The notes under the pieces: model-generated
The model's database searches: none
Seen by the model: only the letters and a program-made list of their open reading frames with translations
What the model was told of the DNA's origin: nothing
IMG/VR virus record: IMGVR_UViG_3300044856_000216
Coordinates: 127,916-191,915 of that record
Origin: a virus
Reading direction: 5' to 3' (one strand)
Length of the DNA: 64,000 nt
Program-made: the position numbers and the translations under genes
Shown: one piece after another, positions 1 through 64,000 of the stretch
How the letters are laid out: the number at the start of each line of letters is the position of its first letter
How positions within the stretch are numbered: position 1 is the first letter of the stretch

Positions 1-29
1 GTAAAGACACTTGCATAATCTGAAAGGTC

Positions 30-632
30 GTGAATTGTTTGAAGAAGAAAAATAAATATGAAGACATTCAGATGGTTGATCTTGAGGATAAAGTTGATGA
101 CATTGTAAAAATTTATATTAACAGACTTTATCATACTGATAAGACTGTTGGTGTAATTGTAAATAAAGAGATTGCTGAATATATTTTGGATATTCTTATT
201 AGACTTGACGAGACAAGTATTAAAGAGATTGACCTTGTTGATTATATGAATATAGACGAATATTTAGTATCTGTTGATGATGATGGCGTAATCACCGTTG
301 TTCCTATTGAGGACTTTTGTGTTCTTGATAAAACAGATATTTTCTACATTGATATGGATGGTGATATTAAACAGGATGTCATTGATTATTGTGTAAATGA
401 GGATAAGGAAGTTATTCTGTTTGGACAGGAAGATGATTGTGACTGCGATGGTGATTGCGAAAACTGTCCTGCACATGATGAGACTTATTTACATACTTCT
501 GAAGATGGAAATGCTCACGGATTTACTGCTAGTAGGTCAGATGGCGACTCTTATATGAGTTATTCGTTTTATTCTAGTGATGAGTTAAGTCATGAAGATA
601 TTCAGAAGATGTTAAAGGCTTTTGGATTTTAG
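30..632 (+). CDS. hypothetical acidic protein
   Basis: 200-aa ORF with a GTG start. Very Asp/Glu-rich with a DCDCDGDCENC cluster. No family recognised. Confidence 0.4.
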   Translation: MNCLKKKNKYEDIQMVDLEDKVDDIVKIYINRLYHTDKTVGVIVNKEIAEYILDILIRLDETSIKEIDLVDYMNIDEYLVSVDDDGVITVVPIEDFCVLDKTDIFYIDMDGDIKQDVIDYCVNEDKEVILFGQEDDCDCDGDCENCPAHDETYLHTSEDGNAHGFTASRSDGDSYMSYSFYSSDELSHEDIQKMLKAFGF

Positions 633-675
633 ATTATTTAGAGTGTGTGGTGTATGCTACGCACTCTTTTTGTAT

Positions 676-759
676 GGGTGGATATGCCTAGAGGCGAGGG
701 CAAGAGACTGTAAATCTCCCACATAAGAAACACCGTAGGTTCGACTCCTACTCCACCCA
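676..759 (+). tRNA. tRNA-Tyr (GTA), class II-like with an unpaired long variable region
   Basis: Acceptor GGGTGGA/TCCACCC. 3-bp D stem GCC/GGC. Anticodon loop CTGTAAA. T arm GTAGG-TTCGACT-CCTAC. Discriminator A. The 15-nt variable region has no obvious stem. Confidence 0.65.
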
Positions 760-950
760 CTATTGTCAGAAAGAGAAATCTTTCTTCTATTAAGAACATC
801 CATATAAGGAGCGTATGGCGGTGAGTTGACATCGTTAACAACTTGGGTGAACCTCAAGAGTGGTCAAGAGTGATAAAAACTCTTATAAAAGTGTAAGGCT
901 TTTGTATAATGGGCAAGCATTTAAAATCAATTACATAGTAAATAAATTAG

Positions 951-987
951 AGAAGCGATTTAGTCCACTACTATCTCGCTTCTTTTT
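951..987 (+). terminator. rho-independent terminator
   Basis: AGAAGCGA / TCGCTTCT 8-bp stem followed by TTTT. Confidence 0.6.
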
Positions 988-1011
988 GTATACGAAAGGA
1001 AGTGAGATTTA

Positions 1012-2046
1012 ATGAGTAGAAAAATACAACACAATAATATTGTTACTGATGAGTTATTGACTCAGTGTAATAAAGAGAATATAGAGTTAGGAAATGATTT
1101 TTTGGATTATCTTCGTTCAGTTGATAGATCCCCAAATACAATCAATGCGTATAGACGTGACCTTTACATTTTTTGGGTTTATCTACTTCAGCATTGTGAC
1201 AACAAATTTTTTATTGATTTATCTAAAAGAGACATTGCTCGTTATCAGAGTTTTTGTCTTACTGAATATAAATGGTCGCCAGCTAGAATGCGTAGAGTAA
1301 AATCTACTCTCTCATCGCTTTCAAATTATGTAGAAGCTATATTGGACGATGAGTATGAAAATTTTAAACCAATTATACGCAAAATTGAAAATCCTGCAAA
1401 TGAAAAGGTATTCACTAAAACTGTATTATCTGATGAGCAAGTACAGGGAATGCTTGATTATTGGGTTGAAAAAGGTAAATATGACAAGGCTTGTATTTTA
1501 GCATTAGCTGCATTTAGTGGCAGACGTAAGAGTGAGTTACCACGATTTAAAGTATCTTATTTCGATGATGAAAATATCATATACGGTTCTTTATATAAAA
1601 CACCTGAAAAGATCCAAACAAAAGGAAGAGGATCTCGCGGAAAAATGTTAGTGGCATATACACTTGCAAAACCATTTAAGCCATATTTCGATTTGTGGAT
1701 GAATTATAGAAAAGAACACGGAATTGAATCAGAATGGTTATTTCCCAAAAAAGTAAATGGAGAATATATAGATGAACCTATGGATTCAAGTACTCTTGAC
1801 AGTTGGGCTGATACATTTAGTAAGCATTTAGGAGAAGACTTCTATTTCCACAGTCTTCGTCACTTCTTTACAACTTCTTGTTCTCGAAGCGGTCTTCCTG
1901 ATGATGTAATTCAAATGTTAGTCGGTTGGAGTTCGCTAGATATGGTATCAGTGTACAAGGATATTGATGCAGATGAGCAATTTGCAAAATATTTTGCTGA
2001 TGGAGAAATAAAACAAGTAGAACAAAAATCACTTTCTGATTTGTAG
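1012..2046 (+). CDS. int: tyrosine recombinase / phage integrase (full length)
   Basis: Motifs seen: N-terminal core-binding segment NTINAYRRDLYIFWVYL; catalytic Arg in AAFSGRRKSEL; HSLRHFF (H-x-x-R); LVGWSSLDMVSVY (nucleophile Tyr). SD AAGGAAGTGAG lies upstream. Confidence 0.85.
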   Translation: MSRKIQHNNIVTDELLTQCNKENIELGNDFLDYLRSVDRSPNTINAYRRDLYIFWVYLLQHCDNKFFIDLSKRDIARYQSFCLTEYKWSPARMRRVKSTLSSLSNYVEAILDDEYENFKPIIRKIENPANEKVFTKTVLSDEQVQGMLDYWVEKGKYDKACILALAAFSGRRKSELPRFKVSYFDDENIIYGSLYKTPEKIQTKGRGSRGKMLVAYTLAKPFKPYFDLWMNYRKEHGIESEWLFPKKVNGEYIDEPMDSSTLDSWADTFSKHLGEDFYFHSLRHFFTTSCSRSGLPDDVIQMLVGWSSLDMVSVYKDIDADEQFAKYFADGEIKQVEQKSLSDL

Positions 2047-2361
2047 AAGATGCTGATAAAGCTTTTTGTTTAACACTTCGAATAAATACTATACTGTTAT
2101 CAGTATTTATAGGTATGCTTAATCCTAAGTTATGTAGCGAAAAAAGTGAAAGAAAGCACTTACAAATGAACAAAAATCGTTAGAGGTTTTTACTAGGGCG
2201 GTGCGTGCATTAAACTAGATTTGAGCTTTTGTAAAAAATATCAGATATTTTTTAAAGAAACAACAAGGAAGCATGAATGGATTGTCTAACTTTCTATTCT
2301 AAATAACTGGATGTGTACAGTCCAATATCAGCTAGTTAGTGCTTTATGCTGATTTTCTAAT

Positions 2362-2436
2362 GGATCGTTCGCCTAGTTGGTTATGGCACTACCCTGTCAC
2401 GGTAGAATAACATGGGTTCAAGTCCCATACGATTCG
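2362..2436 (+). tRNA. tRNA-Asp (GTC)
   Basis: Acceptor GGATCGT/ACGATTC. Anticodon arm CTACC-CTGTCAC-GGTAG. T arm ATGGG-TTCAAGT-CCCAT. Confidence 0.85.
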
Positions 2437-2440
2437 TTTT

Positions 2441-2511
2441 GGGGCATTAGTCAAAAGGTAAGACAACGGGTTTTCATCCCGTGAGTATCGGTTCGAGTCC
2501 GTTATGCCCTA
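2441..2511 (+). tRNA. tRNA-Glu (TTC)
   Basis: Acceptor GGGGCAT/ATGCCCT. Anticodon arm ACGGG-TTTTCAT-CCCGT. T loop TTCGAGT with one T-stem mismatch. Confidence 0.75.
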
Positions 2512-2575
2512 TTATAATTACCATTTAGGAATTTAACCTATATAAATAATTATTATATGTAGAGGAGCACATATT

Positions 2576-3337
2576 ATGGCATTAATTGATAAATATACAA
2601 ATGATGAATTCATAGATTTTGTAAAAAATTCTTTTTCTTATCGAGAATTAGCAAGAAAAATTGGATATAAATCTTATTCTGGTGATTTATCTCAAATATT
2701 AAAAAATAAAATTTTTGAATTGAATCTTTCTACAAATCATTTTGAAAGAGATAAAACAAAAGATATTACTAGAACTTTTGATAATATTTTTTGTAGTAAT
2801 TCAACGGCAGATCAGAAAACATTAAGAAAGTGGTATTTTGATGGACATTATACCCCTTATAGTTGTAAAATATGTGGTCAATTACCAGTTTGGAATGGAA
2901 AGGAATTAGTATTAACTCTTGATCATATAAACGGAAATAATCATGATGACAGATTGGAAAATTTAAGATGGGTATGTCCAAATTGTGATAGACAGTTAGA
3001 TACTTTTGGTGGGAAAAATATAAGTAAAAAAAATAATAAGAAATATTGTTTAGATTGTGGAATTGAAATTGGCAAAAAATCTACTTATTGTAAAAAATGT
3101 TCTCCTAAACATCGTAAAAATTTATACGAAGTAAAATTAAAAAAATCTGTGTTATATGAATCAGGTATCACTAGAGATAGATTAAAAGATTTGGTGCGCC
3201 AAAAATCTTTTGTAGATATTGGAAAAATATACGATGTATCAAATACTACAATAAAAGAATGGTGTAAAAAATTTAATTTACCATTTAGAAAAAAAGAAAT
3301 TGAATTATATACAGATAACGAATGGGAAAATATATAA
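2576..3337 (+). CDS. HNH homing endonuclease
   Basis: LDHINGNNHDDRLENLRWVCPNCDRQ is a beta-beta-alpha-Me HNH motif with CxxC pairs. The C-terminal tail (IGKIYDVSNTTIKEWCKKF) looks like a helix-turn-helix. The gene sits between tRNA genes. Confidence 0.85.
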   Translation: MALIDKYTNDEFIDFVKNSFSYRELARKIGYKSYSGDLSQILKNKIFELNLSTNHFERDKTKDITRTFDNIFCSNSTADQKTLRKWYFDGHYTPYSCKICGQLPVWNGKELVLTLDHINGNNHDDRLENLRWVCPNCDRQLDTFGGKNISKKNNKKYCLDCGIEIGKKSTYCKKCSPKHRKNLYEVKLKKSVLYESGITRDRLKDLVRQKSFVDIGKIYDVSNTTIKEWCKKFNLPFRKKEIELYTDNEWENI

Positions 3338-3560
3338 TTCAAGAACGAAATGCTGCGTTCAAGTCACGCCAGAGTCATTGTGCGGTAAACCTGATGTGAA
3401 AACCTATTTTTTGGATGCATACGAAATTTAGGTGTGTAAGCTCAACACTTGCTACCGCCCTATCAAATTATCCGTGGGCAACAACTACGCAGATTATTTT
3501 GATAAAGTCGTAATGAAAATAGTTTCATTTAGTTTAGAGAAAGATAATTTTTTAAGAAAA

Positions 3561-3589
3561 GAGTCATTTCCTTTGGAGATGGCTCTTTT
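3561..3589 (+). terminator. hairpin terminator upstream of tRNA-Trp
   Basis: GAGTCAT / ATGGCTC stem with one G-U pair, followed by TTTT. Confidence 0.5.
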
Positions 3590-3596
3590 GTTATAT

Positions 3597-3670
3597 ACGT
3601 CTTTAGTTTAATTGGTTAGAATATCAGACTCCAAATCTGAGAGATGTGGGTTCGACTCCTACAGGGCGTG
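3597..3670 (+). tRNA. tRNA-Trp (CCA)
   Basis: Acceptor ACGTCTT/AGGGCGT with two G-U pairs. Anticodon arm TCAGA-CTCCAAA-TCTGA. T arm GTGGG-TTCGACT-CCTAC. Confidence 0.8.
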
Positions 3671-3908
3671 TTTGTGTCAACTAAGATATATGCATATTCT
3701 TAGACTATACTGGTGTATAGGTGGCACTAAAACTGTGACGACAGTTGACTTGTTTATATGGTTCAAATCCATTCGCCTTATATATGAAAGAAATGAATGT
3801 GTAAATTTTAAGTATGATATAAGGTCAGGCGTTGGTATAAGCGAGGTTCAATTCCTCTACTCAAGTCTTGAATGTGTGAATTGCACTTTCATTGGAAAGG
3901 AGAATTGT

Positions 3909-4085
3909 ATGGTAGGTATTAAAATTTTTGATGAGAACAAAATTGATACTTCGTCTACTGAAATAAGAGAAAAAGTGGCTAAAGCAATTTCAGATTATGT
4001 TTTTGATAATTGGTATGATGTTGTTTGTATTGAAAATTCGGATGATACTGAATGTCATGAAGTATTATTTAAAGTAACACTGTAA
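3909..4085 (+). CDS. small hypothetical protein (58 aa)
   Basis: ATG at 3909 is preceded by GGAAAGGAGAATTGT. The longer tracked ORF from 3612 runs through tRNA-Trp and is rejected. Confidence 0.55.
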   Translation: MVGIKIFDENKIDTSSTEIREKVAKAISDYVFDNWYDVVCIENSDDTECHEVLFKVTL

Positions 4086-4307
4086 TTAGCCATTTGATTT
4101 AAAAATATTTCTTCTTCCACATTTATTGCATATCACACTTAAAGTATAAGTGTTATCTTCGTTTCTGCTTATTTTATTTGCAGAGCATACTTCTGTATTT
4201 ATTTTTTCTACAACAAATCTATTGGAAAGTGCATGTTGTGGAACTATATATTCCCACTCTAATTCTGTATTGCAATTTTCGCAATTTATTTTTCCTGATA
4301 GTTTCAT
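4086..4307 (-). CDS. zinc-ribbon protein (73 aa)
   Basis: CENC...CNKC pairs. SD AGGAGAA lies 7 nt upstream of the ATG on the minus strand. Confidence 0.6.
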   Translation of the reverse strand: MKLSGKINCENCNTELEWEYIVPQHALSNRFVVEKINTEVCSANKISRNEDNTYTLSVICNKCGRRNIFKSNG

Positions 4308-4386
4308 TTTTATATTCTCCTGTTACTTGGGTTGGATTAATTATAATTCATGATTTTGAAAAATGCAACAGAGAATAAATATATAG

Positions 4387-4506
4387 CCAACTATGAGAGG
4401 ATTGTTACTGTTTCGGTTGCAGGTAGTTGGATTATAGAGTGAGAAGCTGAAGAAGTCATGAGCTTCAGTATAGTAGATACTCGCACTACTCTCTCACTCT
4501 ATTTTA
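4387..4506 (+). other. structured intergenic element (nested hairpins / three-way junction)
   Basis: First hairpin: CCAACTA/TAGTTGG (4387-4430). Second: a 10-bp closing stem TAGAGTGAGA/TCTCACTCTA (4435-4501) enclosing the GAAGCT...AGCTTC and AGTAG...CTACT arms. TTTT follows. Confidence 0.45.
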
Positions 4507-4540
4507 ATTGGTTTTGCGAGTGGAAAGCGAGACATGAATT

Positions 4541-5797
4541 ATGGGATATACACATGGAACTTCTTTAGATTCTAAAACAAGAATATGTACTAAATGCAAT
4601 AAAGAATATCCAAATACAAATGAATATTTTTCTTACACAAATAAGAAAATTGGTAGATTAAATGCGGTATGTAAAAGCTGTCAATCAATAATTAATAAAA
4701 AACAGAAGTTAAGATTAATAGAACAAAATAAAAATAGAAATCTATTTTATGAAGGCACTCGTCATTGTAAAAAATGTGGGCGTGACTTACCAAATAATAA
4801 GTTATATTTTTCAATTGATTTAGCCTGTGTAGATGGATTAAGAAGTGTATGTAGAGAATGTAGTAAAAAAGAATCTGGATTTTTAGATCCTGATTATATT
4901 GTTCATGAAAAATGGACTAAATCAGAAGATAAATTAATGTATGAAAATTATAAAGATTTTACTGGTGAAGAATTACAAACTATATTCTTTCCGAATAGAA
5001 CGGTTAGATCTATCGAATGTCATGCAGGTGTACTTGGTCTTGTAGGGAAAAATTACGAAACACAACATAGAGCTAATATCGCTAGAAGTTTAAAGTGCAG
5101 TGAAAAACTAAAAGGAAGAATTATTTCACAAGAGGCACGAGATAAAATTTCTGCTACTAAGAAAGAATATTATAAAACTCACGATAGTTGGTGGAAAGGT
5201 AGAAAACGAAGTCCTGAACAATGTAAAGCTATTAGTGAGCGTATGAAAGGTAAATGGGCTGGTGACAAGAATCCACGACATATTAATCCTTTAAATGGAG
5301 AACTTAATGGTCGTTGGAAAGGCGGTATCTTACCGACATACACGGAACTTCGTTCTGATACAAAAGATTGGTTTAATGAATCAATGGAATTTTGTAATTA
5401 TAAATGTGTAATTACTGGTGGAGAATTCGATAATGTACATCATACTACTGCTTTTAGAGATATTGTTGATGAAGTTTTTAAGTTGACTGGCATAGAAGTC
5501 AAACAACAAGTATGTGATTATAGTGAAGATGAATTTCAACATTTAAGAGACGAATTAAAGGATTTACATATAATTTATGGGTTTGGAGCTTGTATAAATA
5601 AAGATGTACATAAGCTATTTCATGATAATTATGGATACACCAAATTCTCTCCGTATGATTTCTTGGATTTTGTATATAGAATTGATATTGGGGAATTTGA
5701 CGGATGGTTTAAGAAAAACAATTTACAAATAAATATTAACTACGATTATGTAGAATATTTGGAAAGCACTCTTACTGTTATTGCAGAGAGTGCTTAA
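4541..5797 (+). CDS. HNH-type endonuclease with zinc ribbons and NUMOD3-like repeats, adjacent to the packaging genes
   Basis: Two N-terminal CxxC...CxxC modules. Repeats GRIISQEARDKIS, GRKRSPEQCKAIS and GDKNPRH. C-terminal NVHHTTAF...NKDVHKLFHDNYG. Immediately upstream of the terminase genes. Confidence 0.65.
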   Translation: MGYTHGTSLDSKTRICTKCNKEYPNTNEYFSYTNKKIGRLNAVCKSCQSIINKKQKLRLIEQNKNRNLFYEGTRHCKKCGRDLPNNKLYFSIDLACVDGLRSVCRECSKKESGFLDPDYIVHEKWTKSEDKLMYENYKDFTGEELQTIFFPNRTVRSIECHAGVLGLVGKNYETQHRANIARSLKCSEKLKGRIISQEARDKISATKKEYYKTHDSWWKGRKRSPEQCKAISERMKGKWAGDKNPRHINPLNGELNGRWKGGILPTYTELRSDTKDWFNESMEFCNYKCVITGGEFDNVHHTTAFRDIVDEVFKLTGIEVKQQVCDYSEDEFQHLRDELKDLHIIYGFGACINKDVHKLFHDNYGYTKFSPYDFLDFVYRIDIGEFDGWFKKNNLQININYDYVEYLESTLTVIAESA

Positions 5798-7049
5798 TTT
5801 ATTGAAAAAAAAGGAGGTGGTCGTTAGTTTGGCTACAAGAAAAAACACTACGCAACCAGTTAAATTAACGGCTGCTGAAGCTAGAGAAAAAGTTGAAGAA
5901 TTACAGTACAAGCTTGATAAATATGCAGGTACTGCTCATTGTCCTATGTGTGATAAGCATAAGGATATAGAAACAAAATTTTATTATGATACAGATCCTT
6001 TACTTGGTGGAAAAAGTTTTTCGAGAATCTGTCGTGATTGTGCTCGTAAAATTGCATTACGAGTTGACGAGCGAGGTGAAGAACATGAGCCAACAAAAGA
6101 GAGTGTGCAGAAAGCATTATATTATCTTAACAAGCCTTTTCTTGAAACTGTATGGAATGCAAGTATTCAAGAATCTGAAAATATGGTTACAGGAAAAAGT
6201 AAGGAAAACGTCTGGACTTCATATATTAAAAACATTAGTATGAAAAATTATGTTGGTATGGGATACATGGATTCTGACATGTTCAAAGAGAAAATAGTTT
6301 ACAAAGATGAAGAGGTTACACAAGAGAATAAAGAAGACGAATTATCTGAAGATGTCGTTGAAATGTATAAAAAGAATAAACGAACAGTTCTTAGATTTTT
6401 AGGCTATGATCCTTTTGAAAATGAACCAATTTCAGAACAGCCTATTCTCTATTCTAAGCTTGTTGGATATTTTGATGAGTCTGTAAAAGATGACGGATTG
6501 AAGCTTGAAGCTGTAATTGAAATTGTGCAAAGTTTTAAGGATGTAAAAACAATCAATGATACTATTTCGCAATACAAGAAACAACTTGGTAGTAATCCAG
6601 GTGTTATATCAACTATTAAATCTTTAGCTGAGACAAAACAAAAGATGATATCCTCTGCTCTTGCACTAGCAAAGGATAACGGAATATCTGAAAATAATAA
6701 CAATAGAAAAAGCAAAGGTGCTGGTACTCTTACTGGTATCATAAAAGAATTACAAGAAATGGATTTAGATGGTTCTGAGGTAAATACATTCGATTATGAA
6801 ACTAATATGGCAATCGAAGATATTATGACAAGAAATCATCAGAACCAATTAAAACAATTAAATCCTGATGAAAACGATTGGGAAAAAGAAGTTATTCATC
6901 AAAAAGGATTGTTATTTAATCTTCAAAAAGAAAGAGATAATGCAGTTGAATTTAGTAGGTTATTGAAAAAGGAAAATAAAGACCTTAAAGATTTCTTATT
7001 TGAAAAAGGTCTTATAGATGAGAAAGGGCAAGTAATCGAAGATGGCTGA
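5781..7049 (+). CDS. terminase small subunit candidate (zinc-ribbon N-terminus)
   Basis: Lies directly upstream of, and overlaps, the large terminase gene. Contains HCPMCDK...RICRDCARK. The likely true start is TTG at 5829, 11 nt after AAGGAGG (5811-5817). Confidence 0.5.
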   Translation: MQRVLNLLKKKEVVVSLATRKNTTQPVKLTAAEAREKVEELQYKLDKYAGTAHCPMCDKHKDIETKFYYDTDPLLGGKSFSRICRDCARKIALRVDERGEEHEPTKESVQKALYYLNKPFLETVWNASIQESENMVTGKSKENVWTSYIKNISMKNYVGMGYMDSDMFKEKIVYKDEEVTQENKEDELSEDVVEMYKKNKRTVLRFLGYDPFENEPISEQPILYSKLVGYFDESVKDDGLKLEAVIEIVQSFKDVKTINDTISQYKKQLGSNPGVISTIKSLAETKQKMISSALALAKDNGISENNNNRKSKGAGTLTGIIKELQEMDLDGSEVNTFDYETNMAIEDIMTRNHQNQLKQLNPDENDWEKEVIHQKGLLFNLQKERDNAVEFSRLLKKENKDLKDFLFEKGLIDEKGQVIEDG

Positions 7050-8964
7050 TGATAAAATTGTCCTGATGGGTGATTCTATAAATGAATTTACTCCAAAGAA
7101 TTTTACTTTTTTCAAAAAACCTACTTATTATGATATGTCTGAATTAAAGTTAGAGGGTTTAAAAAAATTCTCTGAAATAATTCAGTGGGGGCGCAGAAAC
7201 CCAGTAAAATTCTGCGAAAGATTTTTCGGTATCGAATTTCTTGACTATCAGAAATATGTATTTATGATGTCATGGATTACACCAAATGTTGTTTGGTGTA
7301 TGAGTCGTAATGCTGGTAAGACAACTCTAGGTAGCCCATTTTTGATGGCTAAAACAATGTTACTGCCCAAATTTGAAGGATACATTTTATCAAGCACAGG
7401 TTCTCAGAGTATAGGTATGATGAAGAAGATTGAATCTATTGCAAAAAAAGAAATCGCTTCATTTACTGGTTTAACAGATGTATTTCTGAACGAACTTGTA
7501 AAAAGTTCAAACAGCGAGGGCTTTCGACATGATCCAGCATCTTACTCCTTTAAACTTTATTCAGGATCGAGCTTGGCTACGGTCAACTCAAATTTTGATG
7601 GATCTCGTGGTCGAAGAAGCCGACTTAATTTTTATGACGAGGCATCGTATGTATCTGAAGATATGTTCGCTGCTACTCTTCCATTCGTCACTCAGAACAG
7701 TGACTTCGCTCTTGGTGGTGATGTTGATGTAACATTACTTCCACCAAATTTCCCGAATCAAGTTGTGTGTGCAAGCTCAGCAGGTTCTATGGATGATGTT
7801 TTTTATAAAAGATATAAAGAAGCTGCAATGCATTCTATGGCAGGTGATAAGAATTATTTTTGTGCAGATATAGATTGCGAGGTAATTCTTCATGCTACAT
7901 ATAATGGAAAGATATATCCTGTTCCATTGCTTACACAAGCAAAAATTGATTCAGAAATGAAAATGAATCCAACTAAGGCTACTCGTGAATATATGAATAA
8001 ATTTGATTCAGATCTTGGTGATGATATTGCAGTTAAGAAATCACAAGTTCTTAGAAATAGTGTTGTTAGACCACCAATGCTTGTTAATGACGACAATTCT
8101 CTTATGGTTATCTGCTTTGATCCAGCAAAAAAAAGAGATAACAGCTTTGTATTAGTTGGTAAATTACATAGAGATGACAAACGTGGTTGGTTATTGGATG
8201 TTGTTAATGGCATCAATTTAATTGATAAAGAAACAAAAAAACCTCTTACAACTCCTGAGCAAGTGGCTATGTTGCAAGATATCGTTGTTAGATATAACGG
8301 GTATGGTGTACCTGATTATAAGAATATTCATGGTATATATATTGATGCTGGTTCTGGTGGTGGAGCTACGCAAATATGTGATTTACTTTTTGATAATTTT
8401 TATGAGAAAAATCATAAAGGCGAAAAAGATTATGAGCATCACGGATTAATTGATGCAAGCTATGATTATGCAATTCCATATGTAAAAAGGTATCCAGATG
8501 CTATTGATATTATCCGTATGCGTGAACCAGCTAAATATAAAGCAATTATGTATTCACAATTATGTGAAATGATCGATCAAGATTTGATTAGTTTTACGGC
8601 AGAATATGATTATCATGGCAGTTTAACAATGTTAGAAGAAAATAACGGTGAAGTTATCGAAAAAAATTATAAATTATCTTTTGAAGAAGAACTTGGATTA
8701 AAGCAACTTGACGCAATGAAAGAAGAAGTGACTCATATGTACAAGTACAAATCTTCTAATGGAAATATTAGATATGATCTTGCTCCTGGTTTTGAGAACA
8801 TTCTTCATGATGATAGATCGTATTGTCTCGCTTTAATGGGACACGCCTTATTTACATTAAGAAGTCAAGATATTGTACGTCAGAAAAAGCGCACTCAATC
8901 CCCATCCGACATAATAAAATATTTTCATGTCAGAGCACCAAAGAAATCTACTAGATACTCATAG
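7042..8964 (+). CDS. terL: terminase large subunit
   Basis: Walker A MSRNAGKTTLGS. Walker B-like RLNFYDEAS. 640 aa. The start overlaps the upstream stop. Confidence 0.85.
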   Translation: MADDKIVLMGDSINEFTPKNFTFFKKPTYYDMSELKLEGLKKFSEIIQWGRRNPVKFCERFFGIEFLDYQKYVFMMSWITPNVVWCMSRNAGKTTLGSPFLMAKTMLLPKFEGYILSSTGSQSIGMMKKIESIAKKEIASFTGLTDVFLNELVKSSNSEGFRHDPASYSFKLYSGSSLATVNSNFDGSRGRRSRLNFYDEASYVSEDMFAATLPFVTQNSDFALGGDVDVTLLPPNFPNQVVCASSAGSMDDVFYKRYKEAAMHSMAGDKNYFCADIDCEVILHATYNGKIYPVPLLTQAKIDSEMKMNPTKATREYMNKFDSDLGDDIAVKKSQVLRNSVVRPPMLVNDDNSLMVICFDPAKKRDNSFVLVGKLHRDDKRGWLLDVVNGINLIDKETKKPLTTPEQVAMLQDIVVRYNGYGVPDYKNIHGIYIDAGSGGGATQICDLLFDNFYEKNHKGEKDYEHHGLIDASYDYAIPYVKRYPDAIDIIRMREPAKYKAIMYSQLCEMIDQDLISFTAEYDYHGSLTMLEENNGEVIEKNYKLSFEEELGLKQLDAMKEEVTHMYKYKSSNGNIRYDLAPGFENILHDDRSYCLALMGHALFTLRSQDIVRQKKRTQSPSDIIKYFHVRAPKKSTRYS

Positions 8965-8975
8965 AAAGGAGAAAC

Positions 8976-10652
8976 ATGGACGAACAAAAAATAGAAAACT
9001 CCTCTTCTACTGTTTCTCCACCCAAGAGAAAACGTGGAAGACCACCTAAAAATAAAAATGTAAATTCTACTTCTAATTCTTCTCAGAAAAAATCATATGA
9101 AATAGAATCTAAACCAACAGAAATATTGGTAAAAAATAATGATAAAAAAAAAGAAAATTTCTCATCTCGTCCTCGAATGATTAATTACGAAGAAGCAAAA
9201 CAGTTACTTCTTCAGGATGTGAAAAAATCAACATCTCGCTCATTTACTCAGTATACAAAATCCCTTGTAAAACAGTATATGCAAAATCCACAAACTAATA
9301 AAGATCGTATTCGTGGATTATCACAGTATCTTTTCAGAGCGAGTACTTTGTATCGTAAAATTATTCTCTATTATGCGTGTATGCCTTTGTATAACTATTA
9401 TGTAATAGAAAAAATAGATTTAACTAAAACATACAATGCCAACAAATCTATGAAAAATTACAACAATATCATACAAAAATTACAACAGATAAATTTTAAG
9501 AACGAATTTGCTCAGATGATTGCATTAGCGATATTAAATGGTGCTTATTATGGTTTTGTATATGATACAGGAGATGGTCTATTCTTTCATTCGTTAGATC
9601 CTCAATATTGCAAAATAAAAGGTAAAGATGGTAATGGAAACTGGATTATAGCATTTGATATGTCATTTTTTTCACAGGGTTCAAATTCAGAATTTGTAGA
9701 AGGTGTCAATGGTGATACTACAGGTTGTTGGGATGAAATTTTTCAACAAGCTTGGCAAGAGTACCAATCTGACAAGCAAAATAAACGTTATGCAATTCTT
9801 CCGACTGAAAGAACTATGTGTTTATTGGCGAGTCTTGATGACGAATTTGATTTATGCTTGCCGTTTTTCTTAGGTATTTTTCTACTTCTTATGGATTGTG
9901 AAGATTATGCAGATATTATGGCTGATAAAACGGCTCTTGAAAATTATAAATTGTTAGTCAGTAAAATTCCATTTATGGACGGAAAAGATGCTGCAATTGA
10001 TGATTTTAAACTTTCTCTCGAATTAAGTGAAGTTTTTCAAGATATGATTGATGCAATTTTACCATCAAATATTGGTTCAGTAAGATCTCCTATGGATTTG
10101 GAAGTTGTTGATTTTGAGAAGTCAAATACTACTTCTGATACTGATATGTTGTCAAAATCTATTGAAAATGTCTTTAACAATGCGGGTGCTTCACAATTAG
10201 TTGTTGCAGGTGGATCAAGTTCCAACTCTATCGGACTTAAACAGGCAATTGCAAACGATGCTTCTCTAACATTTACATGGGTTTCACGTCTTGAAAATAA
10301 TTTTAATTATTGGCTAACACAAAATGGATACAATGGATATATGTTCTTCTTTCATAGGCAGACTTGGTATAACAGAGATGATTATATTAATGAATTAAAA
10401 GAGTCTGCAACATTAGGTAATAATCCTTTACTTTATCTTACTGCTCTTGGTCAAACTCCTTATGAAGTTGAATGTGGACTTAGAATGTCTATACAAAGTG
10501 GTATAAGGGATATGTTAGTACCGTTAAAAACAACCTATACCGATTCTGGTAATACTGGTGGTTCACCTACTAAAAGCGATGATGATTTAAGTTCAGAGGG
10601 TGTTGCTAGTCGTGAAGGTGAAAAAAACGAAGGAACTAAAGCAAATGGATAA
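8976..10652 (+). CDS. portal protein candidate with a basic N-terminal extension
   Basis: 558 aa, immediately after terL, with an AGGAG SD. The N-terminus contains KRKRGRPPKNK. Confidence 0.65.
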   Translation: MDEQKIENSSSTVSPPKRKRGRPPKNKNVNSTSNSSQKKSYEIESKPTEILVKNNDKKKENFSSRPRMINYEEAKQLLLQDVKKSTSRSFTQYTKSLVKQYMQNPQTNKDRIRGLSQYLFRASTLYRKIILYYACMPLYNYYVIEKIDLTKTYNANKSMKNYNNIIQKLQQINFKNEFAQMIALAILNGAYYGFVYDTGDGLFFHSLDPQYCKIKGKDGNGNWIIAFDMSFFSQGSNSEFVEGVNGDTTGCWDEIFQQAWQEYQSDKQNKRYAILPTERTMCLLASLDDEFDLCLPFFLGIFLLLMDCEDYADIMADKTALENYKLLVSKIPFMDGKDAAIDDFKLSLELSEVFQDMIDAILPSNIGSVRSPMDLEVVDFEKSNTTSDTDMLSKSIENVFNNAGASQLVVAGGSSSNSIGLKQAIANDASLTFTWVSRLENNFNYWLTQNGYNGYMFFFHRQTWYNRDDYINELKESATLGNNPLLYLTALGQTPYEVECGLRMSIQSGIRDMLVPLKTTYTDSGNTGGSPTKSDDDLSSEGVASREGEKNEGTKANG

Positions 10653-10667
10653 TTAAGGAGAAAAAGG

Positions 10668-10850
10668 ATGAAGCAGAATTTTATAAAGACATCGGATTCT
10701 GAAACAGCTTCTAAGATGATAAATCTTGGTTTTCAGAAAATTGATGAACAAAATGGTATTTATACTTTTTTGAATACTGGAACAATTCAGTTTTCAAATG
10801 ATGATATAGATAAAAAGAAAATTCAGTACAGTAATATGCTGAGTATTTAG
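10668..10850 (+). CDS. small hypothetical protein (60 aa)
   Basis: AAGGAG SD upstream and a hairpin downstream. Confidence 0.5.
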   Translation: MKQNFIKTSDSETASKMINLGFQKIDEQNGIYTFLNTGTIQFSNDDIDKKKIQYSNMLSI

Positions 10851-10872
10851 CCACTCTCTTATTGGGAGTGGC
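10850..10872 (+). terminator. hairpin (weak terminator)
   Basis: GCCACTC / GAGTGGC 7-bp stem. The downstream T tract is poor. Confidence 0.4.
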
Positions 10873-10900
10873 ATTTATTATACCAAGAAAGGAGGAAGAA

Positions 10901-12598
10901 ATGCAACATAAATATTTTACAGTAGAAGATTTAATTAGATTCTGTGAACAAAAGAAAATGTATAATTTTTCTTCAAAAGAATCTGGCAAACCTATTGTTA
11001 TACAGGCAATTCAAGACTTCTCTTCTGCCGATGTTGAAGAAACGTCAGATAATAAGTTATATGCAAAAGTACGTGTGTGTCACACATTACTTAATCGTAA
11101 CGGAAGTTATATATCAGAAGATTCTATGAAAGCGGCTATGCCTAGTCTTAAATATTCTCCATTGCTTGCAAATATACATCAGTTAGATGATGGAACATGG
11201 GATTTCCATTCACATGATTATCACATTGAAAAAGATGAAAATGGTAATGAGACGATTGTATATGATGAAAAACAGGTAGGAACTTTTACAGCAGATGAAC
11301 CCTATCTCGAATATGACAAAGATATGGATAAAACATATGTTGTTGCTCGTGTAGCTATTCCTGAATCGTACACTCGTTGTGCTGATATTATTCGTGAGAA
11401 AAATGGTACGAAGGTAAGTTGTGAACTTATTGTCTATGAGTGTTCTTATAATGCAAAAGAAAAATATCTTCAGTTAGAAGATTTTGAATTTGCAGGCTGC
11501 ACTTGCCTTGGTTCTGAAAAAGATGGGACGCCTATTGGTGAAGGAATGCTTGGGAGTAAGATAACTCTTGAAGATTTCAGTGAAGAAAATAACAGCTTAA
11601 TTAAATTTAATAAAAAAATGGTTGAACTACAAGCAAGGCTTGAAAAACTTGAGACTGCTTGTTTTGACAATAAAGAAAATAATTCTAAGGAAGGAGGAAA
11701 CGAAAACTTGAATAAATTTGAAGAATTATGTCAGAAGTATGGAAAGACAGTTGATGATATCACATTTGATTATAAGAATATGTCCGATAATGAATTAGTC
11801 GAAGCGTTTGCAAAAGCATTCGATGAAACCGATTCTACTGATGATGGAAGTGAGGGTGTTGATACTCCTTCTGGCAGTGAAACAATTGCTGATGAAAATG
11901 AAGAAGGTGAAAATAATCCTAGTGAATCCAATTCAGATGAGAGTAAAAAAAGTGAAGCTACAGAAGACGAATCAAAGAAGAAAGTTAATAATGCGTTAAC
12001 AAGAACTTTTGAAATAAGTCATGAAGATATTCGTTATGCTCTTTATAATCTTTTATCTTCATATGAAGAGGCAGATAATGAATGGTATTACATTACTGGG
12101 GTATTTGATTCATATTTTGTATATGAAAGTTGGGATGGTGGAAAAATCTACGGTCAAAAATATACAAAAGATAATAATACAGTTTCATATGATGGAGAGA
12201 GATACACATTACATAAAACATATCTTACAGATTCCGAATATGCAGAACTTGAGTCTATGCGTTCAAATTATACAGAGCTTAAAGAATTCAAGGAAAATGT
12301 AGAAAAGAATGAACTTCATTCTAAGAAAGAATCTTTGCTCGCAGATGAAAAATATTCTGTTTTATCAGAAAATGAAGCATTTATAGAATTAAAGAAAAAC
12401 ATGGATAATTATTCTCTTGATGATTTAGAGACAAAGGCAAAAGTTATTTTTGCTGATTATGTATCATCTATTGGATCATTTTCTGCCAAACCTGAAGCTT
12501 CAAAAAATCCAGTTCTATTTATGTCCAATTCTAATTCAGAAAAGGAATCCAAAAAGAAAGCACCTTATGGTGGGATTTTTGAGAAATATAACAACTAA
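10901..12598 (+). CDS. prohead protease / scaffold-like fusion candidate
   Basis: ATG at 10901 follows AAGGAGGAAGAA. It lies between portal and capsid. The N-terminal domain (LNRNGSYISEDSMKAAMPSLKYSPLLANIH) resembles prohead proteases. The C-terminal half is acidic and coiled-coil. Confidence 0.45.
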   Translation: MQHKYFTVEDLIRFCEQKKMYNFSSKESGKPIVIQAIQDFSSADVEETSDNKLYAKVRVCHTLLNRNGSYISEDSMKAAMPSLKYSPLLANIHQLDDGTWDFHSHDYHIEKDENGNETIVYDEKQVGTFTADEPYLEYDKDMDKTYVVARVAIPESYTRCADIIREKNGTKVSCELIVYECSYNAKEKYLQLEDFEFAGCTCLGSEKDGTPIGEGMLGSKITLEDFSEENNSLIKFNKKMVELQARLEKLETACFDNKENNSKEGGNENLNKFEELCQKYGKTVDDITFDYKNMSDNELVEAFAKAFDETDSTDDGSEGVDTPSGSETIADENEEGENNPSESNSDESKKSEATEDESKKKVNNALTRTFEISHEDIRYALYNLLSSYEEADNEWYYITGVFDSYFVYESWDGGKIYGQKYTKDNNTVSYDGERYTLHKTYLTDSEYAELESMRSNYTELKEFKENVEKNELHSKKESLLADEKYSVLSENEAFIELKKNMDNYSLDDLETKAKVIFADYVSSIGSFSAKPEASKNPVLFMSNSNSEKESKKKAPYGGIFEKYNN

Positions 12599-12618
12599 AA
12601 ATTTAAAAATAATTTATT

Positions 12619-12645
12619 AGATCGACTTTATGTCGGTCTTTTTTA
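12619..12645 (+). terminator. rho-independent terminator
   Basis: AGATCGAC / GTCGGTCT stem followed by TTTTTT. Confidence 0.65.
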
Positions 12646-12671
12646 TTGCAAAAAATAAGGAGGATTTATTA

Positions 12672-13181
12672 ATGGTAAACGCATATTTAAAAGCCGTAGA
12701 AAAGCACATTGTTGCAGAATCAACAAATCTTAGTGCAACAAATTATGGCAGACATATTTTTAATGTAAAAGCTTCTGAAGATATCGACAATGGAAAAGTC
12801 GTAGATATCGACAAGATGAAGTATGAGAAAAATGAATATTACACAATGGTTGAGCCTACTGCTACTTCTCGTGTAGGTTTAATTCTTTCAGTTGCAGTCG
12901 GTGCAGATGAAAAGCCTTTAGCTGCTACTCATGAATACAACTTCTATAACGGCAAGGATGAAATTATGAGGGTATATGAACTTGCAGCAGGTGATAGATT
13001 TACTATTTCCGCAAATGGTATCTCTGGAACTCCAAAGGTAGGTTCTGTAATTGAGGCAGAGGGTTACAACTTAAAGGTTGTTGAAGGAGAGTCTACTGCA
13101 ACATTTAATGCTGAAATCATTGAAGAAATTAAGCGCACAGGTGGAACATTTTACAAAGTTATTGTTCGTAAGAATGGCTAA
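12672..13181 (+). CDS. head-module protein (decoration or scaffold candidate), 169 aa
   Basis: ATG at 12672 follows TAAGGAGGA. The tracked start at 12630 lies inside the terminator. Position is just upstream of the capsid gene. Confidence 0.5.
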   Translation: MVNAYLKAVEKHIVAESTNLSATNYGRHIFNVKASEDIDNGKVVDIDKMKYEKNEYYTMVEPTATSRVGLILSVAVGADEKPLAATHEYNFYNGKDEIMRVYELAAGDRFTISANGISGTPKVGSVIEAEGYNLKVVEGESTATFNAEIIEEIKRTGGTFYKVIVRKNG

Positions 13182-13203
13182 TTAAATAAGGAGGACATAC
13201 ATA

Positions 13204-14310
13204 ATGAAGAAGAATTTCTTAAATTTCAGTGCTGATATTAAGAGTGCATTTGAAAATGATGAAACAAAATATATGGGATTTTCACAGCTTTTAAAAGATT
13301 ATGCCAAGGGTGAATTTGAGTCAGGTATTTCGAAAGCTGACGCAGACAAGGAAATCAAGGAAACTTTTAGACTTATCATGGGTCTTGATGAAAAGGCTTC
13401 TGCAAAAGAAATCCGAAATGCGATTAGACGTAATAAAAATGAGATTTTTGAGGTTATTGAAGATACAATTGAAGATCTTTTAACTTCTGGTTGGCAGGAT
13501 AACGAATTCTTTAATGATTTTGTTGAAACAAAAAATCTTGCAATGGATGATACAAATGAATTTGAATCAGAGGACAAAACTGTATTAACAGTTGGTAAGC
13601 TTTCTGGTAATCATTGGGATCTTGATCGTCAGAGACTTGGTATTAATGAGACATTCCGTGTCCCTACATACTGGGTTGGACTTTCTGTATACGAGGAGTT
13701 TGAGCGTGTTATGACGGGTCGTTCAGATTGGTCAAAACTTGTAAATAAGATTTATGAGGCTATGGATCAGTATGTTCAGAGTCTTGTTTATAAGGCAGTG
13801 ATCTCTGCTGGTACACAGGTTCTCCCTGGTTCAGAGCAGTTTTATAAGACAGCAGCTCTTGATAAAGCAGCTAAGACAACTTTCGTAACAATGATTGAGG
13901 ATGTTCAGGCAGCTAACCGTGGTGCAGAAGTTGTTATCATGGGTACAAAGACAGCTCTCTCAAGACTTTTTGACCTTGCAGATGTATCTTGGATTAGTGA
14001 GGATGACAAGAAGGATCGTAGAAATCTTGGTCGCCTTGGTATCTGGGAAGGAACTCGTGTAGTAGAAATTCCACAGGTATTCGCAAAGAATGATACTTCT
14101 ACAAAGATGGTAGATTCTAATGTACTTTTAATCATGCCTATAGCAGATAATAAGTTTATTAAGCTTGTATACGAGGGTGATTCTCAGATAAAAGAGGTAA
14201 ATGATTCTACTGAAAAGAATGATATGACATATGAGTTTAAGTATATGACAAAACTTGGAGTAGGTACTATAGTAAATAGATACTTTGGTACATGGAATAT
14301 TGTAGCCTAA
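13204..14310 (+). CDS. major capsid protein candidate
   Basis: 368 aa with an AAGGAGG SD. It follows the protease/scaffold gene and has a strong terminator directly downstream. Confidence 0.6.
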   Translation: MKKNFLNFSADIKSAFENDETKYMGFSQLLKDYAKGEFESGISKADADKEIKETFRLIMGLDEKASAKEIRNAIRRNKNEIFEVIEDTIEDLLTSGWQDNEFFNDFVETKNLAMDDTNEFESEDKTVLTVGKLSGNHWDLDRQRLGINETFRVPTYWVGLSVYEEFERVMTGRSDWSKLVNKIYEAMDQYVQSLVYKAVISAGTQVLPGSEQFYKTAALDKAAKTTFVTMIEDVQAANRGAEVVIMGTKTALSRLFDLADVSWISEDDKKDRRNLGRLGIWEGTRVVEIPQVFAKNDTSTKMVDSNVLLIMPIADNKFIKLVYEGDSQIKEVNDSTEKNDMTYEFKYMTKLGVGTIVNRYFGTWNIVA

Positions 14311-14321
14311 TATTGGCTTTT

Positions 14322-14360
14322 AAAACGAGAGTTTATATTTTATAGACTCTCGTTTTATTT
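14322..14360 (+). terminator. rho-independent terminator
   Basis: AAAACGAGAGT / ACTCTCGTTTT 11-bp stem followed by a T-rich tail. Confidence 0.8.
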
Positions 14361-14385
14361 AGATTGGAAAGAAAGGAATTTATAT

Positions 14386-14931
14386 ATGGCAGTAACTAAG
14401 AAAGCAACTACAAAGGCAACTACTTCTACTGTTACAGAAACTGAAGTAAAAACAACTAAACCAAAAACATTTTCTCAGACAGATACAATTTTATGTAGGT
14501 CTGTAACCCCAGGTTGGCTGGGAGTTCCAGGAAAATCAGGAATGTATTATGTTTTTGCCAATTATGGAGATGAAACAGAAATAGAATATGGAGATCTTTT
14601 TGCATTAAAAAATAGTCATTCAAGATATATTTATGATCCTTTATTTGTCATTGAAGATGAGGAACTTTTAGAAAATCCTCGTTGGAAAGATATATCTGAA
14701 TTTTATTCAGATAAAGTTTATGGAATGGATGATATTAATAATGTATTAAATAAACCTAATAATGCTTTTAAAAATACACTTACAACACTTCCAAAAGGCT
14801 TATTAAAAGCAATTACTGTAGAGGTTGCAAAGCGTATTGAAGATGGTACTTTTGATTCTATTAGAAAAATCAAAGCTCTTGATGAAGTCTGTGGTACAGA
14901 TTTCGGAAAAATGATTAATACGGCTGATTAA
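14386..14931 (+). CDS. virion-module protein, function unknown
   Basis: 181-aa ORF with an SD. The N-terminus is Thr/Lys-rich. Confidence 0.5.
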   Translation: MAVTKKATTKATTSTVTETEVKTTKPKTFSQTDTILCRSVTPGWLGVPGKSGMYYVFANYGDETEIEYGDLFALKNSHSRYIYDPLFVIEDEELLENPRWKDISEFYSDKVYGMDDINNVLNKPNNAFKNTLTTLPKGLLKAITVEVAKRIEDGTFDSIRKIKALDEVCGTDFGKMINTAD

Positions 14932-14945
14932 AAAGGAGGTAATAT

Positions 14946-15404
14946 ATGCCTTCTCTTAAATACGAAGATATATACAAAAGAGCATTAACAATGATTAATG
15001 ACCTTGAACTTGCAACTTATACAGAGGAAGATTTCTATAGTATTCTCTGTGAATGGTTGCATACAACTGCTTCTTTCCCACTTCTTAGAAAAAAATTTAG
15101 TGTATATTCTTTTGATGATGAAATTATGAGTATCAATTTCACATTAACAAACAGTGTAGATGATTTCTATGATTCTGAATTTGTAAAAACTATTTTAGCA
15201 AAAGGAATTATCATTAGTTATTTCCCATCAAAATTAGAGAATACAAAGAACTTAGCAACTATGATTGGTGGCAAGGAAGAAAAAAAACTTATAGATAATT
15301 ATTCAAAAAATATGGAAAGGCTCACACAGTTAAAGCGTGAATGGGAACTTGAATTGTCTCGTCATACCTATTATTTTGGTGAGTATGGTGGTTCTAATGG
15401 ATAA
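14946..15404 (+). CDS. head-tail connector candidate
   Basis: 152 aa with an AAGGAGG SD. Assigned by position in the neck module only. Confidence 0.4.
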   Translation: MPSLKYEDIYKRALTMINDLELATYTEEDFYSILCEWLHTTASFPLLRKKFSVYSFDDEIMSINFTLTNSVDDFYDSEFVKTILAKGIIISYFPSKLENTKNLATMIGGKEEKKLIDNYSKNMERLTQLKREWELELSRHTYYFGEYGGSNG

Positions 15405-15744
15405 ATTAGTTCCACATAAATATGGAGAATTTAAAATTTCTCAAGTTAATTACTATAAGCAGAAATTACGAAAAAAAATATTCTGGTTAGTTTTATATAC
15501 AGATAAAAACACAAAAGCTGATTTTGAAAATATAGATGTTGTGGAATATCATAAAAATCTATTATTTGAAATTTCTAATTGTAATAAACTACTACTCTAT
15601 CCAAAGGATTTTGTAGAAATTATTAACAGTCTTGAATGTGCATTGTCTGTATTACAGTCAGAAGAATTTAATTTTAACAAATATAAGAAACTTGTGTTTG
15701 ATGCTGGGGCTTTGCTTCAGAGAATGAAAGTTGGTGATGAGTAA
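15397..15744 (+). CDS. neck-module protein, function unknown
   Basis: ATG at 15397 overlaps the upstream stop (ATGGATAA coupling). The tracked start at 15337 is less likely. Confidence 0.45.
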   Translation: MDKLVPHKYGEFKISQVNYYKQKLRKKIFWLVLYTDKNTKADFENIDVVEYHKNLLFEISNCNKLLLYPKDFVEIINSLECALSVLQSEEFNFNKYKKLVFDAGALLQRMKVGDE

Positions 15745-17042
15745 TGTCTGCATATGATTTTTACCAACGAAAAATGAAAGTTAATGGAAACTCTACTGGG
15801 AAGAATTGTTCCACCCTTGGCGAAAAATTAAAATCTGATTCAGATAAAATCATGGAACTTACGTGGAACAACGATATCCAGAGTAAAATCTGTTATATAT
15901 ACGACTTCTATCATGATGATCAGCCACGGTTAGCTCAAGGCATGACGTATGAAAACACAACTAAAACACGCATAGATGCAAAGTTTATTGTTAAATCATA
16001 TCAGTCAATGGATAAAGACCAAGTTGAATATTATATTCAATTTAAACCAACACAGAAAACACATTTTTCTGAAGGCGACGAACTTTACTATTTTGAAACT
16101 GATTATCGTAAAAAATATCATAATGATAATTTTATCGGTTTATTCATTGATATACCAAATGATGAAAATATCTATGAAAAATGGATGATTCTTCGTACTG
16201 AACCAGCAAATCAATTCCCAAAGTATTTAATTCTTAAATGCAATTATGAATTGATGTGGATTGAGAATAATGGTGTAGAAAAAATCAAGCGTAGAATGTG
16301 GTCTGTTTTAAAAATGCAGAGCAGCTACAACAGCGGGCTTTGGACTGATTTGCGATTTACTTCGCAGGAAAACCAAGATAAAGTATGGCTACCATTAAAT
16401 CCAATCACTGAAAAGATTTGGTATACAAATGAATCATCAAAGAATATGCGTGTGCTTGTTAGTTCTTTTACTGACAATGCAATAGCATGGCAGATTAGTA
16501 AGGTTGAAAATGCTCAACCACTTGGGGTTCAGAAATTAACTCTATATCAAGATTTCTTTGATCAACACAGAGATTATATCGAAAAAGATTCTGACGGAAA
16601 TATTATTGGTATGTGGGCAGACTATTTCGATTCAGAAATTGCCCCAACAGATCCAAATACAAAACCAACTCCATCCCCAGTTACAAATATCTTGGCTACG
16701 ATTACTTCATCAGTGTCAACAATTAAAGTTGGTGGCTCTTATCGAACACTTAATATCAAACTCTCAAATGATTCTGGTGAAGATGTTACTAATACATTTG
16801 ATGATAAAAAATCAAATTTCGAATGGCATTTTGAAATAGACAATGAGGAATATAAAGGTATTATCAGAAATGATATTTCTTTCTGTCAGATGAAAATAAA
16901 GCTTCCTGATGATTATGAACAAGATAATCAGAAGAAGGATAATTATGATTATGTTGGTAAAGTTCTGACTATTTATTGCACTATTGCAAATGAAACTATT
17001 ACAATTGAAAGTAATAAGTTACAATTAGAAATAACAGATTAA
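15744..17042 (+). CDS. virion structural protein, function unknown (432 aa)
   Basis: TAATG overlap with the upstream gene. Confidence 0.5.
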   Translation: MSAYDFYQRKMKVNGNSTGKNCSTLGEKLKSDSDKIMELTWNNDIQSKICYIYDFYHDDQPRLAQGMTYENTTKTRIDAKFIVKSYQSMDKDQVEYYIQFKPTQKTHFSEGDELYYFETDYRKKYHNDNFIGLFIDIPNDENIYEKWMILRTEPANQFPKYLILKCNYELMWIENNGVEKIKRRMWSVLKMQSSYNSGLWTDLRFTSQENQDKVWLPLNPITEKIWYTNESSKNMRVLVSSFTDNAIAWQISKVENAQPLGVQKLTLYQDFFDQHRDYIEKDSDGNIIGMWADYFDSEIAPTDPNTKPTPSPVTNILATITSSVSTIKVGGSYRTLNIKLSNDSGEDVTNTFDDKKSNFEWHFEIDNEEYKGIIRNDISFCQMKIKLPDDYEQDNQKKDNYDYVGKVLTIYCTIANETITIESNKLQLEITD

Positions 17043-17051
17043 GGAGGCGAT

Positions 17052-17711
17052 ATGATAGAAGATAAAATAGTATCTAAAACTGATTTGCTAAATAAACTTC
17101 GAGCATATAGAAAAACTCCTGATGACGATAATATTGTTTACAAACAAAAAATTAAAAAGGCATTATTGTCGAATCCTTATCTGTTGTATGCTCTTAATGA
17201 AAAAGATTTAGAATCCGAACTTTTTAATGATAAGGGAAATATAAATTGGGAATGGGATGAAAAAAATAAAAAATATGAACCGCTTGGAGAATGGGATAGA
17301 TATTTTGGAAGCAATTCAAATATCCGTCCTTTTTTATTTATTCCAGATACTCAAACGGGAGTAAAACATTATATATGTTATCAAGTTGGTTTTGATGAAA
17401 TTCCAAGATATTCTCAAATAAATAAAAATACAGAAATAACATTCACAATATTTGTTCATGGAAATGACCGTATGGATAAACTTACAGGCTTACCTCGTCA
17501 TGATTTAATAGCTTCTATTATACGAGAACAATTTAATTGGTCTAATATCTTTGGATTACAGACAAAATTAATCTCATCTAAAGAATCTATGACAGATAAT
17601 AACTATGTAGTAAGAACATTGGTATTTCAGATTTACTATGATATTAATGGAATTACATATAGCCCGTTTGATGAGCAATCGTACATAAGGAACAACGAAT
17701 CTTGGCAATAG
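17052..17711 (+). CDS. virion structural protein, function unknown
   Basis: AAGGAGG SD. 219 aa. Confidence 0.5.
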   Translation: MIEDKIVSKTDLLNKLRAYRKTPDDDNIVYKQKIKKALLSNPYLLYALNEKDLESELFNDKGNINWEWDEKNKKYEPLGEWDRYFGSNSNIRPFLFIPDTQTGVKHYICYQVGFDEIPRYSQINKNTEITFTIFVHGNDRMDKLTGLPRHDLIASIIREQFNWSNIFGLQTKLISSKESMTDNNYVVRTLVFQIYYDINGITYSPFDEQSYIRNNESWQ

Positions 17712-18634
17712 GCAAGGAAGAACACTATGAGAATGATGAACTAAAGATATATCGTGGTGAAGATTTTATAGTTCAAAAACATATTATCTTACATCAACCT
17801 ACATTGGGTGAAATATGTGATTTTTCAGAGAAAGATTATTATTCAATGTTGTATAACTTTACAGCTACGCCACAATCTTTAAAGGTGCAATTATGGGAAG
17901 GTGGAATAGATTATACTGAAATACAACCATTTCAATTATTCTATACACTGCTCTATAAAGCATTCCCAATTAAAAAAACTTCTATTATATTTGGAGATTT
18001 AGATTTTTCTAAATTTCAGGTTCGACAAAAAGAAGATGATGATTCAATTTTTTTGTATCAAGCAATTCCTACAGGGAATATCTATGAATTAATTGGTAGT
18101 AATATAAAGGGCAAAAAGTTACATCATTTTACAAGTTTAATTGATGCTGCAAAATTCGTTAATACAGATGAAGATACTTTAATAAATCAATTATCAGAAG
18201 ATAATAGATTCGGCAATTATATCTTCGATGAGGTATCTTTAGAACCAGTAATAATAGATGAATTTACCTATAATATGATAATTGATTATCTTTGCAAAAC
18301 ACATTTCATTGAAAGAGATTTTAGAATTCCAGCTAATAATTCTACTAAAATGGTATTAATAGAAGATGCAAAAGAAGAAATGGAACGAGCAAAAAATAAA
18401 GAATATCATTCTCAATTAAAAAATATGATATCCGCTATGATCAACTCAGAAGGATTTAAATATAATCATGAACAAGTTTGGAATATGAAAATTAATGCGT
18501 TTATGGATTCTGTAAAACGTATAGGAAAAATTAAAAATGCACAATTATTGTTGCAATCTGGCTATTCTGGTTTCGGAATAAGCTTTGATGATATAGACAA
18601 AAAACAAATAGATTGGCTTGGAGAACTCGATTAG
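17702..18634 (+). CDS. virion-module protein, function unknown
   Basis: TTG start overlaps the upstream gene. No in-frame ATG nearby. 310 aa. Confidence 0.45.
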   Translation: MAIGKEEHYENDELKIYRGEDFIVQKHIILHQPTLGEICDFSEKDYYSMLYNFTATPQSLKVQLWEGGIDYTEIQPFQLFYTLLYKAFPIKKTSIIFGDLDFSKFQVRQKEDDDSIFLYQAIPTGNIYELIGSNIKGKKLHHFTSLIDAAKFVNTDEDTLINQLSEDNRFGNYIFDEVSLEPVIIDEFTYNMIIDYLCKTHFIERDFRIPANNSTKMVLIEDAKEEMERAKNKEYHSQLKNMISAMINSEGFKYNHEQVWNMKINAFMDSVKRIGKIKNAQLLLQSGYSGFGISFDDIDKKQIDWLGELD

Positions 18635-18646
18635 AGTTCTTTTTTA
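18622..18646 (+). terminator. rho-independent terminator
   Basis: AGAACTC / GAGTTCT stem spanning the stop codon, followed by TTTTTT. Confidence 0.65.
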
Positions 18647-18676
18647 TTGCCACAAAATTATTAAGGAGGAATAAAA

Positions 18677-19477
18677 ATGGCTAACTTTAACCCAAATGAA
18701 TTAATTCTTGAGAAAATTAGAGCCGTAGAGGAATATGATCCTGCTACAATGGAGCTTACTGGTAGATATACACAGGTCGAAGATCCATCTCTTAAAACAA
18801 GTGCCGATGGTACAGATGTTACTGATGCGATGGGTACACCAATCCAGACATTCTATCAGGCACAGAAAGGTACATTTGATTTCACTAACTCACTCTTCTC
18901 TCTTGACCTTGCTGCTTCACAGTTTGGTTCAACAAAGGCTGTAGCTTCTGATACAAATAAGATTAAGATGCCTGTATCTGAGACAATTGCAATTGTAGCT
19001 GGTGCAACTGTAGAGCTTAAATATGTTCCAGTTGGTACAAAGGGTGCAGAGGTTAAGTATGTTAAGGTTATTAATGATAATAACACATTCGGTAAGACAT
19101 ATACTGTATCTGCTACAAAGGGTGAAGACAAGTTCACTATTGATGCAGCTAACAGAACAATTACTCTTCCAGAGGGAACAACTGGTCGTGTATTTGTAAA
19201 CTATGAGAAGGAGACAGCTACAGCAGTTCAGGTAATTAAGAGAACTGATGGTGTACCAGAGGTTAAGACACTTCTCATTCATGCAATTTTCCACGATCCA
19301 TGTAATAAGAACCTTGTATATGCTGGTGTTATCCGTTGTCCAAGAGCACAGATTGATCCATCAAGTGTAGAGCTTTCTCTTAAGTCTGATGGTAAGCATC
19401 CAGCTTCTTATGTTCTTAATAAGGAGTACTGTGCTGAGGATGGTAAGCTTTTCGATATCTTAGTATCTGAGGACTAA
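18677..19477 (+). CDS. major tail (tube) protein candidate
   Basis: 266 aa with an AAGGAGG SD. It is bracketed by terminators, which suggests high expression, and lies after the neck genes. Confidence 0.45.
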   Translation: MANFNPNELILEKIRAVEEYDPATMELTGRYTQVEDPSLKTSADGTDVTDAMGTPIQTFYQAQKGTFDFTNSLFSLDLAASQFGSTKAVASDTNKIKMPVSETIAIVAGATVELKYVPVGTKGAEVKYVKVINDNNTFGKTYTVSATKGEDKFTIDAANRTITLPEGTTGRVFVNYEKETATAVQVIKRTDGVPEVKTLLIHAIFHDPCNKNLVYAGVIRCPRAQIDPSSVELSLKSDGKHPASYVLNKEYCAEDGKLFDILVSED

Positions 19478-19488
19478 TTTAAAAAATA

Positions 19489-19517
19489 AGAGTGGTTGAA
19501 ATATACCACTCTTTTTA
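19489..19517 (+). terminator. rho-independent terminator
   Basis: AGAGTGG / CCACTCT stem followed by TTTT. Confidence 0.7.
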
Positions 19518-19533
19518 TGAAAGGAATTATTAT

Positions 19534-19875
19534 ATGTCATTAGAAAATAACGCAATTTGCGCAATATGTGGAAAACCTTATAGAGTTTGTCATACATGTC
19601 AGAATATTAAAACTTATACTCCTTGGAGAACAGTAACTGATACTCTTCCACACTATACAATTTATCTTGCAATTTATGAATATAATAAAACAAAAGATAA
19701 AGCAAAAGCAAAAGAAGAATTATTAAAATGTGATTTATCCGAGTTGGATAGTTTTGATAAAGATGTTAAAAAGGTCATTAATGAAATTTTAGGAGAAAAT
19801 AAAAAGACAGTTAATACTACTCCTAATAAAGAACAGACTTCAAAAACTGATAATAAGCTGGTACATAAGAAATGA
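19534..19875 (+). CDS. small Cys-rich protein (113 aa)
   Basis: ATG at 19534 follows GAAAGGAA. Contains CAICGKPYRVCHTCQN. The tracked GTG start at 19492 lies inside the terminator. Confidence 0.5.
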   Translation: MSLENNAICAICGKPYRVCHTCQNIKTYTPWRTVTDTLPHYTIYLAIYEYNKTKDKAKAKEELLKCDLSELDSFDKDVKKVINEILGENKKTVNTTPNKEQTSKTDNKLVHKK

Positions 19876-19910
19876 TTATATTGAATAGTAAGTTGAATTT
19901 TTTAATTGTA

Positions 19911-19957
19911 TAGGGTTACGCATTTACTATTCAGTATTTTGTGTAGCCCTATTTTTT
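19911..19957 (+). terminator. long hairpin terminator
   Basis: TAGGGTTAC / GTAGCCCTA stem with one G-U pair, followed by TTTTTT. Confidence 0.55.
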
Positions 19958-19987
19958 ACGCTTATAAATAGAATGGAGTGAACGGAT

Positions 19988-20221
19988 ATTAAAGAATATA
20001 GTGACGTATTTAATTGGGAATACGATTCAGAAGATGTAATTTACATTCCTAATATGACTCAAAACTGTATGTATTTAAGTTCACCTTTGTCACGAGGGAA
20101 ATTAGTTGATATTTTTCCAGGCAGAAATAAACGTGTTGTTTTTGCTTGGCTAAGATCAAAAGAAATAAATGAGTTATATAAAGAATGGAATAGTAAGAAA
20201 ATTGAGGAAGAGGAGGATTAA
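19988..20221 (+). CDS. small conserved-looking ORF with a possible ATT start
   Basis: The frame is open from 19982 to the stop at 20219-20221. The only canonical start is ATG at 20054, which has no SD. GGAG (19975-19978) lies 9 nt before ATT at 19988. The ORF ends just before the SD of the next gene. Confidence 0.3.
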   Translation: MKEYSDVFNWEYDSEDVIYIPNMTQNCMYLSSPLSRGKLVDIFPGRNKRVVFAWLRSKEINELYKEWNSKKIEEEED

Positions 20222-20224
20222 CTG

Positions 20225-20599
20225 ATGAAGGAGTTTTTAGGAAGCTTAGATTGGATGACACTGCTCTCTGCTATTTGGACAGTAATTTTAGTTCCGATCG
20301 GGACACAGATTTATAAATATCTGAAAACAAAGAAACTTGATAAGTATGCCTTGATTCTTTATAGAGAAGTTAAAAATGCTGTCAAGTCAGTATATGAAAC
20401 AGAGGTCAAAGACATAAAGGGCACTGACGCATGGACTAAGGATAAAATGAATGAAGTAAAAGAAATTGCAAAACAGAAAGCAATTCAGGCACTTAATCAG
20501 TCAGTATATAAATGTCTCAAAGAGGCTAATAGTGATTTCGAGGATTATTTAGATTCACTCATTACAACCTCATTGTATGATCTTAAACATGAAAAATAA
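20225..20599 (+). CDS. membrane-anchored protein (holin or lysis accessory candidate)
   Basis: N-terminal TM segment LLSAIWTVILVPIGTQIY and a charged C-terminus. Directly upstream of the lysin. Confidence 0.45.
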   Translation: MKEFLGSLDWMTLLSAIWTVILVPIGTQIYKYLKTKKLDKYALILYREVKNAVKSVYETEVKDIKGTDAWTKDKMNEVKEIAKQKAIQALNQSVYKCLKEANSDFEDYLDSLITTSLYDLKHEK

Positions 20600-20616
20600 A
20601 ATATGATAAATAATTT

Positions 20617-20641
20617 AGAGACTTAAAGAGTCTCTTTTTTA
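20617..20641 (+). terminator. rho-independent terminator
   Basis: AGAGACT / AGTCTCT stem followed by TTTTTT. Confidence 0.65.
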
Positions 20642-20670
20642 TTGTAGAAAATTAGGAAGGAGGAATCACT

Positions 20671-21630
20671 ATGATTTCAAATTGTGGAAAAGATGAACGA
20701 GGTCGTTATTCTGGTGGAAAAGCTGGCGACCAGAGTGGTACTGAATGGTATATTCGTTCTTGGTATAATCATAATTGGAAATGTGTAATCAGATTTCCTG
20801 CGAATGTGCGTGAGCAGTTAGCTCTTAATGCAGAAAAGGCAGCTAAGAACAATTTAATTGGATATGACCAGAATGCGCGTCTCTCATATTACAATCATCT
20901 TAAAGCTAGTAACTGGGATGCAAGTAAAATTACAATAGCTTGTGAAGCTGATTGTTCAGCAGGTGTTTCAGCAAATATTATAGCGGCTGGTTATAAACTT
21001 GGAATTTCAACATTAAAGAATTTCAATAAATCCAATACTACTTCTACTCTTCGTGCAGCTTGCAAAGCAGTTGGCGCAACGATACTTACAGATTCAAAAT
21101 ATTTAACAAGTGATGCATATTTACTTAGAGGAGATTTGATTCTTAAGGATGGAAGTCATGTATGTACTAATATTACAAATGGTTCGAAGGCTTCTACTTC
21201 TACTCCAAAACCATCTACTTCTACTCAGTCAAAGCCAAGTGGAAATTCACTCGTAAGATTAGGACAGCAACACGCTATTAATTTTACAGGACATACAATT
21301 GCTGTTGATGGACTTGTCGGAAAAGAAACCAACAGAATGAAAGCTAGAGTTTTACAACATGCTATCAACCTTGATTATAAAAAGGGTATTGGGGAAGATG
21401 GAATATTTGGTCGCAAGTCTAAGTCAGCTCTTGGCTCTCATTATGTTAAAAAGGGAGAAAGACAGTATATGGTAACTGCGGCTGAGATACTTATGTATCT
21501 TAATGGTGTTGATCCGAATGGTGTAGAATGTCCTGGCAAATATGGTAATGGTCTTGTAAGAGCTTCAAAACAGAAATTTGGAGATGATGGTCTTAAAATT
21601 ACAGCATCTGAATTCCTCAAGTTGATATAA
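20671..21630 (+). CDS. endolysin / cell-wall hydrolase with C-terminal peptidoglycan-binding repeats
   Basis: C-terminal VDGLVGKETNRMKARVLQHAIN and EDGIFGRKSKSALG resemble PG_binding_1 repeats. A Ser/Thr/Pro linker precedes them. The N-terminal GKAGDQSGTEW catalytic-type domain could not be assigned. Confidence 0.6.
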   Translation: MISNCGKDERGRYSGGKAGDQSGTEWYIRSWYNHNWKCVIRFPANVREQLALNAEKAAKNNLIGYDQNARLSYYNHLKASNWDASKITIACEADCSAGVSANIIAAGYKLGISTLKNFNKSNTTSTLRAACKAVGATILTDSKYLTSDAYLLRGDLILKDGSHVCTNITNGSKASTSTPKPSTSTQSKPSGNSLVRLGQQHAINFTGHTIAVDGLVGKETNRMKARVLQHAINLDYKKGIGEDGIFGRKSKSALGSHYVKKGERQYMVTAAEILMYLNGVDPNGVECPGKYGNGLVRASKQKFGDDGLKITASEFLKLI

Positions 21631-21657
21631 GGAAAGGCTCAGATGGTGTAATATGAA

Positions 21658-22143
21658 ATGGATGAAATAAAAGCATTAATGAATTTAGATTTTCCAACTG
21701 TTATCTTGGGCGTATTTATAATAATCTTGGGATTAGATAAAATAGTATTCTTGATTCAAAAAGCAAAGAAAACCCTACGTGTAAAACTTGGCTATGAAAT
21801 TGATAAAGAGACACTTGACAAAAGAATAGACACTTTGGAAAAACATGATAACTGGCAGTATAAAGAGATAACTAAAATGTCTGAAGGTATAGAGAATATT
21901 GAATCCGAGTTATTAGATAATAACTTGGAGAGAAAACGTAAATATATTTTGGATTTTTGTTCTTCTCTGTCAAATGGTCAGAAACAAAATAAAGAGGCTT
22001 TCAATAATGTCTTCAAGACATATAAAAAGTATGAAGAACTGCTTACAGCTCATAAGATGGAAAATGGTCAAGCAGAGGAAAGTATGAAATTTATTTCTGA
22101 AAAGTATCAGGAATGTCTACGAAATATGGAGTTTAAGTCCTAA
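21658..22143 (+). CDS. membrane protein with coiled coil (holin or spanin-like candidate)
   Basis: N-terminal TM segment FPTVILGVFIIILGL. Follows the lysin. Confidence 0.4.
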   Translation: MDEIKALMNLDFPTVILGVFIIILGLDKIVFLIQKAKKTLRVKLGYEIDKETLDKRIDTLEKHDNWQYKEITKMSEGIENIESELLDNNLERKRKYILDFCSSLSNGQKQNKEAFNNVFKTYKKYEELLTAHKMENGQAEESMKFISEKYQECLRNMEFKS

Positions 22144-22202
22144 TATTTTTATTATATCATAAAATCCAGTAATTCAACTTATGAATTTCTTCCTTATTAT
22201 AT

Positions 22203-22436
22203 ATGTATAGAAAAACAGATTATACACAGACTAAATACATGAAGAATGAAATAGGCAGATATAGGTATCAACAGAATATGTCAATATCAGAACTTGCGAG
22301 ACGTACAGGATTGTCAGCAACTGCAATATCTAATCTTGAAAATGGATATACATCTGATATACTACTCTCTCATGCTATATCTTTATCTCATGCATTACAT
22401 GTTGATTTGTACGATTTGTTTTGTATTAAAAGATAA
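22203..22436 (+). CDS. XRE-family helix-turn-helix regulator (Cro-like)
   Basis: MSISELARRTGLSATAISNLENG. The true start may be the ATG at 22239. Confidence 0.7.
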   Translation: MYRKTDYTQTKYMKNEIGRYRYQQNMSISELARRTGLSATAISNLENGYTSDILLSHAISLSHALHVDLYDLFCIKR

Positions 22437-22450
22437 GGAGAATTGTTGAT

Positions 22451-22627
22451 ATGGAGAAGACATTTTACAACGTAATCTGTGAAGAATTGGAATTATTAGG
22501 AGGCAAAGTAATTCATATTGATAAGAACTTTGGAGATATGAATGAAGTACATAATTTCGTAATAAGTAATATAGGTAAATATCCTAATGCACATTGGGAA
22601 CTACGACCTATCACATTTAGAATTTAA
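22451..22627 (+). CDS. small hypothetical protein (58 aa)
   Basis: ATG follows TAAGGAGAA. Below the ORF-track length cut-off. A terminator lies downstream. Confidence 0.5.
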   Translation: MEKTFYNVICEELELLGGKVIHIDKNFGDMNEVHNFVISNIGKYPNAHWELRPITFRI

Positions 22628-22638
22628 TATTAAAGGAA

Positions 22639-22668
22639 AGAGCAGTTTCTTCGGAGGCTGCTCTTTTG
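22639..22668 (+). terminator. rho-independent terminator
   Basis: AGAGCAG / CTGCTCT stem followed by TTTGTT. Confidence 0.7.
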
Positions 22669-22763
22669 TTATGTAAGGGGAGTGAAAGGAAATAACAAAA
22701 GCTAAATCGAAATATCATGTAGATATTTCAGAACAAGGTAAGAAAAATCGAACATATAAAGGC

Positions 22764-23138
22764 GTGACTTACGACAGCCTAACGGAGCTTAGATTTTTGC
22801 AAGAATTTATTGAGCCTAGAATGAAAAGTGGAGAAATATTATCATATGAACGCCAAGTAGAATATGTTCTTCAAGAAAAATTTAAATATAATGGAAAGAC
22901 AATTCTACCAATTAAATATCGAAGTGATTTTAATGTAACATGGGCTGATGGTACTTTACAGGTTTTCGATGTGAAAGGAAATCCCGATTCTATGTCGTTA
23001 CTTAAAAGGAAAATGATGTGGTGTAAATATCCAGAGACTAATCTTACATTTATATGCCGTAATTTAAAATACGGTGGATGGGTAGAATTTGATACTTTAA
23101 AGAAACTTCGTAAAGAAGCTAAGAAAGCAAAGTCATGA
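22764..23138 (+). CDS. DUF1064-like protein
   Basis: KGVTYDSLTELRF...SDFNVTWADGTLQVFDVKG fits the DUF1064 pattern. The frame is open from 22686. The N-terminus probably extends to ATA at 22692, 9 nt after GGAG. Confidence 0.55.
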   Translation: MTYDSLTELRFLQEFIEPRMKSGEILSYERQVEYVLQEKFKYNGKTILPIKYRSDFNVTWADGTLQVFDVKGNPDSMSLLKRKMMWCKYPETNLTFICRNLKYGGWVEFDTLKKLRKEAKKAKS

Positions 23139-23329
23139 CAGACAATGAGATACATAAGTATCTAATAAAACATAACTGGGCTGTTAATTCTCATGAGTTT
23201 ATATCAATTATGAACGAAAGCCCTCAGATAGAACGGACTGAATATAATAGTCAAAATAATATATTAACTGTTTACACTCACGACCATGTATTTTCATGCA
23301 AGTGGGTGTTGAATGAGATAAAGGAATGA
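23135..23329 (+). CDS. small hypothetical protein
   Basis: 64-aa ORF with an ATGA overlap to the upstream gene. Confidence 0.45.
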   Translation: MTDNEIHKYLIKHNWAVNSHEFISIMNESPQIERTEYNSQNNILTVYTHDHVFSCKWVLNEIKE

Positions 23330-23934
23330 AAGGAATATTAATTATGGAAAAGATTACAATTAAAAATTTTATAGATGAATATAATAAGCGTGACACAGAG
23401 TCATTAAAGGAACAGTATATTAAAGATAATCTTGAAATTATACCTTATGTGCCATTTATTAGAAAGGATGCACTTATCGGTAATTTGCTCAAAATAACTA
23501 TGATTGACGAAAAAACTGGTAATGTAAAAGTAAACTCTTCTGCTGAATATCTTTTAAAGACAAGAATTTTAATTGAGAATTATACAAACCTTACGGTTGA
23601 GACAGATGGATTCTATGAGGAATATGATGAGCTGAAGAAATCTGGATTATTTACCATTTTACTTATTGGTGATGATAATACTGCACCGCTTATTCCGATT
23701 GAAGAAATTGCAGAGTTCAATCATTTACTATCTATTAAGAGAAATGATGTGCTTACTAATCGTTATGAGATTCACAGCTTTATTACAGAACAGGCAGATA
23801 GATTCAAGGCTCTTGTCGAAGCTACTCTCACACCATTTATAGATACATTAAGTAAGAAACTTGATGAGATTCCAAAAGAAGATTTAGATAAAGTTGTTGA
23901 GTTTGCTAAGAATGGTGGATTTAAAGAGGTATAG
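23326..23934 (+). CDS. tail assembly chaperone-like protein
   Basis: The pattern IIPYVPFIRKDALIGNLL...ENYTNLTV...YEEYDELKKSGLF resembles Gram-positive siphophage tail chaperones. Alternative start at 23344. Confidence 0.4.
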   Translation: MKGILIMEKITIKNFIDEYNKRDTESLKEQYIKDNLEIIPYVPFIRKDALIGNLLKITMIDEKTGNVKVNSSAEYLLKTRILIENYTNLTVETDGFYEEYDELKKSGLFTILLIGDDNTAPLIPIEEIAEFNHLLSIKRNDVLTNRYEIHSFITEQADRFKALVEATLTPFIDTLSKKLDEIPKEDLDKVVEFAKNGGFKEV

Positions 23935-23937
23935 AGT

Positions 23938-24132
23938 ATGGATTTATTTGATTTAATATATAATAATATTTATACGATAGATAAAACATTTGATAAACCA
24001 AATAACTTTGAAGAAATTAGAAAAGAGATTATTTCTATTATAAAAGAAAATAATCTCTCTCTTAGTCAGTCTGCAATGGTGTTCAATTCTATTATAAAAA
24101 AGTTGGGGAATACACCAATCAACGAATTATAA
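23938..24132 (+). CDS. small hypothetical protein
   Basis: 64-aa ORF with its own ATG and a weak SD. Confidence 0.4.
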   Translation: MDLFDLIYNNIYTIDKTFDKPNNFEEIRKEIISIIKENNLSLSQSAMVFNSIIKKLGNTPINEL

Positions 24133-24291
24133 TTATTTGTTTAGGTATTTTAATATCTCGCTATGGATTTTCTTAAAATTTTCTATTTGTTGTTCAAGTG
24201 TAACTTCAGTAGATCTTTTTAGTAGATTATTTTGATGAATATATTCTAATGCCAAATCGTAAGCTGCTTTATTAGTAAGTTCTGGATTCAT
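24133..24291 (-). CDS. small hypothetical protein (52 aa), minus strand
   Basis: GGAGGTATTACAT precedes the ATG on the minus strand. Below the ORF-track length cut-off. Confidence 0.5.
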   Translation of the reverse strand: MNPELTNKAAYDLALEYIHQNNLLKRSTEVTLEQQIENFKKIHSEILKYLNK

Positions 24292-24387
24292 ATGTAATAC
24301 CTCCGTTTTTTTTGTTTTGTATTATATCATGGATTTAGGATTTATTCAACGAAGTAAAGAAATTCAAATTTCATGAGGAGATTATTT

Positions 24388-24723
24388 ATGTCCAAAAAGA
24401 AAAAAAAGAAAAACAAAGTTAAGTTAATACCTCGTAATATAAATACAACCACTCCTGGATTATTTGATTGGAGTGAATTATTTCGAAGGAGGAAAAATAA
24501 TATTATGATTGCAGCAACAGAAGCTAGAAAAATTACAGAAGAAAGCCGTTCTATGTTACAGAAAACTATTGATGAGATTGATTATTATATTGATGATGCT
24601 ATTCATGAAGGTAAACATACAGTTATGATTGATGGCTTTATTAGTAAAGAAACTGTTGAAACTTTAAGGGAATATGGTTATGCAGTAATGGAATCTGATA
24701 CACGTTTTCAGGTGGTATGGTAA
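24388..24723 (+). CDS. hypothetical protein with a poly-Lys N-terminus
   Basis: ATG at 24388 lies 7 nt after GAGGAG. An alternative internal start at 24505 follows AAGGAGG. Confidence 0.45.
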   Translation: MSKKKKKKNKVKLIPRNINTTTPGLFDWSELFRRRKNNIMIAATEARKITEESRSMLQKTIDEIDYYIDDAIHEGKHTVMIDGFISKETVETLREYGYAVMESDTRFQVVW

Positions 24724-24900
24724 ATGATAGGTGGAATATTATACGGACTTCTATGTGGATGGATTCTTACATTATTCAATGTAGATAATATCTGCATAGA
24801 AGTTCTACAACCGATTGTTCCTTTTGTATTAACTACAGCTCATTATTATTTTGTGTTTGGAGTTGTAGGGTTAATATACGGAATTATACACAATGATTAA
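24724..24900 (+). CDS. small two-TM membrane protein (58 aa)
   Basis: TAAATG junction with the upstream gene. Hydrophobic segments GILYGLLCGWILTLF and YYFVFGVVGLIYGII. Confidence 0.5.
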   Translation: MIGGILYGLLCGWILTLFNVDNICIEVLQPIVPFVLTTAHYYFVFGVVGLIYGIIHND

Positions 24901-24911
24901 ATATTTAAGCT

Positions 24912-24940
24912 CTATGCGTGTCAAAGCGTATAGGGTTTTT
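24912..24940 (+). terminator. rho-independent terminator
   Basis: CTATGCG / CGTATAG stem with one G-U pair, followed by GGTTTTT. Confidence 0.6.
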
Positions 24941-24945
24941 CTTAT

Positions 24946-24974
24946 GGAGAGCGGTTATACTGCTCTCCTATTTT
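24946..24974 (+). terminator. second hairpin terminator
   Basis: GGAGAGC / GCTCTCC perfect 7-bp stem followed by TATTTT. Confidence 0.6.
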
Positions 24975-25011
24975 AGTGTAAAAATAGTGAAATTTTTGGA
25001 GGTGATTGGAA

Positions 25012-25539
25012 TTGGCAAAAAATATATATACAGATTTTAAAAAGAAGTTAGACAGAATTGAAAATCATATTGCAGAAGAAATTGCTCCGCAAGCAAATGA
25101 ACTTCTAAAAGAATCTGTTAGATATTCATTGATAGATTGGTATAACGATTACACTCCACAGTCGTATGAAAGAACATATAACTTCATGAAAATTCTCGAT
25201 TCTACAAGAACAATAGGTAAAGGAAATGTTCTTCATTTTTCAGTAGATTCAGGTGCAATGGATAATTATATCGGTTGGGCTGGGTATGGTTGGGGAAATA
25301 CCTATGATGCACCAAGAGAAGATGGAAAATATTCTAATAAAAAAGGTAATCATCAGAAATTAAATGCCAGCCTTGCATTTGATTATATGTTTATGAATGG
25401 TGAACATGGTCATGGTCATTGGATGATGCATAGATCCATCCCTCCATATATGTATGTAGAGCGAGATATCGAAAGTGGATTTAATGGTCGTTTAGACAAA
25501 ATTATAAATAAAAGAGTTGATGAAATTTTAAGAAAGTGA
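25012..25539 (+). CDS. tail-module protein (HK97 gp10-like candidate)
   Basis: TTG at 25012 lies 8 nt after GGAGG. The N-terminal helix FKKKLDRIENHIAEEIAPQANELLKESV resembles the gp10 family. Directly upstream of the TMP. Confidence 0.4.
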   Translation: MAKNIYTDFKKKLDRIENHIAEEIAPQANELLKESVRYSLIDWYNDYTPQSYERTYNFMKILDSTRTIGKGNVLHFSVDSGAMDNYIGWAGYGWGNTYDAPREDGKYSNKKGNHQKLNASLAFDYMFMNGEHGHGHWMMHRSIPPYMYVERDIESGFNGRLDKIINKRVDEILRK

Positions 25540-25548
25540 GGAAATTAA

Positions 25549-28500
25549 ATGCCAGGAATGTATAAATATAGCATGGAGATTGAATCTAATGTCAAAAAGT
25601 TACTTTTGGACACAAAAGAACTCCAAGACAGAATGGATACTCTCGAAGGCAAAGAATATAAAATCAACTTAAATATTGATGAGAAAAAACTTGGAAATGT
25701 AATTTCCAATCTCGAAAAAATGCTTGACTCTCTTGGTAAGGGAACAGGTGATTTCAAACAGTTTGAGAATTTATCAAAGGAACTATCAAGTATTGTATCA
25801 GAAGTACAGAGTTTAAGTAAAGCTTTTGGTAAAGTAGATGATTCTGGTACGAAGACATTACTCTCTTCTATCCAAAATATTGATAAATCACTTTCTGAAC
25901 TGAGTCAGAATATTCTCAATGTTAATAAAAACATGAGTAATATGGGTGGCAATACGAGTGGTGCTGTCAAACAAGTGGAGAATATTAGTGATGCGTATCA
26001 AAACGCTGCAAAAGAAGCTGAGAAATTGGCTGATGCACAAAGTAAAATTGGACAGAAAACGAATATTTCATTAGGTGACTCTAAAGAGCAATCAACAGAA
26101 ATTGACTTATATCATAATTTAGAAAAGAGAAAAGTTACATATGATGAAATAATTGATAAAATTCAAACAATCATATCTCTTAAAGAAAAAGAAAAATCGT
26201 TAAGCAAAACTTCTGATGATACGAAACTCTACCAAAAATTATATGACGAAAATGATATCAATTGGGCTGGTGATACAGAAGGTACTATTAATAGAATATC
26301 AGATAGATTAAAAGAAATTTATATAAAATATAATGGTAAAATATCTTTAATTAATGAAAATGATATTCAAGAAGCCGCTTATCTGTTAGACATACTAAAA
26401 GGAGCAGGTGAATCACCTAATCTAAATAAATCTCAAGAAAAATTTTATCAGAATAAAAAATTTTCAAACGATTCATTGTTTGATAATATTCATGTTGATT
26501 CTCAAAAAACAGGAGAAATAGATAAAATCAACACAGAGTTGTCAGAAACATATCGTTGGTTTAATCAACTTGAGGGTGTATCTCTTAATGAAAATATAGC
26601 AAACGAAATTAAATCATTAATATCGGATATGCAAATTGGTGGAAAAAATGCTAATGAATATGCTAATGATTTATTAAAAATATTTAATATAGAAGTTGGC
26701 TCTAATTCTGTTGTCGAACAGCAAAATAAATTGCAATCTGAATTAAAAGAAACTGAATCACAGGCTGAAAAGACTACTATGGCTGTTAAAGAGGTATCTT
26801 CTACTGCTTCTACAGAGCAAAAGAAAGACGCATTTCCTTCTACCGAAGCTACTGCTTCTGTTGAGAAAACAACACAAGCAATTAGAGAAGAAAATAATGC
26901 TTTGGATGAAACAGTAAGTAAAGCCAAACAGGCGGCTTCTGAATCGACAAAAACTAGAGATATTGTTAGCCAGAATTGGTATCGTGAAAAAGGAACAGTT
27001 GTAGGCAAAGATTCAAAAGGCAACGATATAACTCGTGATGCTGATGAATTTTCTTTTGTGGAAAGATTAAAAAATGGTCAGTTACAAACAGTTCTGGCTA
27101 CATATGATGAGGAAACTGGCAAATGGGCAGAACAAGTTATTAATGTCAGAACTGCTTTTGAACAGGTAGAAAAAGCTATTATCAGTGCAGATAATAAGAT
27201 TGCTTCTTTAGAGATAGCAAAAGAAAGGACTCTTGCATCTCATCCAGGGTACGATGCTACTGCTGATGATAATCAGATTGCCATTGAAAGAAAAAAGAGA
27301 GATGAATTACAAGCAACTCTTAATCTTTATGGCAGCGAAAAGGAATATGTTTTTGAGATTGAAGCTGCTACAAAGAGAATTGCTGATAATCAGAAAAGAC
27401 TGAATAATAAGAAACAGTCACAGACTAATTTAAGACAAGCAGTTTCTGATGAAAAGGATGCAAAAGCCAACGAACAAGCAAATAAACGTGACGCAAAACA
27501 GGCACAAATTGAGGCAGAGAATATTAAATTAGCAGAACAGAAATCTATTTACAATGAGTTGATTGATTCTATTGATAGATATTCTACAGTTTCAAAACGA
27601 ATTGAAAGTGGCAAGGCTTTTGAGGGTGACTACGAAGAAGCTGCAAGATTGCAAGAAAAGATTGAAGAACTTCAAAACAATCCTATTTTATCACAAGAAC
27701 AGTTGGATGCTTCTCAGCGTAAGTTGGAGAAAATTGAAACTACATTAGAAGATATTGCAACTGCAAAAGCAAAAAGTGACTCTATTAAAGTTGATTCTGA
27801 AAATGTCAAAAATATTCAAGCTGAATGGGATAAAAATATAAAAGCAATCCAAGATTATATGGATGCTATGACAAAACTCAATAATCTTAAAGCTAAGGAT
27901 AAAGGTACTGGTAGTGAAGCAAATCAGATTGCGTTACAGACACAGAATGTTGAGGAATTAAAACAGGCTGCATGGGATGCACGAAAGAATTTGTCTTCTA
28001 TACAAGCAGAAAATCCTGATATCATCGCATGGAAACAATGGGTTGATATGATGGAACTATTCGATCAAGCTTCTAAAGGTTCTGCTGAATCAGCCGCAAA
28101 ACTCAAAGATGTATTAGACAACATAAAAGCTCCATCTCTTGATAAATATGAGAATAAACTAGCATCTTACCAGACTAAGAAAGGTGCTTATAATGCTACT
28201 ATCGCAAGGTTTAACGATGGTGGTTGGACAAGTGATGAATATTTAAAGAATGTACAGGCTGTCAAGGATGCTGTTAATGAGTATGAAACTCTGCTTAATG
28301 AATTAAAGGGCAAAGATGCTAGTTTGGTGACAAGTGATGATATTTCTAAATTGGACGAGTATGAAAAGAAAATCAAAGATGCTATCGCTACTGTCACTAA
28401 TATGTCAGCTGCTGAAAAGGGATATAACTTTGTTTCAGGTCAGAAAGAATTAGACAAGATTCACAAGCTTCTCAATGAAAATAGTAAGATGTCTTCTGAG

Positions 28501-29892
28501 GCAAAAGCTAAAATCAAGGCTTACTATACGGAAATTGAAAGTGGTAATCCTAGCATGAGTTTGGATAGAATTCATGGTGAGATTATGAAGATTTACAATG
28601 CTGAAGTTGAAGCTGGTCGTGCTGGCAGAAGTTTCTTTGATACATTAAAGAATAGTGGATTTCATCAATTAGCTGCTCAGATGTCAGGTATGTTTGGATT
28701 TTATGATGTTATTAATATTGGGAAACAAGCGATTAGTACAATTGTAAGTCTTGACGATGCTTTAGTTGATTTAAAGAAAACTACGGCAATGAACAAAACT
28801 CAGCTTGAGCAATACTATTATGACGCTAATGATGTTGCGAAACAGATGGGTGTAACTACAGAAGAGATTATTAACCAAAGTTCCGCTTGGTCTAGGCTTG
28901 GATACAATACTGCTGAAGCTTCTACGGAAATGGCAAAACTTAGTTCTCAGTTTGCTTCTATTTCTCCTGGAATGGGAGTTGATGAAGCTCAGAGCGGATT
29001 AGTCTCAATCATGAAAGCATGGTCAATAGATCCAGATCAAGTAAAGTCTGAAATTATGGACCCTATAAATCAGCTTGGAAACACAATGGCTGAAGACAAC
29101 CAAGATATTGTAGAGGGTATGGAACGTTCTGCCGCTGCACTTGCTGCTGTTGGTACTTCTACAAAAGATGCTTTTGCTTTATTTTCAGGTATACAAGAAG
29201 TTTTGCAAAATGCAGAAAAAAGTGGTACTTCCCTCAAGAGCGTTGCCTTACGACTGCGATCTTTTGACGAAACGACAGGAGAATATTCTGAGGATTTAGC
29301 AAATATCACAGGCGAATTAATAGATTTAACTAAAACTGCTGAACATGCAGAAGGAGTTTCTATTTTCAAACCTGGTTCAACTACAGAGTTCAAAGATTTA
29401 ACTGATTATTTCAGAGAGATTGCAGGTATCTGGGATGAGATGACACAGAAGCAGCAAAATGATTTTCTTATCAAGGCTTTTGGTCGTAATCAAGCTCAAG
29501 CAGGTGCTGCTCTTATTCAGAACTTTAAAGCTGTTGATAAAGCTCTCGCTGAAATGGGTGAAAGTGCTGGCAGCTCGGATAAAGAAATGGAAGCTGTAGA
29601 ATCCTCTCTTTCTTATAAAATCAACGCACTTAAGGAAACTTGGGTTGGCTGTGTGCAAGATATGATAGACAGAGGAGACTTAGGTACAATTGTAACTGGT
29701 CTTACAAAAGTCTCAGAAGCTATTACTTTCTTACTTGATAAATTGGGTATTCTTGGCTCTATTGGATTAGGAGCAGGAATATTCTCAGGAATTAAAAATG
29801 TCGGTGGGAATAAAATGCATTTCCCGATGAATATACTCGACAACATACATAATTTACTTTGGATACAAAGGTTTAGAGTATGTTATCCGTGA
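25549..29892 (+). CDS. tail tape measure protein, N-terminal part (TP901-type core domain)
   Basis: Long coiled coils are followed by the core VSLDDALVDLKKTTAMNKTQLEQYYYDANDVAKQMGVTTEEIINQSSAWSRLGYN...GLVSIMKAW. Then comes the hydrophobic Gly-rich segment LGILGSIGLGAGIFSGIKNVGG, which ends at nt 29808. 27 unrelated residues follow before the stop. Confidence 0.85.
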   Translation: MPGMYKYSMEIESNVKKLLLDTKELQDRMDTLEGKEYKINLNIDEKKLGNVISNLEKMLDSLGKGTGDFKQFENLSKELSSIVSEVQSLSKAFGKVDDSGTKTLLSSIQNIDKSLSELSQNILNVNKNMSNMGGNTSGAVKQVENISDAYQNAAKEAEKLADAQSKIGQKTNISLGDSKEQSTEIDLYHNLEKRKVTYDEIIDKIQTIISLKEKEKSLSKTSDDTKLYQKLYDENDINWAGDTEGTINRISDRLKEIYIKYNGKISLINENDIQEAAYLLDILKGAGESPNLNKSQEKFYQNKKFSNDSLFDNIHVDSQKTGEIDKINTELSETYRWFNQLEGVSLNENIANEIKSLISDMQIGGKNANEYANDLLKIFNIEVGSNSVVEQQNKLQSELKETESQAEKTTMAVKEVSSTASTEQKKDAFPSTEATASVEKTTQAIREENNALDETVSKAKQAASESTKTRDIVSQNWYREKGTVVGKDSKGNDITRDADEFSFVERLKNGQLQTVLATYDEETGKWAEQVINVRTAFEQVEKAIISADNKIASLEIAKERTLASHPGYDATADDNQIAIERKKRDELQATLNLYGSEKEYVFEIEAATKRIADNQKRLNNKKQSQTNLRQAVSDEKDAKANEQANKRDAKQAQIEAENIKLAEQKSIYNELIDSIDRYSTVSKRIESGKAFEGDYEEAARLQEKIEELQNNPILSQEQLDASQRKLEKIETTLEDIATAKAKSDSIKVDSENVKNIQAEWDKNIKAIQDYMDAMTKLNNLKAKDKGTGSEANQIALQTQNVEELKQAAWDARKNLSSIQAENPDIIAWKQWVDMMELFDQASKGSAESAAKLKDVLDNIKAPSLDKYENKLASYQTKKGAYNATIARFNDGGWTSDEYLKNVQAVKDAVNEYETLLNELKGKDASLVTSDDISKLDEYEKKIKDAIATVTNMSAAEKGYNFVSGQKELDKIHKLLNENSKMSSEAKAKIKAYYTEIESGNPSMSLDRIHGEIMKIYNAEVEAGRAGRSFFDTLKNSGFHQLAAQMSGMFGFYDVINIGKQAISTIVSLDDALVDLKKTTAMNKTQLEQYYYDANDVAKQMGVTTEEIINQSSAWSRLGYNTAEASTEMAKLSSQFASISPGMGVDEAQSGLVSIMKAWSIDPDQVKSEIMDPINQLGNTMAEDNQDIVEGMERSAAALAAVGTSTKDAFALFSGIQEVLQNAEKSGTSLKSVALRLRSFDETTGEYSEDLANITGELIDLTKTAEHAEGVSIFKPGSTTEFKDLTDYFREIAGIWDEMTQKQQNDFLIKAFGRNQAQAGAALIQNFKAVDKALAEMGESAGSSDKEMEAVESSLSYKINALKETWVGCVQDMIDRGDLGTIVTGLTKVSEAITFLLDKLGILGSIGLGAGIFSGIKNVGGNKMHFPMNILDNIHNLLWIQRFRVCYP

Positions 29893-30350
29893 GATACACG
29901 GTGATAAACACCCTATAACGTCTGAATAGACTTGTATGCCATAAACATACAACTGGGAATTACGTCAAACTCACACTACTCTCCTATTTTGGTAACAAAT
30001 TAGGCTATAGTGACAATGTGTGAACTCGTATGGTCAGGTCGGAAGCTTCCTTATTATAAGGAATAACCGCCACAGTAATGCTATGGGTGAGATTCAGTAT
30101 ATGAAATGATACTGATGAGAATAGACATTCGATGCTATTATGGAGCGTAGCCATAAAATTATGAGTTAGGAACTTATCTCCTACTTCTACGTTAAGTTTG
30201 AACCAATTGTTCCTTGGTAGATAAGATGGAACAAAAAGAAGTAAATCTCGATTTCTTTCGAGGTAAAAACAGAGAATAATAAAATAGAGAGCAGATTACT
30301 CTACTCTCTTATATATGAAAATGATATAATATTCCCACCAGATTTTCTAA

Positions 30351-30431
30351 CTACGCACAAAGCTTAATGACAATAATTAATGCCACTATTGCTATGATAA
30401 AACTTGTACTAACCTTTATCTTACACTTCAT
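30351..30431 (-). CDS. 26-aa hydrophobic peptide (type I toxin-like)
   Basis: MKCKIKVSTSFIIAIVALIIVIKLCA. GGAAGGAGA lies 8 nt upstream of the ATG. A hairpin (AGAGAG/CTCTCT plus T-rich tail) lies downstream on the minus strand. Confidence 0.5.
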   Translation of the reverse strand: MKCKIKVSTSFIIAIVALIIVIKLCA

Positions 30432-30588
30432 GGTAATTGTCTCCTTCCTATGTTAATAAATCCTATTGGGATTTGCATTGAAAGGCGTAATGCTCAAGCT
30501 AGTGCCCGATACAACGACCTATGTAGTTATACTTATCTGGCTCTCCAACACTTATCTTTTGAATAAGTTTTCCACATGGAGAATAATA

Positions 30589-30622
30589 AAATGAGGACTG
30601 TCGTGATGACCAGCCCTCATTT
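30589..30622 (-). terminator. hairpin terminator for the minus-strand small gene
   Basis: AAATGAGG / CCTCATTT 8-bp stem, followed on the minus strand by TTTATTATT. Confidence 0.55.
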
Positions 30623-30667
30623 AAGGAATAAAAGGAAATAAATTATGACTTATACAAAAGAATAAAA

Positions 30668-30847
30668 TTATTTAGATTGATGTTTGTCTTTTGCAATCAT
30701 GTGAGTTATGTATTTTACTTTCTCATTACTGAGTTCAGGATGTTTGCAAATCAGTATTGTGACTACTAATTTGAGAATCAAATATCCAAAGTAACATACT
30801 CCTACACTGCCTAAGACTTTCAATAATTGTGTTAGACCTACTAACAA
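30668..30847 (-). CDS. 59-aa small membrane protein (TTG start)
   Basis: AGGGAGGG lies 5 nt before the TTG. Sequence LVGLTQLLKVLGSVGVCYFGYLILKLVVTILIC followed by a charged tail. One residue below the ORF-track length cut-off. Confidence 0.45.
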   Translation of the reverse strand: MLVGLTQLLKVLGSVGVCYFGYLILKLVVTILICKHPELSNEKVKYITHMIAKDKHQSK

Positions 30848-31094
30848 TTCTACCCTCCCTTCTGTAGAAATTTCATAACATTAGGGAAATCGTATTGCCC
30901 AGAACGGGCTGAATTTATTTCCAAAATAGTGTTTGATTCTACGCAAACACTCCCACATGGTAACTAAAGAAAAGTACCAAGCACTTGCCGTGACGATGGA
31001 CTGCAATGTGGTCATACAGTCGTAGTATGCTTGGTGCTATTATACCATGTAGTATTTTTGATTAACAGATAGAACATTTTGTCGATTTTTGGAA

Positions 31095-31163
31095 CACAAA
31101 AATAGAATATTTTGTGAAATTGAGTTCACATCTATTTACAAAATTTAGTATCTGTGTTATCTT
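31095..31163 (+). promoter_or_regulatory. promoter with an upstream inverted repeat, in front of the DUF262 gene
   Basis: Inverted repeat CACAAAAATA-gaa-TATTTTGTG (31095-31116). Direct repeats ATAGAAYATTTTGT. -35 TTTACA (31135-31140), 17-nt spacer, TGtTATCTT (31155-31163). Confidence 0.4.
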
Positions 31164-31204
31164 CAAAATAGTAAAAATTTTCAATTTTTGAAGGAGGTAA
31201 CACG

Positions 31205-32203
31205 ATGAAAAATTCTAGTAAAGAAAGAACTCTACAGTGGATAAATACTCAGAATAAAAAGGGTAATATATCCTTTGAACACCGTTTACAGCGTCCGACT
31301 GGGCAGTGGAATAATCGCATGAAAAGTCTATTGATTCATAGTTTATTAAGTGGTATTCCAGTTAATCCAATTTATGTTGTAGAGGAAGAAAATGTAATCT
31401 ATCCGTTAGATGGCTCTCAGAGAACATCAACTTGTATTGATTATATTAATGATGTATTTTCATTAAGCAAAGATACTCCAAATATATCTATTGCTGTAAA
31501 AGAAAATGGAGAACAAACAATTAAGGAATATGAAATTGCAGGAAAGAAATTTAAAAAGCTTGATAACGAGGTGAAAGAAACCCTTCTTGCTTGTACCTTA
31601 GAATTCTGCACACTGTCTGATTATACAGATGAGGAAGTAAAAATCATGTTCGCTCGTCAGAATTCAGGAAAACCTTTGAATGGTAAATTGCTTCGTGTGG
31701 TTCATGAATCAGATGAGTTCAGCGAAATGGTCTACTCTCTCGCTAATCATCCATTTATGGATAAAATCATGTCAAAGACACAGCGTAAGAATGGAACAGA
31801 CAGAGATACAATTATTCAAGCTATGATGCTTATCTCTTCTAATCAAGAACAGGAATTTACATCTTTTAGAACAAAAGATATTGATACCTATGTAACTGAT
31901 TATGCAGATCAGTATCTTGATAGAGCTGATACTTTAAAAGAGGCTATGGATAGATTTAATGAAGCATTTGATGGTGAAATAAAAATTCCATCCACAAGTA
32001 TCCCACAAATTTTATATAGTGGTTATAGAATCGTTAAAGATAAGAAGTCATTCTCTCGTCTCGTAGAAAAGGTGTCTGAATTTATTGCAACTTATGATTC
32101 TAATGAGGAATATAAACAGTATGTTCAGAGTGGTACAGGCAGCAAAGAAAATGTCAAAGGACGTTTTGATTATTGGCGTGGAATTGTAAAGACATTGCAG
32201 TAA
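31205..32203 (+). CDS. DUF262 (ParB/GmrSD N-terminal domain-like) protein without a DUF1524 nuclease domain
   Basis: HRLQRPTGQWNNRMKSLLIHSLLSGIPVNPIYV...YPLDGSQRTSTCIDYI and MFARQNSGKPLNGKLL match the DUF262 signature (QR..W, DGQQR-like). AAGGAGG SD. Confidence 0.65.
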   Translation: MKNSSKERTLQWINTQNKKGNISFEHRLQRPTGQWNNRMKSLLIHSLLSGIPVNPIYVVEEENVIYPLDGSQRTSTCIDYINDVFSLSKDTPNISIAVKENGEQTIKEYEIAGKKFKKLDNEVKETLLACTLEFCTLSDYTDEEVKIMFARQNSGKPLNGKLLRVVHESDEFSEMVYSLANHPFMDKIMSKTQRKNGTDRDTIIQAMMLISSNQEQEFTSFRTKDIDTYVTDYADQYLDRADTLKEAMDRFNEAFDGEIKIPSTSIPQILYSGYRIVKDKKSFSRLVEKVSEFIATYDSNEEYKQYVQSGTGSKENVKGRFDYWRGIVKTLQ

Positions 32204-32214
32204 AAAAAAGATAA

Positions 32215-32240
32215 AGAGTAGTCGGTGGCTACTCTTCTTT
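32215..32240 (+). terminator. rho-independent terminator
   Basis: AGAGTAG / CTACTCT stem followed by TCTTTC. Confidence 0.6.
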
Positions 32241-32341
32241 CATGTTCGTTTATAAACATACGTTCTGAATAGTATTATGCAATATCTTGTCGTATAATAT
32301 TTGGTATAAATTATCAAAAATATACGAGAGGAGAATTAGAA

Positions 32342-33037
32342 ATGGTAAAATATGTTTATTGTGGATTATATGATATTGATCTTCATGGCGAAACATATGC
32401 AGAATTTGATGGTGAACATCCAACGATGATAGTTCAAACTAAAAAAGAACCTAAAATGTACATTGTAATACCATTTACTTCATACGAACCGAACAGGTGG
32501 AAGAAGTTAAAGAAAAAGATGTGTTGTAGAGTTGAATCAACTAATTCTATTGCAAGAATTGATAGGATTAAAATTATTAACGATTCAGATATTACCAAAA
32601 GATGGATTGATATTGAAAAGAAAAGTTTACTTGTACCGAGCAAAGAAGATGTTGAAAAAGTGTTAAAGAAGTCTTTAGCATATATAGAAGCGTCCTTTAA
32701 TCAATCCTATTCATTTTATTTAGATTATTTAAAAGAGCGTGAAGTTTTGGAAGATAATATTAAAAAGACATTTATAGATTTTGATTTTAATAATTCTATA
32801 TTTACGTTTGATTTTACAGAAGATAATGTTACAAAAATATCTTTTCCAATGGGTTATGTAAAATCTATGGCAATGATAGATATACAAGATTTCTTTAATA
32901 ATATATTTAATAGAAGGAAATTCACTGTTAAAATTATAGATTCCAAAAAACTAATTGTTGTTTCTGTTAAAAATAGTGATAAAAAAATGTTGACAATCAA
33001 AGAGAAGTATGATAGTATAATCTCAACAGAAGGGTAG
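32342..33037 (+). CDS. MazF/PemK-like toxin domain fused to a ~115-aa unknown C-terminal domain
   Basis: The N-terminus aligns by eye with EndoA/MazF. GLYDIDLHGETYAEFDGEHPTMIVQT corresponds to GDVYFADL..GSEQGGVRPVLVIQ. YIVIPFTS is the T-S strand. ARIDRIKIINDSDI corresponds to EQIRTIDKQRL. GAGAGGAGAA SD. Confidence 0.5.
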   Translation: MVKYVYCGLYDIDLHGETYAEFDGEHPTMIVQTKKEPKMYIVIPFTSYEPNRWKKLKKKMCCRVESTNSIARIDRIKIINDSDITKRWIDIEKKSLLVPSKEDVEKVLKKSLAYIEASFNQSYSFYLDYLKEREVLEDNIKKTFIDFDFNNSIFTFDFTEDNVTKISFPMGYVKSMAMIDIQDFFNNIFNRRKFTVKIIDSKKLIVVSVKNSDKKMLTIKEKYDSIISTEG

Positions 33038-33205
33038 CTTTACTATATGGGTATAAATCCAACTGTTATTTTTGTATACCACAGCATTGAGAGCATTCTT
33101 TATGATGTAAGGCTAAGTGCATTTGATGTATAATTTTTATTTGATTTACATATAGTATAATAGCGTAAAGGGTATCGAAAGTGTAAATCCAAACGCATTG
33201 AGATT

Positions 33206-33236
33206 AAAAAGCATCTGCTAACGCAGGTGCTTTTTA
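33206..33236. terminator. bidirectional hairpin terminator
   Basis: AGCATCTGC-taac-GCAGGTGCT stem flanked by AAAAA and TTTTT. Confidence 0.6.
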
Positions 33237-33358
33237 TATTATAATAAACAACAATAAAGAGCAAATGTATTCACACTTGCTCTGCTCTTCTATCCTAATT
33301 CATCTTGGCATAGTCGAAACATATATTTAGACGGTTCTCTTTTTCAATACAAACAAAA

Positions 33359-33385
33359 AGAGTAGTAATTTCTCACTACTCTTCT
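33359..33385 (+). terminator. hairpin carrying the ACTACTCT motif
   Basis: AGAGTAGT / ACTACTCT 8-bp stem followed by TCTATCCC. Confidence 0.45.
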
Positions 33386-33416
33386 ATCCCATTTAAAAAT
33401 CAGAGCCGCAGTTATT

Positions 33417-33626
33417 GTGGATTTAAAAGGATCTAATGATATACTTTCAGAGTTGGCGCAAAGTCTATATTTTAAATATAAAGAACAACTATCAGTATTA
33501 CAATGGAAAAATATTATGAGGGAGGTTGTTGATATAACTTCAAAATATGATAATACAATAGATACAAATATAAATTTTGAAGTTATTCGAAAAATAGAAA
33601 ATAATGGGAATATATTTTACAAATGA
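33417..33626 (+). CDS. doubtful small ORF (possible gene remnant)
   Basis: GTG start without an SD. A 56-aa ORF in another frame overlaps its end (33604-33774), which suggests a frameshifted remnant. Confidence 0.2.
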   Translation: MDLKGSNDILSELAQSLYFKYKEQLSVLQWKNIMREVVDITSKYDNTIDTNINFEVIRKIENNGNIFYK

Positions 33627-33812
33627 TTATTTTGATATCTCTAATATAATAGAGAGAATAAAAGATGAATTGTTTTTAAATAGGTATCCAATATTCAAAT
33701 TAGATTTAGATTTAATTAGAAGTAGGAATTTTAAGACAGGTATTTCACCTGTCTTATTTAATTGGGAAAAATAAGTAGATAATAATTCATACACATATTT
33801 ATAATAATAAAG

Positions 33813-33842
33813 AAAAAAGACTCATCTTTTGACAAGTCTTTT
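33813..33842. terminator. bidirectional terminator downstream of the repressor gene
   Basis: AAAAAGACT / AGTCTTTTT stem with A and T tracts on both sides. Confidence 0.55.
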
Positions 33843-33886
33843 ACTACTCTATTATTATTTAGAAAGGTCGTGAAATTATGCCATGA

Positions 33887-33976
33887 ATGAAAGGTATTTA
33901 TAGATTTAATCCTGCTTTGGTTGGAGTAATTATAGGATTGATTATTGATTTAATCTTATGCGTAGTACTTCCCTAA
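33887..33976 (+). CDS. 29-aa hydrophobic peptide candidate
   Basis: MKGIYRFNPALVGVIIGLIIDLILCVVLP. Weak or no SD. Convergent with the repressor gene. Confidence 0.25.
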   Translation: MKGIYRFNPALVGVIIGLIIDLILCVVLP

Positions 33977-34006
33977 TAAAAACTCTACAAAATACTTATG
34001 ACAATA

Positions 34007-34612
34007 TTATAATATGATCTTTACAATCTTCCCAATAATTCTATAATTATTGTCATAAATATATCTATCTTCATGTGAAAATTCTCTATTTAAGGATTTA
34101 AACCATATATGGTCAGATTGTTGATTGTATTGTTTACATATTACGTCTCCGTTTATTTCAGCAATGACATTTTGACCATCTAACTCATATGGATCGAATT
34201 TTGTATCTAGTAAAACAACGCTATCGTCTGGAATTGTGTCTTCCATGCTTTTTCCTTTTATATGAATACCAAAAACAGCATTGTCAGGAATATAATCGGT
34301 AATAATATCTTCTATTTCAAAATCTCCATCTCTACCTATCATGCCTGCACCTGCGGCTGCTTGTTGATCGTATACTGGAAATCTATAGATATTCTGTATA
34401 TTCATAGATTTTATGTTTGTCCTATCTAGTAAATAATCAACAGAACAATTAAAGTAAGAAGCAATTTTACAAAGTGCTTCTGCATTAGGGGTGGACTTTT
34501 TACTAGGGTTTAACCAATCTGATATATTTCCAGTAGAAATATTTGTAGCTTTTGAAAGTCTTGCGCTTTCTCCTCTTTTATTTAATAGACTTTTTAAATG
34601 AATAAGTTCCAT
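34007..34612 (-). CDS. CI/LexA-like repressor (XRE HTH plus S24 peptidase domain)
   Basis: N-terminal HTH ESARLSKATNISTGNISDW. C-terminal GKSMEDTIPDDSVVLLD (Ser nucleophile) and VICKQY (Lys). Confidence 0.8.
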   Translation of the reverse strand: MELIHLKSLLNKRGESARLSKATNISTGNISDWLNPSKKSTPNAEALCKIASYFNCSVDYLLDRTNIKSMNIQNIYRFPVYDQQAAAGAGMIGRDGDFEIEDIITDYIPDNAVFGIHIKGKSMEDTIPDDSVVLLDTKFDPYELDGQNVIAEINGDVICKQYNQQSDHIWFKSLNREFSHEDRYIYDNNYRIIGKIVKIIL

Positions 34613-34668
34613 ATAATTACCTCTCTTCTACATAATTTACCATATTTTTCCAATATAATAAAGCTATA

Positions 34669-34728
34669 TTGACATTTTCGTGTATGCGAGTTATTATATT
34701 AACACTCGTTTATGCGAGATTTTATATT
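34669..34728 (+). promoter_or_regulatory. rightward sigma-A-type promoter overlapped by two direct operator-like repeats
   Basis: TTGACA (34669-34674), 17-nt spacer, TATTAT (34692-34697). Repeats CGTGTATGCGAGTTATTATATT (34679-34700) and CGTTTATGCGAGATTTTATATT (34707-34728) match at 19 of 22 positions. Confidence 0.6.
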
Positions 34729-34791
34729 GCAAACATAAGTTCTCGTTGTCGAGAATGGTTCAATTTGGTAAAATGAAAGGAGATTTTTGTT

Positions 34792-43227: not shown

Positions 43228-46200
43228 ATGGCTAAGTCCTTAAAAGACTCTATGAAAGAATTAGAGGAAATGAATAATGCAAAAATAATGTCCGATGATA
43301 TAACTGCATATTCATTAGAAGCAGCTTCTTTTTCATCGCCAGTTGTGGATAATGAAACCACAGTATCAACCTATACTAATACTACTCTTCCGTATAGTGA
43401 AAAATATCTCATTTATAATGAATATGTAGACGAAAAAATAAGCACAATTGATGAGAATAAAAACATCGAACTTGATGAGTCGCAGGTGAATTTAACACAG
43501 GAAGAAAATTCTCAATATGTTAGATTCAAAATGTTCAGACGCTATGACGGTGTTGACCAGTTAAATATGACACTTTTGATGCACGCTGTAACGCCTGATA
43601 AAAACGATGTATATATTAACCCTGTAAATGTCCAGTACGATGACAATTATCTCTATTTTGGTGTTATTTTGCCCAAAAGTGTTTGCGCTGTAAAAGGTAC
43701 TGTACAGTTTGAAATACAAGCTATTGGTGTGAATGAAAAGGGAGATGCATATACATTAAAAACAAGAAAAGCCGAATTTAATGTAGAAGAATCCTTATCA
43801 GGTAATGGAACAGTAGAACCAGGTGAAGACACTGGATGGATTACAACCTTTTTACAGCAGGTAACTGAAAAGGTTGGAGAAGCACAAACCGCCGCAAACG
43901 AAGCAAAAGCTTCCGCTAATTCCGCTGAAAGCTCTGCTACTACGGCTCAGAAAACAGTAAACACGGCAAAGACAGAATTGACAAATACTGTTAATTCTAC
44001 AATCAAAACCGCTCTCACAAATTACTATAATAAAAAGGAAATTGACGACCAATTTGCAAATATTGATCTGTCTGATGTATACGATAAGATAAATAGTATT
44101 GATGGGTTGGCAAAATTTAACGTCACATACACTTCAGATACTTATACTCTCTCATTTTACAATGGTGACAAGAAGATTAAGGACGTTGTATTGAATTCAG
44201 ATCCGTCCGCTACATGGGTTGCTGCTTATGGTAAAGTTGTCGATAAAAAAATAACAGATGCAATAACTCCTGTTTCTAAATCATTAAATGATTATAAAAC
44301 AAAAACAGATGCTAATTTGAGTGCGATACATAAAAATATAGACAATCTCCCTGATACGTTAAAAACAAAATACTATGATAAAGAGGCAATGAATGACTTA
44401 TTAGGTAAAAAAGCATCTAATTCGGATGTAGAGTCATTAACAACAAAAGTTGGGGCTGTTGAACAGGTTGCAAATTCAAATAAAACGAGCATTTCTACTA
44501 TAGGAAATAAGATTGCTTCTCTTGAAGATGCTATTGGGAAAATTGATGTCGAGCCAGGAAAAACCTATGAAGCAACTTATGATACAGAATCAGGGAATTA
44601 CACCTTATGGGAAATTACAAATGAAGGTGAAACTAATGAAGAACGAACTATTAAGAGCCAGTTTAAGATTGTTGGCGGCAGCGGAGGTGGATCAACATCT
44701 ACAACTTTAAAGATTGAATATGTTACAAAGTCTCCTGTTATCGTTACAACAAATGATAAGGCAATTATCAAGTATAACTTCTCTGGTCAGGATTCTTCTG
44801 GTGATATCGTTTCAGAAGGAAATTATACATGGAAAATCGGCAACAAAGTCATTGCTACTGGTATTGCAATCAGCGGAGAAAATAGCTTTGATTGTACAGA
44901 TTATATCAGTCTTGGTTCTCAGAAACTTGTACTTACAATTTCTGATGATGCGGGAAGTGTTGTTGTAAAATCATGGACTGTACAGAAGGTAGATATTCAT
45001 ATTGAGTCAACCTTCAATGATACTCTCAAGTATCCGATGGGCGAAGTCTCATTTGATTATACACCATACGGTGCTATTTCAAAGGATATTCATTTCAAGA
45101 TTGACGGAAATGAATTATACAAAGTAACTACTACTGCCACTGATATTCCGATGGCATACAATATCAAGCCACAGACTCATGGAGCACACCTTGTTGAAGT
45201 TTATATCACAGCAGAAATCAACGGATTAACAGTTGAATCAAATCATATTTATAAGGATGTTATCTGGTTTAATCCAGATTCTAACGTTCCTGTAATTGGA
45301 TGTATTGCGAACAATCTTACTGTAAAACAGTATGATACAGAGAATATTACTTACACTGTATATGATCCTAAGACAGAAAACCCGACTGTTACTCTTGCTG
45401 TGGATGGGAAGAAAGTTTCAACTTTACAGTTGGATTCTAATACGAATATTTGGCAGTATAAACCAACAGATATTGGTTCACATGTATTAACAATCACTTG
45501 TGGTGACACTGTGAAAACAATTAACGTAACTGTTGAAAAATTAGATATTGATGTAGAACCTGTTACAGCTGGACTTCAATTTGATTTTAATCCTGTTGGA
45601 AGATCAAATAATGATGCAAACAGATTATGGTCTGACGCAGATCATCCAGAAGTTAAAATGACTGTTTCATCAAACTTCGACTGGTCAAATGGTGGATACC
45701 AGATTGACGAAAACGGTGATCAGTATTTTGGAATTAAAGCAGGAACGACTGCTACTATCTCATACAATCTTTTCGCTGATGACGCAAGGAAAAATGGTAA
45801 AGAATTTAAATTCATCTTTATGACTAAAAATGTTGCAAATGCAAGTGCCACATTTTTATCTTGTGAATCTGATGACATTGGTTTGCAGATGAACGTACAC
45901 GAAGCATATATCAAGTCAAGTGTGAAATCGCTGTATGTTCCATATAGTGAGGAAGATATTATCGAGTGGGAGTTCGACATTGATAATAGTGATATCACAC
46001 CTATTGTCATGTCTTACGAGGATGGTACTCCGTGTAGACCAATGAGTTATACAAAAGATTATTCATTTACACAGGAGACTCCTGTTCCAATTACTATTGG
46101 TTCAGAAGATTGTGATGTTCGAATCTACAGAATGAAAGCATATAATAAGAGTCTTGATTCTAAAGCAATTCTAAACAACTTCATTGCAGATGCAAGAACT

Positions 46201-49200
46201 GCTACAGAGATGATTGACAGATACAAGCGAAATCAGATTTATGATGAGGATGGTAATTTAACACCTGAATCTGTTGCAAAAGCTTGTCCAGATATGAGAG
46301 TTATCATGATTGAAGCACCACATTTTACAAATAATAAAAAGGATTTTGTGAAAAATACTACTGTTAAATGTTTATATAAGAACGGTGATCCAACATTAGA
46401 CAACTGGACATTTGAAAATGCATACCACTCAGGACAGGGAACGACCTCAAACGAGTATGGTGCGTCCGGTAGAAATATAGATATTATTTGTTGCTTTGAT
46501 GGAAAGAATCAGGTAATAAGTAAGATTCCATTAGACACAGATTATAAAACAATATTGACACTCGGAGATGGAACTAAGACCGAAGATGGAACTGGTAGAG
46601 TTTCTTTAACAAGAGATTCTATTCCAAACGGCTGGTTCAACATAAAAGTAAATATAGCTTCCTCTGAAATGGTTAATAATGCTTATTTACAAGCTAGATA
46701 CAACACATATCTTCCATACAAGTCACCTGCTCAGAAAAGAGATCCTAGAATAAAGAACGACATGGAATTTGTAAACTGTGTTGTATTTATTAAGGAAAGT
46801 GATCCTGATGTTAGTACACATAGAGAGTTCCAAGATACAGAATGGCACTACTATGCACTTGGTAATATAGGTGACTCCAAGAAAACAGATTTGACAAGAG
46901 CTTATGATCCAGACGATATGAATGAGTTCTGCATTGAAATTAGTGATAATACTCTTGCAAACTCTACATTTCAAACTGGCGTTACAAACTCGGATGGAAC
47001 AATGAAATATCCTATCTCAAAAGAAGAATGGAAATCTGGAAATGAAGCATATGATGCTTTGTATAACGATTGGGAGGGAACGTATGAGTTCAGATATGAT
47101 TGTTGTGGAGATTCTAAAGATGGAGATCCAATATCAACAGATGAAGCAAAAACTGAAATTAGAACAAAAAATAAGCAAATTTGGAGAGATTTCTATGAGT
47201 TTGTAATCACATCATCTGATAAAGATTTTGTAGACAAACTTAAAGATTGGTTTATTGTAGATTCTGCATTGTATTTCTATCTTTTTACATTAAGATATAC
47301 GATGATCGACAATCGTGCAAAAAATGTATTTCTGCATTGGGCAAAATATTATATTACTACAGAAGAAGCAAGTACGTTAGGAGATAAAGCACAATATTAT
47401 ACTATTGATGATGAAGCTGCTAAGATTAATAAAGGATACCGTTTCGACTTCTGGGACTATGATAACGATTCGGCAATCGGAATCAATAACAGCGGTGAAC
47501 TTACGATGACATATGGAAAAGAAGATACAGACTATCGTACAGATGGTGACAAATCTTCTGGATACATATTCAATGCAGCTGATTCAGTATTTTTCTGCCG
47601 TATTCGTGATTTGATGCAATCACAACTTCGTTCTATGTATAATACTTGCGAATCAAAAAACTGTTGGAGTGCAACATCTTTAATTAATCAGTTTGATGAA
47701 AAACAGAATGAATGGTGTGAAGCTTTATGGCGTGAAGATTATGTTCGAAAATATCTTCGTACCTATCAAAATGGTAATACACGATTCCTCGAACAAATGA
47801 TGAATGGTAAAAAGAAATATCAGCGTAGACAGTTCGAACGTGACCAGGAAATGTACATGGCAACAAAATTTATCGGTACTACTGCCACCTCTGACCAGAT
47901 TATGTTCAGATGCAACACACCTGTTGATGCAATAGTCAAGCCTGATTATACACTTCATCTTACACCGTTCTCTGATATGTATTTATCTGTAATGTTCGGT
48001 AATTCATCCCCAACACAGATTAGAGCAAAAGCTGGACAACAGTATGATATACCATGCCCTTACAATCAAATGGATGATACAGCTGTACTCGTTTACGGTG
48101 CATCTAGGATTCAGTCAATGGGTGATGTATCTACTTGTTATATCCACGATAATGATTTTTCAAAAGCAACAAGACTCAAAAAGTTAATTATCGGTAATGA
48201 AACTGAAGGATATTCAAACAACTTCCTTACTAATTTAGTAATTGGAAATAATAAATTATTAGAATTATTAGATGTAAGAAATACACCAAATCTTGTAACG
48301 AGCTTAGATTTATCAAAATGCGGAAGTCTTAAAAAACTTTATGCAAGCGGTTCTGGTCTAACAGGTGTTACATTCGCAAATGGTGGAAAGATTGATACTG
48401 CCATTTTACCAGAAACACTTACATCTATTATTATGAGGAATTTAAAATATCTTACAAATTTACAGATTCTTGCATATGATAAGTTCACGAGTATGGTAAT
48501 TGAATACTGTGATACGGTTGATTCCGCTAGTATGGTTGAAAAAGCAACAAAACTGAATCGTATCAGATTACTTGGTATCAAATGGAATCTTGACACGGCA
48601 AATTTGTTGGCTAAGTTATATAAACTTGGTGGTATTGACAAGAATGGCTATAATGCTGATCAATCAGTCGTAACTGGTTCTGTACATACACCAGTTATGA
48701 AGGAGAAGCTGCTTGCACAATACAATGAAACTTGGTCTGACTTGGATATTACCTACAATACATTGATTCAGCAGTTTACTGTAACATTCGTAAATGATAA
48801 TGGAGATGTATTAGATACTCAGTATGTTGATAAAGGTGAGAAGCCGATTAATCCAATAACAAGAGCAGATAATCCAATTCCAGTTCCAACAAAGAAAAGT
48901 ACTATTAGTACAGATTTTACATTTAATGGATGGGATACAAACTTTGTTGCAGTCTTTGGTAATCAAACTTATAAGGCAACTTATTCCGAAAAAGTAAGAC
49001 AATATACTGTAAAGTATATGTCAATGTCTACAGTTATTGAAACACATACAGCGGATTATGATAGTTATGTTGCTCCACCAGAAGAAATCCCAACTTATAC
49101 TGCTGAGGAATCAGCTTATAAGTATTATTTGTTTAAAGGCTGGGATAAATCTGGACGTGTAGATGGAGATAAGGAAATCCATGCTGTATATGACGTGTTT

Positions 49201-50424
49201 GAATATACACAAGATTATTTTAAAGATAAAGATCTCTCTGAACTTAAACCAGTGGAAATTTATGCCCTCACAAAACTTGGTCTGCAAAGTTCGATGATAA
49301 CACTTAAGGATCAAATCGTATTATCTCTTGGTTCTGATTGTAAATATACTGATATTGAACAGAATGAACTTATCTCCGAAAAAACTGTATTTAGTGGAAC
49401 AAATTACATTGATACAGGAGTAAAGCTATTTGATAAAGATAGAAGTTTTGTATTTGCTATTGACTATAGACTTGATAGTAAATCAGCCTCTTCATCTGTT
49501 CTGGCTCAGTGTTTTAAATCTGATGGTTCTAGTGGATTTAAGCTTTGGACAAATAGTGGCGCAAAATTAGCATGGGGTACATCATCGACCAATGTTGCCA
49601 TAGGCACAAGGAATATCATTGTCATCAGACATATAAAAGGGGAAACTGGATTACATGTATATAACGGCAATTTGACTGCAAATGCTCCGAGTTATGTAGA
49701 ACTTTCCAGAAATAGAGAGACTGTTGTTGATTCTACTCTCGTATTTGGTTGCAGTAAGGCTGATGATGGTATGTATGAAAATTATGCAATAGGAGAAATC
49801 TATTGGGCAAAAGTGTGGTTTAGTGATCTTGGTGAAAAGACATGTATGGAACTTGCATCATGGACACATGATACCTTATCTGCAAGTATGTATGGATTCA
49901 ATAGATATTACTTATCAGATGGATCTGGTAAAAGAACGTCTATGTCTTTTATTGCTGATAACGTATTATCTCAAACAAGAATGCTTGGGGCAGGATCGTC
50001 CAATTCAGGTGGATATGCAAATATGACAATTAGATCTTGGCTTAATACACGTCTGTATAATGCATTATCTGTTGAATGGAAACAGCTAATTAAACTGGCT
50101 AAAATAGCATCTTCTGTAGGAAATCAGTCAACAGAAGTAACAACCTCTGATAACTATTTCTATCTTCCGTCAGTATATGAACTGAGTCCTGAAGGTGATA
50201 TGGAGCAAGAACCATATACAAACGAGGGTACACATATTGAGTTCTTTACAAATGCTTCAAGTAGAATCAGAAAAAGTTCCGATGGCAAAGCACAGTCATA
50301 TTGGACACGTTCACCAAATGTTTCTTATAACGGATACTTCTTCCGTGTTGAAGAAAATGGTGCATTATCTGGATATGATTATCCTTATACTGCTTACGGA
50401 ATTGTAGTGGAATTTTCATTTTAA
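43228..50424 (+). CDS. giant multidomain tail adhesin / receptor-binding protein (2398 aa)
   Basis: AAGGAGG SD. Coiled-coil fibre segment AQTAANEAKASANSAESSATTAQKT. CotH-like core DNRAKNVFLHW...YRFDFWDYDNDSAIG. Leucine-rich repeats LKKLIIGNE...LDLSKCGSLKKLYASGSGLTGV. Two Listeria-Bacteroides-type repeats FTVTFVNDNGDVL...FTFNGWD and YTVKYMS...YLFKGWD. A LamG-like segment. C-terminal RSWLNTRLYNAL...YFYLPSVYEL...SYWTRSP. Confidence 0.75.
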   Translation: MAKSLKDSMKELEEMNNAKIMSDDITAYSLEAASFSSPVVDNETTVSTYTNTTLPYSEKYLIYNEYVDEKISTIDENKNIELDESQVNLTQEENSQYVRFKMFRRYDGVDQLNMTLLMHAVTPDKNDVYINPVNVQYDDNYLYFGVILPKSVCAVKGTVQFEIQAIGVNEKGDAYTLKTRKAEFNVEESLSGNGTVEPGEDTGWITTFLQQVTEKVGEAQTAANEAKASANSAESSATTAQKTVNTAKTELTNTVNSTIKTALTNYYNKKEIDDQFANIDLSDVYDKINSIDGLAKFNVTYTSDTYTLSFYNGDKKIKDVVLNSDPSATWVAAYGKVVDKKITDAITPVSKSLNDYKTKTDANLSAIHKNIDNLPDTLKTKYYDKEAMNDLLGKKASNSDVESLTTKVGAVEQVANSNKTSISTIGNKIASLEDAIGKIDVEPGKTYEATYDTESGNYTLWEITNEGETNEERTIKSQFKIVGGSGGGSTSTTLKIEYVTKSPVIVTTNDKAIIKYNFSGQDSSGDIVSEGNYTWKIGNKVIATGIAISGENSFDCTDYISLGSQKLVLTISDDAGSVVVKSWTVQKVDIHIESTFNDTLKYPMGEVSFDYTPYGAISKDIHFKIDGNELYKVTTTATDIPMAYNIKPQTHGAHLVEVYITAEINGLTVESNHIYKDVIWFNPDSNVPVIGCIANNLTVKQYDTENITYTVYDPKTENPTVTLAVDGKKVSTLQLDSNTNIWQYKPTDIGSHVLTITCGDTVKTINVTVEKLDIDVEPVTAGLQFDFNPVGRSNNDANRLWSDADHPEVKMTVSSNFDWSNGGYQIDENGDQYFGIKAGTTATISYNLFADDARKNGKEFKFIFMTKNVANASATFLSCESDDIGLQMNVHEAYIKSSVKSLYVPYSEEDIIEWEFDIDNSDITPIVMSYEDGTPCRPMSYTKDYSFTQETPVPITIGSEDCDVRIYRMKAYNKSLDSKAILNNFIADARTATEMIDRYKRNQIYDEDGNLTPESVAKACPDMRVIMIEAPHFTNNKKDFVKNTTVKCLYKNGDPTLDNWTFENAYHSGQGTTSNEYGASGRNIDIICCFDGKNQVISKIPLDTDYKTILTLGDGTKTEDGTGRVSLTRDSIPNGWFNIKVNIASSEMVNNAYLQARYNTYLPYKSPAQKRDPRIKNDMEFVNCVVFIKESDPDVSTHREFQDTEWHYYALGNIGDSKKTDLTRAYDPDDMNEFCIEISDNTLANSTFQTGVTNSDGTMKYPISKEEWKSGNEAYDALYNDWEGTYEFRYDCCGDSKDGDPISTDEAKTEIRTKNKQIWRDFYEFVITSSDKDFVDKLKDWFIVDSALYFYLFTLRYTMIDNRAKNVFLHWAKYYITTEEASTLGDKAQYYTIDDEAAKINKGYRFDFWDYDNDSAIGINNSGELTMTYGKEDTDYRTDGDKSSGYIFNAADSVFFCRIRDLMQSQLRSMYNTCESKNCWSATSLINQFDEKQNEWCEALWREDYVRKYLRTYQNGNTRFLEQMMNGKKKYQRRQFERDQEMYMATKFIGTTATSDQIMFRCNTPVDAIVKPDYTLHLTPFSDMYLSVMFGNSSPTQIRAKAGQQYDIPCPYNQMDDTAVLVYGASRIQSMGDVSTCYIHDNDFSKATRLKKLIIGNETEGYSNNFLTNLVIGNNKLLELLDVRNTPNLVTSLDLSKCGSLKKLYASGSGLTGVTFANGGKIDTAILPETLTSIIMRNLKYLTNLQILAYDKFTSMVIEYCDTVDSASMVEKATKLNRIRLLGIKWNLDTANLLAKLYKLGGIDKNGYNADQSVVTGSVHTPVMKEKLLAQYNETWSDLDITYNTLIQQFTVTFVNDNGDVLDTQYVDKGEKPINPITRADNPIPVPTKKSTISTDFTFNGWDTNFVAVFGNQTYKATYSEKVRQYTVKYMSMSTVIETHTADYDSYVAPPEEIPTYTAEESAYKYYLFKGWDKSGRVDGDKEIHAVYDVFEYTQDYFKDKDLSELKPVEIYALTKLGLQSSMITLKDQIVLSLGSDCKYTDIEQNELISEKTVFSGTNYIDTGVKLFDKDRSFVFAIDYRLDSKSASSSVLAQCFKSDGSSGFKLWTNSGAKLAWGTSSTNVAIGTRNIIVIRHIKGETGLHVYNGNLTANAPSYVELSRNRETVVDSTLVFGCSKADDGMYENYAIGEIYWAKVWFSDLGEKTCMELASWTHDTLSASMYGFNRYYLSDGSGKRTSMSFIADNVLSQTRMLGAGSSNSGGYANMTIRSWLNTRLYNALSVEWKQLIKLAKIASSVGNQSTEVTTSDNYFYLPSVYELSPEGDMEQEPYTNEGTHIEFFTNASSRIRKSSDGKAQSYWTRSPNVSYNGYFFRVEENGALSGYDYPYTAYGIVVEFSF

Positions 50425-50430
50425 ATAATT

Positions 50431-50458
50431 AAGGGTAGGATACTCTCCTACCCTTTTT
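50431..50458 (+). terminator. rho-independent terminator
   Basis: AAGGGTAGGA / TCCTACCCTT 10-bp stem followed by TTT. Confidence 0.8.
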
Positions 50459-50461
50459 ATC

Positions 50462-50788
50462 ATGGAGGAAAACATGTTTTACAAAGTAATAAAAGACGGA
50501 AAAATAATTGACCTCCTAAACCATCCTATATGGATTAAATATCAAGCAAAGCATGATGTTATGCTTACATGTCCAATAAATGAAGCCGAAGGAGTTATGT
50601 CTTCTGACGGTGAATATTTTTGGCATGTTGATGTTTTTCCGTCTATAAAAAAACAAGATGTTGATACAGTGTCATTGGTTGAGATTGATGTGTATGAATA
50701 CAACAAATTAAGAACTTTAAATATGAAAACACCTCAAGAAATCATTGATGCTTATACTCTTGATTTAATAACGGGAGGAGTTTTATGA
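50462..50788 (+). CDS. small tail-module protein (XkdW-position)
   Basis: 108-aa ORF. Alternative start at 50474. Directly precedes the XkdX-like gene. Confidence 0.45.
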   Translation: MEENMFYKVIKDGKIIDLLNHPIWIKYQAKHDVMLTCPINEAEGVMSSDGEYFWHVDVFPSIKKQDVDTVSLVEIDVYEYNKLRTLNMKTPQEIIDAYTLDLITGGVL

Positions 50789-50934
50789 CAACTGAATTTG
50801 TAGAGAGTTTACAAAGGCTATTTTCCAGTGGGAAGATAGCTCTTTTTAAATTAGATGAATTAAAAAATAAAGGCGTAATTTCTCAGAAAGACTACGAGTA
50901 TATTACAGCCAAAGAGAAAGTAGGTGAACAGTAA
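50785..50934 (+). CDS. XkdX-like small protein (49 aa)
   Basis: ATGA overlap with the upstream gene. The C-terminal GVISQKDYEYITAKE fits the XkdX-family pattern. Below the ORF-track length cut-off. Confidence 0.5.
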   Translation: MTTEFVESLQRLFSSGKIALFKLDELKNKGVISQKDYEYITAKEKVGEQ

Positions 50935-51569
50935 TGTATACGATTCTTGTTAGAGATACAAACGAGCTTATAGTGTCTGTCAAAGAAAGAATTGTTCAGA
51001 GAAATAAATTAGTAGATTCATTACACTTCCTTGCTAGTCAGACATATAAAGGTGAAGATATGTCTTCTTATAGTGTTTTACTTGAGTATAAATTACCTGT
51101 AAGTAAAGCATATAAAACTGCAATGTTAGAACTGACAGACGAATTATATAAGGACATGCTTGAATATAAACTTCCATTCGATACAGAGTTCACAAAAGAG
51201 CCTGGTGATGTAGAAGTACAGCTTACATTTTTTAAAAATGAAATGGGTGAAGATGGTGTTATTACGCAACGTGTAAGACACACAACATCAACATATATCC
51301 ATATTGTTCCGCTTACAGCATGGAGCGATTTAATTCCAGATGATGCGTTAAGTGCTATTGATCAAAGATTGCTGAAGGCTGATGCACAAGCAAAACAGTT
51401 GGCAGATTTGATTCAGGCAGTTGACGATAATCATATTGACAATCTTGTTTATAAGGATGGCTATTTACAACTGTCAAAAGGTGGTGTCGCTATTGGTGAT
51501 AAAGTTTATATCGCAAATGGTGATGATCCATCAGGTCAGGGTAAGACTATTAAGGTTGTCGAATTCTAA
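50934..51569 (+). CDS. tail-module protein, function unknown
   Basis: 211-aa ORF with a TAATG overlap. Confidence 0.5.
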   Translation: MYTILVRDTNELIVSVKERIVQRNKLVDSLHFLASQTYKGEDMSSYSVLLEYKLPVSKAYKTAMLELTDELYKDMLEYKLPFDTEFTKEPGDVEVQLTFFKNEMGEDGVITQRVRHTTSTYIHIVPLTAWSDLIPDDALSAIDQRLLKADAQAKQLADLIQAVDDNHIDNLVYKDGYLQLSKGGVAIGDKVYIANGDDPSGQGKTIKVVEF

Positions 51570-51592
51570 TTTAATGAAAGGAGGCAAAAAGC

Positions 51593-51949
51593 ATGGCTGA
51601 CATGAAGTTCGGTTACGGTAATGCGAATAACATTGATACTGCTGTTGAAAGTGGTACATTAGACGAACGTGACCTTGTACTGACCAAAGATACTTCCGAG
51701 CTGATTTATATCAAAGATGATAAAACTCAGCAGAAAATCAGATCAAGGGTTCGTACATTTACGAGCACAGAAGATGCAATTACTGAATTAAATAAAAGTT
51801 CTGACACTTATGCAGGACAACCTATTTCAATCAAAAATTCTGCTGATGGTAAGTATTACCCTTACACAGTACAGCAGGGTGCATCTTCATTCGTTATAGA
51901 ACCTGTAATTTCAAATACAGGTTCTGGATTCACTTGGACTGAATTTTAA
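51593..51949 (+). CDS. short tail-fibre-like protein
   Basis: AAGGAGG SD. The N-terminal motif FGYGNANNIDTAVESGTLDERDLVLTKDT is shared in type with neighbouring fibre genes. Confidence 0.45.
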   Translation: MADMKFGYGNANNIDTAVESGTLDERDLVLTKDTSELIYIKDDKTQQKIRSRVRTFTSTEDAITELNKSSDTYAGQPISIKNSADGKYYPYTVQQGASSFVIEPVISNTGSGFTWTEF

Positions 51950-51990
51950 AACTGAATAATGGAAAAACAAAATTAAAGGAGATTTTATCT

Positions 51991-52929
51991 ATGAATAACA
52001 TTGTAAATTTTAAATTTGGTACACTTGCAAATTATCAGGCATTACAGGCAAAAGATAATGATACTTTGTATTTTGCCGATGGACAGATTTTTAAAGGCGA
52101 TAAAGTATATAGCCAGAAGTTCGAGAAAGTTACTTCTTTACCTACTGCTCCGTCTCAGGGTGTTGTATATGTGTTTCCTGATTTTTCTGCAAAATTATAC
52201 ACAGGAGTAGATTATGTAGATATTGCTGTTGGTACAGTTGGCGAGATTGGGGATGACACGGCTAATGATGCAAAAGTAGCTACTCAGGCAGCTATCAAAG
52301 CATATCTTGCAAAGAAGTTGGAAGGTATGGGGTCAACTGACCAGTTACAGACAAAAATTGATAAGGCTAAAGATGAGGCTATTAAGTCTGCAACGGAGAC
52401 AGCTGCAACAGATGCAACTAATAAGGTAAACGAAGCAAAGACCGAATTACAGAAGCAGATTGATGCAAAAGTTGCTTCTGTATTTAAGTTTAAAGGTTCT
52501 CTTGATAACAAAGCTGCTTTAGATGCTATCAAAGGTATGATTGTCGGTGATGTTTATCATACTTCTGATGACGGCAAAGAGTACGTTTACACTGGCGAGG
52601 GATGGGAACTGTTAGGCTTTACAATTGATTTATCTGCATATGCAACAACAGAATCTGTTACAAAGGCAATCAATAATAAGTTTAATGAACTTACAAAGTC
52701 TCTTGAGAATTACTACAACAAAGATCAGATTGATGGAAAAGTTACTGAATTAACAGGAGCTATTGCAACAGCAAAGCAGGAGGCAATTACAGCGGCAGCT
52801 ACCGATGCTCAGTCAAAAGCAGACAAAGCATTATCCGATGCGAAGGCTTATGCCGATGGTTTAAACGGAGCAATGGATACAAGAGTAAAAGTTGTAGAAG
52901 GTGCTGTTACTTGGGCTGAAATTGCCTAA
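51991..52929 (+). CDS. tail fibre protein (coiled-coil shaft)
   Basis: FKFGTLANYQALQAKDNDTLYFADGQIFKG at the N-terminus. Ala/Lys/Thr-rich coiled coils. Confidence 0.55.
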   Translation: MNNIVNFKFGTLANYQALQAKDNDTLYFADGQIFKGDKVYSQKFEKVTSLPTAPSQGVVYVFPDFSAKLYTGVDYVDIAVGTVGEIGDDTANDAKVATQAAIKAYLAKKLEGMGSTDQLQTKIDKAKDEAIKSATETAATDATNKVNEAKTELQKQIDAKVASVFKFKGSLDNKAALDAIKGMIVGDVYHTSDDGKEYVYTGEGWELLGFTIDLSAYATTESVTKAINNKFNELTKSLENYYNKDQIDGKVTELTGAIATAKQEAITAAATDAQSKADKALSDAKAYADGLNGAMDTRVKVVEGAVTWAEIA

Positions 52930-52968
52930 GTTATCCGTATCGGCTAATGGGATATCTAGGAGGTTATA

Positions 52969-53400
52969 ATGGCATTTTTATCTTTAACAGAGGTATCTGA
53001 ATCCAAACTAAAAGATGTCCCCATTACAGATGGTCAATTAATTTTCTGTAGAGATACGGGGAACTTTTATAAGGATTCAGCGACTTCGCGAAATCCTATA
53101 TCTTCAGATTTTTTGGTGGTAAATGATCTTCCTCTCGCACCTTTAGCAAATAAATTGTATTTGTTATTGCCAAATACTCTTTGTTTTTATAATAACGGAG
53201 TATGGGAAGAACTAAATGAATCACCAGTTGTAACGAAGGATACGAAATATGCATTTCCGAATATTGGTAGTGCATCAAAAATTTATGTTGCTACGGCAGA
53301 GAATAAAACTTATCGTTGGAGCGATGACGATTTGAAATATTACTGTATAGGTAGTGACTACAATGATATTAATATCATAAATGGAGGAGGGGCTATATAG
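52969..53400 (+). CDS. short tail-fibre-like protein
   Basis: ITDGQLIFCRDTGNFYKD at the N-terminus. AGGAGG SD. Confidence 0.45.
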   Translation: MAFLSLTEVSESKLKDVPITDGQLIFCRDTGNFYKDSATSRNPISSDFLVVNDLPLAPLANKLYLLLPNTLCFYNNGVWEELNESPVVTKDTKYAFPNIGSASKIYVATAENKTYRWSDDDLKYYCIGSDYNDINIINGGGAI

Positions 53401-53433
53401 CTTCTTCTCCTTATTTAAAAGGAGAATACTAAC

Positions 53434-54978
53434 ATGGCAAACAATATTTTAAATACAAGAATCGTTCTTTGTAATGACACGAGTGTTGCATGGGCATCGT
53501 CAGAAAAGGTATTACTTAAAGGAGAAATGGCAATCGAGCTTTCTGATTCTAGCACACCAAAAATTAAAATTGGTGATGGTACAAACAAATTTTCAGCTTT
53601 ACCATATGCTATTTTAACACCGGAAGAGGTTGCAAGCAAAATCAAATCTGCTGTTGATACAGCTAGTCATACACATAGCAATAAATCTATTTTGGATGCT
53701 ATTACTGCTTCTTTTACAACAGAATTAAAAGCAAACTATGACGCAGCTTATAAGCATTCTACATCTGCACATGCGCCAAGTAATGCACAAGCAAACGTAA
53801 TTGAGGGTGTTTCTGTGAATGGTACTAAACTTACACCGAATTCTAAGGTTGTCGATGTAACTGTACCAACAAAGGTAAGTCAGCTCCAAAATGATACTGG
53901 CTTTATCACATCATATAAAGATACAAAATATACATTAGGTGCTCCATCTGGTGCTGTAAATGGAAATGCAACTATTGATATTACGGATAGCGATAAGAAT
54001 AAACAGTCACTTAAGATCAGTGGTGCAGGTGCAACTAAAGTAACAACAGATTCAAGTGGCAATATTGTTATCACATCAACAGACAATAACACTGTATATT
54101 CTCACCCAACTTCTGGTGTAACAGCTGGTACATATAAGTCTGTAACAGTTGATAATAAGGGACATGTAACAGCTGGTACAAATCCTACAACTCTTTCTGG
54201 ATACGGAATTACTGATACTTATACAGGCGCACAGATTGATTCAAAAATTTCTAGTGCTGTAGCAAATGCAGACCATTTAAAGAGAACTATTGTAAATACA
54301 CTTCCAAGTGTTGATGCTGCTGATGAACATACAATTTATATGGTACCGAAAGCTTCTGGTGCTGTAGGTTCTGGTGCTAATAATGGTTACGATGAGTATA
54401 TGCTTATTGTAAGCGGAAGTACAAAGAAATTTGAGAAAATCGGTGATTCTGCTGTTGATCTTACTAACTATGCGACAAAAGCTTATGCAGACCAATCCGA
54501 AGCAGATGCTTTATCTGCCGCTAAAACTTACGCAAATGGACTTGCCAAAAATTATGCTACAGCAGCACAGGGCGTAAAAGCCGACTCAGCAGTTCAAAGT
54601 GTAAAGATTGGTACGAAAGAGTATAAGTCTGGCACTACTGTCACTCTCCCATCTTATCCTACAACACTTCCTGCAAGTGATGTTTATGCTTGGGCAAAAG
54701 CAAGTACAAAACCTACATATACAAAGTCTGAAGTAGGTCTTGGAAACGTAGATAATACAGCTGATGCAAATAAATCTGTTAAATATGCTACAAGTGCAGG
54801 TTCAGCAAACTCTGCGACAACTGCAACGACTGCAAGCAAATTAGGTACAAATGCAGGTTCTACAACACATCCTGTATATTTTGCGAACGGTGTTCCAGTT
54901 GAGGCAAATGTATCCTCTGACTTCTTAGTTCAGGGTTCTAACACAATTGTTTTTGATTGTGGAAATGCATCAGCATAA
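53434..54978 (+). CDS. tail fibre protein
   Basis: N-terminal VLLKGEMAIELSDSSTPKIKIGDGTNKFSALPYA. SHTHSNKSILD. The repeat GTYKSVTVDNKGHVTAGTN is typical of fibre repeats. Confidence 0.7.
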   Translation: MANNILNTRIVLCNDTSVAWASSEKVLLKGEMAIELSDSSTPKIKIGDGTNKFSALPYAILTPEEVASKIKSAVDTASHTHSNKSILDAITASFTTELKANYDAAYKHSTSAHAPSNAQANVIEGVSVNGTKLTPNSKVVDVTVPTKVSQLQNDTGFITSYKDTKYTLGAPSGAVNGNATIDITDSDKNKQSLKISGAGATKVTTDSSGNIVITSTDNNTVYSHPTSGVTAGTYKSVTVDNKGHVTAGTNPTTLSGYGITDTYTGAQIDSKISSAVANADHLKRTIVNTLPSVDAADEHTIYMVPKASGAVGSGANNGYDEYMLIVSGSTKKFEKIGDSAVDLTNYATKAYADQSEADALSAAKTYANGLAKNYATAAQGVKADSAVQSVKIGTKEYKSGTTVTLPSYPTTLPASDVYAWAKASTKPTYTKSEVGLGNVDNTADANKSVKYATSAGSANSATTATTASKLGTNAGSTTHPVYFANGVPVEANVSSDFLVQGSNTIVFDCGNASA

Positions 54979-54998
54979 TAAAATATAGATTTAAATAA

Positions 54999-55027
54999 AT
55001 GGATACCTCTATGTGTATCCATTTTTC
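54999..55027 (+). terminator. rho-independent terminator
   Basis: ATGGATAC / GTATCCAT stem followed by TTTTT. An alternative hairpin ACCTCTATG / CATAGAGGT (55005-55040) overlaps it. Confidence 0.6.
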
Positions 55028-55087
55028 TATGCATAGAGGTATATCAATACCTTCATATATTTATAAATTAAGGAGGTTGAAAATGTA

Positions 55088-55999
55088 ATGGCAGAAAATA
55101 CCATTAATGTAAAAGTAAAACAAAGAACTGATACGGAAAGTAACTGGGCTTCTAAAAATCCTGTTCTTCTCAAGGGTGAAATGGCTATAAGCTCAGATAA
55201 GAATAATAAATATAAAATTGGTGATGGTACAAGTGTATGGAGTGCTCTCAGTTATGCCAAGGCAGACTTATCTAAATCTGATGTAACTACAGCCCTTGGT
55301 TATACACCACCTACAACCAATACTACTTATAATGATGTAACTCAGTCTGCTCACGGACTGATGACAGCAGCTGACAAGAAGAAACTTGACGGGATTGCTT
55401 CTGGGGCAACAAAAGTAACAGTAGATTCTACATTAAGTTCTACTTCTACAAACCCAGTACAAAACAAAGTTATAAATTCTGCTTTAACAGAGAAATCAAA
55501 CAAAAATCATACACATGATTTATCTACGATGATCAATACATTATCAACTGGTACTGCTACTCCAATTGATGATGATTATTATATTTCTCAATATTCTGGT
55601 GGTGGAACTACAACTACTACTTATCATCGAAGACCAGTAAAAGCATTGTTTGAGTACATAAAAGGAAAACTTTCTAAAGTTGCAGTAAGTGGTTCTTACA
55701 ATGATCTTTCGAATAAACCTGCCATCCCGACAGTTGGAAATGGTACTGTTACGATCAAACAGGCTGGCACAAGTAAGGGTACATTTTCTATGAATCAGTC
55801 TGGAAATACCACAATTGAATTGACAGATAACAACTCATGGCGTGGAGTACAAAATAATCTTACCTCAACTGCAACCGATCAGTCATTATCAGCTTACCAA
55901 GGAAAAGTATTAAAAGATTTAGTAGATAAAAAGACAACTTTTACTTATTCATCAACACAGCCAACTTCGCCTGCTAGTAATGCTGTTTGGATAGGTTAA
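55088..55999 (+). CDS. tail fibre protein (paralogue of 53434-54978)
   Basis: Has the same N-terminal motif, VLLKGEMAISSDKNNKYKIGDGTSVWSALSYA. Also NKNHTHDL. The C-terminus ends PTSPASNAVWIG. Confidence 0.7.
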   Translation: MAENTINVKVKQRTDTESNWASKNPVLLKGEMAISSDKNNKYKIGDGTSVWSALSYAKADLSKSDVTTALGYTPPTTNTTYNDVTQSAHGLMTAADKKKLDGIASGATKVTVDSTLSSTSTNPVQNKVINSALTEKSNKNHTHDLSTMINTLSTGTATPIDDDYYISQYSGGGTTTTTYHRRPVKALFEYIKGKLSKVAVSGSYNDLSNKPAIPTVGNGTVTIKQAGTSKGTFSMNQSGNTTIELTDNNSWRGVQNNLTSTATDQSLSAYQGKVLKDLVDKKTTFTYSSTQPTSPASNAVWIG

Positions 56000-56016
56000 T
56001 TTGAAAGGAGAAAATT

Positions 56017-57036
56017 ATGGCAAAGCCTGCTATCAGTAAAATTATACCGTTTGATGCTACGGCTGGTTACGTTTTCTCCTTTTCTTATATAGGAAATCAA
56101 CCATATAAGAATAGAATTGTAATCAGGAATGCATTAACTAATGATGTTATAAAAGATGAAACGATCTCAGAAATGAGATTTAGACATCCGATTAGTGGGA
56201 ATATATTAACTAATGGGACATCATATACAATACAAATATCTGTTTTTGATGAGAATAATAATGAATCAAGTCTATCTGACAAAATATTATTTACTTGTTA
56301 TTCTACCCCTACTTTTAATTTTAGCGGATTAAATAATGGAACAAATTATGTAAAGTCATCATCATATAATGCTACAATTAATTATTCTCAGAATGAAAAT
56401 AGGAAATTACAATCATACATTTTTTATTTGTATGATGCCACATATAATGAATTATCTAATAGTGGGACTATATATAATCAAACTCCTACTTATATATATA
56501 ATAGTTTAGATAATGAGCAAATTTATTATTTAAGATGTGTTGGTATTACTGTAGATTCGGTAGAAATAGATACTGGTTTTGTAAAAATATATACTCAGTA
56601 TAATTCTTCTAATTTTTCAGGCATTTTCAAGGTGAAAAATAATTATAAAGGTGGATATGTACAATGCGCCTCTAATATTGTTTCAATTGATGGTGTCGCT
56701 ACAGATTCATATACAATATCGAATGGTGTGTTACAGTTTAATAATTCAAATACCTTTGTAGAATACAATGAGGGACTACTTATAGAATCAGGTCATAAAG
56801 TTGGAATTAAAGCCAAAAACTTTAAAACTGGACTTATTTGGTCTGAAACAAATAAAGTAGATAAAATTTTATTGTACCACTATATATATGAAGGTTTGGA
56901 TTATTTTAAATTGGATGTTTCCAACGGATTAAGTCATTATATTTTATATAGCCCAAGACAAAAATTAACTGCAAATCAATTTTATACAATTTACATTACA
57001 AGACAAGACAGCTTATTTAAAATAACAATACAGTAG
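56017..57036 (+). CDS. baseplate / distal-tail candidate
   Basis: 339-aa beta-rich ORF with an AAGGAG SD. Confidence 0.4.
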   Translation: MAKPAISKIIPFDATAGYVFSFSYIGNQPYKNRIVIRNALTNDVIKDETISEMRFRHPISGNILTNGTSYTIQISVFDENNNESSLSDKILFTCYSTPTFNFSGLNNGTNYVKSSSYNATINYSQNENRKLQSYIFYLYDATYNELSNSGTIYNQTPTYIYNSLDNEQIYYLRCVGITVDSVEIDTGFVKIYTQYNSSNFSGIFKVKNNYKGGYVQCASNIVSIDGVATDSYTISNGVLQFNNSNTFVEYNEGLLIESGHKVGIKAKNFKTGLIWSETNKVDKILLYHYIYEGLDYFKLDVSNGLSHYILYSPRQKLTANQFYTIYITRQDSLFKITIQ

Positions 57037-57053
57037 AAAGGAGGAGATGTGCA

Positions 57054-58082
57054 ATGATAATTTTAGGTTCAACTTTTTTAGGGGCAGACTATTCGTACTC
57101 TCCTACCCCTACTAATGTAGATGATATAAGACAAACAAAAATTGGTAATGCTGATTTTGATACGTTTGTAATTAGTACTGATAGTAATATGGAAGAATCA
57201 AAAGAAATTGATACCACATGGAATAATAATTCTATACTATCAGCTAATTATGAACATAGCTTATCAGCAGGAAATATTGAATATGTACTTAATAATACTT
57301 CTGACATTATCATTCAAAAACGTTTAAAAGGTGATTTTACGTGGACAACTATATATAGAAAAGCAATACAAAAAATTGAAGATTTTGATATTACTTATAT
57401 TGATAATATTGTTCAAAACAAAAAAACATATGAATATGCTTGTGTTAGTCTCTTAAATGGCGTAGAGAATGGACGAGATATAAAGGAAATCATGGTTTCA
57501 TTTGATGGTATTTTTATCTCAGATTTGACTCATAATTACGGAACTATATTAGATATAGGAAGTATTGACACGACACGAAATAATTATAAACTGACAAAGC
57601 AGGAAATTCCTATGTATAGATACCCATTTGCTCATACATTTGGCAATCTAAATTATGATTCTGGCGAAGTAAGTGGATATTTTGTACCTATGAATGATAA
57701 TTGTGATTTTGAACTTGAAAAGTCTTTTGATTATCAAAAAAATATTATGGATTGGCTTACAAATGGTATGCCTAAAATATTAAAATCATTTGATGGGCGT
57801 ATGTGGATGATTAATGTTGACGGAAGCCCAACAGATTCAATGGACGGACATTGGCAGCATAGAATTATTGATTTTCAGTGGTATGAATCAGGCGATTATA
57901 CTAACGAAGAAGATTTATATGAATCAGGACTTAGTAATGTTTCTTCTGAATTTTGGGGCAAAAATGGTAATTATGCTCAAATTCCTTCTGATGAGAAATA
58001 TAGTAATTATGATAAAGATATCATCATTGATGATAATGAACCATTCATGCCAAAGAATAATCTTGTATGGATTGAATATTAA
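57054..58082 (+). CDS. baseplate-module protein
   Basis: 342-aa ORF with an AGGAGG SD. The C-terminus ends NNLVWIEY. Confidence 0.4.
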   Translation: MIILGSTFLGADYSYSPTPTNVDDIRQTKIGNADFDTFVISTDSNMEESKEIDTTWNNNSILSANYEHSLSAGNIEYVLNNTSDIIIQKRLKGDFTWTTIYRKAIQKIEDFDITYIDNIVQNKKTYEYACVSLLNGVENGRDIKEIMVSFDGIFISDLTHNYGTILDIGSIDTTRNNYKLTKQEIPMYRYPFAHTFGNLNYDSGEVSGYFVPMNDNCDFELEKSFDYQKNIMDWLTNGMPKILKSFDGRMWMINVDGSPTDSMDGHWQHRIIDFQWYESGDYTNEEDLYESGLSNVSSEFWGKNGNYAQIPSDEKYSNYDKDIIIDDNEPFMPKNNLVWIEY

Positions 58083-58100
58083 AGAAAGTGAGGATTTTGT

Positions 58101-59750
58101 ATGTCAAATATAAGTACATTAGATAAGAAACTTGCTTTTTCAAAATGGGTAGAATATTTATACAAGATTTTAGTATTTGATAACAATAATTGTATTGTGG
58201 ACGAAATAAAATTCACAATAGATTATGGCTCAGTTTCAATAGACTCAAGTTCAAATACAAGGCGTACATATTCTTTTACTATGTTCCCAATAGGCGATAA
58301 AATGACACCTTCTGAACGAGCAAGAATGTGGATGAACAAAAAGATCATGCTTCAAATTGGACTTAAGACTCCACGAATGTCGGAATATAAATGGTATAAT
58401 GAAGGCTGTTTTATTGTAACTGATACTAATTCTTCTATTTCTGTGGATAGTAATAGTTTAACTATTAATTGTGGTGATTTGTGGAACAGATTAGATGGCA
58501 CACAAAACGGACAGTTAAGTGCGTTGACTACTACTATTCCAGCTTATGAAGAAACTGATGATGGTACTCCATTAGTATATAATACAATCAGAGACTCATT
58601 AGTATCTACGATAACACAATTAGGCGGTATAAAAGATTATATTGTTGATGATATTGGAGAATCTAAAGGATTAGAAGAATTTAATAAAGATTATATGTCT
58701 TATAGAGCTTCACACCCTTATTGGAATTGTGTGCCATATGATCTTGAATTTTCTGTTGGAGACAATGTATCAAGTATGATAACAGATATAACAGAATTAT
58801 ATCCAAATTTTGATTCAGCTTTTGATGAGAATGGTATTTTTATAACCAGATTAACTCCTTCTTGCAAAGAAGACAATATTATTATAACTAATGATGATAT
58901 TAAAAATTGTCTAGTTTCTGAATCAATCTCAACCGACTATTCTAATGTACGAAATGTTGTACACGTGTGGGGTGAGACATTTGATGTAGATTTCTATTCA
59001 GAAGATGTTACTAATTCAGATTCTACCTATACCGTCAATATGAAAGCATATCACAAAGATTATTCTAATGGAGATTTAATCGCTATTAAAATTCCAAGTA
59101 CAAATTCTTCAACACAATATATCAATGTAAATAATTTAGGAGCTATTCAGATTTATGATGAGAACACTGACAAACCTTTAGCTGAAAATTATTTACCTAC
59201 TGGAAAAGTATATGTTTTTAAATTTAGAAAAACATACCAAAATAAAACATGGATAAAGCGTTTTTATGCACAAGGCGCATGGCAAGCTCACGCCCTCTCG
59301 GCTTTAGTAGATGGTTCTGTGAGTTCTGAACAATATACTTGTGCAGATGGTACAGTTACAACTAAATATACACAAAAATATTTTCAAGATAAATACAATG
59401 TTGATACTGTATCATTAAAAATAATAAAAGATTCTCCTTTTACTGTACAGAGACTTGGCGAAGAACGTTTAGATGTAAAATCAGGTGATGTATATGAAAA
59501 CATTTCATCTGATAGTCTTGCTCTTGAAAGAGCTGAGTATGAATTATTTGTTGACGCAAGATTAACTGATAATATAAGTATTGAAATTGGACGACTTATA
59601 CCCTGGTTGAAAGAATATATGAAAGTATCTTACGCTAAAATAGGAGAATCAGAAATAAAACAATATATTACGGATAAAATAACATTAAATTTAACAGATG
59701 GAACAACATCGATCACAATGCATACATTTTATCCATTATATGAAGAATAA
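58101..59750 (+). CDS. baseplate / tail-associated structural protein (549 aa)
   Basis: Large ORF with an SD. Assigned by position only. Confidence 0.4.
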   Translation: MSNISTLDKKLAFSKWVEYLYKILVFDNNNCIVDEIKFTIDYGSVSIDSSSNTRRTYSFTMFPIGDKMTPSERARMWMNKKIMLQIGLKTPRMSEYKWYNEGCFIVTDTNSSISVDSNSLTINCGDLWNRLDGTQNGQLSALTTTIPAYEETDDGTPLVYNTIRDSLVSTITQLGGIKDYIVDDIGESKGLEEFNKDYMSYRASHPYWNCVPYDLEFSVGDNVSSMITDITELYPNFDSAFDENGIFITRLTPSCKEDNIIITNDDIKNCLVSESISTDYSNVRNVVHVWGETFDVDFYSEDVTNSDSTYTVNMKAYHKDYSNGDLIAIKIPSTNSSTQYINVNNLGAIQIYDENTDKPLAENYLPTGKVYVFKFRKTYQNKTWIKRFYAQGAWQAHALSALVDGSVSSEQYTCADGTVTTKYTQKYFQDKYNVDTVSLKIIKDSPFTVQRLGEERLDVKSGDVYENISSDSLALERAEYELFVDARLTDNISIEIGRLIPWLKEYMKVSYAKIGESEIKQYITDKITLNLTDGTTSITMHTFYPLYEE

Positions 59751-59761
59751 AGGAGAAACGT

Positions 59762-60088
59762 ATGGCAGATTATACACATGAGTATTCTAATTTTCCATCT
59801 GCTGTAATGGATAAGAAGACTTACAGAAATGTGACTAATTCAGATGCAGTATTGATTGAAAAAATAAAAGAATACCAAAAGAATAAAGACTATATTTCTG
59901 CTGCAAAATTAATTAATGCAAATCCTAATATAAAGCAATGTATACCTGATTGCTCGGATTTTAATGCACTAAATGAAGAAATAAGAAACGCAGAAATATA
60001 TGCAAAAACAATTAAACAGTCTGTATTTTATATGGAAGATCAACCTTCTACTCCTAATAACTCAGATGTTTGGATAGGGGGTATGTGA
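59762..60088 (+). CDS. small tail-module protein
   Basis: 108 aa with an AAGGAG SD. The C-terminus ends QPSTPNNSDVWIGGM. Confidence 0.45.
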   Translation: MADYTHEYSNFPSAVMDKKTYRNVTNSDAVLIEKIKEYQKNKDYISAAKLINANPNIKQCIPDCSDFNALNEEIRNAEIYAKTIKQSVFYMEDQPSTPNNSDVWIGGM

Positions 60089-60089
60089 A

Positions 60090-60404
60090 ATGGCTTATAA
60101 AGTAGAATCAGTTTTTCCAGATAGTATAGACGATTTACCATTCATATCAGATGTAGATATATCAAATAAAGATATTATGATTAATATTCAGAATTATATT
60201 GATCAAGGTGATTATGATAATGCATCGAAATTATGTAATACAAGTAACATTACTACAATTAATTCTGATTATTTTAATATGGTTCAGAATAGAATTTATT
60301 CGTTACAAGAATATCTAAGTACTTTAGAAAAATGCGACAGAATAAATTCTAGCACAGAAGAACCTTCTTCCCCTACAGATGGTATGGCATGGATAGATGA
60401 TTAA
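60090..60404 (+). CDS. small tail-module protein (paralogue-like of 59762-60088)
   Basis: 104 aa. The C-terminus ends EPSSPTDGMAWIDD. Confidence 0.45.
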   Translation: MAYKVESVFPDSIDDLPFISDVDISNKDIMINIQNYIDQGDYDNASKLCNTSNITTINSDYFNMVQNRIYSLQEYLSTLEKCDRINSSTEEPSSPTDGMAWIDD

Positions 60405-60424
60405 TTAAATATGAATACAGATTT

Positions 60425-60451
60425 AGAGACACTAAATGTGTCTCTTTTTTA
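60425..60451 (+). terminator. rho-independent terminator
   Basis: AGAGACAC / GTGTCTCT stem followed by TTTTTT. Same family as the terminator at 20617. Confidence 0.75.
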
Positions 60452-60470
60452 TTATAAAGGAGGAATTTAA

Positions 60471-61067
60471 ATGGCTGTTAGTGAAAAAAAAGTAACAGGA
60501 AAATTTTATAGAATTTGGAGTGCCGCCGATAAATTGTGGCATAGAATATCGTTTTGGACACACGCAAATGATGTTGAATTCAATGACGGAAAGACTGCTC
60601 AGACAAAAGTGGGCGCAATAAAAGGAATAACTACAAGTACAAATACGGCAGAGACTGGATATGCTGCTGATGCTACTACTGTAACTACATTAAACCAGAG
60701 TGTAACTACATTAAACCAGAGTGTAACTGAATTAAACCAGAGTTTAGGTAATCTAAAAACAGATCTTAATCTTAATGGATTAAGTAGTATAAAAATCGAT
60801 GCTGGTACTGTAGTAAAAGAAGTGAAATCGGGTAATAATTCATTTGTATTATTCAACTTCCAACAAGTAGCAGAGATATTTGGATTACAAACTCTCTCTG
60901 CTACTGATATTGTTATATTAGTATCTAATGGTGACGGAAAGGCTTTTCCTGCTCACATAGAAGGTGTAACATTCATGAATAATAGTTGGTATGTAGTTTT
61001 TAAAGATATGCTACAAGGGGATATGAATTGTAGAGTCCAATATATAATGTTTTATTGTAAACATTAA
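60471..61067 (+). CDS. tail-fibre-tip-like protein with an internal heptad tandem repeat
   Basis: 198 aa with an AAGGAGG SD. Contains TTLNQSV TTLNQSV TELNQSL. Confidence 0.5.
   Translation: MAVSEKKVTGKFYRIWSAADKLWHRISFWTHANDVEFNDGKTAQTKVGAIKGITTSTNTAETGYAADATTVTTLNQSVTTLNQSVTELNQSLGNLKTDLNLNGLSSIKIDAGTVVKEVKSGNNSFVLFNFQQVAEIFGLQTLSATDIVILVSNGDGKAFPAHIEGVTFMNNSWYVVFKDMLQGDMNCRVQYIMFYCKH
60681..60743 (+). repeat. 21-nt tandem repeat, 3 copies, in frame
   Basis: GTAACTACATTAAACCAGAGT occurs twice exactly. A third copy has 2 substitutions. Confidence 0.9.
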
Positions 61068-61134
61068 TTATGTAGTAACGTATTCACAACTCATAACAAT
61101 TGAATAGTTACCTGATAATGTAAAAGGTTCGACA

Positions 61135-61818
61135 ATGGATATTAAGCGAAAATATCTGTCTTCTGTGTTTAGTTATTTATATAAGCACAAAAAGATAGCT
61201 GATAATCCTATATCTATTGTTGAACCTGTAAAATATAAAAAATGTATCAAAGTTCCTCTCAAAGACGAGGAAATTGAGTTACTAAAAATAAATACTACAA
61301 ATTCAAGAGATTTAGCGATTATTCACTTCTTTCTTGATACTGGTGTTAGAGTTAGTGAATTATGTGGAATTAATTTGGAAGATGTAGATTTTAAAAACTA
61401 TACTTGTAAAGTATTAGGTAAGGGAAATAAAGAACGAACAGTGGCGTTTTCTGGTAAAACAGCAATGAGATTAAACGAATATTTAAAGCAACGAAAAGAT
61501 ATAAATATGAATGGTACATATTGTACATATGCGTCTAATACGCCATTGTTTGCTTCTAGGAAGGGATGTCCTACAAGATTATGTAAAACTGCAATAGAAA
61601 GTATGGTAAGAAAATTAGGCATAATTAGTGGAGTCACCAGAGTTCATCCACATTTATTTAGAGCAACTTTTGCAACCAGATTAGCAGAACGTGATACAGA
61701 TATAGGTGTGATTGCAAAATTATTAGGACATGCAGATTTGGAAAGTGTTAATAGATATGTTCTTATTGATCAAACAAAGATAGAGGCTACTATAAGACAA
61801 AAGGGATTCTGTTCGTAA
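61135..61818 (+). CDS. tyrosine recombinase, short form lacking most of the N-terminal core-binding domain (possibly 5'-truncated)
   Basis: Catalytic motifs DTGVRVSEL (Arg), HPHLFRATFAT (H-x-x-R) and LLGHADLESVNRY (His, Tyr). Only 227 aa. Weak SD. Only 67 nt separate it from the upstream gene. Confidence 0.65.
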   Translation: MDIKRKYLSSVFSYLYKHKKIADNPISIVEPVKYKKCIKVPLKDEEIELLKINTTNSRDLAIIHFFLDTGVRVSELCGINLEDVDFKNYTCKVLGKGNKERTVAFSGKTAMRLNEYLKQRKDINMNGTYCTYASNTPLFASRKGCPTRLCKTAIESMVRKLGIISGVTRVHPHLFRATFATRLAERDTDIGVIAKLLGHADLESVNRYVLIDQTKIEATIRQKGFCS

Positions 61819-61883
61819 AGGATATATTTGCCAAAGTTACAAAATGAATATAAATTATCTTTTCGTTGCGGAAAGGATTTATA

Positions 61884-62642
61884 ATGGATAAATTAAAATT
61901 TAATAAAAATGAAACTATTTCAATTGGAAAATTATCATATATCTCTAATGATATATATAAATTGGAAGTTGAAAACATTACTGAAGATATAGCTCTTTCA
62001 GGATTTTATCTTTTAAATGAAAATAATGATGAAATCATGGGAGATTATTCAAAATTTACAACAAAATATAAGTCTACCGATGAAGGTAACACATATTATA
62101 TATCAACAGGTGTTGTCTATACTGAACCAGAAAAAAAAGAACCAGAAAAAGAACCAGAAAAGGTATTGACCGAAGAAGAAATTGCTGAGCAAAAAAAACT
62201 TGTTTTAAAATTCACAAAAAATAATAAAATTTTTGAAATGTCTAATGCTTGTGAAGCTGTTATTGAGAATGGTGTGGAGGTTAACGGAAAACATTATTCA
62301 TACACTGTTCAGGATCAGAGTAATATGCTTAATGCAATGAATCTTGCAAAAGAAACTGGAATGGAAGTTCCTTATCATGCTGATGGTGAATCATGTGGTT
62401 TATATAATTATGATGCTATTTCTGCAATTTATATTCAAGAGACAATGAATTTAACAACTAATCAGACATATTTTAATCAGCTTAAGTTATATATTTTATC
62501 AATTTCTGATGTTGACAAAACTGATGATATAGCTGCAATTAAGTATGGTGATAAGTTAACTGGTGAATTTCTTGATAAATATAATGAGATAATGAGTCAG
62601 AGTAAAAAGATAGTTGAGAAAGTTGTAACATTAAATGCATAA
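61884..62642 (+). CDS. hypothetical protein with an EPEK repeat linker
   Basis: ATG at 61884 follows GAAAGGA. Contains TEPEKKEPEKEPEK. Confidence 0.5.
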   Translation: MDKLKFNKNETISIGKLSYISNDIYKLEVENITEDIALSGFYLLNENNDEIMGDYSKFTTKYKSTDEGNTYYISTGVVYTEPEKKEPEKEPEKVLTEEEIAEQKKLVLKFTKNNKIFEMSNACEAVIENGVEVNGKHYSYTVQDQSNMLNAMNLAKETGMEVPYHADGESCGLYNYDAISAIYIQETMNLTTNQTYFNQLKLYILSISDVDKTDDIAAIKYGDKLTGEFLDKYNEIMSQSKKIVEKVVTLNA

Positions 62643-62656
62643 TATGAGGTAGAATT

Positions 62657-63100
62657 ATGAAAAGAATTATAAAATATTCTACATTATTTATTGTATATGG
62701 TTTAATATATTTTATCATTGAATGTCTATATAAAGGTAAATTATCTGATTGGAGAATGTTTGTGTTGGCAGGGTTTATAGGGATAATAATTGGCTTGATT
62801 AATAATTTATTTGACATCAAAACCGATTTTATTCTTCAATGCATATTCGGTATGTTAATTGCAACATTGTCAGAAGCGATTGGTGGTTTTTATTGGAACT
62901 TACAATGTGGATTGCATATTTGGGACTACTCTTCTCTTCCATTTAGTTTTATCGGAGGTCAAATAAATTTATTTTTTAGTTTGATTTGGATGTTTTTATC
63001 AGGTATTGTTATAATTCTTGATGATATTCTCAGATGGAAATTGTATAAAGAAGAAAGACCTAAATATTATGTTCATGGTAAATTAATATTGAAAATATAA
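62657..63100 (+). CDS. polytopic membrane protein
   Basis: 147 aa with about four hydrophobic segments (LFIVYGLIYFIIE, FVLAGFIGIIIGL, and others). Confidence 0.55.
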   Translation: MKRIIKYSTLFIVYGLIYFIIECLYKGKLSDWRMFVLAGFIGIIIGLINNLFDIKTDFILQCIFGMLIATLSEAIGGFYWNLQCGLHIWDYSSLPFSFIGGQINLFFSLIWMFLSGIVIILDDILRWKLYKEERPKYYVHGKLILKI

Positions 63101-63105
63101 AATTT

Positions 63106-63143
63106 TAGGGTATGTAGATTAATTTCTATATACCCTATTTTTT
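63106..63143. terminator. bidirectional terminator between convergent genes
   Basis: TAGGGTAT / ATACCCTA stem flanked by AAAATT and TTTTTT. Confidence 0.65.
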
Positions 63144-63300
63144 ACGATTTTTCCTCTTCTATTATTTGATATTCAGATTCATTAATGATAACTTTGTATC
63201 CATCTAATATTCTTTGAATCTGTTCTTGAGAAGCGATACTATGCAGGCAATTCCAAAAATGTCTCTCATGTTGTCGGATATTATTGATTAAGTATATCAT
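63142..63300 (-). CDS. 52-aa ORF translationally coupled to the integrase
   Basis: ATGA overlap with the integrase stop codon. Below the ORF-track length cut-off. Function unknown. Confidence 0.35.
   Translation of the reverse strand: MIYLINNIRQHERHFWNCLHSIASQEQIQRILDGYKVIINESEYQIIEEEKS

Positions 63301-64000: not shown

What the first reader, a model, noticed from the sequence alone, without database searches (positions are those of the whole stretch)
29893..31204. A 1.3-kb stretch with no tracked ORF hides two minus-strand hydrophobic peptide genes with strong RBSs, terminators and a candidate antisense promoter
No ORF of 60 aa or longer is tracked here, which is unusual in such a densely coding genome. 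Two small minus-strand genes read clearly by eye:
- A 26-aa peptide, MKCKIKVSTSFIIAIVALIIVIKLCA (30431-30351). GGAAGGAGA lies 8 nt upstream, and a terminator hairpin lies downstream.
- A 59-aa TTG-initiated membrane protein (30847-30668). AGGGAGGG lies upstream, and an 8-bp terminator (30589-30622) lies downstream.

An extended -10 element, TGATATAAT (30322-30330), sits on the plus strand. It would launch an RNA antisense to the whole 26-aa ORF. This is the classic type I toxin-antitoxin layout, as in Fst/TxpA-like and prophage-borne clostridial systems.

A long imperfect hairpin (ACCAAGCA ... TGCTTGGT, about 30975-31037) lies in the upstream leader region of the 59-aa gene.

The first ~350 nt (29893-30240) contain several hairpins, including an 8-bp palindrome TTCCTTAT-T-ATAAGGAA (about 30047-30063). 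I cannot assign them a function.
Basis: partly seen in the sequence, partly recalled or inferred. Interest (0 to 1): 0.65.

Follow-up and report, generated by a model that had tools for sequence, protein, structure and literature searches.

The report
Giant cargo-carrying intron splitting tail gene
The apparently empty 1.3 kb is the front part of a 7.9-kb self-splicing (group I) intron that splits a phage tail tape-measure gene; the intron carries passenger genes, among them two tiny membrane-peptide genes, one of which is laid out like a toxin-antitoxin module.

Summary
The 1447-aa ORF ending at 29892 is only exon 1 of a tape-measure protein (TMP) gene. Its homology stops at 29805 (...IKNVG). 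The rest of the TMP starts at 37661, with no start codon or RBS of its own.

Between them lies a 7,855-nt group I intron (29806-37660).
- Bases 29806-30232 are the ribozyme core. These are the "unassigned hairpins", including the TTCCTTAT/ATAAGGAA palindrome.
- P1, P10, a terminal G, and helices P2-P8 are supported by covariation across four intron sequence types in about 80 related phages.
- Rfam does not recognise it.

The remaining 7.4 kb is a hypervariable cargo tail.
- It holds the two minus-strand peptide genes, which are real: pN/pS about 0.33, with conserved RBSs.
- It also holds an NsnA-like DUF262 gene and a CI-like repressor.

The 26-aa cassette has a conserved convergent extended -10 promoter and a sequestered RBS. 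That is a type I toxin-antitoxin layout, but toxicity and the antisense RNA are untested.

Group I introns in TMP genes are known. One carrying a multi-gene accessory island with antisense peptide cassettes appears new.

The parts
25549..29805 (+). Tape-measure protein (TMP) exon 1, 1419 codons, ending ...GIFSGIKNVG
   Evidence: Pfam PF10145 hit at aa 1093-1312. Homology to about 30 relatives stops at the KNVG/KNFD codons.
29806..37660 (+). Group I intron, 7,855 nt: a 5' ribozyme core followed by a 7.4-kb cargo tail. The 3' end is ...AGUAUG, with the terminal G at 37660.
   Evidence: Splice sites are defined by P1/IGS and P10 pairing, by the conserved AGUA(U/C)G|AUAUUC junction in 9 loci, and by ACG replacing ATG in 3 loci. 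An intron-less homologue, L117, aligns across the junction.
29806..29892 (+). Read-through 'tail' of the annotated 1447-aa ORF (GNKMHFPMNILDNIHNLLWIQRFRVCYP*). This is intron sequence, not protein.
   Evidence: The tail differs completely between intron types A-G and coincides with ribozyme helices L1, P10, P1' and P2.
29806..30232 (+). Ribozyme core (type A).
- L1 hairpin: 29806-29825
- P10 strand GAAUAU: 29829-29834
- IGS ACUCGACA: 29835-29842
- P2/P2a: 29843-29883
- P2.1: 29887-29901
- P3 5' strand CACCC: 29909-29913
- Two hairpins: 29920-29952
- P4 CUGG/UCAG: about 29953 and 30034
- P5 extension: 29962-30030
- P6 GG(U)CGG/CCGCC: 30037-30042 and 30067-30071
- P6a: 30047-30063
- P7 5' strand AAUG(C)U: 30077-30082
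- P3 3' strand GGGUG: 30085-30089
- P8: 30094-30115
- J8/7: 30116-30124
- P7 3' strand ACAUU: 30125-30129
- 3' domain with GUUUGA: 30197-30202
- Pseudoknot GUUCC/GGAAC: 30209-30213 and 30228-30232
   Evidence: - The module is 99% identical in phages whose TMP is only 35-73% identical.
- There are four sequence types in 81 loci.
- Per-type helix table.
- RNAalifold independently predicts P1, P2, P2a, P2.1, P6, P6a, P7, P8 and the pseudoknot stem.
- 96% of cells are paired and 22 of 44 pairs have compensatory changes, against 1-5 in slid controls and 0 of 500 shuffles.
- Coordinates.
30247..30309 (-). Two tandem minus-strand terminators (30262-30247 and 30309-30286) plus the cassette border motif AGAGAATAATAAAATAG (30271-30287). 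They end the 26-aa gene's transcript just before the ribozyme core.
   Evidence: Terminator scan. The motif is repeated at 30578-30594 and is conserved at cassette borders in relatives.
30322..30330 (+). Extended -10 box TGATATAAT. It is the candidate promoter of an RNA antisense to the 26-aa ORF (candidate antitoxin).
   Evidence: It lies in a 3' UTR that is nearly identical across the 26-aa and 27-aa peptide families. It is weakened in L007, L018/L023 and L035. It is near-identical to the peptide's own promoter in relatives.
30351..30431 (-). 26-aa membrane peptide gene: MKCKIKVSTSFIIAIVALIIVIKLCA. SD at 30448-30440; anti-SD GCCUUUCA at 30486-30479.
   Evidence: Six distinct CDS variants, pN/pS 0.33, conserved GGAGG. 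The SD is sequestered in the MFE fold, z = -4.5.
30550..30568 (.). Covarying hairpin ACUUAUC-UUUUGA-AUAAGU. It would be the 5' stem-loop of the 26-aa mRNA and, read on the plus strand, a hairpin plus UUUUCC that could terminate the antisense RNA.
   Evidence: Compensatory variants across cassettes: CTTATCC/GATAAG, TTTATCC/GATAAA, GCACTG/CAGTGC, GTGTTG/CAACAC.
30591..30620 (-). Terminator hairpin of the 59-aa gene, followed by UUUUAUUAUUCUC. In this window that run also supplies the only -10-like box (TATTAT, 30588-30583) for the 26-aa gene.
   Evidence: MFE fold, promoter scan, alignment of cassette 5' ends.
30668..30847 (-). 59-aa membrane protein gene with a TTG start: MLVGLTQLLKVLGSVGVCYFGYLILKLVVTILICKHPELSNEKVKYITHMIAKDKHQSK. 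SD GGGAGGG at 30859-30853.
   Evidence: pN/pS is 0.34. The TTG start and SD are conserved in 6 distinct CDS. The family has 88 clusters, all unnamed, and occurs on contigs up to 1.1 Mb.
30870..31047 (-). Candidate 5' leader and promoter of the 59-aa gene.
- Extended -10 TGGTATAAT: 31047-31039
- Long hairpin: 31035-30976
- Covarying hairpin: 30950-30929
- GCCC/GGGC hairpin: 30909-30897
   Evidence: The module is about 90% conserved in 6 relatives. The hairpin GUGUUUG/CAAACAC is replaced by GUGUCAA/UUGACAC. Fold. The promoter was read from the sequence and is an inference.
31079..32203 (+). Promoter-like sites, SD (31190-31197) and CDS (31205-32203) of a DUF262/GmrSD_N protein resembling the defence protein NsnA. 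This is the first plus-strand cargo gene.
   Evidence: Pfam PF03235, E 5e-11. PADLOC NsnA, E 1e-31, full length. Promoter scan.
37632..37637 (+). UCAAAC, the complement of the invariant ribozyme GUUUGA (30197-30202). It is a candidate tether that brings the remote 3' splice site to the core.
   Evidence: It is present 20-27 nt upstream of the 3' splice site in 8 of 9 loci with otherwise dissimilar AT-rich tails. L012 has ACAACA, which pairs with the adjacent UGUUGU.
37661..42814 (+). TMP exon 2 (1717 codons plus stop), starting IFKTFDSDIDNV.... The spliced TMP would be 3136 aa.
   Evidence: phrog_4211 tape-measure profile, positions 925-2244 of 2625, E 4e-21. There is no SD upstream and the frame is open from 37580. 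In-frame joining.

Best explanation
The 1.3-kb stretch is the 5' part of a 7,855-nt group I intron (29806-37660). The intron interrupts the tape-measure gene of an SPbeta-like temperate phage of gut Lachnospiraceae.

**Shown by sequence comparison**
- Exon 1 ends at 29805 and exon 2 begins at 37661. They join in frame to give a 3136-aa TMP.
- Bases 29806-30232 fold into a covariation-supported ribozyme with group I topology: P1/IGS, adjacent P10, P2-P8 with a P3/P7 pseudoknot, P/Q/S-like motifs and a terminal G.
- All the variable cargo sits 3' of this core.

**Inferred**
- During late transcription, the TMP pre-mRNA is read through the cargo.
- The core docks the remote 3' splice site through P10, the terminal G and a GUUUGA/UCAAAC pairing.
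- The exons are then ligated, so the cargo costs the phage no tail function.

**The rest of the finding is cargo that faces the other way**
- It consists of two self-contained minus-strand cassettes, each with promoter/leader, RBS, small membrane peptide and terminator. Tandem terminators stop their transcription before the ribozyme.
- Each has its own RBS and terminator and a candidate promoter, so they are probably expressed from the prophage while the late operon is silent.
- The 26-aa cassette is organised as a type I toxin-antitoxin-like module. It has a sequestered RBS and a conserved convergent promoter whose RNA (and later the intron RNA itself) would be fully antisense to the peptide mRNA.
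- I put this reading at about 40%. The peptide could instead be a non-toxic membrane factor.
- The last about 130 nt (31079-31204) are the promoter and RBS of the next cargo gene, an NsnA-like DUF262 protein.
For: **The gene is split**
- The 1718-aa ORF matches the C-terminal two thirds of a TMP profile and the Sundance TMP just after the point where exon 1 stops matching.
- All about 30 relatives lose homology at the same KNVG/KNFD codon. After it come type-specific junk tails.

**Splice sites**
- The exon end and the IGS covary: GUCGGU/GCCGAC (types B, D), UUGAU/GUCAA (type E), UUCGU/GCGAA (L028).
- GAAUAU, immediately 5' of the IGS, is complementary to the exon-2 start AUAUUC.
- The 3' end is AGUA(U/C)G in 9 of 9 loci. 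It reads ACG, which is not a start codon, in L003, L025 and L029. No SD precedes exon 2.
- Intron lengths range from 1,023 to 7,855 nt with the same ends.
- An intron-less TMP (L117) aligns in one HSP across the junction: IKNVG|IFKTF against SESSG-ILKTF.

**Ribozyme**
- It is 99% identical in phages with 35-73% identical TMPs.
- The four types keep every helix with different sequences.
- RNAalifold independently finds P1, P2, P2a, P2.1, P6, P6a, P7 and P8.
- 96% of cells are paired and 22 of 44 pairs are compensatory, against 24-47% paired and 1-5 compensatory pairs when slid. No shuffle of 500 reaches this.

**Cargo genes**
- pN/pS is 0.33-0.43 and RBSs are conserved.
- The 3' UTR and convergent promoters are conserved.
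- The putative mRNAs are structured.
- The DUF262 gene matches NsnA.

**Host and lifestyle**
- Relatives occur in Lachnospiraceae genomes and on contigs up to 1.1 Mb, next to YomU-X tail genes.

**Precedent**
- Group I introns occur in prophage TMP genes (PMC2504315).
- IStrons combine a 5' ribozyme with 3' cargo (PMC4227781).
Against: - No Rfam family, including Intron_gpI RF00028, matches even at E <= 10 with lax filters.
- In the window's type A, the last exon base U faces C rather than the canonical G. P1 is 6 bp with a G-U pair one position earlier. Types B, D, E and L028 do have the U-G pair.
- I assigned P3, P4 and the P5 extension by hand, type by type. P3 and P4 are only 4-5 bp. The bulged base of P7 lies nearer the P3 side than in textbook introns.
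- The plus strand of the cargo contains terminator-like hairpins (32214-32236, 33732-33756, 34705-34756).
- The 3' splice site is 7.4 kb from the core, so cis-splicing needs read-through and long-range docking.
- No homing endonuclease or transposase was found to explain the intron's spread.
- There are no RNA or protein data of any kind.
- For the toxin-antitoxin reading: there is no homology to known toxins, and this window's 26-aa cassette lacks the strong promoter seen in relatives.
Confidence: 0.8

Rival explanations
1. There is no splicing. The phage simply encodes its tape measure as two separate proteins, and 29.8-37.7 kb is an ordinary intergenic 'moron' island between them. On this view the hairpins at 29893-30240 are incidental or regulatory.
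For: - The island has its own promoters and terminators and holds genes on both strands.
- Rfam sees no intron.
- In this window exon 2 happens to begin right after an in-frame ATG.
Against: - That codon is ACG in L003, L025 and L029, and no SD precedes it.
- The exon end and IGS covary across four exon variants.
- P10 is complementary to exon 2.
- The 427-nt module has group I topology with 22 compensatory pairs.
- The module is 99% conserved across divergent hosts.
- Exon-1 tails are type-specific junk of 0-30 codons.
- A continuous homologue spans the junction.
Confidence: 0.06
2. One reading: the stretch is an intergenic gap whose function is one or two type I toxin-antitoxin loci. These would be hydrophobic toxins on the minus strand with an antisense RNA from TGATATAAT, as in the Fst, TxpA or clostridial prophage systems.
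For: - The peptide genes are real and under purifying selection.
- The convergent extended -10 promoter is conserved.
- The RBS is sequestered and the mRNAs are structured.
- SPbeta-type prophages are known, from general knowledge, to carry type I modules (bsrG/SR4, yonT/SR6).
Against: - It explains only 30267-31047 of the stretch. It does not explain 29806-30232, which is the ribozyme.
- No known toxin family matches.
- No antisense promoter was found for the 59-aa gene.
- The antisense -10 box is degraded in L007, L018/L023 and L035.
- In this window the 26-aa gene has lost its own strong promoter.
Confidence: 0.35
3. The intron is split in practice (trans-splicing). Exon 1 plus the ribozyme would be made as one RNA that ends at an internal terminator. 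Exon 2, with about 30-70 nt of intron tail, would be made from a promoter near 37590-37625. The two would associate through GUUUGA/UCAAAC, P10 and the terminal G.
For: - Plus-strand terminator-like sites lie inside the cargo.
- The distance in cis is 7.4 kb.
- A conserved UCAAAC tether lies just upstream of the 3' splice site.
- The AT-rich region upstream of exon 2 is promoter-like (sequence).
Against: - The intermolecular contacts amount to only about 12 bp.
- L012 has the same ends with just 1,023 nt and no plus-strand terminator, so cis-splicing is sufficient there.
- As far as I know (general knowledge), no bacterial or phage group I intron is known to trans-splice naturally.
Confidence: 0.08
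4. The intron is a dead relic. The ribozyme no longer splices, the TMP is broken, and the element is a defective prophage whose cargo is all that is maintained.
For: [quoted passage not shown]
- There are internal terminators.
- Many relatives sit in bacterial chromosomes.
Against: - Every helix is intact in all five type-A variants, and their differences fall in loops or wobble positions.
- Both huge exons are open and in frame in 9 loci.
- The family is abundant as viral contigs of 80-200 kb.
- The same core is kept at 99% identity across TMPs that have diverged to 35%.
Confidence: 0.08

Closest known systems
Group I introns in prophage tape-measure genes of the Bacillus cereus group (TMP-IVS1-3; Tourasse & Kolsto 2008, PMC2504315), and phage group I introns in general
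   Same: [quoted passage not shown] The insertion site is conserved and near-identical copies occur in divergent hosts.
   Different: - Those introns are short, are found with RF00028 or RNAweasel, and carry at most one homing-endonuclease ORF.
- This one is invisible to Rfam and has no recognisable homing endonuclease.
- It carries 0.6-7.4 kb of variable multi-gene cargo, partly on the opposite strand.
IStrons (CdISt1, BcISt1; PMC4227781)
   Same: The architecture matches: a group I ribozyme at the 5' end, cargo downstream of the core, and a 3' splice site after the cargo. IStrons also have non-canonical 5' splice-site contexts in some groups, and a stem linking the 5' part to the 3' end has been proposed.
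   Different: - IStron cargo is an IS200/IS605 or IS607 transposon (TnpA/TnpB), and the ribozyme is IA2-like with P7.1/P7.2.
- Here no transposase is found and no P7.1/P7.2 is seen.
- The cargo here is accessory, defence-like and regulatory genes plus small antisense cassettes.
T4 nrdD (sunY) intron: core at the 5' end, ORF, and a remote 3' splice junction that activates the core (Michel et al. 1992; cited from general knowledge, not checked here)
   Same: The catalytic core is entirely 5' of the passenger DNA. The 3' splice site is brought back by short pairings (P9.0/P10-type).
   Different: The distance there is about 0.8 kb with one ORF on the same strand. Here it is up to 7.4 kb with internal promoters, terminators and antisense genes. 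The tether proposed here (GUUUGA/UCAAAC) is inferred only from conservation.
Type I toxin-antitoxin modules of Firmicute prophages (fst/RNAII, txpA/ratA, bsrG/SR4, yonT/SR6, C. difficile prophage modules; from general knowledge)
   Same: - A hydrophobic peptide of 26-59 aa with a strong SD.
- A long structured 5' UTR that hides the SD.
- A convergent promoter just past the stop codon, giving a fully overlapping antisense RNA.
- Location in an SPbeta-like prophage.
   Different: - There is no sequence similarity to any catalogued toxin family.
- Toxicity and the antisense RNA are unverified.
- The module lies inside an intron, so the host gene's own pre-mRNA is also antisense to it.
Phage 'moron' and defence hotspots between conserved structural genes
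   Same: A hypervariable set of accessory genes (NsnA-like DUF262, CI-like repressor; Bro/ANT and PemK in relatives) is flanked by conserved late genes. Cassettes are swapped at conserved border sequences.
   Different: The hotspot is not between genes. It lies inside a coding sequence and is made harmless by splicing.

Membership tests
Group I intron | [quoted passage not shown] | tested here: met
   In the window, UGUCGG pairs with UCGACA (6 bp). The exon end and IGS covary in other types: GUCGGU/GCCGAC, UUGAU/GUCAA, UUCGU/GCGAA.
Group I intron | [quoted passage not shown] | tested here: not met
   In the window's type A, the terminal U (29805) faces C. The pair is met in types B, D, E and L028. 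Type C ends in C. Exceptions of this kind are documented for IStrons (PMC4227781).
Group I intron | P10: sequence immediately 5' of the IGS pairs with the start of the 3' exon | tested here: met
   GAAUAU (29829-29834) pairs with AUAUUC (37661-37666), 6 of 6. Other loci give 5-6 of 6.
Group I intron | The intron ends with G (omega-G) | tested here: met
   The 3' end is AGUA(U/C)G in 9 of 9 loci.
Group I intron | Conserved core: P3-P9 with the P3/P7 pseudoknot, P4-P6 domain, and J8/7 | tested here: met
   - The strand order P3-P4-P4'-P6-P6'-P7-P3'-P8-P7' is the same in all four types, with different sequences.
- P/Q-like motifs are CGGGAA and AAUCCG(C/A)(A/U)GG. J8/7 is (A/G)AGAAUA(U/G).
- Sources.
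- P3 and P4 were assigned by hand, and P5 is unresolved.
Group I intron | Recognised by the curated covariance model (Rfam RF00028) | tested here: not met
   No hit at the gathering threshold or at E <= 10 on 456 nt, on 5.7 kb, or on 7 relatives.
Group I intron | Exons are contiguous in intron-less homologues | tested here: met
   The L117 TMP ORF is continuous, and a single HSP crosses the junction. The Sundance TMP is also continuous.
Group I intron | Guanosine-dependent self-splicing | not testable with these tools
   This needs an in vitro transcription and splicing assay or RT-PCR.
IStron | Group I ribozyme at the 5' end, cargo between the core and the 3' splice site | tested here: met
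   The core is always the first 425-470 nt in types A-D, and all length variation is 3' of GGAAC.
IStron | The cargo is an IS200/IS605 or IS607 element (TnpA/TnpB) | tested here: not met
   Pfam, PHROGs, NCBIfam and PADLOC scans of all cargo ORFs of 180 aa or more show no transposase.
Type I toxin-antitoxin system | Small (<60 aa) hydrophobic protein-coding gene | tested here: met
   The 26-aa and 59-aa ORFs have pN/pS of 0.33 and 0.34 and a conserved SD.
Type I toxin-antitoxin system | A cis-encoded antisense RNA overlapping the toxin mRNA | tested here: inconclusive
   For the 26-aa and 27-aa families, a convergent extended -10 box is conserved in most cassettes and a plus-strand terminator-like hairpin is present. 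None was found for the 59-aa gene. There are no transcript data.
Type I toxin-antitoxin system | Homology to a catalogued toxin family (Fst, Hok, Ldr, TisB, Ibs, TxpA, ...) | tested here: not met
   In a Pfam-A scan at E <= 1, the best hit is Hol_Tox at E 0.31, far below its cut-off. There were no PHROG or PADLOC hits. T1TAdb is not available here.
Type I toxin-antitoxin system | The peptide is toxic and is neutralised by the RNA | not testable with these tools
   This needs expression experiments.

The most novel reading that the evidence does not exclude
The 3' tail of this intron family would be a dedicated, splice-protected 'cargo bay'. It would let temperate phages park a fast-changing set of defence, regulatory and toxin cassettes inside an essential late gene.

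The intron RNA would do double duty. Once late transcription starts, the pre-mRNA or excised intron is a multi-kilobase antisense RNA against every minus-strand cassette. It would then act as a built-in antitoxin or off-switch that couples cargo expression to the lysogeny-to-lysis transition.

The ribozyme itself would be a group I lineage outside current models. It would select a splice site up to 7 kb or more away through a short tether.
Probability: 0.25. Interest if true: 0.88.

Novelty: new variant of a known kind. Interest (0 to 1): 0.72.

Why it matters
**Annotation**
- Two 'genes' and a 7.9-kb 'island' in a whole family of abundant gut Lachnospiraceae phages are really one 3,136-aa tape-measure gene plus an intron.
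- Pipelines that rely on Rfam will keep mis-calling them.

**RNA biology**
- This is a well-populated group I-like ribozyme lineage: at least 4 sequence types here, plus at least 2 unmodelled types at the same site.
- Current covariance models miss it.
- It appears to splice across 1-8 kb of foreign DNA.
- That makes it a natural system for studying remote 3' splice-site selection.

**Phage ecology**
- Introns may serve as safe harbours for accessory and defence genes inside essential genes.
- That would be a new route for cargo to hitch-hike and to spread by recombination in flanking conserved exons.

**Small proteins**
- The region yields two conserved families of 26-27-aa and 59-aa membrane peptides with a type I toxin-antitoxin-like layout, in organisms where such modules are barely charted.

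Tried and rejected
**Searches that found nothing**
- Rfam at gathering and at E <= 10 on the window, on the 456-nt core, and on relatives. The only returns were tRNAs, chance snoRNA-level hits, and a RAGATH-18 in L012.
- DNA search of the stretch against 50,697 GenBank phages: no match.
- First genome-contig scan with the spliced junction peptide: nothing. The second scan, with an alignment, gave 7 loci.
- PDB sequence search for the Zn-ribbon ORF next to the 3' splice site: nothing meaningful. NCBIfam on the cargo genes added nothing.
- Literature searches for an intron with defence or accessory cargo in phages found no description.

**Ideas considered and dropped**
- Group II intron. There is no GUGYG, the intron starts are variable, and there is no domain V hit.
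- A DNA element excised by site-specific recombination. No recombinase is in the island and there are no flanking direct repeats.
- A MITE. The 21-nt imperfect inverted repeat 29792-29812 / 30330-30350 has a 10-bp perfect core, but about 14 such pairs are expected by chance in 5.5 kb, and module borders in relatives do not respect it.
- A hammerhead. The CUGAUGAG at 30112-30119 is part of P8/J8/7, and there is no Rfam support.
- An early reading of GAUAAGAU as J8/7 with GGAAC as P7. I replaced it once the real P7/P8 were found upstream. That segment is a 3' peripheral pseudoknot domain.
- An early P3 candidate (GGAA/GGUU just before P4). I rejected it because within-type-B variants co-vary with the upstream candidate instead: UGGAA/UUCCA against UAGGG/UCCUA.


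Full report
**1. The observation**

- No ORF of 60 aa or more lies in 29893-31204.
- The 26-aa ORF is at 30431-30351, with GGAAGGAGA 8 nt upstream and a minus-strand terminator at 30309-30286.
- The TTG-initiated 59-aa ORF is at 30847-30668, with GGGAGGG upstream and a strong hairpin plus U-run at 30620-30591.
- TGATATAAT is at 30322-30330.
- The long hairpin is at 30976-31035, and the TTCCTTAT-T-ATAAGGAA palindrome is at 30047-30063.
- Terminator-like sites are about 7-fold enriched over shuffles in this part of the window.

**2. The context changes the reading**

The ORF that ends at 29892 is a tape-measure protein (TMP; PF10145).
- Against the 2528-aa TMP of Brevibacillus phage Sundance, it aligns only up to Sundance residue 1085.
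- The 1718-aa ORF at 37658-42814 picks up at Sundance residue 1107. It also matches positions 925-2244 of the PHROG TMP profile.

So one TMP gene is split by about 7.9 kb.

A scan of IMG/VR gave 31 related loci from 80-200-kb phages. In all of them TMP homology stops at the same codon (...KNVG...KNFD). The reading frame then runs for 0-30 codons into sequence that differs by 'type'.

**3. Splice sites**

5' splice site:
- Immediately downstream of the break there is always a stretch complementary to the last exon bases, and it changes when the exon changes.
- The pairs are GUCGGU/GCCGAC (types B, D), UUGAU/GUCAA (type E) and UUCGU/GCGAA (L028). In each of these the last exon U lies opposite G.
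- In the window (type A) the guide is ACUCGACA at 29835-29842. It gives 6 bp, but the last U faces C.
- Directly 5' of the guide lies GAAUAU, the exact complement of AUAUUC at 37661-37666.

3' splice site:
- In nine loci where both ends are visible, the insert ends AGUA(U/C)G and exon 2 starts AUAUUC/AUAUUU/ACAUUC in frame.
- The 'ATG' of the window's 1718-aa ORF is ACG in L003, L025 and L029. No Shine-Dalgarno sequence precedes it.
- Insert lengths are 1,023, 3,429, 3,483, 4,809, 5,130, 5,136, about 5,142, 6,075 and 7,855 nt.

Intron-less homologue:
- A distant TMP in a Candidatus Limimonas MAG (L117) is uninterrupted. It aligns in a single HSP across the predicted junction: IKNVG|IFKTF against SESSG-ILKTF.

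Joined, the window's TMP would be 1419 + 1717 = 3136 aa.

**4. The ribozyme**

Conservation and types:
- Window 29792-30239 is 99% identical in L006, L025, L026, L027 and L029, whose TMPs are only 35-73% identical.
- A motif search (GTTCCT N4-12 GATAAGATGGAAC) found 81 loci. All lie at this TMP site and fall into four sequence types, A-D.

Helices:
- Comparing the types gives a consistent set of helices in group I order.
- These are P1; an L1 hairpin; P2/P2a; P2.1 followed by GAUAAA; P3; P4 with P- and Q-like motifs (CGGGAA ... AAUCCG(C/A)(A/U)GG); a P5 extension; P6/P6a; P7 with one bulged base; P3'; P8; an AGAAUAU-like J8/7; and P7'.
- After these comes a 3' domain with an invariant GUUUGA and a loop-to-tail pseudoknot, GUUCC/GGAAC.
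- Every helix is fully paired in each type with different sequences.
- Within type B, P3 switches from UGGAA/UUCCA to UAGGG/UCCUA.

Independent checks:
- RNAalifold on 16 sequences recovers P1, P2, P2a, P2.1, P6, P6a, P7, P8 and the pseudoknot stem.
- For those 44 pairs, 96% of cells are paired. Slid controls give 24-47%.
- 22 pairs carry compensatory changes, against 1-5 in slid controls.
- The covariation score is 0.434, against at most 0.112. No shuffle of 500 reaches the observed values.

The 'several hairpins' are P2.1 to P8.

Caveats:
- P3, P4 and P5 are my manual assignments.
- Type A lacks the U-G pair.
- The bulge in P7 is not where textbooks put it.
- Rfam finds nothing even at E <= 10.
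- Types E and L028 are a different, roughly 590-nt structured RNA at the same site. RNAalifold predicts 149 pairs there, 25 with compensatory changes.

**5. Reaching a remote 3' splice site**

The core ends at GGAAC (30232), and all length variation is downstream of it.
- The last about 70 nt before exon 2 are AT-rich and unconserved, except for UCAAAC 20-27 nt upstream of the junction in 8 of 9 loci. In the window it is at 37632-37637.
- UCAAAC is the complement of the invariant GUUUGA of the ribozyme.
- In type B the complementarity extends to 9 bp in L003. In L012 it shifts to ACAACA/UGUUGU.
- I propose this as a tether, together with P10 and the terminal G. It rests on conservation only.
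- Plus-strand terminator-like hairpins inside the cargo are the main difficulty for cis-splicing. Late-gene read-through or trans association are the ways out.

**6. The rest of the finding is cargo**

BLASTN against the relatives shows sharp module borders at 30239/30255, 30267, 30336, 30575/30576 and 30846. A repeated border motif, AGAGAATAATAAAATAG, occurs at 30271 and 30578.

26-aa peptide:
- It has six CDS variants, and a related 27-aa family (MKFT...) has five.
- pN/pS is 0.33 and 0.43, with GGAGG 7-9 nt upstream of the ATG in all.
- The 3' UTR is more conserved than the coding sequence and is shared by both families. Its reverse complement carries TGATATAAT.
- In relatives the peptide's own promoter is the almost identical ATGATATAATATT, about 150 nt upstream of the ATG. 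It is followed by a covarying 5' stem-loop and a C/U-rich anti-SD.
- In the window that promoter is missing. The cassette is fused to the 59-aa gene's terminator, whose U-tract offers only TATTAT.
- The modelled mRNA folds with z = -4.5 and hides its SD.

59-aa protein:
- pN/pS is 0.34, and the TTG start and SD are conserved.
- It belongs to an unnamed family of 88 clusters. Members occur on contigs up to 1.1 Mb and in a Eubacterium sp. genome.
- Its leader is about 90% conserved and contains a covarying hairpin, the long hairpin and a TGGTATAAT box. The modelled mRNA folds with z = -4.3.
- Neither peptide matches any Pfam, PHROG or PADLOC family.

Other cargo:
- Bases 31079-31204 are the promoter and RBS of a DUF262/GmrSD_N gene. 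It matches the PADLOC defence protein NsnA over its full length.
- Further cargo in the window comprises a 231-aa unknown, a CI/LexA-like S24 repressor, a 736-aa unknown, and a double Zn-ribbon ORF that always abuts the 3' splice site.
- Relatives carry Bro-N/ANT, PemK, RusA and HTH genes in the same place.

**7. Organism**

Relatives lie in Lachnospiraceae, Faecalimonas, Kineothrix and Eubacteriales genomes. They sit next to YomU/V/W/X-type tail genes. This is therefore an SPbeta-like temperate phage of gut Clostridia. That fits cargo being expressed from the prophage while the late TMP operon is silent.

**8. Comparison with what is known**

- Group I introns in prophage TMP genes are documented for the B. 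cereus group (PMC2504315).
- The architecture of a 5' ribozyme with 3' cargo is that of IStrons (PMC4227781).
- A core activated by a remote 3' junction is known from T4 sunY (from general knowledge).

Compared with all of these, three things are different here.
- The ribozyme escapes the curated model.
- The cargo is a hypervariable multi-gene accessory island of 0.6-7.4 kb, not a homing endonuclease or an IS.
- Part of the cargo is antisense to the intron, including cassettes with a type I toxin-antitoxin layout.

Four literature searches found no description of such an arrangement. Absence from this library is not proof of novelty.

**9. Verdict**

The small genes are real. The type I-like layout of the 26-aa cassette is supported by comparison but is functionally untested.
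- The dominant feature was missed: a cargo-carrying group I intron splitting the tape-measure gene.
- Confidence in the intron reading is about 0.8.
- Confidence that the 26-aa cassette is a true type I toxin-antitoxin module is about 0.4.
- Novelty: a new variant of a known kind.

Noticed in passing
window 33040-34000: A second ORF-poor stretch lies inside the same intron tail. It has three minus-strand terminator-like hairpins (33283-33258, 33385-33356, 33842-33815), one plus-strand terminator (33732-33756), small ORFs of 29-69 aa, and a sub-threshold Rfam BTnc231 match at 33205-33317(-) (37.5 bits against a gathering score of 80.4). It probably holds more small cassettes of the same kind.
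   Followed up: no
L012:10972-11696; L025:10909-13091; L024:8980-10001; L026/L027:8234-10001; L028:1523-3152: Relatives have further interruptions of 0.7-2.2 kb at other positions inside TMP exon 1. The window's exon 1 is uninterrupted there. These are likely additional introns, and Rfam does not detect them either.
   Followed up: partly
L007:11219-11790, L028:3947-4545 and relatives: At the same TMP codon, other phages carry a different structured RNA of about 590 nt (types E/G), unrelated in sequence to types A-D. RNAalifold predicts 149 pairs, 25 with compensatory changes. P1 has a proper U-G pair. A third type (F; L009, L013 and others) was not modelled.
   Followed up: partly
window 37029-37589 (-): A 186-aa ORF with two CxxC...CxxC zinc ribbons flanking a charged helix sits on the minus strand directly against the 3' splice site. 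It does so in the window and in L005, L006 and L027, and it is truncated to 16 codons in the minimal L012 intron. It has no recognisable nuclease domain. It could be the intron's mobility or maturase-like factor.
   Followed up: partly
window 31205-32203 (+): The DUF262/GmrSD_N protein matches the PADLOC defence component NsnA over its full length (E 1e-31). Versions of it only about 39-49% identical occupy the same slot in many relatives, so the cargo gene is being exchanged between phages.
   Followed up: partly
window 34007-34612 (-) and 34620-34790: A CI/LexA-like S24 repressor with a divergent promoter region (TTGACA-17-TATTAT) faces a 736-aa protein of unknown function. This is an immunity-like switch sitting inside a tail-gene intron.
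   Followed up: no
L012:4595-4669: There is a RAGATH-18 RNA (RF03064, 70 bits) upstream of the tail genes in a relative. No counterpart in the window reaches the gathering threshold.
   Followed up: no
window 676-3671: There are four tRNA genes (Tyr, Asp, Glu, Trp) near the left end of the window.
   Followed up: no

What the first reader, a model, noticed from the sequence alone, without database searches (positions are those of the whole stretch)
31205..33037. A stand-alone DUF262 protein lies next to a MazF-like domain fused to an unknown C-terminal half
ORF 31205-32203 has the DUF262 / GmrSD N-domain signature (LQRPTGQW, LDGSQRTST, FARQNSGKPL). It lacks the DUF1524 HNH nuclease domain that normally completes type IV restriction enzymes.

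After a terminator and a short spacer comes ORF 32342-33037. Its first ~115 aa align by eye to EndoA/MazF at all the landmark strands: G-x-Y-x-x-D-L, E-x-x-G-x-HP-x-M-I-V-Q, IPFTS and RIDRIKIIND. The usual Arg-Pro is His-Pro here.

No MazE-type antitoxin gene is visible upstream or downstream. Instead the protein carries a further ~115 aa of unknown sequence. That extension could be a fused antitoxin, a sensor, or a replacement effector domain.

Both genes are typical defence-island content, but neither is in a canonical arrangement. They sit inside a phage structural operon.
Basis: partly seen in the sequence, partly recalled or inferred. Interest (0 to 1): 0.7.

Follow-up and report, generated by a model that had tools for sequence, protein, structure and literature searches.

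The report
MazF-like toxin with downstream RNA repeats
The two phage genes are independent cassettes, and the MazF-like gene is always followed by a previously undescribed small RNA gene made of 2-3 structured repeats, which is probably its missing antitoxin.

Summary
ORF1 (31205-32203) is a stand-alone ParB/DUF262 protein of the NsnA type. It has no nuclease domain and no Menshen partner genes. ORF2 (32342-33037) has a true PemK/MazF-fold N-domain, with an invariant His26 where MazF has its catalytic Arg. It also has a conserved C-terminal alpha/beta domain with no recognisable relative.

The two genes are not a system. They are separate transcription units with separate recombination boundaries, and each occurs widely without the other.

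Every ORF2 homologue with enough 3' flank (34 of 34 loci, protein identity down to 28%) is followed on the same strand by 2-3 copies of a ~40-nt RNA hairpin. The hairpin has strong covariation: 95% of cells pair, against 32-40% in slid controls. A sigma-70-type promoter tracks the first unit, and a terminator follows the array. In the window, this promoter and unit 1 are overprinted on the last 15 codons of ORF2. No Rfam family matches, and no protein partner is conserved.

My best reading is a type III-like toxin-antitoxin module with the RNA antitoxin downstream of the toxin (confidence about 0.55). It is carried as a moron between the tape measure gene and the next tail gene.

The parts
31131..31204 (+). 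Conserved promoter/leader region of the DUF262 cassette
   Evidence: blastn homology to L009-L014 starts at 31131-31133. L019 shares only 31135-31218, in front of a divergent allele. A promoter-like site lies at 31135-31163.
31205..32203 (+). ORF1: stand-alone ParB/DUF262 + helical C-domain protein (NsnA/DndB-like), 332 aa
   Evidence: Pfam GmrSD_N at 5.1e-11. PADLOC NsnA at 1.1e-31 over profile positions 48-381 of 385. phrog_2598 at 9.6e-36. More than 1179 homologues, all about 330 aa.
32214..32236 (+). Intrinsic terminator that ends the DUF262 cassette (bidirectional hairpin)
   Evidence: It is included in the homology block with L012.
32254..32341 (+). Conserved 5' region of the MazF-like cassette. 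It holds a TATAAT box at 32293-32298 and a GAGAGGAG ribosome-binding site.
   Evidence: Homology to L001-L004 and L019 starts at 32254. Alignment A5. Calling this a promoter is an inference.
32342..32686 (+). ORF2 N-domain (aa 1-115): PemK/MazF-fold endoribonuclease-like domain. Y10, H26, T46, S69 and I70 are invariant.
   Evidence: Pfam via homologues; structure; invariant residues; His26 aligned to EndoA Arg25.
32642..32980 (+). ORF2 long helix (aa 101-145) and C-terminal alpha/beta domain (aa ~150-213), fold unassigned
   Evidence: AF2 secondary structure with pLDDT above 90. No significant PDB match when this half dominates the model. Conserved in family members of about 200-250 aa.
32990..33018 (+). 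Sigma-70-type promoter of the sRNA (TTGACA-17-TAGTAT with an upstream TG), inside ORF2 codons 217-226
   Evidence: An equivalent promoter ends 3-4 nt before the unit 1 hit in 11 of 18 mapped loci, whatever the position of the stop codon.
33026..33066 (+). RNA unit 1 (P1 ACAG/CUGU). It overlaps codons T229-E230-G231 and the stop codon.
   Evidence: Covariance-model (CM) hit at 33022-33070, 39.1 bits, E 8.7e-9. Alignments A7 and A8.
33084..33120 (+). RNA unit 2, a divergent copy (P1 GCAU/GUGC; UGAGAG replaces AAGGG, with a compensating GCU)
   Evidence: Weak CM hit at 33085-33124, 11 bits. Homologous units occur in L001, L005, L032, L037 and L038. The inner pair changes from G-C to A-U.
33151..33156 (+). 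Conserved CATATAGTA box. It is a candidate -10 element for separate transcription of unit 3.
   Evidence: Conserved in A4 and in L022, L037 and L038. The equivalent TTCATA-17-TATAAT promoter follows an extra terminator in L042, L050 and L051. This is an inference for the window.
33163..33196 (+). RNA unit 3 (P1 GCGU/ACGC)
   Evidence: CM hit at 33159-33200, 27.8 bits, E 2.1e-5. This unit was not in the seed alignment.
33205..33236 (+). Intrinsic terminator of the sRNA / ORF2 transcript
   Evidence: Inverted repeat I9. MFE hairpin. The stem keeps pairing through compensatory changes in L001, L005 and L032.

Best explanation
**Two unrelated cassettes.** The locus holds two unrelated moron cassettes in a hypervariable island (29893-37657). 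The island lies between the tape measure gene and the next tail gene of a large phage of gut Clostridia.

**Cassette 1 (31131-32236).** It encodes a stand-alone ParB/DUF262 NTPase-like DNA-binding protein. This gene is the conserved leading gene of the island.

**Cassette 2 (32254-33242).** It is a self-contained protein-RNA toxin-antitoxin module.
- The toxin is a PemK/MazF-fold endoribonuclease-like protein. It has His26 and Thr46 at the positions of the catalytic Arg and Thr of MazF, and it carries an extra C-terminal alpha/beta domain.
- The proposed antitoxin is a small RNA transcribed from its own strong promoter, which lies within the last codons of the toxin gene.
- The RNA consists of 2-3 non-identical copies of a ~40-nt unit. 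Each unit has a closing stem P1, an internal loop with conserved AAG and AG, a short GG/CC helix, a variable (often GNRA-capped) hairpin P2, and a conserved single-stranded GUAAA/G.

**Proposed mechanism (inferred).** Each unit binds the toxin. The long helix and/or the C-terminal domain probably help in this, as the helices of ToxN and CptN do. Binding occludes the RNase groove, as in type III systems. When transcription collapses, for example on superinfection or loss of the element, the labile RNA decays and the freed RNase arrests the cell.

**Shown:**
- the fold;
- the conserved residues;
- the structure and covariation of the RNA;
- the strict co-occurrence and orientation of gene and RNA;
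- the promoter and terminator anatomy;
- the absence of any conserved protein partner.

**Inferred:** RNase activity, toxicity, RNA-protein binding and neutralisation.
For: **Protein.**
- 30 of 40 family members hit PemK_toxin, up to 28.7 bits against a gathering score of 23.1, over profile positions 3-108 of 109.
- The model has pLDDT 92.9.
- The top Foldseek hit is the type III toxin CptN (4rmo_A), followed by MazF and Kid.
- Y10, H26, T46, S69 and I70 are invariant. His26 aligns with EndoA Arg25.

**RNA structure.**
- The 3' region is more conserved than the coding sequence, and a 1-nt indel rules out a small ORF there.
- Repeated units are seen in homologues with 28-41% protein identity.
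- In the given structure 94.7% of cells pair, against 32-40% in slid controls. Eight of nine pairs show compensatory changes. The covariation score is 0.561 against 0.20 in shuffles, with 0 of 500 shuffles reaching it. The values are the same on 85 CM-aligned hits.
- RNAalifold and single-sequence MFE folding both recover P1 and the inner helix independently.

**Specificity.**
- In the 64-kb window, with filters off and both strands searched, the only significant hits are at 33022-33070 and 33159-33200.
- All 85 hits in the loci are on the gene strand, and 84 of them lie at the 3' end of the gene (displaced by an IS element in L023). None occurs in the loci that have only the DUF262 gene.
- 34 of 34 loci with enough flank have at least 2 units.
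- In a motif-first scan of 185,579 genomes, every array of 2 or more units (7 of 7) lay next to the gene or a remnant of it.
- 80 loci that matched the loop pattern by chance scored at most 24.6 bits.

**Transcription anatomy.** A TTGACA-17-TAnnnT promoter tracks unit 1 from -59 to +10 relative to the stop codon. Terminators follow the arrays.

**Partners and precedents.**
- No protein neighbour is conserved: the best cluster is in 4 of 24 loci and is a tape measure protein.
- Precedents are type III systems (PMC5086642) and AbiF with RCd22, an RNA carrying two motif copies (PMC12373285).
Against: - No experiment or expression data support toxicity, RNase activity or RNA binding.
- The catalytic Arg is replaced by His in every member, so the chemistry may differ or be absent.
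- The arrangement differs from all described type III systems. The RNA is downstream, has its own promoter, and its units are non-identical and irregularly spaced rather than exact tandem repeats. No pseudoknot is evident.
- Unit 2 of the window scores at noise level (11 bits).
- The conserved C-terminal domain could itself be the regulator, with the RNA serving another role.
- I derived the structure by eye from these same sequences. This inflates the comparison with slid controls, though not the counts of compensatory changes.
- The register of the inner 2-bp helix is ambiguous.
Confidence: 0.55

Rival explanations
1. The RNA units are cis-acting autoregulatory sites, and the C-terminal domain is the real safety catch. 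The MazF-like protein binds or cleaves its own 3' UTR, including unit 1 across its stop codon, to limit its own synthesis. The fused C-terminal domain acts as an intramolecular inhibitor or sensor, that is, a single-chain toxin-antitoxin.
For: - Unit 1 overlaps the stop codon or the end of the coding sequence in 14 of 18 mapped loci. ORF2 mRNA that reads through therefore carries the units.
- The two-domain architecture is conserved across about 60 cluster representatives.
- The model's pTM of 0.78 suggests a fixed arrangement of the two domains.
- No protein antitoxin is present.
Against: - A dedicated consensus promoter sits directly in front of unit 1. In L020, L021, L044 and L059 it lies after the stop codon. 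A second promoter with its own terminator surrounds unit 3 in several lineages. Both point to an RNA made independently of the mRNA and in excess of it.
- Arrays persist next to decayed or IS-disrupted toxin genes, as orphan antitoxins do.
- I could not check whether the C-terminal domain contacts the RNase groove, because the tools return no coordinates.
Confidence: 0.2
2. The protein is not a toxin. It is a dedicated processing or chaperone enzyme for the repeat RNA, as Cas6 is for crRNA. The processed sRNA units would then be the functional effector, for example as regulators or decoys acting on host or competing-phage factors.
For: - Protein and RNA co-occur strictly.
- The units have different P1 stems but identical loops, like the handles of a processed array.
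- The Arg-to-His change could reflect a specialised, non-toxic nuclease.
- Type III toxins also process their RNA.
Against: - No variable 'spacer-like' payload is evident. The only variable parts are stems that covary.
- The module behaves like a selfish or mobile moron in many unrelated contexts.
- Toxin-less arrays and IS-disrupted genes fit decay of a toxin-antitoxin module.
- The family falls within PemK_toxin by HMM.
Confidence: 0.12
3. One reading: the DUF262 protein (sensor) and the MazF-like fusion (effector) form a two-gene defence system.
For: - The genes are adjacent in the window. In L019 the ORF2 cassette again follows a DUF262 gene, though one only 40% identical.
- DUF262 proteins act as sensors in GmrSD, SspE and Menshen, where the effectors are often RNases (PMC12065111).
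Against: - A terminator and a separate promoter lie between the genes.
- The homology blocks are distinct.
- ORF1 homologues in L009-L014 are followed by unrelated cargo.
- ORF2 homologues in L001-L008, L020-L061 and L184-L194 lack a DUF262 neighbour.
- NsnB and NsnC are absent.
Confidence: 0.05

Closest known systems
Type III toxin-antitoxin systems (ToxIN, CptIN, TenpIN; AbiQ-antiQ)
   Same: - The toxin has a Kid/MazF-like fold, and the top Foldseek hit is CptN (4rmo).
- A repeated non-coding RNA is encoded next to the toxin on the same strand.
- Promoter and terminator logic would give an excess of RNA over toxin.
- Both are carried by phages and mobile elements in Bacillota.
   Different: - The RNA lies downstream of the toxin, and partly inside its last codons, with its own promoter. 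Described systems have it upstream under a shared promoter with an intervening terminator.
- The 2-3 units are non-identical and irregularly spaced. They are not exact tandem repeats; TRF finds none.
- Each unit is a stem/internal-loop/hairpin with no evident pseudoknot.
- By sequence the toxin belongs to PemK_toxin. It does not belong to ToxN, CptN or TenpN.
- The toxin carries an extra C-terminal domain of about 115 aa.
Type II MazF/PemK/Kid (EndoA) toxins with MazE/PemI antitoxins
   Same: - Family members match Pfam PF02452.
- The SH3-like barrel superposes on B. subtilis, S. aureus, E. coli and M. tuberculosis MazF and on Kid.
- The landmark motifs G-x-Y-x-x-D-L, G-x-[HR]-P-x-[LIV]-[IV], [IV]-P-[FL]-T and S-I-A-R-I-D are collinear with EndoA.
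   Different: - There is no protein antitoxin gene.
- The catalytic Arg is replaced by an invariant His.
- A long helix and an alpha/beta domain are added.
- The gene is associated with a structured repeat RNA.
AbiF (Abi_2) with the RCd22 RNA of a C. difficile prophage
   Same: A phage-borne toxic protein of Clostridia is neutralised by an adjacent ncRNA that carries two copies of a conserved structured motif. The RNA acts in cis and in trans by direct protein binding, 'similar to type III' (PMC12373285).
   Different: - The toxin fold is different (Abi_2 / Cas13-related, not MazF).
- The RNA motif is different (the abiF motif).
- There, RCd22 also down-regulates abiF expression (a negative regulator); here the RNA lies 3' of the gene.
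NsnA of Menshen / DndB / the N-terminal part of GmrSD (for ORF1)
   Same: ORF1 has a ParB-DUF262 domain with the QRxxxW, DGxQR and FxxxN motifs, followed by a helical 'ParBDB'-type C-domain. It matches the NsnA profile over its full length.
   Different: - There is no NsnB ABC ATPase and no NsnC effector nearby.
- There is no DUF1524 HNH domain.
- There are no dnd genes.
- It is a single-gene cassette at a fixed position behind the tape measure gene in one phage clade.

Membership tests
PemK/MazF toxin family (Pfam PF02452) | Significant match to the family HMM | tested here: inconclusive
   The window protein gets no hit, even at E <= 1. Among its homologues, 30 of 40 hit the family. Six of the ten members scanned individually score above the 23.1-bit gathering score, over profile positions 3-108 of 109. 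Membership therefore rests on transitive homology.
PemK/MazF toxin family (Pfam PF02452) | MazF/Kid/CcdB SH3-like barrel fold | tested here: met
   The AF2 model has pLDDT 92.9. Foldseek against PDB gives more than 45 MazF/Kid chains at probability 1.00, with target-normalised TM-scores of 0.55-0.74. BFVD hits are PemK-like phage proteins.
PemK/MazF toxin family (Pfam PF02452) | Catalytic Arg and Thr/Ser of the RNase site (EndoA R25 and T48; the role of these residues is from my own knowledge of the EndoA-RNA structure) | tested here: inconclusive
   hhalign puts the invariant His26 on Arg25. By strand register, the invariant Thr46 falls on Thr48. Activity cannot be tested here.
PemK/MazF toxin family (Pfam PF02452) | Adjacent MazE/PemI-type protein antitoxin gene | tested here: not met
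   No protein neighbour is conserved among 24 loci. The 138-nt gap upstream in the window holds a terminator and a promoter only.
Type III toxin-antitoxin systems | Endoribonuclease toxin with a ToxN/CptN/Kid-like fold | tested here: met
   The fold is met: the top PDB hit is CptN 4rmo_A (E 1.5e-4, 138 columns). Enzymatic activity cannot be tested with these tools.
Type III toxin-antitoxin systems | Repetitive non-coding RNA gene next to the toxin gene | tested here: met
   There are 2-3 structured units per locus in 34 of 34 loci. Covariation is documented. The units are not exact tandem repeats.
Type III toxin-antitoxin systems | Antitoxin repeats upstream of the toxin, one promoter, terminator between them (PMC5086642) | tested here: not met
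   The array is downstream of the coding sequence or overlaps its end, and it has its own promoter. Nothing repetitive lies upstream.
Type III toxin-antitoxin systems | Toxin belongs to the ToxN, CptN or TenpN sequence family | tested here: not met
   ORF2 gets no PADLOC or Pfam hit of that kind. The only Pfam family that recurs among members is PemK_toxin.
Type III toxin-antitoxin systems | The toxin processes the RNA, and pseudoknotted units inhibit the toxin in a closed RNP | not testable with these tools
   This needs biochemistry or a structure of the complex. The covariation supports a nested stem/internal-loop/hairpin with no evident pseudoknot.
GmrSD-type type IV restriction enzymes | N-terminal DUF262 (PF03235) | tested here: met
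   E 5.1e-11, above the gathering score.
GmrSD-type type IV restriction enzymes | C-terminal DUF1524 HNH nuclease (PF07510) | tested here: not met
   ORF1 gets no such hit at E <= 1. Its C-terminal half matches the helical NsnA-C region.
Menshen (NsnABC) | NsnA: ParB-DUF262 plus ParBDB | tested here: met
   PADLOC NsnA at 1.1e-31 over nearly the whole profile.
Menshen (NsnABC) | Adjacent NsnB ABC ATPase (DUF3696) and NsnC effector | tested here: not met
   No NsnB or NsnC hit in the neighbouring ORFs of the window or in the cargo of related islands. PMC12065111 states that NsnA-like genes followed by NsnB define the system.

The most novel reading that the evidence does not exclude
This would be the founding example of a new protein-RNA toxin-antitoxin family that links type II and type III systems. 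A toxin that is a PemK/MazF homologue by sequence, extended by an RNA-binding helix and an alpha/beta domain, is neutralised by a 3'-encoded sRNA. The sRNA has 2-3 non-identical structured repeats and its own promoter. That promoter and the first repeat are overprinted on the toxin's C-terminal codons, and this overlap is what fixes the conserved ...LTxKxxYDK..TEG tail.
Probability: 0.5. Interest if true: 0.8.

Novelty: new variant of a known kind. Interest (0 to 1): 0.72.

Why it matters
[quoted passage not shown] A toxin that still scores as PemK by HMM, yet is tied to a repeat RNA and not to MazE, would be a plausible intermediate. It would also extend type III-like logic to a new gene order.
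- **A new structured RNA.** The finding adds an RNA motif from gut Clostridia and their phages that is not in Rfam. The motif has strong covariation and a clear protein partner, so it is ready for biochemical work.
- **A caution for annotation.** 'Orphan' MazF-like genes in phages and defence islands should be checked for flanking RNA genes before a fused or missing antitoxin is invoked.
- **A case of dual coding.** A promoter and a structured RNA are embedded in the last 15 codons of a protein gene.
- **A recombination hotspot.** The slot between the tape measure gene and the next tail gene in this phage clade emerges as a cassette-exchange hotspot led by a DUF262 gene.

Tried and rejected
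1. **Direct HMM and sequence searches of ORF2.** Pfam, PADLOC, NCBIfam, PHROGs and PDB gave nothing. Only homologue-by-homologue scanning and a deep-alignment structure model resolved the fold.
2. **AF2 with the shallow 17-sequence alignment.** The N-domain came out at pLDDT 30-45. I reused that model to look for relatives of the C-domain and found none.
3. **Tape measure gene interrupted by an intron or mobile element.** Rejected. The tape measure protein aligns to the end of its L001 homologue, and Rfam finds no intron.
4. **Canonical type III repeats upstream of ORF2.** None found.
5. **A small antitoxin ORF at 33048.** Rejected. A 1-nt indel in a conserved stretch breaks the reading frame in L002, L004 and L005.
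6. **The 320-aa protein upstream of ORF2 homologues in L001-L004, or the 312-326-aa protein in L042, L050 and L051, as DUF262 relatives.** They are not.
7. **The 231-aa minus-strand ORF in L009 as an ORF2 homologue.** It is not.
8. **Menshen membership.** Rejected. NsnB and NsnC are absent.
9. **Loose motif scan of genomes.** The 17-base pattern was swamped by chance matches. I used those matches as a negative control and replaced the pattern with a 21-base one.
10. **The Rfam 'pemK RNA motif' or any other Rfam family as the identity of the units.** No match at E <= 1 in the window or in 8 loci. I could not read the pemK motif's published description because its supplement is not held.
11. **The search for related loci with the broad alignment.** It failed twice because the alignment had no conserved stretch.
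Full report
**1. Observation**

The window is AT-rich phage DNA of about 30% GC. It has four tRNA genes and a long run of plus-strand structural genes. It is identical over the ORF2 gene to IMG/VR contigs of 182-186 kb.

ORF 25549-29892 is the tape measure protein. It aligns to the last residues of a 1727-aa PhageMin_Tail homologue, so it is complete and not interrupted. The next large tail gene starts at 37658. Between them lies an island (29893-37657) that contains the two ORFs of the finding.

*ORF1 (31205-32203).*
- It matches Pfam GmrSD_N/DUF262 above threshold (E 5.1e-11, aa 27-159).
- It matches the PADLOC NsnA profile almost end to end (E 1.1e-31).
- It matches phrog_2598.
- The QRxxxW, DGxQR and FxxxN motifs described for ParB-DUF262 (PMC12065111) are present.
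- There is no DUF1524 domain, and no NsnB or NsnC gene is nearby.

*Between the ORFs.* A hairpin terminator (32214-32236) follows ORF1.

*ORF2 (32342-33037, 231 aa).* On its own it hits nothing in Pfam, PADLOC, NCBIfam, PHROGs or PDB sequences.

**2. What ORF2 is**

The family is small. There are 32 clusters at 90% identity and 60 representatives among 1.84 billion proteins. Nearly all members are 200-250 aa with the same two-part layout.

Scanning members one by one shows that 30 of 40 hit PF02452 PemK_toxin. Several are above the gathering score and span the whole profile.

With a 51-sequence alignment, AlphaFold2 gives pLDDT 92.9 and pTM 0.78. Foldseek returns the type III toxin CptN (4rmo_A) first. 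It then returns B. subtilis YdcE/EndoA, S. aureus, M. tuberculosis and E. coli MazF, and Kid, all at probability 1.00. Viral hits are 'PemK-like' proteins.

Y10, H26, T46, S69 and I70 are invariant in the family. hhalign places GEHPTMIVQ on GVRPVLVIQ of EndoA, so His26 aligns with Arg25 (I checked my typed EndoA sequence against PDB). In the next strand, YIVIPFT lines up with AIVAAIT, which puts Thr46 on Thr48. That these are the catalytic residues of EndoA is from my own knowledge.

Residues 101-145 form one long helix. Residues ~150-213 form a beta-beta-alpha-beta-beta unit. I found no significant structural relative for this part.

**3. The two genes are not a pair**

*ORF1 homologues.* There are more than 1179, and all are stand-alone proteins of about 330 aa. 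In related phages (L009-L014) they sit at the same place, about 1.1 kb after the tape measure gene. They are followed there by quite different small genes before the next tail gene.

*ORF2 homologues.* They occur in three kinds of setting:
- In related phages they lie behind an unrelated 320-aa protein (L001-L004).
- In Clostridia chromosomes they stand alone between DedA-like and DUF4190 genes (L005-L008).
- In many other contexts.

*Partners and boundaries.* Clustering all neighbouring ORFs of 24 loci finds no shared partner. blastn places the homology blocks at 31131-32236 for ORF1 and 32254-33242 for ORF2, on either side of the terminator.

*The one exception.* Only L019, a related viral contig, again has a DUF262 gene upstream. 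That allele is 40% identical and sits under the same promoter sequence.

*Reading.* The DUF262 gene is the conserved, fast-evolving leading gene of a cassette hotspot. ORF2 is exchangeable cargo.

**4. The missed partner: a repeat RNA**

*First sign.* The ~200 nt after the ORF2 stop codon are more conserved than the coding sequence in every context. A 1-nt indel excludes a small ORF there. The region ends in a hairpin whose stem changes by compensatory substitutions.

*The unit.* In homologues with only 28-41% protein identity, the same region carries 2-3 copies of a unit:

stem - AAGGG - variable hairpin - (G/A)UAA(A/G)NCCAG - stem'

The outer stem covaries freely: CAG/CUG, UAG/CUA, UGG/CCA, GCGU/ACGC, UAAG/CUUA. 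The variable hairpin is often closed by a GNRA loop.

*Covariation counts.* On a 36-unit alignment with a 9-pair structure:
- 94.7% of cells pair, against 32-40% when the partners are slid.
- 8 of 9 pairs show double-sided changes, in 77 cells.
- The covariation score is 0.561, against 0.20 in shuffles (0 of 500 shuffles reach it).

The same holds for 85 model-aligned hits. RNAalifold and single-sequence folding recover P1 and the inner GG/CC helix independently, although the register of that 2-bp helix is ambiguous. A G-to-A change in AAGGG is always matched by a C-to-U change in CCAG.

*Caveat.* I derived the structure from these sequences, and the units within a locus are related to one another. 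The controls are therefore indicative and do not give probabilities.

**5. Specificity**

*Within the window.* A covariance model of the unit, run with filters off over both strands of the 64-kb window, finds only two significant hits. One is 33022-33070 (39.1 bits). The other is 33159-33200 (27.8 bits), which was not in the seed alignment. The degenerate middle unit scores at noise level.

*Across the fetched loci.* Over 47 loci, all 85 hits are on the gene strand, and all but one low-scoring partial hit (L032, E 0.029) lie at the 3' end of the gene.
- All 34 loci with sufficient flank have at least 2 units.
- The loci that have only the DUF262 gene have none.
- In L023 an IS30-like element has been inserted between the gene and its array.

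*Negative control.* Eighty loci that match the loop sequences by chance score at most 24.6 bits.

*Motif-first scan.* A scan of one genome per species returned 11 loci, all Bacillota:
- four with an intact family gene directly upstream;
- three arrays next to gene remnants;
- three single orphan units;
- one chance hit.

*Rfam.* No Rfam 15 family matches at E <= 1, in the window or in eight other loci. That library includes the 'pemK RNA motif', which is a different RNA.

**6. Transcription anatomy**

A promoter with a perfect or near-perfect TTGACA and a 17-nt spacer ends 3-4 nt before the unit 1 hit in 11 of 18 mapped loci. It follows unit 1, not the stop codon: its position ranges from -59 to +10 relative to the stop.

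In the window it is 32990-33018 (TTGACA-17-TAGTAT with an upstream TG). It lies inside ORF2:
- TTG ACA encodes L217-T218.
- ACA GAA GGG, the 5' half of unit 1, encodes T229-E230-G231.

This explains the oddly conserved C-terminal tail ...LTxKxxYDK..TEG. Homologues without that tail have the promoter just after the stop codon (L020, L021, L044, L059).

A terminator follows the array almost everywhere. In several lineages a terminator follows unit 2, then a second promoter, unit 3 and another terminator. The RNA therefore has the anatomy of an independent, strongly expressed gene.

**7. Mechanism**

The best-supported reading is a type III-like toxin-antitoxin module. It pairs a MazF-fold RNase with a repeat RNA that binds it. 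The known precedents are ToxIN, CptIN and TenpIN (PMC5086642) and AbiF with RCd22 (PMC12373285).

It fails two defining features of described type III systems: the upstream tandem array under one promoter, and toxin membership in the ToxN, CptN or TenpN sequence families. I therefore file it as working like type III, not as a member.

Toxicity, RNase activity and RNA binding are inferred, not shown.

*Rivals.*
- The RNA units are cis autoregulatory sites, and the C-terminal domain is the real inhibitor.
- The protein is a dedicated processing enzyme for an effector RNA.
- The DUF262-MazF two-gene model, which the distribution data largely exclude.

**8. ORF1**

ORF1 is an NsnA/DndB-like ParB-DUF262 protein without partners. 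It belongs to a very common phage family of unknown function (phrog_2598). It is not a GmrSD enzyme and not a Menshen system. Its role, whether as a DNA or modification sensor, in exclusion, or in counter-defence, remains open.

**9. Verdict**

- The real interest lies in the RNA array at 33026-33236 and its strict link to a PemK-homologous two-domain protein.
- Novelty: a new variant of a known kind.

Noticed in passing
window 29893-31204: A 1.3-kb ORF-poor stretch after the tape measure gene carries small hydrophobic minus-strand ORFs. One is 30354-30431(-), 26 aa (MKCKIKVSTSFIIAIVALIIVIKLCA), behind a strong GGAAGGAG ribosome-binding site; it looks like a type I toxin. Another is 30668-30847(-), a 59-aa membrane protein with a weak homologue at the same position in L009. 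Minus-strand terminators lie at 30309-30286 and 30262-30247.
   Followed up: partly
window 34007-37002: A CI/LexA-like repressor (HTH + Peptidase_S24) at 34007-34612(-) is divergent from a 736-aa protein of unknown function at 34792-37002(+). That protein has a C-terminal hydrophobic stretch, and its only database matches are weak ones to coiled-coil-type families. The intergenic region holds a 28-nt repeat (2.2 copies, 34665-34729) that overlaps a TTGACA promoter and probably acts as operators. This looks like a repressor-controlled, possibly SOS-inducible, module inside the tail operon.
   Followed up: partly
window 32981-33037: Dual coding: the last ~15 codons of ORF2 (LTIKEKYDSIISTEG*) are overprinted by the sRNA promoter (TTGACA = Leu-Thr) and the 5' half of RNA unit 1 (ACAGAAGGG = Thr-Glu-Gly). 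Homologues that lack this tail have the promoter after the stop codon.
   Followed up: yes
window 31131-31218; L019 4503-4586: The DUF262 gene that leads the island exists as divergent alleles (40% identity in L019) behind the same conserved promoter/leader sequence. This suggests allele replacement at a fixed expression site.
   Followed up: partly
window 37029-37589 (-): A 186-aa zinc-ribbon-like protein on the minus strand sits at the right edge of the island. Minus-strand ORFs of similar size (158-176 aa) occupy the same position in L001-L004; their relatedness to the window protein was not tested.
   Followed up: no
L023 6857-8158 (-); L186 5462-5855; L185 4326-4503: These loci show decay of the module. 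In L023 an IS30-like transposase is inserted between the MazF-like gene and its RNA array. In Aquibacillus (L186) and a Lachnospiraceae MAG (L185) only C-terminal remnants of the gene remain beside intact arrays. Single orphan units occur in L190, L191 and L193.
   Followed up: partly
window 33205-33317 (-): A sub-threshold Rfam match to the Bacteroides sRNA BTnc231 (37.5 bits against a gathering score of 80.4). It overlaps the bidirectional terminator region and is probably not meaningful.
   Followed up: no
window 32285-32332: An inverted repeat TCGTATA...TATACGA spans the -10-like box and the ribosome-binding site of ORF2. It is conserved in L001-L004 and L019 but not in L005. It could be an operator or a 5'-UTR hairpin that sequesters the ribosome-binding site.
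   Followed up: no
window 676-3671; 63297-63989 (-): Four tRNA genes (Tyr, Asp, Glu, Trp) lie at the left end of the window. A 230-aa tyrosine-recombinase (Phage_integrase) ORF lies at the right end.
   Followed up: no
L039 343-414: A RAGATH-18 RNA (63.3 bits; an RNA associated with IS607 TnpB) lies about 2 kb upstream of one MazF-like module.
   Followed up: no
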